Assembly (NCBI GenBank): GCA_016196885.1
Contig: JACPWU010000022.1
Span: 1-32,000, forward strand
Direction: 5' to 3'
DNA length: 32,000 nucleotides
Source: Chlamydiota bacterium
Lineage (GTDB): Bacteria; Auribacterota; JACPWU01
A program made the position numbers and the translations under genes. The notes beneath the pieces were generated by a model. The model was not told the origin of the DNA, ran no database searches, and saw nothing but the letters and a program-made list of their open reading frames with translations. Shown here piece by piece: positions 1 to 32,000 of the stretch (positions are counted from its first letter, which is position 1; every line of letters begins with the position of its first letter).

Positions 1-3000
1 CAAAAGCCCTCATCACAGGAGATAAGGATTTACTGACGTTAAAAGTCTTTGAAGACATTCCGATACTCACAGCTCGCCAATTCCTCACTTGGCTCGAAAT
101 TCTGTAACTCTTTAACAACACGCCCACCTCTCCCAAAGCAATCAAACCCACCAGCCAGAAAATAAAATGAGGCGCTCCTAGCGCCACTAAAACCCCCGAT
201 ATAAAAAATGCCGCTGCAATCGCACTTTGAGGAGAGACAGAAAAAACAATCAGCGCCAAAAACAATTCAAACCCATAGGGAATTTTGAAAACCCAAATCA
301 TCACAAGCGACAGGGTCAACAAAGCCGCCTCCGTACGGAACGAACCTTCCATCTCAGCCAGCGGCTTGCGTATACGAAATCTTCGTTTTTCGACCGGTCT
401 ACTTCCCTTTGGCAAGCCTCGCATGACGATCGGGCCATCGCCAACCTTTTCTTCAGAAACCCTAGGCGGATGTAGGGAAGTCGCTAAAGCCTGTACAGCC
501 TCACCCGTCCTTTGTTCAATTTCTCGAGTGCTTAAAGAAGGATGTTCTTGCAACCGATCCACCTCTGGAAAAAAGAGGATAAATTTCGTCCCTTCCCCTT
601 CAACAGAATGGACTGACACCTCTCCTCCCATCACATCCACCATCGCCTTCAAGACCGCAAGGCCAACTCCCGTTCCGTCAATACCCTGTGTATTGCTTGC
701 CCGATGCCCCATTTCAAAAATTTTCACCCTATCTGCTTCAGGAATCCCAATTCCCTCATCTTCAACTTCAATCACAACATTCTTATCAACACGCTTCAAC
801 CTCACGAAAACTTTCTTTCCTTTTCTCCGGGATTGAAAACCATAAGAATATTTGATCGCATTTTGAATCAAATCCAACATCGAAGTGATAAAAACATTCT
901 CATCACACTCTGCAACCCACAGGGGCTCATCAGGAATTTCTGCAATCAGTTCTATCTCGGACTCTCTTGCCTCTCTTGCACAACTCTCCACAACCACCTT
1001 CATCAGAGGCTGAATATTTCTCGGCTCATAATGTTCACCGATCCTCATCATTTCAAGATAGGCCTCCAGTTTCGCCAAGGCCCGTTCCATCCCTTCCCTG
1101 AAAAACGCCGCCTCGTTAACACGGACTGGACTTTCACCCTCAAAAGATTCCAACCACTCACCCAAGCGAGGCGCGATCCGTTTTCCGAAATCCTGAACCC
1201 CTCCGTTATGCCACAACCTATAAACCAGCAATCCAAAATCATAATAGGCATGCTCCATTAAATAAGGGAATCCAGCCACGATGGCATTTTGCCCTGAATA
1301 TCCCTTCCAAAAATCGCTTAAATCCTCCCCTCGCACATGGCCTTCCAAAGAACCCTCTTTGCGCTCGGCTTCTGGAGAACGAGCCACAACAATCTCTAAT
1401 ATATCCCGATGAGGAACTCCCTCCAGACTGTATTGAACCTGCACATTTTTTTTCACAAATGAAGCAATCCTGTCTTCCAAGCCAAGTCCCCTGGAAATGG
1501 AAAATCTTAAAAGATCCTCTAATTCGAATCCATACCTCCTGTAATACTTCACAGTCCCCATTCCAAAGGTGTAGGCCATCCAAACTCTGTCTGCACGAAA
1601 TCTTTGAGCTAGATCCGCCAAGAAAAGATCTTCCGCATCTTTTAAGCTTCCCCCACCCAAACCTACCCGGACAGAGAACTGCCTCATCTCATCCTCCATC
1701 CTTTTAAGTTCCTCAGCCATTCGCTTGAGCCTCGCCTTATCCCACTGACCGCTTTCCAAAGAATGCACTAAAAAATCACGCAGCCCTTTTAATTTCTGAT
1801 CATAAAGTTCCGCCTGTTGATGAAGGGCATGCTGGGCCTCTTCAAGCGTGAGCTCGCGTAATGGAGATTTGGACAAACGACGATAGACTTGCAAGAGTGA
1901 CTGATCCGATCTCCAAAAGTCACGCTCCCCCTCCCGACCTGGAAACATCACACGAAACTCCCCTTCCAAACCCAGCTCCCTCCAAATATCAAAAAATCTG
2001 GAATGGCGATACCTCATCACCTCATAAAGATTGAGCCTTTCCTTTCTGTGAACCTTGGCTCTCACCTGCCTTAAACGAGGCGTTTGATTCAGAGGCTGAC
2101 GGACTTGTTCCAAATCTTCTTCTAAACTTCTCCCTACACCTCCCGTCATCACTCGAATCAATCGCAGTAATTCTTGTGGAGACTGATCAAGTCCCCCTTG
2201 GGCTTGGGCCAAAGTTAATTCTTTCTCATAAGTCTCCTGATCCACAAAATACTCTTCAATGTCTTGAACCTTCTTCTCTCCCAACATTTTCTCAGCCACG
2301 GAAACCCGAAGAATCAAACCTACGGTAGGATGGCCATCCACAAAAATAGACATGAACACTCTTTCCTCTGAACGATACGTCTCATGAACTTCGACCTGAT
2401 GCTCCACCCCATTCGAGGACTGAGCCTCTAAAACATTTTTGACCCTGTACTGAATCAGTTCTTGATATTTTGTCAACCACTCCCAGAGCAATTGACCCTG
2501 AGCATTCACCAACGGCCAATCGCGATTCCACTCCACTTGTTGCCACAACTTCAGAACGCCTAAAACACTTAAAATGACTTGCGTCTTCTCACGAAGTGTT
2601 TGAAGAGAGCCCCGGTCCCCCGCCGCTTCAACTCGAGCCGCAGGAGAGGCTGGCACCTGTCCAGAGAGAACCGCGTCAATAGGTTGCGGGCCCGAATTCA
2701 TCGGCTCCACGGCCAATGTGGATTTCTCTTTTTGACCCACTTGCTTAATCATTTTTTCCAAAGGCGTTTGCTCATCTTTCATGATGGAAACATAAGGCGT
2801 CTTCAATTTGAAATGGGTCATGCGAGGCGCTACCACCACATAAGAAAGCCCTTTTTCCTCCAGCCTCTTCGTCAGGCCCTCCGTGTGAAAACCTCCTGCA
2901 TAAAGAATGGCAATGGGACTCTTTTCTTCTTCCATCTTGGCCAGCGTATTTTCTACCAAATCTTTTTCACGGACGTCGGCGTAGCGGTAAAATTGCTCGA

Positions 3001-4660
3001 GATCTTTTAGATGAGAGTCAAGAAAGGCAATGTCGTTATTTGTAACCCCTCCATCTCCCCTCAACGAAGTAGCCCCCTGGGGTAAACTAAGGGGAGAGTT
3101 CTCCGCCATCTTCTGCTTTTCCTCCCCTCTTAAGATAAGAGGGGACCGAGGGGAGTTATCCTGACCCTGGACCCATGACCTTGGACCCTGTATTTTTTTC
3201 AATCCTTCCACAATCTCCTTCGCTGAAACCCCTTTTTTATTCTCCGTAAAATAACGAAGCTCCCCTTTCTTAAGTTCCATCAGAAAAAAATTCTTTAAAA
3301 TCGTAAAATCTTCTTCAATCCTCTTTAAATCTTTTTCCTCTGGAGTCTTCATTATTTCATTTTGGAGAGAATCTCGAAGGGCTTCGCACTCTTTGAGCAA
3401 TTCGTCACTGTTGATTTGATGATAGAGTTCGGTCATTTGAATGTATTGCATCAAATTCGCGTACTTCGAATTCAGTGCATCGGACTTCGTACTTCGTACT
3501 TCGACGTCCGCTGTTCGAAGTTCGATGTCCGATGTACGGTCTTTGAGGTTCGATGTACGATGTACGATGTACGATGTGCTATCTTTTTCAATAAGCTTTT
3601 TTAGATATTCGTAATACTCCCACGCCTCGATCTTCTCGAGTCGGTAATACAAACTCTTGGCCATGAGTTCGACCCCTTCTTCTTTGACGAGTTTGCAGCT
3701 TAAATCTTCTAAAAGTTTGACTCTTTCTTTTTCGACTTGCTTCAGATCTATTCTGTTCTCTAGCTTCTTCATCTGAAGCATCAGATTGATATTGGGGTAG
3801 ATGGAGGAGGAAAGAATGTTGGATGTTGAAAGTTGGATGTTGGAAGATGACGAGGAGTTTTTATCTTTTTCTTTCAACTTTGAACTTTGAACTTTTAACT
3901 GTTCTATATATTCTCCCAACTCCATCTCCCCCTTTTCATAGCGTGTCGCCTGATCCAAAAACTCCTTCACTTCTTTGGAATAAACCTTTTCTCTTAAGTG
4001 AAGAATGACTTTTTCAATCCTGTCCAAAATCGGCAGAGCCTTTTCTTTCACATCCATACCTTGTTTCCATCCCACCACATGCTCAAAATAATGAGCCATA
4101 TTTTCAACGCCTATTAAGGGAAGAGGTTTGTCTTTTACTATGGAGAGATATTCCGCCCCGGAAATTTTTCCTTGTTTCATGAGATAGCCGGCCATCATTT
4201 TTCGAAGGGTCGGATCCGGAAACGCTGTAAAAAAAGAAGTATCCACATCCCCCTGAGCTCCCTCCAAACCAATCATTTTCAAACCATGCGCCCCATGCTC
4301 TTGAAAAAGCTCGTTCATCATCTTGGCTGAATTAGATTGCGCCTCAAAATGGCAATGCACATCCTGAATATGGATGATCATTTTCTGGTCTTGACCCTGA
4401 TGGCTCTGGAGGATGTCACCCCATTTGGAAGGAATAGAAATATTTAAAGGATTGTTGGAGGTTGGATGTTGGATGTTGGATGAAACGACAACCGGTTGAG
4501 CTCTTCCCTCCAACTTCAAACTTCCAGCCTCTATCCCTCTTTCCTGCGCAAGTAGCTCTCCTTCAAATAGATTCGTAAATGAAAATGCCAGAAATGTGAG
4601 GAAAGAAACAAGCCTTAAGCCCAAATTTCTGTTTTTTTCACCCCAATTAAAAAGAGACAT
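1..4660 (-). CDS. Giant multidomain protein truncated at its 3' end by the window edge (>=1553 aa). Signal-like N-terminus, tentative split Tiki/TraB/ChaN-like motifs, long helical middle, then a C-terminal GHKL/HATPase_c domain followed by hydrophobic helices.
   Basis: Manual translation of the minus strand from ATG 4660-4658 gives 1553 codons plus 1 nt with no stop down to position 1. GGGAG lies 12 nt upstream and an in-frame TGA 19 codons upstream. No sub-fragment of this frame appears in the ORF track, consistent with an edge-truncated ORF being omitted. N-terminus is MSLFNWGEKNRNLGLRLVSFLTFLAFSFTNLFEGELLAQE. HATPase boxes near 560-960: LIQNAIKYS (N), DEGIGIP (G1), GTGVGLAV (G2). Hydrophobic helices fall near 100-330. 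Confidence 0.8.
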   Translation of the reverse strand, partial: MSLFNWGEKNRNLGLRLVSFLTFLAFSFTNLFEGELLAQERGIEAGSLKLEGRAQPVVVSSNIQHPTSNNPLNISIPSKWGDILQSHQGQDQKMIIHIQDVHCHFEAQSNSAKMMNELFQEHGAHGLKMIGLEGAQGDVDTSFFTAFPDPTLRKMMAGYLMKQGKISGAEYLSIVKDKPLPLIGVENMAHYFEHVVGWKQGMDVKEKALPILDRIEKVILHLREKVYSKEVKEFLDQATRYEKGEMELGEYIEQLKVQSSKLKEKDKNSSSSSNIQLSTSNILSSSIYPNINLMLQMKKLENRIDLKQVEKERVKLLEDLSCKLVKEEGVELMAKSLYYRLEKIEAWEYYEYLKKLIEKDSTSYIVHRTSNLKDRTSDIELRTADVEVRSTKSDALNSKYANLMQYIQMTELYHQINSDELLKECEALRDSLQNEIMKTPEEKDLKRIEEDFTILKNFFLMELKKGELRYFTENKKGVSAKEIVEGLKKIQGPRSWVQGQDNSPRSPLILRGEEKQKMAENSPLSLPQGATSLRGDGGVTNNDIAFLDSHLKDLEQFYRYADVREKDLVENTLAKMEEEKSPIAILYAGGFHTEGLTKRLEEKGLSYVVVAPRMTHFKLKTPYVSIMKDEQTPLEKMIKQVGQKEKSTLAVEPMNSGPQPIDAVLSGQVPASPAARVEAAGDRGSLQTLREKTQVILSVLGVLKLWQQVEWNRDWPLVNAQGQLLWEWLTKYQELIQYRVKNVLEAQSSNGVEHQVEVHETYRSEERVFMSIFVDGHPTVGLILRVSVAEKMLGEKKVQDIEEYFVDQETYEKELTLAQAQGGLDQSPQELLRLIRVMTGGVGRSLEEDLEQVRQPLNQTPRLRQVRAKVHRKERLNLYEVMRYRHSRFFDIWRELGLEGEFRVMFPGREGERDFWRSDQSLLQVYRRLSKSPLRELTLEEAQHALHQQAELYDQKLKGLRDFLVHSLESGQWDKARLKRMAEELKRMEDEMRQFSVRVGLGGGSLKDAEDLFLADLAQRFRADRVWMAYTFGMGTVKYYRRYGFELEDLLRFSISRGLGLEDRIASFVKKNVQVQYSLEGVPHRDILEIVVARSPEAERKEGSLEGHVRGEDLSDFWKGYSGQNAIVAGFPYLMEHAYYDFGLLVYRLWHNGGVQDFGKRIAPRLGEWLESFEGESPVRVNEAAFFREGMERALAKLEAYLEMMRIGEHYEPRNIQPLMKVVVESCAREARESEIELIAEIPDEPLWVAECDENVFITSMLDLIQNAIKYSYGFQSRRKGKKVFVRLKRVDKNVVIEVEDEGIGIPEADRVKIFEMGHRASNTQGIDGTGVGLAVLKAMVDVMGGEVSVHSVEGEGTKFILFFPEVDRLQEHPSLSTREIEQRTGEAVQALATSLHPPRVSEEKVGDGPIVMRGLPKGSRPVEKRRFRIRKPLAEMEGSFRTEAALLTLSLVMIWVFKIPYGFELFLALIVFSVSPQSAIAAAFFISGVLVALGAPHFIFWLVGLIALGEVGVLLKSYRISSQVRNWRAVSIGMSSKTFNVSKSLSPVMRAF
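3042..3159. repeat. GGGGAG-type element, copy embedded in frame in the giant ORF
   Basis: Carries the same five sequence blocks in the same order as 14817-14912. It is translated as ...SPRSPLILRGEEKQKMAENSPLSLPQGATSLRGDGGVT... Confidence 0.8.
3161..3188. repeat. Heptad array inside the giant ORF
   Basis: CTGACCC TGGACCC ATGACCT TGGACCC. The units are related to the TGGACCA/TGGACTA units at 12867-12887. Confidence 0.8.
3484..3578. repeat. Heptad arrays inside the giant ORF, forming an imperfect inverted pair
   Basis: ACTTCGT x2 plus ACTTCGA (3484-3504), CGATGTC CGATGTA (3523-3536), and CGATGTA x3 plus CGATGTG (3551-3578). Translated as STSYIVHRTSNLKDRTSDIELRTADVEVRSTKS. Confidence 0.85.
3818..3895. 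repeat. Heptad arrays inside the giant ORF
   Basis: GTTGGAT GTTGAAA GTTGGAT GTTGGAA (3818-3845) and CAACTTT GAACTTT GAACTTT (3875-3895). Confidence 0.85.
4454..4481. repeat. Heptad array inside the giant ORF
   Basis: GTTGGAG GTTGGAT GTTGGAT GTTGGAT, the same unit as at 3818-3845. Translated as SSNIQHPTSNN. Confidence 0.85.
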
Positions 4661-4732
4661 TTTGACACACTTCTCCCTATGAGTTGTATAAGTAAGACAC
4701 AGGAAGGTAAAACGAGGTCAAATTAATTAAGA

Positions 4733-4754
4733 AATAAAAATGATCATTTTTATT
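4733..4754. repeat. Perfect 22-bp AT-rich palindrome between the glmS stop and the giant ORF start
   Basis: AATAAAAATGATCATTTTTATT is its own reverse complement. Confidence 0.9.
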
Positions 4755-4782
4755 AAAGAGGAACAACCTGAAAAGATCTAAC

Positions 4783-6621
4783 TTATTCCACCGTCACACT
4801 TTTCGCCAAATTGCGAGGACGGTCAATGTCACAGCCGCGATAGAGGGCCATGTAGTAGGCAAGGAGTTGCAGGGGAATGACATTCAACAGGGGAGAGAGT
4901 TCTTCCAACGTTTCGGGCACCTCAATCACATCATTGACAAATTTTGATACGACTTTGTCATTTGGATTCGCGATCGCTATGATTTTCCCGCGACGGGCTT
5001 CAATCTCTTTAATATTCGAAATCATTTTTTCGTAAACGCCTCCCTGGCTCAAAATCGCAATCACGGGAAAATTTCTATCAATAAGCGCGATCGGGCCATG
5101 CTTCATTTCTCCTGCCGCATAGGCCTCCGCATGGCTGTAAGAAACTTCTTTATTCTTAAGCGCCCCTTCTAGTGCCGTGGGATAATTAAAGCCACGCCCC
5201 AGATAAAACCAATTTCGATAAGAATAATATTTCCGAGCACAAGCCTTAATCGGATCTTGATGATCTAAAACCCATTGAATCTTTTCCGGAATTTTAATCA
5301 GCTCCGTCAAAAGATGGCGGGCCTCCATCAAAGACATCTCGCCTCGGGCCCTCCCCCAAAAAACGCTCAAGAGATAAAAGGCCGACAATTGCGTCAAATA
5401 GGCTTTGGTCGAGGCCACACTGATTTCGGGGCCTGCTTGAGTGTAAATCACGGCATCACTCTCGCGCGTCAGGGTACTGCCCACCACATTCACAATGGAA
5501 ATAATTCGGCAGCCTAGTTCTTTGGCCCTTCGAATGCTGGCCAAGGTGTCTGCCGTTTCTCCGGATTGACTGACCGCAAGCACAGCCGTTCCCGGACTTA
5601 ATTTCAAAGTCCGGTAACGAAACTCACTGGCCAAATCTACTTCCACGGGAATCCCCGTATAACGCTCCAAAATATATTTTCCACATAACCCTGCATAATA
5701 GGCCGTTCCACAGCCGATGATAAACAAACGCTCGATCCCCCGCGCCTCCCTCGAACTCAACATCTCTTGTCCGAAACGAACATCGCTCTTTTTTAAATCC
5801 ATTCTTCCGAGCCACACATTCTTCAAGATCTCGGGCTGCTCATAAATCTCTTTTAACATAAATTTCTCAAAACCACCTCGCTCGGCCTCTTCTAATCGCC
5901 AGGAAACATGCTCAACTTTGGACTTTATTTTTTGCCCCGAAAAATTTTTGACCCCACAGCGATCCGAACGAATCATTGCCCATTGATGATCTTTGAGATA
6001 AATCACCTTGCGGGTTCTTTTTAAAAGAGGTGCCACATCACTCGCAATAAAACATTCTCTCTTTCCTAATCCAATCACCAGGGGACTTCCATTACGAACG
6101 GCATACAAGGTTTGAGGATCTTTTTTAAACATGATACCCAAGGCATAAGTCCCTCTTAATTTCTTGACCAAGCTTTCAAATGCCTTCTCCACAGAGGAGT
6201 TTTCTTTCAAAATCTCCTCAAGGACATGGGCAATCACTTCGGTATCTGTTTGGGAAACGAGACGATGGCCTTTCTCGGAAAGTTCCTCTCTCAATTCCTG
6301 AAAATTCTCAATGATGCCATTGTGAACCACAGCAAGGGTACCCGTACAATCCGTGTGAGGATGGGCATTCAAATCCGAAGGTTGTCCATGCGTCGCCCAG
6401 CGGGTGTGGCCGAGCCCCATTTTAGAGCGAAGATGAAGAGCACTGAGCGCTTTCTCCAATTCGGCCAATTTTCCAATTTTCTTAATGACATGCAAATTCC
6501 CTTTTCCATTGAGCACACTGATTCCGGAAGAATCATAGCCCCGATATTCCAGACGGGCTAGCCCCTCTAACAGAATAGGAACCGCATTTTGCTTACCCAC
6601 ATAACCGATAATGCCGCACAT
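4783..6621 (-). CDS. glmS: Glutamine--fructose-6-phosphate aminotransferase (isomerizing)
   Basis: 612 aa. N-terminal MCGIIGY with catalytic Cys2, two SIS-domain regions, and the canonical C-terminus ...LAKSVTVE. Confidence 0.97.
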   Translation of the reverse strand: MCGIIGYVGKQNAVPILLEGLARLEYRGYDSSGISVLNGKGNLHVIKKIGKLAELEKALSALHLRSKMGLGHTRWATHGQPSDLNAHPHTDCTGTLAVVHNGIIENFQELREELSEKGHRLVSQTDTEVIAHVLEEILKENSSVEKAFESLVKKLRGTYALGIMFKKDPQTLYAVRNGSPLVIGLGKRECFIASDVAPLLKRTRKVIYLKDHQWAMIRSDRCGVKNFSGQKIKSKVEHVSWRLEEAERGGFEKFMLKEIYEQPEILKNVWLGRMDLKKSDVRFGQEMLSSREARGIERLFIIGCGTAYYAGLCGKYILERYTGIPVEVDLASEFRYRTLKLSPGTAVLAVSQSGETADTLASIRRAKELGCRIISIVNVVGSTLTRESDAVIYTQAGPEISVASTKAYLTQLSAFYLLSVFWGRARGEMSLMEARHLLTELIKIPEKIQWVLDHQDPIKACARKYYSYRNWFYLGRGFNYPTALEGALKNKEVSYSHAEAYAAGEMKHGPIALIDRNFPVIAILSQGGVYEKMISNIKEIEARRGKIIAIANPNDKVVSKFVNDVIEVPETLEELSPLLNVIPLQLLAYYMALYRGCDIDRPRNLAKSVTVE

Positions 6622-6624
6622 AAC

Positions 6625-6680
6625 TCGTTGCTCGTTGCTCGTTGTTCGTCGTTCGTCGCTCGTATCTCGTTATTCGTCAA
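6625..6680. repeat. Heptad array (8 units) abutting the glmS start codon
   Basis: CTCGTTG x3, TTCGTCG x2, CTCGTAT, CTCGTTA, TTCGTCA, all in constant 7-nt phase. The array ends 3 nt from ATG 6621. Confidence 0.9.
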
Positions 6681-6697
6681 TAATGAATTCATTAATT

Positions 6698-6831
6698 TCA
6701 ATGATCATTCGAGATCATCGTGTGCGATGAAAGTTCTTCCCATCATGCTTTTTTTGTAGTCGCCCGATTCATCGGGCAGCCCATGCAAGGGGCACACGGC
6801 AGCCCCATAAATGGGGCGACTACAAAATGAG
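6698..6831. repeat. REP-like composite element, copy 1 (left module, GTAG...CTAC core with a 23-nt insertion, AAAATGAG flank)
   Basis: The core at 6756-6823 reads GTAGTCGCCCGATTCATCGGGCAGCC[CATGCAAGGGGCACACGGCAGCC]CCATAAATGGGGCGACTAC. The left module 6698-6755 is near-identical to 11580-11637. Confidence 0.85.
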
Positions 6832-6861
6832 CCCGACTTTCATAGCAATAATTTGCCTTTT

Positions 6862-6903
6862 CGACGAAAGGCGAACAACGAAAAACTAACGACGATATAC
6901 GAT
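6862..6903. repeat. Complementary-type heptad array (6 units) overlapping the nagA stop
   Basis: CGACGAA AGGCGAA CAACGAA AAACTAA CGACGAT ATACGAT. It is inverted relative to 6625-6680, so the two arrays bracket REP-like copy 1. It also encodes the last nagA residues (..IVYRR). Confidence 0.75.
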
Positions 6904-8013
6904 CCTTCCTCCCACCATTGTCATCTTCACATTAAACGATTGATCCACCAAAACCACATCCGCCCATTTGCCAGGCTCTAGACTTCCGAACAAACGATCT
7001 ATTTTTAAGACACGGGCTGGATTCAGAGTCGCTGTCTGAATTGCCTGGCCCTCATTTAAGTTCGCAAATTTTATCAAATTTAATACGGCGCGGCGAAGGG
7101 AAAGTGCACTGCCCGCTAAAGTCCCTGAAGACAGGCGAGGGGGATGGCGAGTGTCATTTCCTTTAAGGTGCATAAAACAATCCGTTGCTAAAACAAATTT
7201 TTCAAAGCCTTTCACTTGAAGAGCCAACTTAACCATAAGCGGGTGAACATGAACACCATCTGCAATTAATTCTGCAAAAATTCTCTCATCAAAAAGGGCC
7301 GCCCCCGTTGCCCCTAATTCTCGATGATGAATCCTTCTCATTTGATTAAAAACATGCGTCCCATAACGAATGCCCAAGCGGACCCCCTCCAAAGCCTCTT
7401 CATAGCTTGCATCCGTATGCCCCATGGAGACACAAACCTTTTTGGATTTAAGATACAAAATAAGCGGCAAAATCCCTTTCAGTTCAGGCGCCAATGTCAT
7501 GAGACGCAAATCCTTCCCATAAACTTTTATCAAGGACTGGAGAACTTTCAGCGATGGCCTTCGAATAAATTCTGAAGGCTGCGCCCCTGCGTGTTTGGGA
7601 TTCAAGAAAGGGCCCTCCAAATGACAGCCCAAAACTTGAGCCCCTTTTAACAACGGTTTCGCTCGTTTAAAAAGCTGGCCCTGTCTCTTTAAATTTTCTA
7701 TCGATGAAGTACAAAAAGTTGCGAGAAAGCGTGTGGTTCCAAATCGGGCATGATCTTGAGAAATAGACTGAAGATGTTCTGATTCATCATTCTGGAAATC
7801 ACAATGAAGATGCAAATCTATAAAACCAGGGATCAGCTTCAAACCTGAAGCCTCTATTTGAGGAATTTTCCGAGAAGGAATTTTAGAGGTAACACTCTCA
7901 ATTTTTCCATTCTCAACAAGAAGATTTCCGGGAACAAATTGATTTCCTTGAAGGATTTTTCCCCCCACAAAAACCAACGGGTCAGATTTCACGAAATGAG
8001 ATCTCCTGAGCAT
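6886..8013 (-). CDS. nagA: N-acetylglucosamine-6-phosphate deacetylase
   Basis: 375 aa with motifs GFIDLHLH, HLEGPFLNP, MGHTDASYEEA, THVFNQM and DGVHVHP. Lies immediately upstream of glmS on the same strand. Confidence 0.9.
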   Translation of the reverse strand: MLRRSHFVKSDPLVFVGGKILQGNQFVPGNLLVENGKIESVTSKIPSRKIPQIEASGLKLIPGFIDLHLHCDFQNDESEHLQSISQDHARFGTTRFLATFCTSSIENLKRQGQLFKRAKPLLKGAQVLGCHLEGPFLNPKHAGAQPSEFIRRPSLKVLQSLIKVYGKDLRLMTLAPELKGILPLILYLKSKKVCVSMGHTDASYEEALEGVRLGIRYGTHVFNQMRRIHHRELGATGAALFDERIFAELIADGVHVHPLMVKLALQVKGFEKFVLATDCFMHLKGNDTRHPPRLSSGTLAGSALSLRRAVLNLIKFANLNEGQAIQTATLNPARVLKIDRLFGSLEPGKWADVVLVDQSFNVKMTMVGGRIVYRR

Positions 8014-8034
8014 TATCTATCCAATGATTCCATT

Positions 8035-9801
8035 CTATTCAGAACCTCCAGGATTCACAACAGAATCAAGACTCAAATCTAAACTTCTTTCTTCGCGAAT
8101 GGGACGACCTTCGGAGTCAACAGGACAACCCTCCGGAATTCCTAAAGGAGATCTCCCTCTTTCTCCTGTCCCCTCGGCCCCGGGCTGTCCTTCTTCTTCT
8201 CGGCCGAAACGCCTGGTTTGCTCTTCCCCCCGCTCATCTCGCTCTAATTCTTTCTGCCATGGGGCAACTCTCTCCATCAAAGCACCGTCTAAATCACCCC
8301 CTTCAGGATCAAGGGGATCTAGATCTGGACCCATCTCTGAAGAGGACTTCTTGTCATCTCCTGATGAATCTTCATCCTCTTTATTTTCATCGTCACTGCT
8401 GTCTTCATCACTGTCTTTATCATCCTTGTCATCATCAGAATCGTTAGAATCAGAAGTATCTTCCTTGGCTTTTGAGTCCGTCTCTGACTGATTCTCCGAC
8501 GCACCTGTCTCTGAAGAAGTTTTCCTGTCTCCATCACCAGACCCTGATGTGACACCCCCTACCCAGCCACTTTCCCCCAAGGGCGTCGCCCCAACCGTTC
8601 CCCTTCCTTCAGATGGGGTCTCGTCCTTCTCACCTCCATCCGTCTGGGTCCCTTTCTGAACCCAAACTTCATGAAAAGTTTCTCCATTGTCATCGCTCTC
8701 CTCAACCACCACCCCTCCATCGGCAGAACGATGTGTGCGTCTGTACAGACTCACTTCACCATCCGATCCATAAAGAACTGTGACTTCTATATCCACCCCT
8801 CTCTCATTCTTGGAATAGGTAGAATGAACATAGCCCTGAACATGGCCATCCGCATCTCGATGTTCTGAAAAACGATGTTCAAGCCCGTCTCGATCTCTCC
8901 ACTCGGAACTCCGCATGGTTCCCCCATTCTGTGTATCGGTGTCCCGTCCTTCTCGAGGGGGTCGAGTCCCAGACCAGCCCCCAATTTCCCTTAGTATTCT
9001 CCTGCCGGGTCTGGAAAAACTGCCTCCTCCCTCTGAGACAATACCCAATCCAAGGCGAGATGAAGGAGGAGCCTGGGAAGGCAAAGGAGCCTTTCCAAAA
9101 GAACCCAGCTCATCCCTTCCGGGTTCCCTCTCTCCCAAAGAATGCCCTGGAAAACTTTCTTCATCCCTTGGAAGGACGTCCACCTTTTCTATTTTCTCTG
9201 GAGCATCCTCCAAAAGAGGACTGCCAAATTTATCTCCTAAAACCTCTCGATAGGAATTCTCATCTTTGACTCCTAAAGTTCTTGAGGCATCCCCCAATAT
9301 ATTTCCATTCTCCAGCTCTCCTCGAGCACCCGAAGAAAGGACACCCTTCTCCACAAAATCTGCTTTCCTAACATCCATCGGAATATCCATAGAAGCACTT
9401 CCAGAAGAAGGAACATTCGCAGGATTCATGGCGGCACCCATCGAGGGAAGCGGCCCAGCGGATGCTGGCAAAACAGATCCAGAGCTGCTTGAAGAAGCCG
9501 CATCGCGAATGGGTTGAAGCACCTGTGCTCTGGCAGGATCTTGAATCCCTGTTTGGGACAAAAGAGAAGCATCTTGGGGGTTGTGCACAACATCTCTTTC
9601 TCCTAAAACCGTTGAAGACGCTCCTCCCTTCTGTGAAGCTGAAAACTGCGTCGAAATCCCTTGTGACAAATTTATTTGGGAAGACCCCGATGTTGAGCTT
9701 ATCCCCTTCTCATCGGAGGCTCCTTCCACCATCCCAAAAGAAATAAGAACCAGAAATAAACTGAAAAATTTTCTTCTCATCATTCCTCCTCTCAATCGCA
9801 A
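8035..9801 (-). CDS. Secreted, low-complexity, strongly acidic hypothetical protein. The likely true start is ATG 9783 or 9780.
   Basis: Signal peptide MMRRKFFSLFLVLISFGMVEGA with no lipobox Cys. GAGGAGGA lies just 5' of the internal ATGATG. Long S/G/P/E-rich sequence and a D/E/S/K tract (DSNDSDDDKDDKDSDEDSSDDENKEDEDSSGDD). Co-directional with and abutting neighbouring genes. Confidence 0.6.
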   Translation of the reverse strand: MRLRGGMMRRKFFSLFLVLISFGMVEGASDEKGISSTSGSSQINLSQGISTQFSASQKGGASSTVLGERDVVHNPQDASLLSQTGIQDPARAQVLQPIRDAASSSSSGSVLPASAGPLPSMGAAMNPANVPSSGSASMDIPMDVRKADFVEKGVLSSGARGELENGNILGDASRTLGVKDENSYREVLGDKFGSPLLEDAPEKIEKVDVLPRDEESFPGHSLGEREPGRDELGSFGKAPLPSQAPPSSRLGLGIVSEGGGSFSRPGRRILREIGGWSGTRPPREGRDTDTQNGGTMRSSEWRDRDGLEHRFSEHRDADGHVQGYVHSTYSKNERGVDIEVTVLYGSDGEVSLYRRTHRSADGGVVVEESDDNGETFHEVWVQKGTQTDGGEKDETPSEGRGTVGATPLGESGWVGGVTSGSGDGDRKTSSETGASENQSETDSKAKEDTSDSNDSDDDKDDKDSDEDSSDDENKEDEDSSGDDKKSSSEMGPDLDPLDPEGGDLDGALMERVAPWQKELERDERGEEQTRRFGREEEGQPGAEGTGERGRSPLGIPEGCPVDSEGRPIREERSLDLSLDSVVNPGGSE

Positions 9802-10277
9802 AAACCTGGAATATTATTTGGATTAAAACAACCTCCGCTTCCTGGATCCGAGCTCGCACCTGATCCTTCGATTGAAGACCCGCCAGAGGATGATTCAGGA
9901 ACAAGATCGCTCTCCTCAACAGAAGGGGACGACTCCGCCTCATCCGAAACCGCAGGCGAAACTTTATCCCTGAGAACCTCCTCGCCTAAAAACGTTTGGG
10001 CCTCTTCTACTTCCTGATCATAAGGAGGAAGTCCCATCAAAAGCTGAGGAGGAATCATCTCCCATCGATAAAGCCTTACTTTTTCAATTCTCCACGGACG
10101 GTTTAATAAATTTAATTCCTCTTCGATCTTTTGATCCGACAAATAAGAGGGAGAATCTGCAGTCACACCCTTGCCCAATACACTTAAAAAAAGAGCAACC
10201 CAAAAGGTGATTCGAGAATTAAAGATCCCAATAGAATGAAAGCCCATAAATATTCCTCTCATATTCGGCAAAATCAT
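9792..10277 (-). CDS. Small secreted hypothetical protein. The start is uncertain, possibly ATG 10247.
   Basis: Hydrophobic signal-like segment RITFWVALFLSVLGKGVTA, an acidic/Ser-rich C-terminal half, and a terminal CFNPNNIPGFCD with two Cys. Overlaps the upstream gene's 3' end and the downstream gene's 5' end. Confidence 0.5.
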   Translation of the reverse strand: MILPNMRGIFMGFHSIGIFNSRITFWVALFLSVLGKGVTADSPSYLSDQKIEEELNLLNRPWRIEKVRLYRWEMIPPQLLMGLPPYDQEVEEAQTFLGEEVLRDKVSPAVSDEAESSPSVEESDLVPESSSGGSSIEGSGASSDPGSGGCFNPNNIPGFCD

Positions 10278-11565
10278 AATTAGAACTTGTCGTCACATAA
10301 GTATAACTCAATTCTACCTTCGCCTTCTCGTTCCAAAAATTTCGAGAGAGTCCACCCCCACACGTATAGACATCGTCCAATCTCTCTGGATCCGGCGTAA
10401 ACTCTACATAATCTTCACTCTGGTATTCCACTCGACTGAAAAGCCGAAGCTTCCAAGGAAGCGCAAGAGAAATAAAACCGCTGATTCGATGGCTCTCCAG
10501 ACGAAAGACATTTCCCTCCACGTCATTCCACTCAAAAAAATATCCAGGTCCTAAAACCAATCTGTTTTGGAACAAATAAAAACACTGCTGAGCGCCCACC
10601 TCATAACTCAAGCCATCTCTTGAAAAACGTTCTGGAAAATCCGTATCCGTTTCGAAATTTTTTTCATGTATGCTGATCTTAGGTCTGAAAACAGCCTGAT
10701 CCAACCATTGAAAATCGAGTCCTGTAGAAGCTTCATATTCTTCGCTGAAATCCTCCCCTCCCAAACGGATAAAATGATAATTTCCCTGCAAAAAAGCCTG
10801 ATAAGGGAAATCACCCCACCTGCCCTTGCGCTGTAAAAAAAGCCTTGGAGAATGACTCATGACGTCAAAATCTTCCAGGGTCTCTTCCTCATGAAAACTC
10901 TCATAAAAGGTGTAACCTCCTCCCCAGGTAAAAGGCTTTCGACCCTCCTTTTGCTCCCAGATTCGAAGTTCTATATCCGCGGAGGCAATCAAGCGATAAG
11001 ACTCTGTGGCGTCATCTCCTTCTACGTGGCGAGAACGTCCCCTCACATTGTCGTCATACTCCCCTGATAAACGGAGTAAAAAATTCCAGCGCCGATCTTT
11101 TTTGCGCACCCCCTCCACTTGCCGAAGACGTTCCAAAACAGGCAAAACTTCCCTGGCCCTTTGTGCGTAGAGCGAATCCGGAGCCCTCTTTTGAATGTCA
11201 GTTAAAAGACGAATGGACTCTGATAAGTCCCCTCGATAAGCGAGCGCCTGAGCCAAGTGATAACGGCAAGAAAAACTTTCAGGTTCAATTTTTAAGGCCT
11301 CTCGAAAAAGAAGAATGGCCTCATCTTCTTTGTTCAACTCTACAAGGCATATCCCTTTCATTCGCAGAAGAAAAGGATCTTGGGGACTTTTTTCAAGAAG
11401 CTTGTGAATCACTTCAAGGGCAGGGGCATATTCTTTTCTTTTGATCAAATAGGCTGCACTGTCCCAACCCTCAGTGTCCTGGAGAGCTGCAAGCCAACCC
11501 TGAGAGGTTAAAAGAAAAAAAACAAAAAAGAGACGGATCCTTTTTAACAATTTATTCATTTTCAT
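10219..11565 (-). CDS. Outer-membrane protein with an N-terminal TPR domain and a C-terminal predicted beta-barrel (Slam/DUF560-like or small polysaccharide-porin-like architecture)
   Basis: The track ORF runs to 11628, but its first 21 codons (MMGRTFIAYDDLERSLRLAKR) translate the REP-like element. The likely start is MKMNKLLKRIRLFFVFFLLTSQGWLAA (ATG 11565 or 11559). TPR-like helices span about residues 50-170. After that comes alternating beta-strand-like sequence beginning RRWNFLLRLSGEYDDNV and ending YGLSFYWDL. Confidence 0.72.
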   Translation of the reverse strand: MKMNKLLKRIRLFFVFFLLTSQGWLAALQDTEGWDSAAYLIKRKEYAPALEVIHKLLEKSPQDPFLLRMKGICLVELNKEDEAILLFREALKIEPESFSCRYHLAQALAYRGDLSESIRLLTDIQKRAPDSLYAQRAREVLPVLERLRQVEGVRKKDRRWNFLLRLSGEYDDNVRGRSRHVEGDDATESYRLIASADIELRIWEQKEGRKPFTWGGGYTFYESFHEEETLEDFDVMSHSPRLFLQRKGRWGDFPYQAFLQGNYHFIRLGGEDFSEEYEASTGLDFQWLDQAVFRPKISIHEKNFETDTDFPERFSRDGLSYEVGAQQCFYLFQNRLVLGPGYFFEWNDVEGNVFRLESHRISGFISLALPWKLRLFSRVEYQSEDYVEFTPDPERLDDVYTCGGGLSRNFWNEKAKVELSYTYVTTSSNYDFAEYERNIYGLSFYWDL

Positions 11566-11579
11566 TCTCTTGGCTAATC

Positions 11580-11690
11580 TCAATGATCTTTCGAGATCAT
11601 CGTATGCGATGAAAGTTCTCCCCATCATGCTTTTTTCGTAGTCGCCCCATTTATGGGGCTGCCCGATGAATCGGGCGACTACAAAATGAG
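11580..11690. repeat. REP-like composite element, copy 2 (same flanks as copy 1, core in the opposite orientation)
   Basis: The core at 11638-11682 reads GTAGTCGCCCCATTTATGGGGCTGCCCGATGAATCGGGCGACTAC. This is the exact reverse complement of the 22547-22591 core. Confidence 0.85.
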
Positions 11691-11691
11691 A

Positions 11692-12822
11692 TTACAAAAT
11701 TTTGTCCTTCAACTCGCAAAGCCGAGCATGCTCATTCAAAGCAAAGCGATCCGTCATCCCCGCAATGTAATCGCAGACCACTTGCTGAAGTTGAGCCCCT
11801 TTAAGTTTAGCTTGCGTTGTCTCCTTTAAAAGATGGGGACTTGCTTTATAAAGCTTAAAAAGATCACATACTACCTGCAAAGCCTGGTCATTCATTTTTT
11901 GCACTTGGGGATGGTTGTAAAGATTTTTAAAAAGGAAACTCCTGAGGGCCTGAACAAGACTTCGCACTTCTGGACTAAAATCCACCACTCTTTGTCGAAC
12001 CTCCTTTAATTGATCTAGATTTTGAATTTTATTCTGAGCGATCAAATGATCCGTATATTTTACCAAATCTGTGACCATGGTATTGATCATGTTACGAACG
12101 GTGTAATAGCAGCGAATCTCTGACGAAACCGACGCATGACCCTTGCGAATCGCCTCAAAGGCGTGATGCCAAAGCTCCACTTGGGCCAAATCCTTTTCAC
12201 TTAAGAGCCCTGAAGCCAAGCCATCGTCCACATCATGGCAAAGATAGGCAATGTCATCCGAGAGGTCGGCCACTTGGGCCTCAAGACTGGAAGTATTCGC
12301 GGCTTCCCCCGGCCGATGTTTCTGAATTCCCTCCCGAACCTCCCAAGTCAAATTGAGCCCCTCAAATTGGGGATAGCGCCTTTCTAATTTTTCAATCATT
12401 CTAAGCGACTGATGATTGTGTTCGAAACCCCCTGCCTCCTGCATCATCAAATCTAAAGCCTTCTCCCCGCTGTGCCCAAAAGGAGGATGCCCCACATCAT
12501 GTGCCAAGGCAATCGCCTCCGTCAAATCTTCATTCAGCGAAAGCGCCCTGGCAATGTTGCGTCCGATTTGAGCAACCTCCATGGTATGCGTGAGACGCGT
12601 GCGGTAATGATCCCCTTCGTGGTTCACAAACACCTGCGTCTTATATTCCAACCGGCGAAAAGCCCGCGAATGCACAATGCGGTCACGATCCCTTTGAAAA
12701 GCCGTGCGCACCGGATGTTCCTCTTCTGGATAAAGACGTCCCTTCGTCTGGCCACTTTTGCGCGCATAAGGGGCCAAAATTTTTTCTTCAATTTCTTCGT
12801 ACCCTTGACGTGTCATCAACAT
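11692..12822 (-). CDS. dgt: dGTPase-like HD-domain triphosphohydrolase
   Basis: Motifs RTAFQRDRDRIVHSRAFRRLEYKTQVF and HDVGHPPFGH. The track start 12963 reads through the heptad hairpin. The likely start is ATG 12822 or 12816 (MLMTRQGYEEIEEKILAPYA). Confidence 0.88.
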   Translation of the reverse strand: MLMTRQGYEEIEEKILAPYARKSGQTKGRLYPEEEHPVRTAFQRDRDRIVHSRAFRRLEYKTQVFVNHEGDHYRTRLTHTMEVAQIGRNIARALSLNEDLTEAIALAHDVGHPPFGHSGEKALDLMMQEAGGFEHNHQSLRMIEKLERRYPQFEGLNLTWEVREGIQKHRPGEAANTSSLEAQVADLSDDIAYLCHDVDDGLASGLLSEKDLAQVELWHHAFEAIRKGHASVSSEIRCYYTVRNMINTMVTDLVKYTDHLIAQNKIQNLDQLKEVRQRVVDFSPEVRSLVQALRSFLFKNLYNHPQVQKMNDQALQVVCDLFKLYKASPHLLKETTQAKLKGAQLQQVVCDYIAGMTDRFALNEHARLCELKDKIL

Positions 12823-12824
12823 AA

Positions 12825-12887
12825 GTCCATAGTCCATGGTCCATAGTCGACAGTCCACAGTTTTAATGGACCATGGACTATGGACTG
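12825..12887. repeat. Heptad-array hairpin between der and the dGTPase-like gene
   Basis: GTCCATA GTCCATG GTCCATA GTCGACA GTCCACA, then the loop GTTTTAA, then TGGACCA TGGACTA TGGACTG. The der stop codon lies inside the right arm. Confidence 0.9.
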
Positions 12888-14200
12888 CTTCTTTTTCGCT
12901 TCCCGCTTTGATAAACAAATTTAATAGGCGATCCCTCAAACCCAAAAAGCTTTCTAAATTCACGCTCCAAAAAGAACCGATAGGACTCCTTCACGAAACT
13001 GGCTTGATTCACATGAATATGAAACTCCGGAGGATGACTTGCCGCCTGCAAAATTCGATCAAATCGAGGCATGTGCCCTTCTTCACTGGGCGGCTGGCGA
13101 ATGGCGAGAAAATTTTCTAGAAATGTTTCCAATTCCTCATCTGAAATTTTCCTCCTTCCACTTTCATCCACTTGAACAATCTTTTCAATTAGATTGTCTA
13201 TCTGAAAACCTGTGAGGGCGGAGCAAAAAAGAATGGGATAAATATCTAAAAATTTCCATCTCTCTCGTAAAGCCTTCGTGTATTCACTTTTTTGAACCTT
13301 CTTCACCAAATCCCATTTATTGAGAACCAAAACACAGGCCTTATAACGTTTTCGAATCTCATTCAAGATGCGAATGTCTTGAGCCGTCACGCCCTCAGCC
13401 CCATCGGTCATCAACACAGTTAAATCTGCCCTTCGAATGCTCTTCAGGGAACGCATCACGCTAAAAGTTTCGGGCCCCATTTTGACTTGATTTCTTCGCC
13501 TCATTCCTGCGGTATCCACAAAAGTGAAAAGATGATTCTTAATTTTAATAGAAACATCAATGGAATCGCGGGTTGTACCGGGAACGGAATCTACAATCAA
13601 GCGCTGCTTTCCTAAAAGGAAATTGATCAGCGTGGATTTTCCCACGTTGGGTTTCCCGACCACCGCTACTTTAAGAGAAGATATTTCCTCTTCTTCAATT
13701 TTTCCCAAATGTTTTGTCACTTCATCTAGAAGTTCGGCAATGCCGACCCCATGGATGGAAGAAATCATAAATACAGATTTAAAACCAAAGCTATAAAATT
13801 CTTGTGTGTTTTCTTCCATATTAGGATGATCGACTTTGTTCACCACGAGAATCATTTTCTTCCCAGAACGGCGAATCCAAGCTGCAACCTCATCATCCAA
13901 GGGCGTCACTCCATTCTTTGCATCCACAATCAAAAGAACAAGAGCCGCCTCTTCCAAAGCCATTTTGACCTGCTCGTGCACTTGACGGTGAATAGAATCC
14001 TTCTGACTCTCATCCACTCCTCCCGTGTCTACCAGGCGAAGAGAAATTCCATTCCAGGTGAGACGAGCCTCCACGCGATCCCGCGTAATCCCAGGCTCCT
14101 CATGAACAATGGAAATACGCCGACCGATCAGACGATTAAAAAGAGTGGATTTTCCAACATTGGGACGGCCGATGATGGCAACGATGTTTTTCGAGTTCAC
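12878..14200 (-). CDS. der: Ribosome-associated GTPase Der (EngA)
   Basis: 440 aa with two tandem G domains (GRPNVGKSTLFN and GKPNVGKSTLIN), a KH-like C-terminus and a GTG start. There is a 4-nt overlap with pgsA. Confidence 0.95.
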   Translation of the reverse strand: MNSKNIVAIIGRPNVGKSTLFNRLIGRRISIVHEEPGITRDRVEARLTWNGISLRLVDTGGVDESQKDSIHRQVHEQVKMALEEAALVLLIVDAKNGVTPLDDEVAAWIRRSGKKMILVVNKVDHPNMEENTQEFYSFGFKSVFMISSIHGVGIAELLDEVTKHLGKIEEEEISSLKVAVVGKPNVGKSTLINFLLGKQRLIVDSVPGTTRDSIDVSIKIKNHLFTFVDTAGMRRRNQVKMGPETFSVMRSLKSIRRADLTVLMTDGAEGVTAQDIRILNEIRKRYKACVLVLNKWDLVKKVQKSEYTKALRERWKFLDIYPILFCSALTGFQIDNLIEKIVQVDESGRRKISDEELETFLENFLAIRQPPSEEGHMPRFDRILQAASHPPEFHIHVNQASFVKESYRFFLEREFRKLFGFEGSPIKFVYQSGKRKRSSP

Positions 14201-14799
14201 AGAGAGAGCACCTTACCGCTTCCATTCAATTGTCTGCTTCCATAAATAAGATAACCGATCCAAGAGGCAAAGGTAGCTATGGCCGCAATCCATATTGGAA
14301 CATCCGCATGAGGCCACTTCAATAAAATCCAGAAAACGGTGACCATTTGAGAAAAAGTCGTGACCTTACCCAAAACGCTTGGAACGATTTTCACACTTCC
14401 ATTTAAAATATGAATCAACAAAGCTCCTAACGTAATAAACACATCTCGAGAAATGACAAGCACGACAAACCAAAACGGCAAGCGATTCTGCAAGGCATGA
14501 TTGGGAAGTGCCAAAAGAATGATGGCCGACGTTAAAAGTAATTTATCCGCCAGAGGATCCAGAAAAGTTCCCAAGCGTGTTTGCTGGTGTCGCGTACGCG
14601 CGATAAAACCATCTAACGCATCCGTCAAAATGGCAATTCCAAAAGAGAGCATGGCCCCAATTCTAAGCCACTCGCTCTTGAACGCATCCGACTCTAAATA
14701 GCCCAAAAGCAAAACGACAAACAGAGGAACGAGAAAAATACGCCCCAAGGTAATACGATTGGCTAAGTTTAATGTAGATTTCTTGAGTTCTGCTTCCAT
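14197..14799 (-). CDS. pgsA: CDP-diacylglycerol--glycerol-3-phosphate 3-phosphatidyltransferase (CDP-alcohol phosphatidyltransferase family)
   Basis: Carries the CDP-alcohol motif DALDGFIARTRHQQTRLGTFLDPLADKL and multiple TM helices. The track start 14829 lies inside the GGGGAG-type repeat, so ATG 14799 (MEAELKKS...) is more likely. Confidence 0.85.
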   Translation of the reverse strand: MEAELKKSTLNLANRITLGRIFLVPLFVVLLLGYLESDAFKSEWLRIGAMLSFGIAILTDALDGFIARTRHQQTRLGTFLDPLADKLLLTSAIILLALPNHALQNRLPFWFVVLVISRDVFITLGALLIHILNGSVKIVPSVLGKVTTFSQMVTVFWILLKWPHADVPIWIAAIATFASWIGYLIYGSRQLNGSGKVLSL

Positions 14800-14816
14800 C
14801 GTCACAGTGATACCCC

Positions 14817-14912
14817 GTAACCCCTCCATCTCCCCTTAAATTAAGGGGAGAGCAAAACCCCTCTCATAGTGAGAGCTCCCCTCTTATTTCTAAGAGGGGT
14901 TGGGGGAGTTAT
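14817..14912. repeat. GGGGAG-type multi-hairpin element, intergenic copy between gltX and pgsA
   Basis: Three hairpins: CTCCCCT/AGGGGAG, CTCTCA/TGAGAG and CCCCTCTTA/TAAGAGGGG. It shares the blocks GTAACCCCTCCATCTCCCCT, TAAGGGGAGAG, CTCCCCTCTTA, TAAGAGGGG and GGGGAGTTAT with 3042-3159. Confidence 0.85.
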
Positions 14913-14924
14913 TAAATTTTTTAT

Positions 14925-16217
14925 CTACCGATCAAGCATGTCTTCCAACCTTTTTAAAACTCTCTCCCTCCCCAAAAGGCTCATCATCTGAAAAATCCCT
15001 GGGCTCACTTGCTTCCCTGTCAAAGCCACCCGGACCGGATGAATCAAATCACCCGCCTTCACCCCGAGACGCGTGGCCAAATTTCGAATGCAAGGCTCCA
15101 AGGCAGCTTCATTAAAACCGCCCAGCCCTTTTAACTCTTCTAATAGAATTTTCAATCGCTCTCTGGACTCTGGCGTTGAAAGATATTTTTGAACCGCCTG
15201 AGGGTCTGGTTCAATGGAATCCTGAAAAAAATAACAAGCCTCCCTTGGGAAATCAGCCAGCGTCTTGATGCGCTCTTTAAAAAGAGCCACGAGGGGTTCC
15301 AAACTTTCTTCCGAGGGCACCTTTCCAAATTGGGCCTGAACAAAAGGCACTAAATCCTTTTTCAAACGTTGAGAATCCGCTTGACGAATGTATTGCCCAT
15401 TCATCCATGTCAATTTTTCCACATCAAAGATAGCACTCTTGCGATTCACCCGATCTAAAGAAAAAAGACGGATCAAATCTTCACGACTCATTAATTCTAA
15501 ATCCCCTCCCGGAGACCAGCCCAAAAGCGCCAAGAAATTCATCAGGGCCTCCGGCAAAAATCCAGCCTCGCAATATTGAAGGAGAGCCGTCGCCCCGTGC
15601 CGCTTACTCAAGCGCTCGCCATCCGAACCCAAAATCATGGGAACATGTGCAAAATGAGGCCGCTTAAAACCCAAAGCCTCATACAAAGCCAATTGCTTGG
15701 GCGTATTTGAAAGATGATCATCCCCTCGAATCACATGCGTGACATTCAAAGTTGCATCATCCACAACGCAGGCAAAATTATAAGTCGGCGTCCCATCCGA
15801 TTTCAAAATGACCAACTCATTCAAAAGACTGTTGTCAAATTCTAATTTGCCATAAACCAAATCATCGAGTTCGACTTTTTCCGGAGGAATTTGAAAAACA
15901 ACAGCACCCTCCTTTTCGAAAGCCATGTCCTTTTTCACCAAATCCTGCGCCAGCGAACGATAAAGATCAAATCGGCTAGACTGATAAATGGGCCCCTCGT
16001 CCCAATCGAGGCCGAACCACTTTAGGCTCTCTAAAATTTCATCCCGGAATCGATCTTCAGAACGAACCGGGTCCGTATCTTCAATTCTAAGCTGAAAAAT
16101 CCCGCCCGCATGCCTCGCAAAAAGCCAATTAAAAAGGGCCGTGCGGGCCCCTCCAATATGGAGGAATCCCGTCGGACTGGGCGCAAAACGAACACGCACT
16201 TTTTCTGAAGCTGTCAT
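14925..16217 (-). CDS. gltX: Glutamate--tRNA ligase
   Basis: RFAPSPTGFLHIGGARTALFNW (HIGH motif) and RLSKRHG (KMSKS-type motif). The true start is probably MTASEKVRVRF at 16217 rather than the track start 16280. Confidence 0.92.
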   Translation of the reverse strand: MTASEKVRVRFAPSPTGFLHIGGARTALFNWLFARHAGGIFQLRIEDTDPVRSEDRFRDEILESLKWFGLDWDEGPIYQSSRFDLYRSLAQDLVKKDMAFEKEGAVVFQIPPEKVELDDLVYGKLEFDNSLLNELVILKSDGTPTYNFACVVDDATLNVTHVIRGDDHLSNTPKQLALYEALGFKRPHFAHVPMILGSDGERLSKRHGATALLQYCEAGFLPEALMNFLALLGWSPGGDLELMSREDLIRLFSLDRVNRKSAIFDVEKLTWMNGQYIRQADSQRLKKDLVPFVQAQFGKVPSEESLEPLVALFKERIKTLADFPREACYFFQDSIEPDPQAVQKYLSTPESRERLKILLEELKGLGGFNEAALEPCIRNLATRLGVKAGDLIHPVRVALTGKQVSPGIFQMMSLLGRERVLKRLEDMLDR

Positions 16218-16326
16218 AAGGTATTGATGATAAAGGAAGTGAGGAAATTTTGCACATGGAAAAAAATAATCGCAGGTCATTGATCTTGAAAAGGGTGCGG
16301 CGTTCAGTCGTCTTCAATTTAATGTC

Positions 16327-16354
16327 TTGAAAAAGTAATATTTTGTATTACAAT
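16327..16354 (+). promoter_or_regulatory. Candidate sigma70-type promoter with an overlapping inverted-repeat operator for the RHH gene
   Basis: TTGAAA (16327-16332), a 16-nt spacer, then TACAAT (16349-16354). The ATG lies 7 nt downstream, so the mRNA would be near-leaderless. Inverted repeat GTAATA (16335-16340) / TATTAC (16346-16351) spans the spacer and -10. Confidence 0.4.
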
Positions 16355-16361
16355 ATTATAT

Positions 16362-16505
16362 ATGAAACAAGAGCTCAAAACCATACGTCTGACCCGACAG
16401 GAAGAAAAGGAAATGAACCATTTCCTAAAGGTTCACCCTTATATTCGTAACTTTTCTACTTTGGTACGCGCGTCTGTTTGGGAATTTTTTAAAAAACATG
16501 AATAA
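16362..16505 (+). CDS. Small ribbon-helix-helix-like protein (47 aa), a possible antitoxin or autoregulator
   Basis: Falls below the track length cut-off. Sequence MKQELKTIRLTRQEEKEMNHFLKVHPYIRNFSTLVRASVWEFFKKHE has a beta-strand-like KTIRLT followed by two helices, the typical RHH layout. A promoter-like sequence lies directly upstream. Confidence 0.45.
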   Translation: MKQELKTIRLTRQEEKEMNHFLKVHPYIRNFSTLVRASVWEFFKKHE

Positions 16506-16519
16506 AAAAAAAAAAAAAA
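16504..16519 (+). repeat. A16 homopolymer tract
   Basis: 16 consecutive A residues sit between the TAA of the RHH ORF and the next ORF. Confidence 0.95.
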
Positions 16520-16568
16520 TGAAAAGCCTTCCTTTCTATGGGAATATGATTTAACCCATGGAGAAATC

Positions 16569-16763
16569 GTGGAGATCCTGAGAGGCCCCCAAAAGAACCG
16601 TCTCTGGCTTGTGGGAAAAATCATTGAACATGGGAAATGGGGCGAGGTATGGTCTTACTTAACCCTTGAACAAATCGCTTACGATTTTCCCTTGCTACGA
16701 CTCCCTTCGAAAATAAAAGAACACTGGCGTTATGCACTGGAACGATGGGGGGCCCGTCCATGA
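16569..16763 (+). CDS. Small hypothetical protein (64 aa from GTG), the likely partner of the downstream AbiEii-like gene. Its 5' end is uncertain.
   Basis: GGAG lies 6 nt upstream of GTG 16569. The stop overlaps the downstream ATG (ATGA at 16760-16763), suggesting translational coupling. The open frame extends upstream to 16506 (KKKKNEKPSFLWEYDLTHGEI) with no canonical start codon. Confidence 0.45.
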   Translation: MEILRGPQKNRLWLVGKIIEHGKWGEVWSYLTLEQIAYDFPLLRLPSKIKEHWRYALERWGARP

Positions 16764-17413
16764 ATGTTTTAACAGAGTTACAACAAAAGGCTCTTAGGGC
16801 TTTTTTCTCCGTTCCAGAACTGAAAAGGCATTTCTATCTGACAGGGGGAACCGCCCTTTCAGGATTTTATCTAATGCACCGATTCTCAGATGATCTGGAC
16901 CTTTTTACACACTCGATTGAGATTGACGACATTGAAAGAATTGCAATAGATGCATGGAAAAACTTTGGACTACATCCGGTGAAAGAAAGGGGCTCTCCTA
17001 CTTATAGACGCTTTCTCCTGAACGATGGTTTACAAGTAGATCTGGTCAAAGATATTGATTTTAGAGTGGGAACCCCGCAACTGCATCAATCCTTTATGGT
17101 GGACAATCCCAAAAATATTGCAGTGAACAAAGTCACCGCGATTTACGGACGCTTTGAGCCCAAAGACTATGTTGGTCTGTATTTTTTAAAGGCTTATCTC
17201 TCATACAATATTTTGGAACTTCTCAAATTGGGCATGCAAAAAGATGGAGGACTTGAACCTTTTCACTGGGCAAGAATTATTAAAGATGTAGAAAACATCA
17301 CCGTGCTTCCACGCATGTTGAAACCTTTGGAATTGACAGAGCTGAAAAAATTCTTCATGAACTTTAGAGAAGAAATTATAGACAGCCTTAAACCCAAGAA
17401 TTCAACATCCTAG
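16760..17413 (+). CDS. Nucleotidyltransferase of the AbiEii/AbiGii (DUF1814) toxin family
   Basis: Pol-beta-type NTase motif YLTGGTALSGFYLMHRFSDDLDLF. The likely start is ATG 16760 (MNVLTEL), which overlaps the upstream stop. Confidence 0.78.
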   Translation: MNVLTELQQKALRAFFSVPELKRHFYLTGGTALSGFYLMHRFSDDLDLFTHSIEIDDIERIAIDAWKNFGLHPVKERGSPTYRRFLLNDGLQVDLVKDIDFRVGTPQLHQSFMVDNPKNIAVNKVTAIYGRFEPKDYVGLYFLKAYLSYNILELLKLGMQKDGGLEPFHWARIIKDVENITVLPRMLKPLELTELKKFFMNFREEIIDSLKPKNSTS

Positions 17414-17522
17414 CGCCCGACCTTCATTCTGTCTGAAGCTTTACTGAAGGCAGAAATGTGGGTTAGTACCTCGTGGCAGCACATTACAAGGTCTTGCGGC
17501 ATGATGCCTCATGAACCCCTGC

Positions 17523-18713
17523 TCAAAGATTAAAAATCCTTTTTAAACCCTCTTGCCAAGGAAGACAATGCACCTGTGCAATTTTTTGAGGCGTTGGATC
17601 CAAAGAAAGCCAATAGGCCTTCGCTTCCTTAAATGCCTCAACTTGTCGAGCGAATTTTTTCACCCTGTGCTCATCCACCGTCTCACTCGATTTAATCTCA
17701 ACTAAAATTTCCTCATTGGGTCTTGAAAGAATGAGATCCACTTCAACATCTCGCGTCCTAAAATACGAAAGTCGAAAGTCTTTCATCAAGAGATCATTCA
17801 AACGAAAAATCTCCAAAATAACCCAATGCTCAAAAGCCTCTCCATAGGCTGAAGTTCTGGGACTCAGAGGTACGTCCAGAACACCTGCCAGGACACGTTT
17901 CACACCCACGTCAAAAAAATAAAATTTAGGATGTGTCCGTTGGGCCTTTCGAACAGAACGGCTGTATCCAGACAAGAAAAATCCCAAGTGCGTATCTTCA
18001 AGAATCTGAAAATAAGATTGAAGAGTCTTGTGATCTGTTCCCACATCACGGGCAATCGCACTATAATTCAACGGAGCCCCATTGCTCTGGGCAGCTACCT
18101 CCAAAAAGGAACGGAAGGGAGTCAGCCGTCTCACCAACTGCTCAAGTTGGATTTCTTCTTTCAGATAAGTCAGCGCGTAGGATCTTAGAAACAATGATTT
18201 GTCCTGAGAATTCTCGATCTCACTCAATTTCGGAAGCGTCCCCCAATGAAGAGCTTGGCTCAAGTCAAAACGCTTTCCCAATTCAAAAGAGCCCAGGGGA
18301 TGGAGCGCATAGACAAAGGCACGACCCGCGAGCAAATTGGCTGCACCTCTCTTTAATTTCCTAGCGCTAGAACCCGTCAGAATAAACTTAAGATGAAGAG
18401 ACTCTATGAGATGATGAACCACATCCAAAAGCCTGGGAACTTTTTGTACCTCATCAATAAAAACCCACTCAAGCTCCTTCTTCTCTAAATGTTCTAACAC
18501 CATCGCCTTAAGCCTCCCAGGGTGCCGAACATACAAATCCTCTACCTCTGGCAAGAGCAAGTCCAAGACCAAAATCTTCGACAGATCAACATCTTTCAAG
18601 AACTGATCTTTAACAAAGGTCGATTTCCCCGTCCCCCTAGCCCCAAAGAGGAAAAAACTCCCAGAGCGTGTTGGATTGATCAATCTTGGTATCATACTCC
18701 CAAATTGTGACAT
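17523..18713 (-). CDS. AAA-family ATPase with a DUF4143-type C-terminal domain that has a PD-(D/E)xK-like motif
   Basis: 396 aa with Walker A GARGTGKST and Walker B VFIDEVQK. The C-terminal segment VEVDLILSRPNEEILVEIKSS fits a D...ExK nuclease-like motif. Confidence 0.82.
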   Translation of the reverse strand: MSQFGSMIPRLINPTRSGSFFLFGARGTGKSTFVKDQFLKDVDLSKILVLDLLLPEVEDLYVRHPGRLKAMVLEHLEKKELEWVFIDEVQKVPRLLDVVHHLIESLHLKFILTGSSARKLKRGAANLLAGRAFVYALHPLGSFELGKRFDLSQALHWGTLPKLSEIENSQDKSLFLRSYALTYLKEEIQLEQLVRRLTPFRSFLEVAAQSNGAPLNYSAIARDVGTDHKTLQSYFQILEDTHLGFFLSGYSRSVRKAQRTHPKFYFFDVGVKRVLAGVLDVPLSPRTSAYGEAFEHWVILEIFRLNDLLMKDFRLSYFRTRDVEVDLILSRPNEEILVEIKSSETVDEHRVKKFARQVEAFKEAKAYWLSLDPTPQKIAQVHCLPWQEGLKRIFNL

Positions 18714-18852
18714 CTTTAGGGAGTATAGTCAATATTTTTGCTCCATCCTAAAAAACGCAAACTTCTCGGGTCAGGTCTTGTAATCGCACATAAGCCATTT
18801 ACGATTTATATTTACAACTACCTCCATTGAAATGAATTATAGAATATTTTAC

Positions 18853-18880
18853 TCACGACTCACCCCTCACGACGCACGAC
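18853..18880. repeat. Heptad array abutting the IOR stop codon
   Basis: CTCACGA CTCACCC CTCACGA CGCACGA. Confidence 0.8.
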
Positions 18881-21800
18881 TATTTTCCACTGTTGATTTT
18901 GACACCCTCTATGGAAGCAGAAGAAGGTGTCAATCTCTTTGAATGGGGAGATGAAGTCCCCAAAAGCTCACTCACTTTGAGTTTGGCCTCATCCATTTTG
19001 GGATAGCGCACTTGGCGATAGCCTCGGACCTCTTCAGGGGTTTGAAGGGCCTGAACATAGAGACGATAGGAGGCTTCTTCCTGAAAATCAAAATTGTCTA
19101 CCAAGTCAGAATACCATTGTCGAAAATCTTTTTCTGCCTTGTGCCATTGGGGAAGGATCTTTCTCAAAAATTTCAAATGTTTCATAATATTGAGCTGCCA
19201 ATTCTGGGTCACAATGTCAAATTCGATATTCCAGGGGCCTATTTTAAATTGTGGCCGATTGATGTGGCGATAAATCAACCGATCTCCTGCATGATGGATG
19301 TTGTAGCGTTCCTCATCCCTCCTCTTCTTTTCCACACTCGTCAGTAAATGGGCCACATAAACTTCGTCCTTGATTAACATCACCTTGGCCAAATTAAAAA
19401 GCGCTGCCTTTGTGGCTTGGTATTGCAGTTCCAACCGGTCTTTGTGATAGACAGAAAGAACTTTTTCTACATAATTTTTCGCATAAGCTACGTTTTCATA
19501 TTGAATGAGATCGTAAACACGAAGGGCAAAATGACGCAAGGTCTCATCGTCTAAAACCAATTGTGTCAAGGCTCCCTGAACGATCTCCCGATAAACCTTG
19601 GAGCGGTAACTTCCCTGCCAACCCCGACCTAGAATTTTTTCTTTCTCTTCAAAAAGAGCTTGAAAACCTTTGGGCTGATTTTGCTTCTCAAAAAATTCTC
19701 TCGAAAGAACCATGCGCCGACCTACATTAAAAGCCAAAATATTTCTCTTCAAATCGCTGTGAATGGTATCTTGAATCGCCCCCAAAATACTTTCCAGACT
19801 CAAAGGGAGTAACCCCTTTTGAAAGGCCGCACCCAGCATCACCAAATTGACGTAGAGCTTAGATCCCAAGTATTTTTCTGAAACGTCCGAGAAATCAAAA
19901 CCGTCATAATAATCCTTGCGCGTGTATTTCTTCAGCAACCCTTCTAATTCGTCAAGTGAAAAATGGTCCAGGCCCATGAGACTTCGAATGGTGGGCGTTT
20001 TGTATAAATTAACAAAGGCCACGGTCCGGTCCGGACTTCCCATGCGTAAATGCATTCGAGAATCCAAGGCCCGAACGGCCTCCAAGGCGTCTAATCCCCA
20101 GAGCAAATCGGCCTTTCCATTGGGAATCACTTGAGAAACAGGCAAAGGTCCCTTGAGAAAACTGATTTCGGAATAGACCCCTCCGTTGCGAATCGCTAAA
20201 CCCTTCTTGTCGCAGAAAAGGACGTGATAACCTTCCTTCATCCCGGCATGAACCAAGATAGAAGTGAGAACCCCAATTCCCATTCCTCCCACGCCCGCAA
20301 CATAAGTGTGCCACTGGTCCTTGATTTTCCAATAGACGGGTGAAGAAAAATGATCCAGATCCAATTTTTTCAAACGATCTTCCGGTTTCCCCGATCGCTT
20401 CACAATCACCTTTTCAAAAGAGGGGCAGACCTTGACCTTGGTGCAAGCGGTATCTGCCACACAAGTGGAAAGATCCGTCACAATTTTGGGACCGTAATCC
20501 GTCTCCTCCACCGTGAGTCCGGGACATCCTGTAGATTTCGTACACTCCAAACAATATTCGCAAACTTGAGGTGTGATATTGACAAATTCTTCCCTAGGCA
20601 AATACCCCTTCTCCCGAATGGTCCGACCCTTCTCTCGACGAACCCGGCGGTGATAGGTAATACCGCATTCTTTATCCGCAATTAGAACCTTGACACCGTC
20701 CTGTAAAATGGTCTCTTCCAAAATGTCCCGATACTGCGTCCGATAAGCCGGATTAACCCGCATCACTGGAATGGTGCCATCATGCGTCATCCCCTTCAAA
20801 ACATGCTCGATGTCCTGGGCAAAGGTAGGACGGCCTAAAATATCGGTATCAGACTCAGGCGTGGGCTGATGACCCGTCATGGCCGTGGTTTTATTATCCA
20901 AAATAATGTAGGTGATATCTTGATGATTCTTGACCGAATCAGAAATGGCCGCCATACCGCTGTGAAAAAAGGTGGAGTCTCCCATGAACACCACTTGCTT
21001 ATTCACAATAAAAGGATCAATGCCTGCCCCTGTTCCCCCGCCCAGACCCATGCCAGAATAATTGTGCATCAATTCTTGATTGGGCTCGAACATCAACATG
21101 GTATAACAGCCGGTATCCCCATGAAAAAGCAAGTCCACGGGATTTGTTTCATGACGAGCTTTCATGTATTTGGGATCCCGAAAATCTTTCTTAATTTCGA
21201 TCAGCACACTAGAAGAATCGCGGTGGGGACATCCCGGACAAAAAGTCGGCGTGCGAAGAGGTATTTCAGCAGAAAAATTTCCTACCGCTTCAATCAAGGC
21301 CAATTCACTTTTGATCCTTGCCTTATTCATTCCCTCAACAGGAAATCGCAAAAAGAGCGGGCCCAAATGTTCTATCAAAATAGAGGGATTGAGCCCACGT
21401 GTGGCTGGAATGCCAGAAAGTCCTTCCGGAAAAGATTTTCCCCAGATTTTCGGTGAAATCCAATTGGAATGCCTTTGAGAAGCATCCTTCAAAAGAGAAG
21501 TGATTTGCTCTTCAATAAATCCTCTCTTCTCTTCAATCACAATAATGTTTTTCACCTGATTGGCAAAATCCAAAACCAATTCTGGATCCAGAGGATACGT
21601 AATCCCTAATTTTAAAATGGGAAAATGCGCCTGAAGCCCCATTTCCAAAAGCGCATGTTCCAAATAGCTGTACGCGAGACCCGAACTGACGAATCCAAAA
21701 TCGCTCAGGCCTTGAGCAGGATAATGAATGACATTCACCCTTTTTTCGCGACATAAACGATGAAGCTCTCTAAAGCGCCCCTCTAAATCTTCTTCTCGAC

Positions 21801-22470
21801 GTGCAGTTCGGGGCGGCAAAAGAACCGTATCGGCCACCGGAATTTTTCGCGTGTCTAATTCCACTTTGTGATGAAGGTTAATGCGAGGATACTGGTTCGG
21901 ATAAACCTCGACCATGCCTCCTCCATCCGCTTGATTGGTCGTGACAAGATAAAGAATATAGAGGTTGGAATCCCGAGACAGTTCAAACGCCCATCTCACC
22001 CAGTCTTTTAATTCCTGAAAAGAACTGGGCTCCATCACGGGAACTTGAAGATGCCGAGAAATAAATCGGGTATCGGCTGGCACCTGTGTGCTGTCGGTCC
22101 AAGGGTCATCGCCTACGACCACAATAGCCCCGCCTTTTTTCCCAAATTTAGAAAGATTTCCCAGGGCCAAACCGTCTGAGGCCACATGCGCCCCGACGCT
22201 TTTCATCACGGCCATGGCGCGAATGTCTTCCATCTGGGACCCATTCAGGCGGGCTACGCTCAAGGCCTCATTGTTGGCGAGCTGGGCCAAAATCCCATGC
22301 TCCAGCAAAAGCTCCTTGATGCTGGAGGCCACATCAAAAACGTCCGCTACAGGTGACCCCGGATAACCCGTCATCAGGCTCACCCCAGCCTCCAAGGCCC
22401 CTTTCACAAGAAGCTCATTGCCGTTAAAAACCTCTAGCCCTTCTGATTTCGTAAAACGCTTGTCCATCAT
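18880..22470 (-). CDS. Indolepyruvate:ferredoxin oxidoreductase family protein (fused alpha/beta, 1196 aa)
   Basis: TPP-binding region GDSTFFHSG and a Cys cluster CEYCLECTKSTGCP. Size and domain order match fused bacterial IOR proteins. Confidence 0.88.
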   Translation of the reverse strand: MMDKRFTKSEGLEVFNGNELLVKGALEAGVSLMTGYPGSPVADVFDVASSIKELLLEHGILAQLANNEALSVARLNGSQMEDIRAMAVMKSVGAHVASDGLALGNLSKFGKKGGAIVVVGDDPWTDSTQVPADTRFISRHLQVPVMEPSSFQELKDWVRWAFELSRDSNLYILYLVTTNQADGGGMVEVYPNQYPRINLHHKVELDTRKIPVADTVLLPPRTARREEDLEGRFRELHRLCREKRVNVIHYPAQGLSDFGFVSSGLAYSYLEHALLEMGLQAHFPILKLGITYPLDPELVLDFANQVKNIIVIEEKRGFIEEQITSLLKDASQRHSNWISPKIWGKSFPEGLSGIPATRGLNPSILIEHLGPLFLRFPVEGMNKARIKSELALIEAVGNFSAEIPLRTPTFCPGCPHRDSSSVLIEIKKDFRDPKYMKARHETNPVDLLFHGDTGCYTMLMFEPNQELMHNYSGMGLGGGTGAGIDPFIVNKQVVFMGDSTFFHSGMAAISDSVKNHQDITYIILDNKTTAMTGHQPTPESDTDILGRPTFAQDIEHVLKGMTHDGTIPVMRVNPAYRTQYRDILEETILQDGVKVLIADKECGITYHRRVRREKGRTIREKGYLPREEFVNITPQVCEYCLECTKSTGCPGLTVEETDYGPKIVTDLSTCVADTACTKVKVCPSFEKVIVKRSGKPEDRLKKLDLDHFSSPVYWKIKDQWHTYVAGVGGMGIGVLTSILVHAGMKEGYHVLFCDKKGLAIRNGGVYSEISFLKGPLPVSQVIPNGKADLLWGLDALEAVRALDSRMHLRMGSPDRTVAFVNLYKTPTIRSLMGLDHFSLDELEGLLKKYTRKDYYDGFDFSDVSEKYLGSKLYVNLVMLGAAFQKGLLPLSLESILGAIQDTIHSDLKRNILAFNVGRRMVLSREFFEKQNQPKGFQALFEEKEKILGRGWQGSYRSKVYREIVQGALTQLVLDDETLRHFALRVYDLIQYENVAYAKNYVEKVLSVYHKDRLELQYQATKAALFNLAKVMLIKDEVYVAHLLTSVEKKRRDEERYNIHHAGDRLIYRHINRPQFKIGPWNIEFDIVTQNWQLNIMKHLKFLRKILPQWHKAEKDFRQWYSDLVDNFDFQEEASYRLYVQALQTPEEVRGYRQVRYPKMDEAKLKVSELLGTSSPHSKRLTPSSASIEGVKINSGK

Positions 22471-22546
22471 TTTTTACTCGTCGTTAGCCCGCATTTCATC
22501 TGAAAATAGTCTTTAGTTATTCTTATACAATAAGTTATGATGACTT

Positions 22547-22591
22547 GTAGTCGCCCGATTCATCGGGCAGCCCCATAAATGGGGCGACTAC
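22547..22591. repeat. REP-like core, copy 3 (core only)
   Basis: GTAGTCGCCCGATTCATCGGGCAGCCCCATAAATGGGGCGACTAC. The outer 9-10 bp stem encloses two 5-bp hairpins. Confidence 0.85.
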
Positions 22592-22697
22592 AAGGGTGAT
22601 TTTCATCCCCCTTTGTGACTGAAAGGATCCCCGATAAAAACACTCGGGGATGACAAGCTGTAGGCATTTTGAGCTCGTGATGAGAAATGCGGTTTAG

Positions 22698-22721
22698 TCG
22701 CTCGTCATTCGTATTTCGTAC
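22698..22721. repeat. Heptad array in the nadK-IOR intergenic region
   Basis: TCGCTCG TCATTCG TATTTCG TAC. It shares the CGTATTTCGTA motif with 28719-28729 and, in variant form, with the reverse complement of 26148-26166. Confidence 0.7.
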
Positions 22722-22762
22722 AGATTGCAACCCAATATCCATTATACAGTATTTTACGGGTA

Positions 22763-23632
22763 TTAGGATGGTTTCGTAACAGTTCCACGCCAACCCAATT
22801 TCTCTCGAAGAATTTCAAAATAGCAATTTTTCAGTCGAATCAAAGGAATGGTCCTTGCGCCCTCTTTGATCTCGACCGCATCCCCTTCCTTTAAATCAAG
22901 CCCGAGCTGGCCATCCAAGGTGAGACCCACTCCCTGGGAGCTCGAGGTCAATTGAACACGAACAGTCTGGTCATGAGAAAGGACCAAAGGACGGTTCGAG
23001 AGCGTGTGAGGGCAAATAGGTGTGATGAGCATCACCTGACAATGAGGAACCACGATAGGTCCACCGCCTGAAAGGGAATGGGCCGTAGAGCCCGTTGGCG
23101 TCGCAACAATCAAACCGTCCGAACGATAAGTGGTCAAATATTCTTCATCCACAAAAACATCCAGGCTGAGCATCCGAGAAAGGGCCCCCTTGGTAATCAC
23201 CGCATCATTCAGAGCCTCGTAAGACCGCTCCTTCCCCCCTTTTCGAAGGCGGCGAATTTGCAGCGTCTCCCGTTCATCTATTTCAAAATCACTTTTTAGA
23301 ATTTTCCCGAAGCCCTTCAAAAATTCTGCTGCTGAAAATTCCGTCAAAAAACCCAAGCCACCTAAATTCACACCCAAGACAGGCAAATTCGGCCGAGAGA
23401 CACGCTTCACTGCCTGAAGCAAAGTTCCATCCCCCCCCAAGGCCACCAAAATATCGGCCTCGCGGGTCAACTGGGTATCCGTTCGATAAAGATCCTTTCG
23501 CGCCAAAGACAAGGCCAAAAAGCGATCCAAAAAGATCATCACGTCTTTCTTACGAGAGATTTTCTTGAGCAGTTTCCCCACCACTCGAGGGGCATGAATT
23601 TTATGGGGGTTTGAAAGAATGGCAATTTTCAT
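22763..23632 (-). CDS. nadK: NAD+ kinase
   Basis: 289 aa with the GGDGTLL motif (ALGGDGTLLQA) and the conserved C-terminal beta-domain TGSTAHSLSGGGPIV. Confidence 0.93.
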   Translation of the reverse strand: MKIAILSNPHKIHAPRVVGKLLKKISRKKDVMIFLDRFLALSLARKDLYRTDTQLTREADILVALGGDGTLLQAVKRVSRPNLPVLGVNLGGLGFLTEFSAAEFLKGFGKILKSDFEIDERETLQIRRLRKGGKERSYEALNDAVITKGALSRMLSLDVFVDEEYLTTYRSDGLIVATPTGSTAHSLSGGGPIVVPHCQVMLITPICPHTLSNRPLVLSHDQTVRVQLTSSSQGVGLTLDGQLGLDLKEGDAVEIKEGARTIPLIRLKNCYFEILREKLGWRGTVTKPS

Positions 23633-23699
23633 ATTAAAAGGCTATCAAAGTCAGGGCTATTTTGCTATCTTTAGTCAAAGATCATAAAAAGGAAATACC

Positions 23700-24182
23700 A
23701 TGGACCCCATTTTAGAAATTTTAGAGAAAGACGCTCGGCTCAAGCCAGAAGAAATCGCCAAAATGGTCAAAAGAAATGTAGTCGAGATTAAAAAACTCAT
23801 CCAAAAATATGAGAAGGAACGGGTGATTTTACGCTACAAAACCGTTCTGAATAAAGAGCTTTTAAGAAATTCCAGCGAGGTGAGGGCCTTGATCGAAGTC
23901 AAGGTCACCCCCCAAAGAGACGTTGGCTTTGATGCCATTGCCACGCGTATTTATCAATTTCCGGAGGTGAGAAGCTGCTACCTCATGTCCGGCGGCTACG
24001 ATCTTCTCGTCACAGTCGAAGGGAAAGACCTTCAATCGGTAGCCTCCTTTGTTTCTGAAAAATTGTCCACCCTGGAGAATGTGCATGGAACGGTCACCCA
24101 TTTTCTCTTAAAAAAATACAAAGAGGACGGAGACATTCTGCGCTCACGGGAAGAAGATAAACGGATTGCCATTTCATTTTAG
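23700..24182 (+). CDS. Lrp/AsnC-family transcriptional regulator
   Basis: 160 aa with an N-terminal wHTH (ILEILEKDARLKPEEIAKMV) and a C-terminal RAM/AsnC_trans_reg-like domain. AAGGA lies upstream of the ATG. Confidence 0.87.
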   Translation: MDPILEILEKDARLKPEEIAKMVKRNVVEIKKLIQKYEKERVILRYKTVLNKELLRNSSEVRALIEVKVTPQRDVGFDAIATRIYQFPEVRSCYLMSGGYDLLVTVEGKDLQSVASFVSEKLSTLENVHGTVTHFLLKKYKEDGDILRSREEDKRIAISF

Positions 24183-24260
24183 CGTACAGCGTACAGCGTA
24201 TAGCGTTTAGCGTACAGGAAAAACAAAACTTCTTTTTGCTGTACGCTATCTGCTAAACGC
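24181..24260. repeat. Heptad-array hairpin between the Lrp-family gene and the aminotransferase gene
   Basis: AGCGTAC x2, AGCGTAT, AGCGTTT, AGCGTAC (24181-24215), a loop, then GCTGTAC GCTATCT GCTAAAC (24238-24258). The arms pair as 8 bp plus 9 bp with a bulge. Confidence 0.88.
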
Positions 24261-24273
24261 CAAAAAGAACGAT

Positions 24274-25440
24274 GTGAAAAACGACTTAAATCAATATCTT
24301 AACAAGCAAGTCCAGGCCCTTCCCCCTTCCGGCATCCGAGCGTTTTTCGAGCTGGTCATTGGGATGAAAGACATCATTTCTCTGGGCGTTGGGGAACCTG
24401 ATTTCGACACCCCGTGGGCCATTCGTGAATCTGCCATTTATTCGATTGAACATGGCCATACCACCTACACCTCTAACAAAGGGCTTTTGCAATTAAGAAA
24501 CGAGATCGCAAAATATCTCCGGGGAAAATTCAAGTTGGATTATGACCCTGAAAATGAAATCCTCATCACGGTAGGGGTGAGCGAGGCTATGGATTTGGCT
24601 GTGCGAGCCCTTCTCAATCCCCGCGACACCGTCCTCATTCCGGAACCTTGCTATGTCTCTTATTCTCCCATTGTTTCTTTAGCCGGGGGAAATCCTCAAT
24701 ATCTTTCCACGCGAAAAGAAGAAAAGTTTAAGCTGCGCCTGCAAGACCTCGAAAAAATAAAAGGCGCCAAACCCAAGGTACTGATTTTAAATTATCCCTC
24801 TAATCCGACAGGCACTTCTTATTCTAAAAAGGAATTAGAGGCCATTGCAAAAACGATTCACAAAATGAATCTCTTTGTCATCAGCGATGAAATTTATTCG
24901 GATCTCTCTTATGAAACACCGCACACGGCCTTCGCGAGCCTTCCTCAAATGAAAGACAGAACGCTTCTCGTGAATGGATTCTCAAAAGGTTATGCCATGA
25001 CGGGCTGGCGTATCGGATATGCTGCTGGGCCTCGTCCCCTCCTAGACGCCATGACCAAAATCCATCAATATACGATCATGTGCGCTCCCATCATGGGACA
25101 ATGGGCCGCTTGTGAAGCCCTCAAAAATGGGGAAACCGCCATTTCAAACATGCGCAAGGAATACGAACGGCGAAGAAATTTTATCGTAGACGGCCTCAAC
25201 AAAATAGGCCTTGAATGCCACCACCCGGAAGGCGCCTTTTACGCGTTTCCCTCTATTCAAAAAACAGGGATGGATTCAATGAACTTCGCAAAAAAATTGC
25301 TCGAAAAAGAAAAGGTCGCTGTGGTGCCTGGAACTGCCTTTGGTCCCTCCGGAGAAGGCTTTGTCCGTCTTTCCTATGCAACCGGAATGGATAAGATTAA
25401 AGAAGCGCTTTTAAGAATGAGAAGATTTATTAAGAGTTAA
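24274..25440 (+). CDS. Class I/II pyridoxal-phosphate-dependent aminotransferase (aspartate/aromatic-type)
   Basis: 388 aa with a GTG start and PLP-lysine context NGFSKGYAMTGWRIGY. Also carries NYPSNPTG and a C-terminal VRLSYA. Confidence 0.9.
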   Translation: MKNDLNQYLNKQVQALPPSGIRAFFELVIGMKDIISLGVGEPDFDTPWAIRESAIYSIEHGHTTYTSNKGLLQLRNEIAKYLRGKFKLDYDPENEILITVGVSEAMDLAVRALLNPRDTVLIPEPCYVSYSPIVSLAGGNPQYLSTRKEEKFKLRLQDLEKIKGAKPKVLILNYPSNPTGTSYSKKELEAIAKTIHKMNLFVISDEIYSDLSYETPHTAFASLPQMKDRTLLVNGFSKGYAMTGWRIGYAAGPRPLLDAMTKIHQYTIMCAPIMGQWAACEALKNGETAISNMRKEYERRRNFIVDGLNKIGLECHHPEGAFYAFPSIQKTGMDSMNFAKKLLEKEKVAVVPGTAFGPSGEGFVRLSYATGMDKIKEALLRMRRFIKS

Positions 25441-26103
25441 GATGCCAGATGATGCTTCATAACTCCCCCCACCCCTCAAAACAAACTTCACAGGAACTTC
25501 CAGAACCCTTGATAAACCTCGTGAAAATTTCCATTCCTGAATCGTATGAAGAGCAGACGCATCCAATATTTCACGCCCAGAAGATTGAGAAACTGAAACA
25601 CTCGAAACTTGACCCTCTTCATTCACGGCCACCTTCAACAAAACCTCTCCCTCCCATCCCTTTAAAAGAGCCATTCGCGGATAAGGAGGGACCGGATTTC
25701 CAGAAATGCCACTATCTGTGTCAGGAACCCCCAGGGTTTGAGAAGAAGGAATATTCAAAGAGGAAGTGGCGGCGGGTTGAGACGAACTCCTGTTTGTGTC
25801 ATCCCGAGGAACATCGCAACGAGGGATCCTTTTCCTAGAATTAAAAGGCAAGATTTCTCCTCCGATTTCGATCGGGGTCGAAATGACAGCGGAATCCACC
25901 TTGTTTGAATCTGCTGTCACTTTCTTTTCAATATTCTTCTCAACCCCCTCCCTCCCCACACTTACAATCTCAACCTCAACGCTTCCCATCCCTCTTTGGA
26001 CAGAAAATGGCTTCTCCCCAAAATCATGTAGGAATAGCCCCCACGCTGTCAAACCTAGACCCGCATGCAGAAAGGTTGAAAGGGCTAAAAAGAATGGTTT
26101 CAT
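25411..26103 (-). CDS. tonB: Energy transducer TonB
   Basis: N-terminal TM anchor MKPFFLALSTFLHAGLGLTAWGLFL and the C-terminal TonB domain PPYPRMALLKGWEGEVLLKVAVNEEGQV...IQEWKF. The track start 26139 translates the heptad array (MTNDRQRTTVLK), so ATG 26103 is preferred. Confidence 0.82.
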   Translation of the reverse strand: MKPFFLALSTFLHAGLGLTAWGLFLHDFGEKPFSVQRGMGSVEVEIVSVGREGVEKNIEKKVTADSNKVDSAVISTPIEIGGEILPFNSRKRIPRCDVPRDDTNRSSSQPAATSSLNIPSSQTLGVPDTDSGISGNPVPPYPRMALLKGWEGEVLLKVAVNEEGQVSSVSVSQSSGREILDASALHTIQEWKFSRGLSRVLEVPVKFVLRGGGSYEASSGILTLNKSSHS

Positions 26104-26112
26104 CTTTAAAAC

Positions 26113-26189
26113 CGTCGTTCGTTGTCTGTCGTTCGTCATCCGTCAGTCGTTTCAACGAAATACGAGTAACGAACGACGGACGACGGCAT
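26113..26189. repeat. Phase-locked 11-unit heptad hairpin between the TBDR stop and the tonB start
   Basis: CGTCGTT CGTTGTC TGTCGTT CGTCATC CGTCAGT CGTTTCA | ACGAAAT ACGAGTA ACGAACG ACGGACG ACGGCAT. The 7-nt register holds through the inversion centre. The array abuts the TBDR stop (26190). Confidence 0.9.
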
Positions 26190-28049
26190 TTAAAATTCTC
26201 CCCTGACTCCTCCAAACACCAAAATCCCGGGCGCAGGAAAGCCGGAGGCCTCTTCATAATCGTCATCGAGCAGGTTTTCAACTCGCACATACGGCGCCCA
26301 ATGCTCATTCACCTGATAAGAAACAGCCACATCCAACTTCACATAACCTTCCAACTCCTTGTCAAAATCCGGCCGGGATCCTACAAACGTCGCATCGGTT
26401 GAGAGAGTCCACTCTTGCCATTTTAAGATAGCACCCACCGAGCCGCTGTCATCTGGCCTACGAATCAGGGGCTCTCCCGTCACATCATTTTCAGCATCCA
26501 AATGCGTCCAACTTCCCTTGAGTGTCAAACACTCCCAAGGCTTCACGAACCCAGAAAGTTCAAGCCCATCAATGCTCGCCTCAGAAATATTATTTGCCCT
26601 GGAAACAAAGGGATCCAATGAAATGACTTCTGAATCAATCAAATCATCGTAATCCGTCTGAAAATAAGCAAAATCGATCCCGACCTTTTCCTTTAAAAAT
26701 GTCTGCTCAAAACCCGCTTCCCATCCTTGCGATTCCTCAGGCTTCAAATCGGGATTTCCATAATCCGGAAAAACGAGTTCATTCACACTGGGTGAGCGGA
26801 AACCCTCTCCCCAGCTGGCCTTGAGCTTGGTTTGGGGAAAAATCCAAAAGGCCCCTGACACCTTGGGAGAGACCTCCCCCCCAAAAATGCTATTCTCATC
26901 ATACCTGACTCCTGGCACGATAAAAACGCGATCCCAAAAATTAAACTGATCCTGGAAATAAAATGCAAAATTATTGGGATCTTCTTCAAAGGGATAATCC
27001 GATCCAAAGGCATTGCCCGTCGTCGTGTTTTTCCCAAACAAATCTTGATATTCAAACCCCGCCGTCAGGGTCTGAAGATCACCCCAGAAAAAATTGTGCT
27101 GCCACTCGACGGTGCTCATTTCATTCGTGATACGGCTAAGCGTTTCCACGCCCACTTCATCCGGATTCAAAGGATCCCGATCCTTGAGAAATTCATGATT
27201 GAAAGAAAGTGTCAATTGATGTTCCCACCCACTCGTCAGCCAATGGTCTATCTTCAACGCCACCCACTCAGAATCCGTCTCAAGAGAACGGTTGGGATCA
27301 GGAATCGTAATTCCAAAATCCTGAATCTCTTTTTCGGCCCTCCCCACACGAGAAATAAGATCCAATCTTAACTGATCCGAGACATCCACTCCCGCATTCC
27401 CCGTCCACTGAAAATTCTCGTAGGCATCGTTGTCAAACTCTCCCTCCGTGGTGAGATAAGAATAGGTAGACGAAAGATCCACCCTACCTTTCTTCCCCGA
27501 AAAACCTGCAAACCCTCGCGCCGTCTCATCCATCCCGCCTTCACCTTCAAAGAACAAACGGGGCCTCCCCTCTCCTTTTTTCGTAATAATATGGATGACG
27601 CCCCCCATGGCCTCGGAGCCATACAGAGCACTTTGGATCCCTCGAACAATTTCAATGCGGTCCACATGATCCACCCTCAAATGGCCAAAATCGAAACTTC
27701 CCACCGTCGGTGCATTCACCTCCACCCCATCCATCAAGACCAGCGTTTGTGCACTCGTTGCACCCCGCAAAAACGTCGTCGCATTAGCCCCTTGTGTGCC
27801 ATTTCTCACCACGAATACACCCGGCACATTTCGCAAAGACTCTTCGACCATCTCTTCATGTCGATCAGAGATCTCACCCGAATCGACCACAGAGTAAGAC
27901 TGCGTCACATGACTCACCGGCGTTTCGAGTTTTGTAGCCGTCACAATCACGGGTTCTGTTTTCTGGACCTCGTCTCCCCAAGACGGTAAATAAAATCCTA
28001 AAGACAAAATCAACGCCAAAGAACTTTTAAAAAAATGTCTTCCCTTCAT
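26190..28049 (-). CDS. btuB: TonB-dependent outer-membrane receptor, a probable cobalamin/corrinoid transporter
   Basis: 619 aa with a signal peptide, TonB box EPVIVTATKLETP, a plug plus barrel, and a terminal aromatic residue (GVRGEF). SD GGAGGGG precedes the start. It lies in the operon behind the cobalamin riboswitch. Confidence 0.82.
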   Translation of the reverse strand: MKGRHFFKSSLALILSLGFYLPSWGDEVQKTEPVIVTATKLETPVSHVTQSYSVVDSGEISDRHEEMVEESLRNVPGVFVVRNGTQGANATTFLRGATSAQTLVLMDGVEVNAPTVGSFDFGHLRVDHVDRIEIVRGIQSALYGSEAMGGVIHIITKKGEGRPRLFFEGEGGMDETARGFAGFSGKKGRVDLSSTYSYLTTEGEFDNDAYENFQWTGNAGVDVSDQLRLDLISRVGRAEKEIQDFGITIPDPNRSLETDSEWVALKIDHWLTSGWEHQLTLSFNHEFLKDRDPLNPDEVGVETLSRITNEMSTVEWQHNFFWGDLQTLTAGFEYQDLFGKNTTTGNAFGSDYPFEEDPNNFAFYFQDQFNFWDRVFIVPGVRYDENSIFGGEVSPKVSGAFWIFPQTKLKASWGEGFRSPSVNELVFPDYGNPDLKPEESQGWEAGFEQTFLKEKVGIDFAYFQTDYDDLIDSEVISLDPFVSRANNISEASIDGLELSGFVKPWECLTLKGSWTHLDAENDVTGEPLIRRPDDSGSVGAILKWQEWTLSTDATFVGSRPDFDKELEGYVKLDVAVSYQVNEHWAPYVRVENLLDDDYEEASGFPAPGILVFGGVRGEF

Positions 28050-28064
28050 ATCCCCTCCTCGTTC

Positions 28065-28685
28065 TTATAAGATTTTCAAAACCAAACGAAACACCATCAC
28101 ACTCACCATCACACTCACTTCCATCGTCTCTTCAAAAAGGAAAAAATATTTCTTGAAGAATCGTAAACCCATGGCCAAAAGAGCGACCGCCACCCCAAAC
28201 ACAAAAATCCCCAGGGGGCCACAGGCCAAGGCCAAAGAAAGGCAAATAAAGGAAGCCCATAACACATCTTCCCATTCCCACCCTTTTGGCTTCGCATCCC
28301 TTATCTTCCAAGCCCAGGCCCCACTGGAAAAAGTTGTCATAAAAATCAAGCTCATCCATCTCAAGGGAAAAGGGACGAGACACAAAATCACCCCTTTCAA
28401 AAGCGTCCAGAAAAGCGTTTCAAAAAAATGAGACGAGAAACTCAATAAGTTTTCTAGGCCGCGAGAATACTTAAGCCCCATCCAGCCAAAGAGCAAAATT
28501 CCATTCGCCAAGAAAAGTGGAACACAGCCCCTCAGCATCTGGTCCAGATACACCAACACCACACCCGCAAAAATCCCAATCACAGGAAAATAGGCGAGGG
28601 CCCGCGACTTCACCTCTTCAGAAGGCTCCGTCTTTCCCAAATGGACACAGGTCAAAAATTGAAGTGCTTGCCTAAATGAATTCAT
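28065..28685 (-). CDS. CobS-like (adenosylcobinamide-GDP ribazoletransferase family-like) polytopic membrane protein, short and apparently degenerate
   Basis: The N-terminus FRQALQFLTCVHLGK...RALAYFPVIGIFAGVVL resembles the CobS signature (ALQFLTRLP...YFPLVGL). At 206 aa it is short of the typical ~250. It is the first gene after the cobalamin riboswitch. Confidence 0.55.
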   Translation of the reverse strand: MNSFRQALQFLTCVHLGKTEPSEEVKSRALAYFPVIGIFAGVVLVYLDQMLRGCVPLFLANGILLFGWMGLKYSRGLENLLSFSSHFFETLFWTLLKGVILCLVPFPLRWMSLIFMTTFSSGAWAWKIRDAKPKGWEWEDVLWASFICLSLALACGPLGIFVFGVAVALLAMGLRFFKKYFFLFEETMEVSVMVSVMVFRLVLKIL

Positions 28686-28690
28686 TTTTT

Positions 28691-28732
28691 CGTCGTTCGT
28701 TGTTCGTCGTTGGTCGTTCGTATTTCGTAGAT
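28691..28732. repeat. Heptad array (6 units) in the 5' leader just upstream of the CobS-like ATG
   Basis: CGTCGTT CGTTGTT CGTCGTT GGTCGTT CGTATTT CGTAGAT. The array is separated from ATG 28685 by A5 on the coding strand. Confidence 0.9.
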
Positions 28733-28776
28733 ACTAAACTTAGAGAAAAGAGAACCTGAGGGATAAAAAAGAGGAC

Positions 28777-28816
28777 AAAAAAACCCATCTCTTCGCATTC
28801 ATACGAAGAATGGGTT
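28777..28816 (-). terminator. Intrinsic terminator forming the expression platform of the cobalamin riboswitch
   Basis: Minus-strand RNA reads ACCCAUUCUUCG-UAUGAAUG-CGAAGAGAUGGGU followed by U7. That is a 6+6 bp stem with one bulge and an 8-nt loop, located between the aptamer and the first ORF. Confidence 0.7.
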
Positions 28817-28931
28817 TAAAATCTCATGAGTTCTAAAAAGAGATACGTCTGCATCTTGCCTTCCCCTCGAAGGTCTCACACCCTAGACAAATGATTTTTC
28901 ACTTGCCCGGGTCATTGATTATTTTTTTATT

Positions 28932-29104
28932 CACCCAGGTCTTCTGGCTCCCCAGCCCTTTTGACTGCCTTCCCAATCCAACCCAATGTCAGACCAGTGG
29001 CTCCTTCTTCGTCAAAAGGTTCCTTTCTCTTTCGAGAAAGGACTAGGTTACAGCGGCGGGGCCGCTCCGGATTCTAACCGGATTCCCTTAGAGTAAACGC
29101 GACC
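28932..29104 (-). promoter_or_regulatory. Cobalamin (B12) riboswitch aptamer
   Basis: Minus-strand sequence contains CUCUAAGGGAAUCCGGUUAGAAUCCGGAGCGGCCCCGCCGCUGUAACC, GAGCCACUGG, GGGAAGGCAGUCA and GCCAGAAGACCUGGGUG (B12 box). These blocks align with the E. coli btuB leader as I recall it. Confidence 0.9.
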
Positions 29105-29133
29105 AGTAAACTCCATCTCCAAAATATTGTCAA
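29105..29133 (-). promoter_or_regulatory. Candidate sigma70 promoter driving the riboswitch operon
   Basis: On the minus strand, TTGACA (29133-29128), a 17-nt spacer, then TTTACT (29110-29105), immediately 5' of the aptamer. Confidence 0.5.
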
Positions 29134-29222
29134 TAAAAAATGAGGGTGGCCCCAAGGAAAGGGTGTGGGAAAAACGAGCAAATCTTTCCCATGGGCTATA
29201 AAGTTGTGATAAAGTTTCAACT

Positions 29223-29594
29223 ATGAAATGGCTTTGTCTCACCCTCGGGGGTATTGCAGGAACATTCGCCCGCTATGTCTTGGCGGGTCTGGTCTATGAA
29301 ATCACAGGAACGAGTTTTCCCTACGGGACCCTGATCGTGAATCTCACAGGCTGCCTTATCATCGGTTTTTTAGCAGCCCTGTCCGAAGAAAAATTTCTCT
29401 TGGGACCGAACGCGAGATTTCTCCTCATGGTTGGTTTCTGCGGAGCTTTCACCACTTTCTCTACCTTCATTCTAGAAACATCTCATTTGATCAAAGACGG
29501 GGAAAATCTCAGGGCACTCTGGAATGTTTTTTCAAGTATCATGATCGGTTTTTTTATTTTTAGATTGGGTTTTTTTATCGGAGAAGTTGTTTAA
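29223..29594 (+). CDS. crcB: Fluoride ion channel CrcB/FluC
   Basis: 123 aa with four TM helices and motifs GGIAGTFARY, GTLIVNLTGC and GFCGAFTTFSTF. Confidence 0.93.
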   Translation: MKWLCLTLGGIAGTFARYVLAGLVYEITGTSFPYGTLIVNLTGCLIIGFLAALSEEKFLLGPNARFLLMVGFCGAFTTFSTFILETSHLIKDGENLRALWNVFSSIMIGFFIFRLGFFIGEVV

Positions 29595-29613
29595 CAAATA
29601 ATAAGGAGCTCCC

Positions 29614-29952
29614 ATGCGCCTCCCATCAGATGGAAAATTGTTGAGAATCTTTATCGGCGAGCAAGATGTCTGGCAGGGCCAACCTCTTTATGAGGCCATT
29701 GTCCATTTGGCCAAACGAGAAGGCATGGCAGGCGCGACCGCTATCAAAGGCTTCATGGGCTTTGGCTGCAAAAGCCATCTGCACACAACCAAACTTTTGA
29801 GGCTTTCAGAAGATTTACCCATCATCATAGAATTGGTAGACAGCGAAGAGAAAATATCAAAATTTCTCCCCCATTTAGACGAGATGGTGAAAGAAGGCCT
29901 GATCACCCTTGAAAAGGTCAATGTGATCCTGTACCGCGCACCAGGGGTTTAA
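29614..29952 (+). CDS. DUF190-family protein, commonly linked to crcB
   Basis: 112 aa with SD AAGGAG upstream. Sequence LRIFIGEQDVWQGQPLYEAIV...GMAGATAI.GFMGFG is typical of DUF190. It lies directly downstream of crcB. Confidence 0.82.
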   Translation: MRLPSDGKLLRIFIGEQDVWQGQPLYEAIVHLAKREGMAGATAIKGFMGFGCKSHLHTTKLLRLSEDLPIIIELVDSEEKISKFLPHLDEMVKEGLITLEKVNVILYRAPGV

Positions 29953-30016
29953 ACCATCTTGCATATTCTCTCAAATACGTTAGAATAAGAATAGACAATC
30001 CAAGCTGGGAGTTCCC

Positions 30017-30676
30017 ATGAAGACGGAAACGGTTGTTGGGCTTCAAATTAAAGCAGGAGAGAAAGTTCCAATATTTCCTCTTCCGAACGCCATTCTCTTT
30101 CCTCACGTGGAACTTCAATTGTACATCTTCGAACCCAGATACCAACAAATGTTGGAGGATTGCGTCAAAGGCCATTCCCTCATGGCCGTATCACTTCTCA
30201 AAAAAGGGTGGGAATCCCATCAAGAGCCCTTCCCCGCCTACGATGTGGTCGGAGTGGGCTATGTGAAACTCTCGATTCAAAACACGGAAGGTCATTCTAA
30301 TATCATCTTGAAAGGCATCGGCCGAGCGAAAATCTCAGAATATATTCAGCGCGACCCTTATCCAATCGCGAAAGTCATACCCATCGAAAAGGCCTCTGAA
30401 AGCTCTCAAGAAATCACCTGGCGAACGCGGAAACTCTCAAAACTCTTCACTGAAAAAATTTTCCGAACCAAAAAATCATCGGATGAAGAAATAAGATCCT
30501 TTGAAAAAATCACGGACCCGGAAGAACTTTCAGACATCGTTGCCTTCACAGCCAATCTGGATTATCACACCAAGCAAGAATTGCTCGAAACCTTTGATTT
30601 AAAGGACCGCCTCGACCGCCTGATTCAAATTTTAGAATCTGAGCTGCGTCTTTTGAAGGCGCAAGATAATAGCTAA
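30017..30676 (+). CDS. Stand-alone Lon N-terminal (LON substrate-binding) domain protein
   Basis: 219 aa. IFPLPNAILFPHVELQLYIFEPRYQQMLEDC matches the Lon N-domain start, and there is no ATPase or protease part. Confidence 0.82.
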   Translation: MKTETVVGLQIKAGEKVPIFPLPNAILFPHVELQLYIFEPRYQQMLEDCVKGHSLMAVSLLKKGWESHQEPFPAYDVVGVGYVKLSIQNTEGHSNIILKGIGRAKISEYIQRDPYPIAKVIPIEKASESSQEITWRTRKLSKLFTEKIFRTKKSSDEEIRSFEKITDPEELSDIVAFTANLDYHTKQELLETFDLKDRLDRLIQILESELRLLKAQDNS

Positions 30677-30682
30677 TTTTCT

Positions 30683-31741
30683 TCAAAAAAAGAAATTGAT
30701 CAACCCTCCAAGAATCAGAATCTGAGGCACACAAAGAGCAATCATCCACCATGCTGTTTTCCTTCCCAAATTCGTCCACACCAAGCCAATCTCTGTATAA
30801 TCCGTCGCCACGCCCGCCATCAAGAAAACAAAACTGTTTCCCAAGGCCCCTGTCTGCCGATAAATTTCAAAAGCCAAGGGAGCCGTTCCCTCGGAGCATA
30901 CCTCCAGAATCGCAGCAAAAAGAAGTGTAACCCCCAACCCCATTAAAGAAGGCCCTAGAAGGTGATGAAACAAATGGGATGGCACATAGGCAGAAATTAA
31001 ACTGGCCAAGATAAACCCGATCAGAATCCACCAAAGAACCATCTGCGAAAGCTCCCACACCCCTCGGAGAATGCCTCTGACATCCTTCCAAAGAACTTCC
31101 AAACTGAAATGATATTCTTGCCAGCGACGCTTCACATCTCCCAAAATCGAAAAATTTTCATCTACTGGAACCTCATGAATATTTTTCTCTATCAAACCTC
31201 GAACCTCCAATTTTTGAAAAACAAGCCCCGTCACAATCGCCACGATCAAGGCACAAAAAATAATCAGAACCCCTTTGACCCCAAAAAAACCGACAAGAAG
31301 GAGCGTCACCGGTAAATTGGCCCAGGGACTGGCCAAAAGAAAACTCACCACGGCAGGTCCCCCTGCCCCCTTTTTATGAAGCTCCATCGCAAGCGCCAAA
31401 ATCCCATGGCTGCAAGCACTCATCAAAAGCCCCAGCCCAACTGAATAAAAAATGGTGCGCTTACGGCGACGCGCCAAATATTTCGAAATATAAATTTTAG
31501 GAATATAATAATCGATCACACCGCCCAATATCATCCCAGCGAGCAGGGCCCACCAAATCATTCTCACATAACGCCAAAAAGCGATCTGAAAAGGATGAAG
31601 CCATGGAATAAAACATCCAAAGAGTAAAAGCGTCGCTAAAAAGATCAAAGTAACGATCAATTTATTTTTATACCAGACTGCTTTTTTAAGAGCCGTTTGG
31701 CAACAAGCATGGCTGTTTGGAACCGATTGATTTGATTGCAT
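30683..31741 (-). CDS. Polytopic permease (DUF318/ArsP_1-like, two Cys-containing half-motifs)
   Basis: 352 aa with about 8-10 TM helices and paired motifs SACSHG and EVCSEGTAP. An extended -10 (TGaTATAAT, 31749-31757) lies 8 nt upstream of the ATG. Confidence 0.75.
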   Translation of the reverse strand: MQSNQSVPNSHACCQTALKKAVWYKNKLIVTLIFLATLLLFGCFIPWLHPFQIAFWRYVRMIWWALLAGMILGGVIDYYIPKIYISKYLARRRKRTIFYSVGLGLLMSACSHGILALAMELHKKGAGGPAVVSFLLASPWANLPVTLLLVGFFGVKGVLIIFCALIVAIVTGLVFQKLEVRGLIEKNIHEVPVDENFSILGDVKRRWQEYHFSLEVLWKDVRGILRGVWELSQMVLWWILIGFILASLISAYVPSHLFHHLLGPSLMGLGVTLLFAAILEVCSEGTAPLAFEIYRQTGALGNSFVFLMAGVATDYTEIGLVWTNLGRKTAWWMIALCVPQILILGGLINFFF

Positions 31742-31799
31742 ATCTATTGATTATATCACGATCTTTTATCTAAGAGCCTATCCCCTCACTCTCGAGTGT

Positions 31800-31848
31800 A
31801 ATGCTTGTCAAACATAATGCTTGACAAACATCATGTTTATGAAGCATT
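31800..31848. promoter_or_regulatory. Three copies of a 16-bp operator-like motif (two direct, one inverted) in the divergent intergenic region
   Basis: AATGCTTGTCAAACAT (31800-31815) and AATGCTTGACAAACAT (31816-31831) are direct repeats. ATGTTTATGAAGCATT (31833-31848) is the reverse complement AATGCTTCATAAACAT, matching 13/16. Confidence 0.5.
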
Positions 31849-31856
31849 ATATTTGC

Positions 31857-32000
31857 ATGTACAGCTTCTGGGATAGAGAACGGGAATTCTTAAAGGCAAA
31901 ACGTTTCATTCACAAGACAGGATTTGGCTACGTCACGGGACGCCGCCGCATTGGGAAAAGCGCCTTTCTAACCAAACTCTGCCGAGAGGAAGGAGGCCTC
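31857..32000 (+). CDS. ATP-binding protein (Arch_ATPase/AAA-like), with only the 5' end in the window
   Basis: ATG 31857 opens 48 codons that run to the window edge. MYSFWDREREFLKAKRF...YVTGRRRIGKSAFLTKL carries the FxDRExEL motif plus Walker A (GxxxxGKS). Confidence 0.55.
   Translation, partial: MYSFWDREREFLKAKRFIHKTGFGYVTGRRRIGKSAFLTKLCREEGGL

Follow-up and report, generated by a model that had tools for sequence, protein, structure and literature searches.

The window, the whole 32,000-nt stretch analysed here, opens with a giant gene whose 3' end is cut by the end of the contig (Table 1). The gene lies on the minus strand, which corrects the earlier note, and comprises at least 1553 codons, the minus-strand translation being stop-free from 4660 to 2; PGAP annotates it as a single partial CDS, and contig JACOUD010000083.1 of GCA_016178005.1 also stops where the gene is cut. 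The encoded protein comprises (i) an N-terminal membrane anchor followed by a domain of about 640 aa bearing the HIQDVH and GGFH motifs, (ii) an orphan middle region, (iii) a HATPase_c domain (aa 1261-1366), and (iv) a hydrophobic tail. Relatives of the N-terminal domain number 345 in GTDB genomes and 7770 in a representative library, its homologues being found mostly in Omnitrophota; the host MAG is labelled Chlamydiae/Chlamydiota bacterium. A PDB fold search with this domain returned no significant match, with ChaN (2g5g) ranked 30th, and Pfam PF04187 matches only one distant relative; the description 'ChaN/Tiki-like' is only a lead. A protein search with the middle region (aa 642-1240) gave no match, a weak negative, since the index also missed the query's own protein.

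Two MAG assemblies give the same window sequence, the giant-gene proteins of both being identical over 1549 aa, and an independent Logan contig, which terminates within the array at 3816-3846, is identical over 3822-6737. Because the same sequence recurs in the two MAG assemblies and, over 3822-6737, in the Logan contig, the inserts in the giant gene described below are not due to assembly error.

Table 1. Genes, motifs and repeat features of the window
Feature	Position (nt)	Strand	Remarks
Giant CDS, 3' end cut by contig end	2..4660	-	ATG at 4660, open to window position 2
GGFH motif of N-terminal domain	2885-2896	-	
In-frame GGGGAG/CCCCTC multi-hairpin element	3042..3159	-	118 nt, read as NSPRSPLILRGEEKQKMAENSPLSLPQGATSLRGDGGVT
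Site 4, array with GGTCC/GGTCA core	3161..3188	-	adjoins GGGGAG element; read GPRSWVQGQ
Site 3, inverted pair of CGTAC-core arrays	3476..3578	-	long imperfect hairpin; read IVHRTSNLKDRTSDIELRTADVEVRSTKSDA
Site 2, two arrays around 24-nt spacer	3816..3900	-	3816-3846 unit TCCAACA (coding strand), 3871-3900 unit GTTCAAA
HIQDVH motif of N-terminal domain	4355-4372	-	
Site 1, single-arm array, unit ACATCCA (coding strand)	4454..4482	-	read SSNIQHPTSNN; linker between membrane anchor and first strand
TCGTnnn array reaching glmS ATG	6624..6678		inverted partner of 6862-6895, 79% complementary
Array overlapping stop codon of nagA-like gene	6862..6895		
Inverted pair of AGTCCAT arrays	12824..12886		perfect 21-nt stem; supplies last two codons and stop of der; z -7.83
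Intergenic GGGGAG element copy	14817..14912		between gltX stop (14925) and pgsA
Array TCGTGAG/GGGTGAG (minus strand)	18851..18881		at ior gene stop
TCGT-type array	22694..22720		between ior and nadK
Inverted pair of AGCGTAC arrays	24181..24260		between lrp and aminotransferase gene; z -5.23
Inverted pair of GTCGTTC-type arrays	26112..26186		between TonB-dependent receptor gene and tonB; z -3.59
TTCGTnn array	28689..28729		directly upstream of 206-aa gene ATG, downstream of cobalamin riboswitch

Heptad arrays within and between genes

Heptad arrays, called with Tandem Repeats Finder and a lag-7 scan, consist of at least three tandem copies of a 7-nt unit and exceed chance: the window contains 14 lag-7 arrays against about 0.6 expected (maximum of 3 in 200 shuffles), and lags 4-6 and 8-11, at stricter thresholds, gave zero arrays in the window. 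Non-coding DNA, 2.9 kb in all, accounts for seven arrays, the giant gene for six and the other 24 kb of coding sequence for one, which is marginal; in 1.22 Mb of loci holding homologues in other genomes, array density is about one fortieth of that in the window. Arrays are degenerate as well as short (unit matches of 69-92%), perfect tracts of three to four units occurring at 3551-3577 and 4461-4482. A constant 4-5-nt core is combined with variable positions, a pattern that occurs in other phyla too, and the units seen are ACATCCA, GTTCAAA, CGTAC-core, TCGTnnn, AGTCCAT and AGCGTAC, none of them TAACTGA.

Outside the giant gene, the three inverted pairs that were folded gave z values from -3.6 to -7.8. 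The heptad hairpins carry no T tails and were not detected as intrinsic terminators, nor are terminator-like sites enriched; a terminator role was rejected on the absence of T tails and of such enrichment. As to gene calls, the ORF lists place two start codons inside arrays, and PGAP sets the start of the HD gene downstream of the array.

Within the giant gene, Tandem Repeats Finder and the lag-7 scan recovered arrays at all four sites for which they had been claimed, with boundaries at 3162-3188, 3460-3577, 3814-3846, 3871-3900 and 4453-4482. The sites differ in their predicted RNA folding: site 3 reaches -36.9 kcal/mol (z -4.17; 0/200 shuffles as stable), the hairpin of site 2 is weak (z -1.95), and site 1 has no hairpin. 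Sites 1 and 2 are 84% identical over 37 nt, flanks included, and the site-4 array is also present in the paralogue P0009 (L091:11354-11383). The arrays of the giant gene and the intergenic arrays of the window have periodicity in common, with no significant sequence match between the two groups in the roughly 52 kb of genome read. The earlier statement that the inserts belong to sequence types otherwise found between genes holds: the GGGGAG element has the five exact blocks given below in common with its intergenic copy, and the gene's own arrays have the periodicity.

The modular GGGGAG element

The in-frame element and the copy between gltX and pgsA had been reported to share five ordered blocks, and all five are exact and keep one order in the two copies: GTAACCCCTCCATCTCCCCT (20 nt, at 3042 and 14817), TAAGGGGAGAG (11 nt, at 3088 and 14842), CTCCCCTCTTA (11 nt, at 3122 and 14876), TAAGAGGGG (9 nt, at 3136 and 14891) and GGGGAGTTAT (10 nt, at 3150 and 14903). 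The longest stretch common to the two copies is 20 nt, compared with at most 13 for segment shuffles. Hairpin modules of 21 nt make up the element (CTCCCCT-N7-AGGGGAG and CCCCTCT-N7-AGAGGGG); its first module occupies 42 nt in the giant gene and 21 nt in the intergenic copy. In the latter, imperfect inverted repeats at the termini (GTAACCCCTCC / GGGGGAGTTAT) enclose three hairpins; GTAACCCCTCC and ATAACTCCCCC agree at 8/11 positions. As to the other mark of a MITE, a target-site duplication, neither full copy shows one, and no transposase is present within the window. The intergenic copy folds as RNA to -48.6 kcal/mol (z -3.73), whereas the in-frame copy retains two stems at z 0.49 against shuffles. 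Stops occur in 3/3 minus-strand frames of the intergenic copy, and the in-frame element is open solely in the giant gene's own frame; together with the site-4 array it spans 147 nt (3042-3188), that is, 49 codons.

Copies elsewhere in the same genome (52 kb sampled) are dispersed between genes and inside unrelated genes. The paralogue P0009 holds the element at the same codon position (L091:11384-11532), with an extra stretch of ~54 nt containing one more module, and a third, unrelated giant gene (9014 aa) carries two separate in-frame modules (L091:5380-5425 and 6325-6365), read as PPLGVRGDGGVS and VTPPAPLTPRGG. Going by the reading frames, the element would always be translated as the same peptide, R-G-D-G-G-V. 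Since in-frame copies outnumber intergenic ones in the 52 kb sampled, 'intergenic repeat' may be the wrong default label for this class. Synonymous-site identity between the giant gene and its paralogue is higher inside the element, at 26/35 codons, than outside, at 135/294 (74% vs 46%, p=0.002), which suggests nucleotide-level constraint or gene conversion and not pure neutrality.

The 20-mer also occurs at four distinct metagenome loci, in other organisms without heptad arrays; these loci mostly hold just the first hairpin, and the ends of the element are not definable from them. It was not found in viral contigs. A protein search with the element peptide gave no match, again a weak negative because the query's own protein was missed by the index, and Rfam had no match for the GGGGAG element or the heptad arrays. 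Both repeat types are without counterpart in Rfam or in the literature searched, the kind of event being already known from Rickettsia.

Homologues, paralogues and predicted structure

Segment lengths in the giant gene were compared with those of 80 homologues from other genomes, alongside control stretches. Site 2 comprises 43 residues (homologue median 24, range 19-26; +19), site 3 comprises 51 (median 19, range 15-46; +32), and sites 4/5 comprise 75 (median 35, range 26-74; +40), whereas the control stretches are of equal length in the giant gene and the homologues. The three internal sites are insertions, extra sequence relative to the homologues: the 19 additional codons of site 2 map to about 3836-3892, and for the greater part of aa 489-545, the region of the GGGGAG element, homologue occupancy is close to zero. 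At site 1 occupancy is 0-0.2, the linker there being of variable length. Conserved family motifs flank every insert on both sides. The frame is intact across the inserts; as had been stated, the segments are read through without stops in an ORF open over 1553 codons, and 4/4 of the quoted peptides appear in the translation. The further claim that all inserts fall between the two half-motifs of the N-terminal domain fails at the array at 4454-4482, which lies N-terminal to HIQDVH.

Relatives that carry the segments come from the same MAG: the closest are paralogues and not orthologues, a status that depends on MAG binning, and the segments are variably present or absent among three of them. P0001 (63% identical, truncated at 360 aa) was considered as a sister-species orthologue and rejected, as accession numbers place it in the same MAG. 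The site-2 insert is present in the giant gene and P0001 and absent from P0009 and P0010; at site 1, P0001 reads SSNLQHLTSNS, and the corresponding linker of P0009 contains an AGCGTAY-type array; at site 3, P0009 has a different array, of GTCGTGA type, in the same loop. The P0009 arrays are homologous at the nucleotide level to intergenic arrays of the window, with scores (21 and 19) that exceed the highest null values (13.5 and 14.5): its in-frame site-1 array is identical at 24/26 nt to the array at 24181-24260, and its site-3 array at 25/29 nt to that at 18851-18881.

The AlphaFold model of the N-terminal part (pLDDT 71.7) was in keeping with these comparisons, the inserts coinciding with segments of pLDDT below 50. 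Such segments comprise aa 30-71 (site 1), 270-280 (site 2), 363-390 (site 3) and 496-536 (element), bordered by confident helices; the only other stretches below 50 are the chain ends, aa 1-7 and 616-641. In the model, the inserts are thus predicted to map to flexible loops between helices.

Origin of the inserts and related repeat systems

The segments are real in-frame insertions, probably repeat-derived, like the Rickettsia palindromic elements (RPEs) and made of other repeat classes; their translation and mode of spread are inferred, the former from the intact frame. This likeness, raised in the earlier note, is supported by homologue lengths, paralogue variation, placement in loops and the copies elsewhere. 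The MAG would carry small structured repeats of two classes at high density: (i) heptad arrays, 7-nt units with a conserved 4-5-nt core, usually in inverted pairs that could form long hairpins exactly at gene ends, and (ii) the GGGGAG modular palindromic element, with 21-nt hairpin modules between imperfect terminal inverted repeats. Members of both classes would have been fixed, in frame, where loops of paralogous giant membrane-anchored proteins permit it, the survivors being only those copies whose length is divisible by 3 and whose coding strand is stop-free. Fixed copies would be translated as disordered low-complexity linkers, a heptad array being read in three frames by turns to give 7-residue peptide periods, and would be close to neutral. 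The GGGGAG insertion would be older than the duplication that yielded the two paralogues and remodelled afterwards, as the lengths of the first module in the giant gene (42 nt instead of 21 nt) and of the extra stretch in the paralogue (~54 nt) suggest, and each paralogue would have acquired or exchanged heptad arrays in these loops separately from the others. The favoured mode of spread is copy-and-paste dispersal or recombination between repeats, with local slippage adjusting array length. For the giant gene's own arrays, insertion is indistinguishable from local expansion, and dispersal is argued by analogy with the paralogue's arrays.

It is unlikely that the gene's arrays arose in place, by chance 7-nt duplication and replication slippage of the kind proposed for heptanucleotide simple repeats of many bacteria, with only the GGGGAG element truly inserted. 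Such an origin would suit the variation of unit sequences between sites and the scores of the gene's arrays, which do not surpass those of shuffles when compared with the remainder of the window; heptanucleotides are moreover described as the commonest long simple repeats, with polymerase slippage named as the cause (Mrazek et al. 2007, summarised in PMC4679880). Slippage alone, however, cannot make inverted array pairs with matching units, and the near-identity of the P0009 in-frame arrays to distant intergenic ones, together with the similarity of sites 1 and 2 extending into their flanks, argues against it. An unlikely alternative, in which the embedded hairpins are kept for a nucleic-acid role (for example in processing or stabilising the mRNA, in making ribosomes pause between domains, or in binding a protein that reads the 7-nt lattice) and the peptides are a by-product, draws on the excess synonymous identity inside the element, on the site-3 hairpin, as stable as the intergenic ones, and on the core-plus-variable array pattern recurring in other phyla. 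The same excess would also be explained by gene conversion between repeat copies, though, and the in-frame element folds no better than shuffles, site 1 is unstructured, site 2 is weak, and the heptad hairpins, without T tails, are not picked as intrinsic terminators.

Frame-shifting by gain or loss of 7-nt units, switching a giant surface protein on and off as at a contingency locus such as neuO, is very unlikely. Seven is not divisible by three, site 1 lies directly after the membrane anchor, perfect tracts of 3-4 units exist, the family includes several paralogues, and the end of the Logan contig within the array at 3816-3846 could represent a population variant; but the arrays are short and degenerate, show no copy-number difference between the two MAGs or, over 3822-6737, the Logan contig, form a hairpin at site 3 and a weak one at site 2, and abound between genes, where frame is irrelevant. 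An artefact, either repeats misassembled into a chimeric ORF or a decaying pseudogene, is hardly credible: the origin from a MAG, the assembly breaks at these repeats and the truncation of P0001 speak for it, yet the frame is open throughout, the sequence recurs in a second MAG assembly and, over 3822-6737, in the Logan contig, family motifs stand on either side of every insert and the element occupies the same codon position in a paralogue. Repeat-derived insertion is the preferred reading. A bolder version of it, which we regard as quite unlikely, would make the heptad hairpins an undescribed class of propagating element, whose lattice of 4-5-nt cores, one every 7 nt, is read by a dedicated multimeric nucleic-acid-binding protein or a RAYT-like enzyme and which the genome recruits, with the RGD-encoding GGGGAG modules, again and again to the same loops in its giant envelope proteins, diversifying linkers or adhesion motifs and possibly switching frame by unit gain or loss.

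Comparison with known systems places the inserts further. The so-called STRR of cyanobacteria are heptanucleotide tandem repeats. The TAACTGA repeats of Beggiatoaceae comprise 7-nt tandem units, mainly intergenic and often directly upstream of start codons (PMC4679880). With these, and with the long simple repeats of Mrazek 2007, the arrays share 7-nt tandem units that lie mainly between genes, often immediately before a start codon, and are translatable in three frames if stop-free; they differ in having many units with no favoured heptamer, none of them TAACTGA or known to match an STRR consensus, in forming mostly inverted hairpin pairs, in several in-frame copies within one gene family, and in lineage. 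REP/REPIN sequences (PMC3116915) are likewise short inverted hairpin doublets that occur many times per genome at the ends of genes, with near-identical copies at some distant loci, and the array pairs here form such inverted-doublet hairpins; their arms, however, are tandem heptads and not one conserved REP sequence, REPINs are typically extragenic (PMC3116915), and no RAYT (IS200/IS605-like) transposase is present in the window. In neuO (PMC13001214), 7-nt units are also translated near the 5' end of the ORF into 7-residue peptide repeats, but that tract is long, perfect and length-variable, whereas the arrays here are short, degenerate and identical in every assembly compared.

The closest parallel is with RPEs, which are palindromic, about 100-150 nt long and scattered over intergenic positions and in-frame positions within unrelated genes (Ogata et al. 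2000, 2002, reviewed in PMC10969869). Like them, the element here lies between genes and in frame, would encode one constant peptide, is missing from homologues and is compatible with the host fold. The likeness is one of behaviour and not of family membership, no sequence relation being expected and the host not being an alphaproteobacterium. The element here is modular, its 21-nt hairpin units being lengthened or duplicated, and the hosts found, in a sample of 52 kb from one MAG, are giant multi-domain proteins and not housekeeping enzymes.

The repeat segments have practical consequences for MAGs, where they interrupt assembly and lead start-codon prediction and homology searches astray. 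On the preferred reading, the locus would represent a second, independent case of small structured repeats absorbed into proteins, in an uncultured lineage and with two repeat classes side by side. That different arrays appear to colonise the same loops in paralogues would bear on the birth of disordered linkers and low-complexity regions in bacterial giant proteins.

The giant gene and its relatives

The giant minus-strand ORF starts with an ATG at 4660 and stays open down to window position 2 (1553 codons); because the end of the source contig (JACOUD010000083.1 of GCA_016178005.1, NCBI label 'Chlamydiae/Chlamydiota bacterium') coincides with the window start, the gene lacks its 3' end. The 641-residue N-terminal domain is a member of a large family, comprising 345 loci in GTDB genomes, chiefly Omnitrophota, Auribacterota and Elusimicrobia, and 7770 matches in the representative library, with many giant proteins among its members and usually multiple copies per genome. 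Between this domain and HATPase_c (aa 642-1240, window 941-2737), the homologue search was empty, a weak negative given that the index also missed the protein itself. An independent assembly, Logan contig L089 (SRR12113387), ends at 3822 inside the array 3816-3846 and at 6737 inside a 90-nt repeat, breaks that may stem from population variants or from branching induced by the repeats.

The window gene is most closely related to P0001 (360 aa, 63% identical) and P0009 (3244 aa, 58% identical); both belong to the same MAG and are therefore considered paralogues, an assignment that rests on binning. P0001 shares sites 1 and 2 with the window gene almost peptide for peptide; P0009 lacks the site-2 insertion, with 24 residues as in outgroups, and carries heptad arrays of other units in the linker and loop corresponding to sites 1 and 3. 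The segments vary among relatives; the earlier note had proposed such a comparison for orthologues, and these relatives are same-MAG paralogues.

Length-variable segments in the N-terminal domain

Segment lengths were measured between fixed anchor residues in an alignment of 80 translated homologues (table). Homologue occupancy is near zero at aa 257-275, 365-395 and most of aa 489-545. The linker that contains site 1 varies in length and precedes the HIQDVH motif, so the earlier note's placement of all inserts between the two motifs is wrong for that site. The inserts are predicted to occupy loops: in the AlphaFold model, built from an 8-sequence alignment (mean pLDDT 71.7), pLDDT drops below 50 at aa 30-71, 270-280, 363-390 and 496-536, between confident helices, and otherwise at the chain ends alone (aa 1-7 and 616-641).

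Three of the four in-frame array sites have no stop in any coding-strand frame, and the in-frame GGGGAG element is open in the frame of the gene alone; most intergenic repeat copies bear stops, the pattern expected from a survival filter on insertions. The quoted low-complexity peptides are found in the ORF translation.

Positions and properties of repeat-related features and control segments
Feature	Position	Window gene (aa)	Median of 80 homologues (range)	Remark
Site 2	3816-3900	43	24 (19-26)	
Site 3	3476-3578	51	19 (15-46)	
Sites 4/5, array and GGGGAG element	3161-3188, 3042-3159	75	35 (26-74)	
Control	aa 405-470	66	66 (66-66)	
Control	aa 100-200	101	98 (98-101)	
gltX	14925-16280			flanks intergenic GGGGAG copy (Pfam)
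pgsA	14197-14829			flanks intergenic GGGGAG copy (Pfam)
GGGGAG-element module, in frame in unrelated 9014-aa gene	L091:5380-5425 (JACOUD010000054.1, same MAG)			read as NPPLGVRGDGGVS
Second, separate module, in frame in same gene	L091:6325-6365			read as VTPPAPLTPRGG
Inverted heptad pair	12824-12886			fold z -7.8
Inverted heptad pair	24181-24260			fold z -5.2
Inverted heptad pair	26112-26186			fold z -3.6

The GGGGAG element and other repeats

The 118-nt element at 3042-3159 and the intergenic copy at 14817-14912 share, exactly as first described, five blocks of 20, 11, 11, 9 and 10 nt in the same order, the longest common substring being 20 nt (shuffles, at most 13). Imperfect terminal inverted repeats enclose the three hairpins of the intergenic copy (fold z -3.7), whose first hairpin module measures 21 nt vs 42 nt in the window gene. 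The 21-nt hairpin modules, CTCCCCT-N7-AGGGGAG or CCCCTCT-N7-AGAGGGG, number 10 in 52 kb of the MAG and 2 in 1.22 Mb sampled from other genomes. The element is in frame in three genes, every time as R-G-D-G-G-V, and all in-frame copies of the first module encode the RGD tripeptide; the first in-frame module of the 9014-aa gene contains the exact 20-mer AAGGGGAGATGGAGGGGTTA.

In P0009 the element, with a GGTCC-type array next to it, occupies the codon position that it has in the window gene, and about 54 extra nt contain one more hairpin module. Codons for the same residue are identical between the two genes in 26/35 cases inside the element vs 135/294 outside (Fisher p=0.002), an excess of synonymous identity for which gene conversion or a structural constraint may be responsible. 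Nucleotide homology to the intergenic copy, absence from homologues and in-frame occurrence in three genes together make a strong sequence-based case for an in-frame insertion. The element behaves like the Rickettsia palindromic elements (PMC10969869), a likeness already suggested by the earlier note, with no membership in those families claimed. Rfam holds a family for neither this element nor the heptad arrays, no target-site duplication was seen for the repeats and, in the window, no transposase.

Several further repeats were observed. A 22-nt fragment in the tonB C-terminal tail (25456-25477, minus strand), identical at 20/22 positions to the 3' end of the element, reads LRGGGSY past the TonB_C domain; part of this tail may be encoded by an element fragment, the match size being borderline by chance. 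In another organism (metagenome contig Ga0209642_10000688, L082:1918-1977), the 20-mer of the element and a hairpin lie between two adjacent ORFs; the upstream ORF terminates within the element, and the second presumably resembles an ABC-transporter ATPase. A third family, the double hairpin GTAGTCGCCC...GGGCGACTAC, was seen exclusively between genes, at 6747-6832, 11629-11690, 22544-22594 and L091:9441-9500, with exact matches up to 47 nt between copies; a 90-nt repeat (6693-6782 vs 11575-11664, 90% identical) encompasses it. At 31799-31835, 2.3 copies of the 16-nt direct repeat TAATGCTTGACAAACA, containing TTGACA, lie upstream of an ArsP-type permease gene and look like an operator.

Heptad arrays and the origin of the in-gene copies

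Tandem Repeats Finder and a lag-7 self-match scan recovered heptad arrays at all four sites claimed in the giant gene. The window contains 14 period-7 arrays (local shuffles average 0.6, never above 3) and, at stricter thresholds, zero arrays of periods 4-6 and 8-11. Seven lie in 2.9 kb of non-coding sequence and six at the four sites of the 4.66-kb giant gene, the remaining 24 kb of coding sequence having one marginal two-unit match only; in loci of other genomes (1.22 Mb), lag-7 arrays are ~40 times rarer. In many arrays, an invariant TCGT or CGTAC core recurs every 7 nt, separated by variable positions. Most intergenic arrays are inverted pairs of matching units folding as long hairpins, which lack T tails and are undetected as intrinsic terminators. 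They sit exactly at gene boundaries, overlapping the stop codons of der, a nagA-like gene, an ior gene and lrp, and abutting the start codons (ATG) of glmS and a 206-aa gene.

Ahead of these two ATGs, ACGAnnn arrays (mRNA strand; 6622-6678 and 28686-28729) take up the final 40-55 nt, and a Shine-Dalgarno sequence is not obvious; the latter array separates a cobalamin riboswitch (28937-29088, minus strand) from the ATG of a putative operon comprising the 206-aa gene, a TonB-dependent receptor and tonB. The longest ORFs of an HD-domain gene and tonB begin inside or upstream of arrays (12824-12963 and 26107-26139); the PGAP start of the former is downstream of the array (376 vs 423 aa), and for tonB an ATG at ~26104-26106, right after the hairpin, looks more likely. 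Sporadic, mostly intergenic arrays that combine variable positions with a constant core (TAGnnnn, ATAGGnn, CAGTTGT, ACGGTnn) also occur in five loci of Omnitrophota and related MAGs (L010, L017, L018, L055, L063), one directly 3' of the homologous gene in L055.

Among the long simple repeats of bacteria, heptanucleotides are the most common type; in Beggiatoaceae and cyanobacteria they are also known immediately ahead of start codons (PMC4679880). The literature searched yielded no description of (i) heptad arrays as inverted, hairpin-forming pairs, (ii) comparable unit diversity, or (iii) repeated array capture by the same protein loops.

The best evidence suggesting heptad dispersal comes from P0009, whose site-1 and site-3 arrays match intergenic arrays of the window above every shuffle (L091:10120-10145 vs 24192-24217, 24/26 nt; L091:11034-11062 vs 18852-18880, 25/29 nt). 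For the arrays of the window gene itself, ~52 kb of one MAG contain no match elsewhere, and local slippage therefore stays a live alternative. Taken as a whole, the in-gene segments are, judging by sequence, repeat-derived in-frame insertions tolerated in flexible loops, their translation being predicted from the frame.

Follow-up and report, generated by a model that had tools for sequence, protein, structure and literature searches.

The window analysed here, i.e., the whole 32,000-nt stretch (positions 1–32000 of contig C33), contains three copies of a short core that begins with GTAG and ends with CTAC, and in one of them the core is reversed relative to a left module that it has in common with another copy. 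The question raised by this locus is to what kind of element such a core belongs, and how it came to be flipped beside a flank that was not. The assembly from which the window was taken (2.23 Mb in 66 contigs, 94% complete; here G000) and several relatives were used for comparison.

Core copies and anatomy of the element

Direct reading of the sequence bore out the coordinates given in the preliminary description for the three cores, the shared left module, the AAAATGAG flank and the heptad arms (Table 1). Copy 3 was shown to be a 45-mer, GTAGTCGCCCGATTCATCGGGCAGCCCCATAAATGGGGCGACTAC, and copy 2 its exact reverse complement, while copy 1 is a 68-nt form, GTAGTCGCCCGATTCATCGGGCAGCC[ CATGCAAGGGGCACACGGCAGCC ]CCATAAATGGGGCGACTAC, where the bracket encloses 23 extra central bases. 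The reversal of copy 2 relative to the left module, as claimed earlier, is real: the exact reverse complement lies beside a module (11580–11636) showing 94.7% identity over 57 nt to that of copy 1 (6698–6754). The 45-mer differs from its own reverse complement at 7 of 45 positions, and the flip thus did not arise by point mutation. Besides, exact 45-mers were found 51 times in the genome (23 + 28), GTAG...CTAC elements 157 times and left modules about 47 times, so that the recurrence is not due to chance. The shell around copy 3 belongs to another family (II) than the one around copies 1 and 2 (I).

Some details of the preliminary description had to be modified. The 23 nt reported as an insertion in copy 1 are present but not private to it, as a whole 68-nt subfamily has them as its spacer (consensus CAATCCATGCAAGGGGCACACGGCAG); the duplication of GGCAGCC was shown to be specific to copy 1 and to result from two private substitutions compared to this consensus. 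The right flank AAAATGAG does follow the cores of copies 1 and 2 directly on the 3′ side, but its leading As are generic, since the REPs in this genome are preceded by TT (T at −1 in 146 of 148 B sides), and only TGAG is specific. The inverted heptad arms that bracket copy 1 (6625–6658 and 6862–6895) were 79% complementary over 34 nt.

The core is a REPIN composed of two GTAG-tagged REP hairpins placed head-to-head. The two hairpins, A (GTAGTCGCCCGATTCATCGGGC) and B (GTAGTCGCCCCATTTATGGGGC), differ in one compensated stem pair, with G...C in A and C...G in B at the diagnostic positions 11 and 18 in 147–148 of 148 copies, the stems being GCCCGA/TCGGGC and GCCCCA/TGGGGC. The corresponding units read (TT)GTAGTCGCCC-GATTYATC-GGGC for REP-A and (TT)GTAGTCGCCC-CATTYATG-GGGC for REP-B, with TT preceding both types. 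A genome search for GTAGTCGCCC-N8-GGGC in the 2.23 Mb returned 336 units (362 in the tally across relatives), which formed 151 head-out doublets. All but three of these (148/151) were A/B heterodimers; on the plus strand 75 of them read A>B and 73 B>A, and most of the 34 unpaired units were doublets interrupted or mutated in one arm. GTAG was unchanged in all 296 units that make up the heterodimers, partly by construction because the search pattern required it; independently of that pattern, all 47 left modules found by BLAST were shown to abut an intact REP unit. Spacer length ranged from 3 to about 30 nt and fell into classes of 3 nt (the 45-mer), 11–15 nt and 20–30 nt.

The three-way junction proposed earlier agrees with the predicted single-stranded fold of the 45-mer (Y shape, −15.6 kcal/mol, z −5.7), whereas for the 56- and 68-nt forms a single long, imperfect hairpin was the best predicted fold (−19.6 kcal/mol for copy 1). 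For the whole family I element, a 5′ hairpin followed by a long stem enclosing the REPIN was predicted (z −5.4). According to rough, ORF-based gene calls, 129 of the 151 doublets were intergenic (94 between co-directional, 20 between convergent and 15 between divergent genes), 3 were located in ORFs and 19 at contig edges. Family I elements in co-directional gaps were oriented against transcription in 25 cases and with it in 3 (binomial p 3e-5), a bias not separable from strand effects, since local GC skew is confounded with gene strand. Membership in a known RNA family was rejected, as Rfam gave no match to the elements at gathering score and at E ≤ 1 only a chance miRNA match (20 bits, cut-off 74). 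A metagenome scan for the REPIN returned five contigs with flanks other than those found here, and none matched when the junction between the family I left shell and the REP was scanned for.

Table 1. Positions of the repeat features around the three core copies
Feature	Position	Strand	Remarks
Left heptad array, CTCGTTG-type units	6625..6680	+	TRF period 7, 6.9 copies; one arm of an imperfect long hairpin bracketing copy 1
Family I left shell, copy 1	6694..6755	+	Outer 5′ hairpin module AATT-TCAATGATC..GATCATCGTGTGCGATGAAAG, inner linker TTCTTCCCATCATGCTTTTTTT
REPIN copy 1, 68-nt form	6756..6823	+	A>B: REP-A, 26-nt spacer, inverted REP-B; belongs to the 68-nt subfamily as a variant seen once
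Family I right shell (AAAATGAGCCCGACTTTCATAGCAA)	6824..6848	+	25–31 copies, each on the REPIN B side
Right heptad array, inverted partner of 6625–6680	6862..6903	+	Pairing and TRF
Family I left shell, copy 2	11576..11637	+	57 nt 100% identical to C29:64233–64289
REPIN copy 2, 45-nt form	11638..11682	+	B>A, reversed with respect to its left shell of family I; A-side junction confirmed in Logan contig SRR12113387_2023432
AAAATGAG, 8 nt, probable remnant of family I right shell	11683..11690	+	Copy 2
Family II left shell (GAAAATAGTCTTTAGTTATTCTTATACAATAAGTTATGATGACTT)	22502..22546	+	27 copies, all on the A side
REPIN copy 3, 45-nt form	22547..22591	+	A>B
Family II right shell (AAGGGTGATTTTCATCCCCCTTTGTGACTGAAAG)	22592..22625	+	39 copies, all on the B side

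Shell families and the orientation of the core within them

About 89% of the REPINs in G000 were found at the apex of nested palindromic shells belonging to at least five families, and 17 of 148 had unique flanks on both sides. Family I, which holds copies 1 and 2, has the organization AATTTCAATGATCTTTCGAGATCATCGTGTGCGATGAAAG-TTCTCCCCATCATGCTTTTTTT-[A>B]-A(A/G)AATGAGCYTC-ACTTTCATAGCAA and is represented by 28 full copies and about 47 left modules (84–100% identity by BLAST); in copy 1, the segment TGCGATGAAAGT of the left shell pairs with 6836–6847. Counted as pairs of left and right shells, 28 REPINs fell into family I, 27 into family II, 21 into family III and 8 into family V, besides the 17 with unique sequence on either side. 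Families III and IV carry MITE-like terminal repeats of the GGCATATGCACTTGA type and are not the shells of copies 1–3. For the shells of families I, II and V neither terminal inverted repeats nor target duplications were seen, and an alignment of the 28 full family I copies with their flanks revealed no target-site duplication, the sole terminal complementarity being the internal 12-nt TGCGATGAAAGT / ACTTTCATAGCA. Assignment of the composites of copies 1–3 to the MITE class, which is defined by both features, was therefore rejected. The left module was also considered as the end of an insertion sequence and rejected, since in the relative G001 (same family, another genus) an inverted pair of 40-nt modules brackets 1 kb with an ordinary gene and no transposase. 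From its translation, we take this gene to be of the chlorite-dismutase/HemQ type.

Inner shell modules were about 97% specific for one side of the REPIN (Table 2). In the whole genome, none of about 175 inner module ends was free of a REP, and about 6 of 175 module junctions (about 3%), copy 2 among them, were discordant. The pattern in G001 was alike, with about 12 A>B cores and one B>A core beside the family I left module. Copy 2 is the only case in which CTCATTTT was found beside an A side, and its left shell ends in TTTTTTC, the sole C at −1 among the B-side junctions.

Table 2. Number of inner shell modules found on either side of the REPIN
Module	A side	B side
I-left	45	2
I-right	0	25
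II-left	27	0
II-right	0	39
V-left	14	1
V-right	0	10
IV-left	9	1
IV-right	2	3

Families I and V were shown to have a common outer shell, consisting of the 5′ hairpin module (here ATGACCC-TTTT-GGGGTCAT) and the 3′ module ...CTTTCATAACAA, and to differ in their inner linkers. The family I outer 5′ module was present in 10 of 12 family V copies and the 3′ module in 6 of 12, with the REPIN oriented B>A, and a short variant (3 copies) also carries a B>A REPIN. Relative to the outer shell, both orientations of the REPIN are common, and the orientation is fixed within each subfamily.

Variants of the left and right shells were weakly linked (Mantel r 0.32, p 0.03). Five of six syntenic G001 sites of family I were shown to be empty in G000, which indicates that the composites have been mobile since the two lineages split. 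The REP arms were far more uniform than the shells, with pi values of 0.000–0.007 in the arms versus 0.089–0.091 in the shells of family I, and of 0.007–0.024 in the arms versus 0.118 in the left shell of family II. This gap is not predicted by simple co-amplification and counts against a spread of shell and REPIN as units alone.

Origin of the flipped core

Rearrangements such as the flipped core are rare, and this one provides no evidence for a new invertible switch. We tentatively favour the view that the flip at 11638–11682 represents a rare secondary exchange between sister composites. A small number of founding events would have been followed by amplification of shell and REPIN as units, and the founding events may have set the REPIN either way inside the same outer shell, A>B in family I and B>A in family V and the short variant. 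Recombination, or a conversion patch, with its end-points in the TT-GTAGTCGCCC arms common to both REP types would then have taken place between an element of family I and a sister composite with the opposite REPIN inside the same outer shell; at copy 2 the family I left shell would have been kept and the right shell cut to 8 nt.

Hybrid elements support such an exchange. One of them, C34:27923, combines the family I left module and a B>A core with the inner module of family V and the outer 3′ module, and another, C64:29869, combines the family I left module and an A>B core with the same family V inner module, the flanks of the two being alike and their cores opposite. Further hybrids joined left II to right I (2 copies), left I to right II (3 copies) and left V to right I (1 copy). 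Breakpoints were located at the REP arms, which favours exchange between composites that already carried opposite REPINs. In addition, a full family I right module was missing from all three flipped copies with a family I left module (copy 2, C34:27923 and locus L020 of G001), compared to 17 of 45 unflipped copies; this absence bears on an origin by exchange and is suggestive only. Exchange requires a two-ended conversion patch and a separate truncation of the right shell at copy 2, and none of the models accounts for the C found at −1 in copy 2. In the relatives G001, G002 and G003, no element was found after the dGTPase gene that adjoins copy 2, and the neighbouring genes differ, so that the comparison is uninformative on the flip. 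Weighing the identity of the core as a REPIN together with an origin of the flip by exchange, we consider this overall account somewhat probable. Exchange, inversion in place and an event catalysed by a RAYT are three explanations that sequence alone does not separate.

Inversion in place is a serious but less probable alternative. It would have turned around 25 nt between the terminal inverted repeats of the REPIN (TTGTAGTCGCCC / GGGCGACTACAA, 12–14 bp), either by intramolecular recombination or by replication template switching where a hairpin or cruciform had formed; an analogy is provided by the 'flip-flop' inversions of hairpin loops in plastid spacers. An inversion across terminal repeats of 9–10 bp had been one of the two mechanisms put forward in the preliminary description, and part of the evidence agrees with it. 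Copy 2 retains shell sequence on both sides (the family I left module and AAAATGAG), and the presence of AAAATGAG is explained more simply by inversion than by one crossover; with family V as the partner, a crossover would leave ACAAGCTT, and with the short variant AAAAAGAA. Two family IV elements (C35:28641 and C38:13066) have both long flanks swapped relative to the core, with the spacer co-oriented with A>B, and resemble flips of the entire core; the 45-mer, moreover, is predicted to form a stable self-fold. On the other hand, the right shell of copy 2 comprises only 8 nt, 4 of which are generic, and the flipped copies with a family I left module lack a full right module, the right flanks of C34:27923 and G001 L020 being foreign, which inversion does not predict. 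With discordance at about 6 of 175 junctions, flipping would be slow if it occurs at all.

An event catalysed by a RAYT is an unlikely origin of the flip. TnpA-REP was shown in vitro to cleave at CT located 5′ or 3′ of a REP and to perform strand transfer (PMC8266576), and cleavage of single-stranded DNA at CT or CA by the REPs might have been followed by reinsertion from the other strand or by strand transfer to a new flank. Either orientation would be possible, because both strands of the doublet present the same 5′ GTAG-hairpin. A putative cognate RAYT gene is present in relatives (see next section), the homology of the copy 2 right shell stops at a bottom-strand CT (between AATC and TCATTTTGTAG), and the hybrid breakpoints coincide with REP boundaries, although homologous exchange explains these breakpoints equally well. 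Against such an event, the cognate gene is absent from the 94%-complete assembly, the T-tracts remain with the shell and do not travel with the core, and no empty inner shell was seen, so excision would have to occur without trace.

It is improbable, in our view, that the REPIN core is an exchangeable and actively homogenised cassette, in which RAYT-type strand exchange between REP ends would overwrite and sometimes flip cores. This reading draws on the uniformity of the arms, at least tenfold that of the diverged shells, and on core variants and orientations that are shuffled among shells exactly at REP boundaries. If true, exchange or inversion of cassettes by a RAYT, unassembled or acting in trans, would be an activity not described for TnpA-REP.

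Independent insertion of the core into a preferred target within pre-existing shells, irrespective of orientation, was the other mechanism put forward earlier, and it is very improbable. The divergence of the shells (about 9%) compared to the REP arms (<1%), the spacer variants of 45, 62, 68 and 72 nt within one shell family and the presence of both orientations relative to the outer shell at family level are in line with it. It is contradicted by the approximately 97% side specificity of the inner modules (45:2, 27:0, 39:0 and 25:0 for the largest sets in Table 2) and by the lack of any REP-free end among about 175; REP-free target palindromes were likewise not found by Di Nocera et al. (PMC3733652).

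That copy 2 is a near-palindromic repeat mis-assembled in a metagenome-assembled genome is barely credible and was ruled out: the 45 nt are an exact repeat with 51 copies at which Logan contigs break, but junction k-mers are orientation-specific (7/45 differences), a separate Logan assembly of SRR12113387 ends in ...CTCATTTTGTAGTCGCCCGATTCATCGGGC with the same A-side junction, which places hairpin A towards the dGTPase gene, and discordant copies were also seen at further loci and in G001, whose assembly is independent. The preliminary description had connected genome-wide co-orientation of core and flanks with an artefact at copy 2; co-orientation of core and flanks is indeed the rule, with few exceptions, but copy 2 is no artefact.

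A candidate transposase and relation to known systems

The assignment to a GTAG-tagged REP family of RAYT type, suggested earlier from the GTAG and CTAC ends, was corroborated in related assemblies, and membership in such a REPIN/RAYT-type family is very probable. In G001 (contig C13, locus L013), a 159-aa Y1 gene that separates trpA from trpB was found to be flanked on either side by REP doublets, and a second REP-flanked RAYT gene, 83% identical to the first, was found on contig JACPXZ010000027.1 (locus L040), which comes from another groundwater organism. The best family match of the G001 protein was NCBIfam NF047646 'REP-associated tyrosine transposase' (74.6 bits, cut-off 80), and its best structural match was TnpA-REP of E. 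coli (4er8_A, E 1.2e-6), ahead of enzymes of the IS200 type; HxH and Y motifs were present. Judged by these matches, the REP family appears to have a cognate RAYT, a TnpA-REP-like Y1 HUH enzyme, whose gene in G000 is either unassembled or lost.

The observation that no RAYT gene lies in the window extends to the whole assembly, in which none was found with these REPs alongside. The G001 protein had no homologue in G000 (tblastn, best E 0.1), where trpB and trpA are adjacent, and at 94% completeness the gene may merely be unassembled. L040 was considered as the missing piece of G000 and rejected, as the genes next to it share only about 32% identity with their paralogues in G000. The sole PF01797 gene of G000, on contig C7, encodes 333 aa with a DnaA_C-like HTH C-terminus and scored 79.2 bits on the NCBIfam REP-associated tyrosine transposase family (cut-off 80). 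Its borders are formed by a unique 27-bp inverted repeat, and no GTAGTCGCC REP occurs within 1.5 kb of it. A role of this RAYT-like gene as mobiliser was found to be unsupported, since neither the G000 gene nor its homologues in G001 and the relative G027 are REP-flanked. Across three genomes, one of 12 Y1 loci (L013) had these REPs alongside. REP units were distributed patchily among the relatives, with 362 in G000, 114 in G001, 11 in G027 and none in G002 and G003.

By its anatomy the element belongs to, and it works like, the GTAG-REP/REPIN class with a TnpA-REP-type RAYT, arranged in a BIME-like mosaic. A REP-flanked RAYT gene, present in two related assemblies, is the sole defining feature absent from G000. 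A close resemblance in arrangement is seen to the 24 GTAG-REP families described by Di Nocera, De Gregorio and Rocco (2013; PMC3733652), a likeness by anatomy and not by family-level sequence comparison of the GTAGTCGCCC... family. As in these families, a 5′ GTAG is followed by a short GC-rich palindrome, the GTAG ends point outward, the partners differ in the stem and lie at variable distance, and dimers are embedded in longer palindromes, mostly between co-directional or convergent genes. Head-to-head heterodimers inside longer palindromes, without REP-free targets being found, were thus already described (PMC3733652). Unlike in those families, the host is an uncultured groundwater bacterium and nearly all dimers reside in several distinct repeated shells.

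Similarity was also seen to the REPINs of Pseudomonas fluorescens SBW25 (Bertels and Rainey, 2011; PMC3116915, PMC3337134), in which two inverted REPs and a spacer form a replicating unit with conserved arms, variable spacers and A/T runs at the doublet flanks, and in which a single-copy RAYT is surrounded by REPs, as it is here in G001 and at L040. In contrast to SBW25, the commonest doublet was only 45 nt with a 3-nt spacer, the assembly lacks the cognate RAYT and the doublet rarely occurs solo (17/148 with unique flanks on both sides). As in the BIMEs of E. coli and the TnpA-REP of REPtrons (Nunvar, 2010, PMC2817692; Corneloup, 2021, PMC8266576; 4er8), the REPs here form a mosaic in which their orientation is fixed and motifs outside the REPs are conserved, and the G001 protein, by its match to 4er8_A (E 1.2e-6), is likewise a predicted Y1 HUH enzyme. 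The shells described here differ from BIMEs in being long nested palindromes of 60–150 nt, some with MITE-like terminal repeats (III and IV), and tandem REP/iREP arrays are absent.

New in this study are the counts on side specificity, the common outer shell of families I and V with opposite REPINs, the breakpoints of the hybrids and the finding that cores are far better conserved than shells. Well-preserved REPIN/RAYT systems now extend to uncultured groundwater bacteria, and the 148 heterodimers, five shell families and countable hybrids form a clean natural data set for studying how doublets of REPs come to be embedded, are copied and recombine. The conservation gap and the strict A/B heterodimer rule offer testable clues to requirements of the transposase or of the host.

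The elements also affect gene annotation around copy 2. The stop codon of the dGTPase-like gene (11692–11694, minus strand) directly follows the AAAATGAG of copy 2; a look-up of the exact protein of the 423-aa dGTPase ORF gave no record because the start codon was wrong, and that of the TPR protein gave no record beyond the one of this genome. On the other side, the minus-strand reading of the copy 2 left shell yields MMGRTFIAYDDLE..., a spurious N-terminal extension of ORF 10219–11628, and elements of this type both break assemblies and give rise to false extensions of this kind.

Orientation and left module of family I

In the window's own genome, G000, 25 of the 28 family I composites (REPINs between left and right shell modules) located genome-wide in co-directional gene gaps were found to be oriented against transcription (p ~3e-5), a bias that could be caused either by insertion strand bias or by selection. 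Left modules of this family generally read ATGATGGGGAGAACTTTCATCGCA... on the reverse strand, corresponding to MMGRTFIA(H/Y)DDLE. For copy 2, the reverse strand of the left module (window 11559–11628, minus strand) shared its reading frame with the TPR gene downstream, whose start in the public record is 11559 (minus strand); this gene is falsely lengthened by 23 codons by the module.

Besides, in the sister-genus genome, G001, a single gene (C29:28032–29116; positions 457–1541 of the extracted locus L029), which looks like it encodes a chlorite-dismutase/HemQ-type protein, was bracketed by a pair of inverted left-module copies, each comprising just the first 40 nt. Thus, the outer 5′ hairpin module can occur without the REPIN.

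Small elements in the REP hairpin loops

The loop of REP-A hairpins was found to hold an inserted element of ~110 nt with the ends CCCCCCACC...GGTGGGGGG in both genomes, and REPs appear to be the target of this element. IS1397 is a known REP-targeting insertion sequence. ISPpu9 is likewise described as targeting REPs (PMC8450116). A second element of ~114 nt (CTAAGGAGGCCATATTCC...) was positioned at a TA dinucleotide within REP-B hairpin loops in G000.

Positions of the features in the window, G000, G001 and extracted loci (C, contig; L, locus)
Feature	Source	Position	Strand	Remark
~110-nt element, REP-A loop	G000	C61:40194–40350; C2:51; C63:2936; C38:10017		
~110-nt element, REP-A loop	G001	L018; L021; L024; L028; L033		
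~114-nt element, REP-B loop	G000	C52:28995–29153; C62:86862; C61:28391; C41:151		C52 copy is the 159-nt 'core'
In-frame REP-like sequence, RAYT gene	G001	L013 1729–1755		
In-frame REP-like sequence, RAYT gene	JACPXZ010000027.1	L040 2058–2080		
Inverted 7-nt-unit arrays	Window	12824–12886; 24181–24217; 28689–28721; 6624–6678/6862–6895		
Inverted 7-nt-unit arrays	G000	L001 2790–2880		
Period-7 arrays, frame 2–4660	Window	3460–3577; 3816–3900; 4453–4482		
Cobalamin riboswitch	Window	28937–29088	minus	RF00174, 65.9 bits

Y1 transposase genes

The only Y1_Tnp gene of G000 (C7:8341–9490; L001 784–1950) was RAYT-like, encoding 333 aa with a DnaA_C-like HTH, and four similar genes were present in G001. 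The G000 gene lay between the arms of a 27-bp inverted repeat (GGGGACGGAGTTAACTTATTAACTTAA) that was absent elsewhere in G000. Both REP-flanked RAYT genes contained an in-frame REP-like sequence (GCCCGATAAATYGGGCGAC) inside the coding region, encoding ...QFIGQL....

Heptad arrays

Intergenic gaps of G000 were generally found to carry inverted arrays of 7-nt units of varied sequence, whether or not a REPIN was present. The heptads in G000 C27:4857–5026 differed from those of the orthologous gap in G001 (L025), which shows that these arrays turn over fast. Period-7 arrays were also found within a long open frame of 1553 codons (2–4660, minus strand) that is open at the window edge.

Follow-up and report, generated by a model that had tools for sequence, protein, structure and literature searches.

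The three genes considered here lie packed together between housekeeping genes and raise the question of what, if anything, they bring across the outer membrane. They are carried by a 32,000-nucleotide stretch of Chlamydiota bacterium DNA (hereafter the window), and the first of them had been predicted from its architecture to encode a surface lipoprotein assembly modulator (Slam, DUF560) of the type 11 secretion system (T11SS), with its cargo encoded alongside. Among the Gram-negative secretion routes, type 11 is the one named last, and tests of it come from no more than a few animal-associated systems of proteobacteria, whose cargo share a single C-terminal domain. Judging from sequence comparisons, only the first two genes, A and B, are conserved together, forming a two-gene outer-membrane module, and this pair is probably a new version of a Slam-type export system. 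Slam-like barrels with a constant small partner in mostly uncultured phyla would extend the system to further taxa, and the A-B pairing suggests that such a barrel can also recognise its partners differently, through a linear motif at their N-terminus.

Organisation of the locus

The window contains, as the original prediction had it, three tightly packed overlapping or abutting open reading frames, A, B and C, all on the minus strand and neighboured by genes for a dGTPase, nagA and glmS. Gene A (10219..11565, minus strand) lies in a frame open over 10219-11628 (-) and most likely starts at the ATG of 11559 or 11565, which gives 446-448 aa; homologues align from 11559, where the called form (P0001, 446 aa) begins. 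Gene B (9792..10247, minus strand; P0018, 151 aa) occupies the frame 9792-10277 (-), with a likely ATG start at 10247 preceded by AGGA, and its 5' end overlaps the 3' end of A by 29 nt, so that the pair is compact (about 1.8 kb). Past the stop codon of B (9792-9794), and ahead of the ATG of C, there is a Shine-Dalgarno sequence, GAGGAGG (9785..9791, minus strand). Gene C (8035..9783, minus strand) is found in the frame 8035-9801 (-), 8 nt from B, with a likely ATG at 9780 or 9783 and a product of 581-582 aa (P0025 being the 581-aa form). The two proteins adjacent to A had been announced as 161 and 588 aa; both frames are present, but the likely starts shorten them to 151 and 581 aa. Scans for promoters and terminators over the locus gave no more hits than shuffled sequence, so the co-transcription proposed for the three genes is suggested by the gene overlap and the 8-nt spacing only. 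Since nagA begins 21 nt after C, the transcription unit may extend beyond three genes and run into nagA.

Domains and fold of protein A

On inspection of the sequence, all three products start with a hydrophobic, signal-like N-terminal segment devoid of cysteine, and a lipobox is absent from A, B and C. In A, the predicted order of a signal peptide, TPR helices and a beta-strand region was upheld by Pfam and by an AlphaFold model built from 12 sequences (pLDDT 85), which shows about three TPRs followed by a 14-strand barrel, the strand number expected for a Slam protein. The periplasmic TPR domain (11113..11469, minus strand; P0001 residues 31-149) comprises seven helices, carries the conserved motifs RYYLAQALAY.G and AP.S.YA in the alignment columns, and passes the Pfam cut-offs of TPR_19 (9.4e-10), TPR_2 (1.1e-9) and also TPR_14. 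The barrel domain (10222..11091, minus strand; residues 157-446) has its 14 predicted strands at residues 157-445. In the model the first strand is RWNFLLRLSGEYD, with which the strand region had indeed been said to begin, and the expected aromatic-rich C-terminus reads ...GLSFYWDL. The invariant motifs of the barrel are EYDDNV, FSRDG and P.P.R.DD.

The top Foldseek matches of A are the 14-strand barrels OmpG (3e-13) and CymA, followed by TPR-porins. Neither Foldseek nor a barrel-profile search found a Slam structure in the PDB copy used. In sequence searches of the PDB, whole A returned TPR matches only and a profile of the barrel alone gave a best E-value of 0.25.

Relationship of A to the SlipAM family

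The protein of the window does not itself reach the family to which it had been likened. With PF04575 (SlipAM, formerly DUF560), whose curated cut-off is 22 bits, hmmscan returned no hit for A and the genome search gave 9.4 bits (E about 1, positions 220-285); TPR_Slam (PF24575) scored 20 bits against a cut-off of 35.2. Most close relatives of A also miss SlipAM, although at E<=0.01 the model matches 7 of 41 close relatives (best 1.9e-9) and 15 of 54 distant ones (best 3.1e-11), while TPR_Slam at the same threshold matches 15 and 34 of them, respectively. Orthologues above the SlipAM cut-off include one from Verrucomicrobia, with 23.2 bits in a whole-genome search, and P0002, with 26.6 bits, whose 299-aa barrel aligns from residue 120 to residue 298 with positions 110-287 of the 288 in the model. 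Because relatives match SlipAM and TPR_Slam, and the SlipAM matches are colinear with a barrel of equal length, these profile comparisons show A to be an outlier related to the outer-membrane proteins of DUF560/SlipAM type (Slam, type 11 secretion). The Slam likeness of the original prediction thus holds for the architecture and as remote homology of the family, but not as a match of the window protein, which stays under the PF04575 cut-off.

Known members such as Neisseria Slam1/2, Xenorhabdus NilB and HrpB have in common with A the Sec signal peptide, a short TPR domain, a 14-strand barrel, a similar size (median 481 aa versus 446 aa; PMC12282271), an exported partner encoded next to the barrel gene and, for part of the A family, weak colinear profile matches. 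Apart from the low score of the window protein, the differences concern distribution, partner and surroundings: T11SS is described as predominantly proteobacterial (PMC12282271), whereas members of the A family come from the PVC group of phyla, from Omnitrophota and from Desulfobacterota; the constant partner of A is small and disordered with an N-terminal core, whereas tested T11SS cargo carry a C-terminal 8-strand TbpB-type barrel; and no TonB or metal-uptake genes are near the locus of A. The SlipAM search of 14 control genomes returned no canonical proteobacterial Slam protein, and at 1e-10 it matched nothing in a MAG titled Enterobacterales (L034/G046) or in 181 genomes of its class.

Comparison with polysaccharide porins and BBP2_2 barrels

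Some relatives of A match BBP2_2 (PF10082) or DUF2860 (PF11059) rather than SlipAM, and the barrel of A could therefore come from a wider group of which not all members export proteins. A YDDN-type motif in the first strand is common to these barrels and A, and a BBP2_2 barrel of the same genome begins QYDDNLF. The matches to BBP2_2 in relatives of A, however, cover the C-terminal quarter only (model positions about 290-378), that genomic protein is without TPRs and belongs to a locus of Wza/Wzc type, and A of the window matches neither family, whereas two other barrels of its genome match BBP2_2. With regard to this organism, the ATP/ADP translocase family, a lifestyle marker, gave no match, and neither did the control search.

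These observations bear on the alternative that A exports exopolysaccharide, as a small version of the PgaA/BcsC/PelB/AlgE-AlgK porins, a reading that had been offered for the position of the locus next to nagA-glmS and that we regard as very improbable. Indeed, BcsC, PgaA, PelB and AlgK/AlgE all join a periplasmic TPR domain to an outer-membrane barrel or have the two work together, Foldseek matches of A include BcsC (2.4e-12) and PelBC (1.4e-9), weak NCBIfam hits to PrsT and PgaA confined to the TPRs were obtained, and the BBP2_2 matches of some relatives, together with the BBP2_2 barrel that the same genome has beside Wza- and Wzc-like genes, point in the same direction. But those systems have larger barrels, long TPR arrays and synthase genes alongside, none of which is seen at the A locus: A has 14 strands and only about three TPRs, against the 16 strands of PgaA-type barrels (PMC8406197), and the clustering of 15 loci showed no recurrent gene for a glycosyltransferase, a synthase, Wza or Wzc. 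Besides, the structural matches to BcsC and PelBC have low TM-scores (0.36-0.45) and large rmsd, the BBP2_2 profile matches of relatives reach just the final 85 or so of the 378 model positions, and nagA-glmS adjoins A in the window only. A PgaA/BcsC-type porin was accordingly rejected on strand number and neighbourhood.

The constant partner B

Using the 12-sequence alignment as query, we recovered A-family loci from MAGs titled Auribacterota, Verrucomicrobiota, Kiritimatiellota, Omnitrophota and Desulfobacterota, and the complete Kiritimatiellota bacterium B12222 genome, CP120722, also carries the orthologous locus, here L029. A homologue of B lies directly downstream of A in 16/16 loci; in the window it overlaps A, in L038 the preceding gene is a fragment of A, and in the 14 others it starts 5-28 nt past A. 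When all open reading frames of 15 loci were clustered, no gene family besides A and B occurred in at least three of them, and no B was found next to three more distant A-like genes (27-28% identity). Conserved synteny, proposed as a check for all three genes, was thus seen for the A-B pair but not for the third gene, which is variable and in the window is an orphan (the gene first given as 588 aa). We consider it very likely that A and B act together. A plain OmpG-like diffusion porin was also considered for A and rejected, as it leaves the TPR domain and the obligate partner unexplained.

B has no match in Pfam or NCBIfam. An alignment of 18 B proteins delimits a conserved core (9993..10145, minus strand; residues about 35-85, DQKIEEELNLLNRPWRIEKVRL...GLPPYDQEVEEAQ) with the consensus DQxID..GLL.RPW...GLPPYDQ.VE.AQ, which is N-terminal, directly follows the predicted signal-peptide cleavage site and precedes a variable disordered tail; a cleavage site of A-x-A type is found just upstream of the core in 18/18 proteins. 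The model of B contains a confident helix at residues 35-45 only, the remainder having no regular structure and no strands. Apart from the cleavable signal peptide there is no transmembrane anchor, and no recognisable signalling domain was found with Pfam, NCBIfam or the alignment. From these predictions, B is a Sec-exported, mostly disordered protein. This small exported protein is a previously undescribed partner, and its constant position directly downstream of A is new here.

The tails of B range from about 10 to 120 residues, and many consist of just 10-20 Pro/Asn/Gln residues to which no function can readily be ascribed. In the window the tail ends in a two-cysteine loop, CFNPNNIPGFC (9798..9830, minus strand), also present in P0023; similar C-x(6-11)-C ends occur in P0021, P0024, L013, L024 and L021, and many other B proteins have no C-terminal Cys loop. 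A RiPP-like leader-core peptide was considered for B and discarded, no modifying enzyme or protease being recurrent in the clustered loci.

Protein C and the third gene position

C is an exported low-complexity protein (S 13%, G 13%, D+E 20%) that matched nothing in Pfam or NCBIfam, and its central part has no homologue among 5.8 billion proteins. A strand-rich central stretch (8605..8898, minus strand; residues 295-392) consists of six or seven short alternating segments with DG or NG turns between them and may form a small barrel; this stretch has no significant similarity to third-gene products from elsewhere. The C-terminal part of C, about 160 residues, is acidic and of low complexity, and includes a polyacidic Ser/Asp/Glu/Lys tract (8281..8508, minus strand; residues 425-500) in which 30-residue windows hold 10 to 16 D+E, the two windows of 421-480 having no hydrophobic residue at all.

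An exported third gene on the same strand is found in 12 of the 15 loci with room for one and is missing in three. Its products comprise nine low-complexity or repeat proteins, one subtilase, one CotH-fn3 protein and one TPR-containing protein, the usual type being a Gly/Ser-rich or short-strand-repeat exported protein. BLAST and phmmer linked only the third genes of L021, L024 and, weakly, L011; no motif common to the third-gene proteins, or to them and B, was found, nor any B-like motif inside C proteins.

A C-terminal barrel of TbpB type was not detected in B or C by Pfam, NCBIfam, the model of B or the composition of C. It had been predicted that both proteins have signal peptides without lipobox, which is the case, and that any cargo would hence be soluble or atypical. 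The absence of a lipobox is not atypical in itself, because soluble T11SS cargo is known (PMC8406197); it is the missing TbpB-type barrel that sets B and C apart, since the C-terminal 8-strand barrel, of TbpBBD or lipoprotein C type in the tested cluster 1 systems, is common to tested T11SS cargo (PMC12282271).

The inconstancy of the third gene, which is unconserved and missing in three loci, is what would be expected if A-B were a non-secretory envelope module, with B a periplasmic ligand, regulator or tether on the TPR domain of A, the third gene unrelated, and the pair a signalling or structural link from the periplasm to the outer membrane. The short, disordered B, with a core resembling a linear motif, also suits a TPR ligand. 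We nevertheless judge this alternative unlikely: B has no anchor or signalling domain of the kind looked for above, no sensor, sigma or anti-sigma gene recurs in the clustered loci, and the exported low-complexity third-gene proteins of nine loci are left unexplained.

Otherwise, B alone might be the cargo, as a small peptide that is secreted or displayed on the surface; its N-terminal core would be the signal for the TPR domain of A, by analogy with the N-terminal TPS domain of two-partner secretion, and its variable tail, which has a Cys loop in some lineages, would be the functional part, C being incidental. B is the sole constant neighbour of A, its tails can reach about 120 residues, of the two loci whose Gly/Ser/Thr tails are longest, one lacks a third gene, and the window and P0023 have the CFNPNNIPGFC loop in common. 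To this stand opposed the many tails of merely 10-20 residues, a polarity reversed relative to known T11SS cargo (PMC12282271) and the recurrence of exported repeat proteins in third position, and we hold B as sole cargo to be quite unlikely.

Proposed protein export or display by the A-B pair

As a whole, the data are best explained by an A-B module that moves Sec-exported and largely unfolded proteins onto the outer membrane or through it, an explanation to which we give about even weight; that the pair exports or displays protein at all appears equally balanced. The core of B would bind to A, the likeliest site being on the TPR groove or in the barrel. The candidate passengers would be the variable tail of B, the variable third-gene protein (here the orphan C), or both; that C is cargo seems possible, if somewhat doubtful. 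In known T11SS loci the cargo gene adjoins the barrel gene (PMC8406197, PMC12282271).

We counted for export the fold, the remote SlipAM homology with its colinearity, the constancy of B and its absence beside distant A-like genes, the A-x-A sites, the disorder of B, the recurrent exported third genes and the adjacency of T11SS cargo. Counted against it were the sub-cut-off SlipAM score of window A, the BBP2_2/DUF2860 matches among relatives, the lack in B and C of the C-terminal 8-strand barrel of tested T11SS cargo, the N-terminal position of the conserved part of B, opposite in polarity to known cargo (PMC12282271), the absence of a motif shared by C proteins and the three loci with no third gene.

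The marine cluster 3 T11SS likewise have a constant neighbour without C-terminal barrel, a DUF1194 protein whose role as cargo, partner or complex member is unresolved (PMC12282271). DUF1194 is a folded Rossmann-like, vWA-like domain (PMC12282271), whereas B consists of about 50 conserved residues and a disordered tail, with no family match.

A more specific form of the export reading, which we put forward as a long shot, is that A-B is an undescribed outer-membrane display system of the PVC group and neighbouring phyla, combining a curli-like logic with a type 11-like pore. In curli (CsgF-CsgG) and in two-partner secretion (TpsA-TpsB), a dedicated barrel of the outer membrane recognises an exported protein that is small or conserved at its N-terminus, and repeat-rich secreted proteins are encoded alongside. 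Neither system is related to A-B in sequence or fold, and the comparison serves as an analogy for the action of B only. In such a display system, the TPR domain or the barrel of A would receive the core of B while the tail threads to the surface; there the tail would serve to anchor or nucleate the third-gene proteins, which are fast-evolving and Gly/Ser-rich with short-strand repeats, and so build a fibre or matrix layer.

Gene organisation of the locus

Three minus-strand open reading frames lie between a dGTPase gene and nagA, and encode a TPR and barrel protein (A), a small exported partner (B) and a low-complexity exported protein (C). The open frame of A (10219-11628) has a likely ATG start at 11559 or 11565, matching homologue starts, that of B (9792-10277) a likely ATG at 10247 preceded by AGGA, and that of C (8035-9801) a likely ATG at 9783 or 9780. 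As read at the junctions, B shares the final 29 nt of A, and the TGA of B and a Shine-Dalgarno sequence (GAGGAGG) stand directly upstream of the C start. Since promoter and terminator consensus scans of the locus gave matches at chance level only, it is spacing that suggests co-transcription of A, B and C. The transcript may extend further: nagA starts 21 nt past the C stop (gap 8014-8034) and every gene from der to glmS is on the minus strand, so that in this genome the three genes may be transcribed jointly with nagA-glmS, a neighbourhood which is not conserved in the other loci. A 45-nt palindromic repeat (11638-11682, GTAG...CTAC, two hairpins) is located between the dGTPase stop and A, and may insulate A from upstream transcription.

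Domain architecture and fold of A

In the Pfam search of A, TPR families alone exceeded the threshold (TPR_Slam, PF24575, scored 20 bits for a cut-off of 35.2) and no barrel family was matched; NCBIfam likewise returned weak, TPR-only matches. The AlphaFold model (12 homologues, pLDDT 85) comprises an N-terminal signal-peptide helix, seven helices forming about three TPRs (residues 31-149), a short linker of low confidence and 14 strands (residues 157-445), the first being RWNFLLRLSGEYD; this strand number is the one that the original prediction expected of a Slam protein. Foldseek against the PDB gave as top matches the 14-strand porins OmpG (3e-13) and CymA, with BcsC and PelBC also present at low TM-scores, and neither fold nor sequence search found a Slam structure for A in the PDB.

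The nagA-glmS genes downstream had led to the alternative of a polysaccharide export porin of the PgaA/BcsC/AlgK-AlgE type. We rejected this reading and consider it very improbable, because strand number (14), TPR length (about three repeats) and neighbourhood do not fit; the genuine BBP2_2 (PF10082) barrel of the same genome, which lacks a TPR domain, belongs to a Wza/Wzc-type locus.

Relationship with known barrel families

The assignment of A to TPR and DUF560 proteins was upheld for the TPR part, whereas A reached just 9.4 bits on SlipAM (PF04575, formerly DUF560; E ~1, final 65 model positions only), with no DUF560 match; BBP2_2 did not match. Judged by these profiles, A itself falls short of PF04575 membership, but profile matches in its relatives link the surrounding family to PF04575. 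Indeed, among 41 close relatives (26-43% identity), SlipAM matched seven at E<=0.01 (best 1.9e-9), TPR_Slam 15, BBP2_2 six and DUF2860 (PF11059) four; among 54 full-length distant relatives (19-28% identity), SlipAM matched 15 at the same threshold (best 3.1e-11), TPR_Slam 34 and BBP2_2 seven. Barrel-only sequences aligned with SlipAM colinearly and at equal length (for protein P0002, residues 120-298 of 299 to positions 110-287 of 288, 26.6 bits), and their BBP2_2 alignments covered just the final ~85 positions of the 378-position model. When a whole genome was searched, a Verrucomicrobia orthologue scored above the cut-off of SlipAM. We therefore regard A as probably an outlying branch within the SlipAM superfamily and do not call it a certified member.

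On contig C14 of the same genome, a TPR-less barrel (L017:1225-4060) matches both BBP2_2 (1.5e-14) and SlipAM (1.3e-5), which shows that the two models overlap. The genes that follow it read as Wza-like and Wzc-like from their translated sequences, and the locus looks like a polysaccharide export locus.

The constant partner B

The first A neighbourhoods read had a small family-less ORF directly after A. The B protein of the window is 31% identical (E 2e-17) to that of the same-family genome G003, and an HMM built from ten B proteins matched the gene next after A in all loci that carry a close A; it matched nowhere else in the loci, and not beside the three distant A-like genes either. When all ORFs of 15 loci were clustered by BLAST, the only families present in at least three loci were A (15/15) and B (13 loci, or 15 when HMM matches are counted); in a 16th locus, an independently found B protein follows a contig-end fragment corresponding to the A C-terminus. 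That A and B recur as a pair in at least five phyla strongly supports joint action of the two.

In an alignment of 18 sequences, the signal peptide of B proteins ends in an A-x-A-type site and is directly followed by a core composed of [DE]x(3)Dx(3)G[LF]xx[RH]PW, ~15-20 residues and G[LF]PPY[DH]Q[QE]xExAQ, and then by a Pro/Asn/Ser/Gly-rich tail of 10-120 residues. Several lineages carry a terminal two-cysteine loop (CFNPNNIPGFC in the window and in B protein P0023). In the AlphaFold model (mean pLDDT 66), residues 35-45 form the sole confident helix and the rest is without regular structure; Pfam and NCBIfam gave no family. B may serve as cargo, as a docking subunit or as a ligand in the periplasm.

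The variable third gene

The synteny proposed for the three genes is borne out for B, which directly follows A in every close-A locus, but not for C: the third-gene position is variable. It is occupied by an exported Gly/Ser/Thr/Asn/Gln/Pro-rich protein of ~290-680 aa in L011, L013, L014, L020, L021, L024, L029 and L038, by an S8 subtilase in L028, by a CotH-fn3 protein in L012 and by a TPR-containing protein in L027, and nothing comparable was found in L019, L022 and L026. The C protein of the window (13% Ser, 13% Gly, 20% Asp+Glu) has a strand-like central part (residues 295-392), with no homologue among 5.8 billion proteins, and a polyacidic tract (residues 425-500).

Several low-complexity third-position proteins contain short hydrophobic strand repeats: eight copies of VFTVDMSTTTGG in L013 (6395-8422), eight DVF[VT] units in L029 (6783-8516) and GII[IV]Q units in L014 (8071-8931) and L038 (566-1426), all set in Gly/Ser/Gln-rich linkers. 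In style they are reminiscent of the subunits of amyloid or beta-solenoid fibres; the repeat types share no sequence similarity. No motif common to third genes and B was detectable, and mostly none among the third genes themselves.

Distribution of A

A word-indexed search with A retrieved 12 full-length relatives only, and an exhaustive profile search about 40 clusters (50% identity) at E < 1e-90, plus many weaker, mostly TPR-driven matches. A was found in MAGs titled Candidatus Auribacterota, Kiritimatiellae, Candidatus Omnitrophota, Desulfobacterales, Desulfocapsaceae and Verrucomicrobia or Verrucomicrobiota (including Chthoniobacter and Methylacidiphilales), and in the complete genome of Kiritimatiellota bacterium B12222. 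Auribacterota is a PVC-group phylum. Published descriptions of T11SS (type 11 secretion, Slam) place it predominantly in Proteobacteria (PMC8406197, PMC12282271). A survey of 40 relatives of the window's genome found a close copy in a single genome of the same family, G003; A is missing from two more members of that family (95-97% complete), and A-like genes at 27-28% identity occur in three genomes of another family. The A-B module is therefore accessory and patchy.

Possible function

With a Slam-like pore encoded next to exported proteins, the module may export proteins or display them on the surface, a reading to which we give an even chance. Cargo genes of T11SS loci usually adjoin the gene for the barrel, and some cargo is known to be soluble (PMC8406197, PMC12282271). 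Unlike in tested T11SS, B and C have no TbpB-type C-terminal barrel, what is conserved in the constant partner B is N-terminal and linear, and for some relatives of the barrel the match is to BBP2_2 or DUF2860. That A and B form a non-secretory envelope module is, in our view, rather unlikely. DUF560 cluster 3 with DUF1194 offers a published precedent for a non-canonical constant neighbour, which may be cargo, partner or complex member (PMC12282271).

Other genes accompany some A-B loci. After the Gly/Ser-rich third gene, an NCBI MAG (L013:8412-11520) and Kiritimatiellota bacterium B12222 (L029:8521-9977) share a gene pair absent from the window, encoding a 186-192 aa protein without family and an HTTM-domain, vitamin K-dependent carboxylase-like membrane protein (PF05090, 4.6e-13). 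Another pair, encoding a protein of 503-512 aa with TPRs at its C-terminus and one of 184-198 aa, adjoins A-B in an Omnitrophota locus (L022:2567-4739) and a Desulfobacterales locus (L027:6122-8177); it lies downstream in one of them, and upstream in divergent orientation in the other. Finally, in a metagenome contig, A-B-C is followed by a gene (L038:1499-2680) with weak Phage_base_V and CIS_tube matches, a candidate for a contractile-injection-system-like tube or spike protein.
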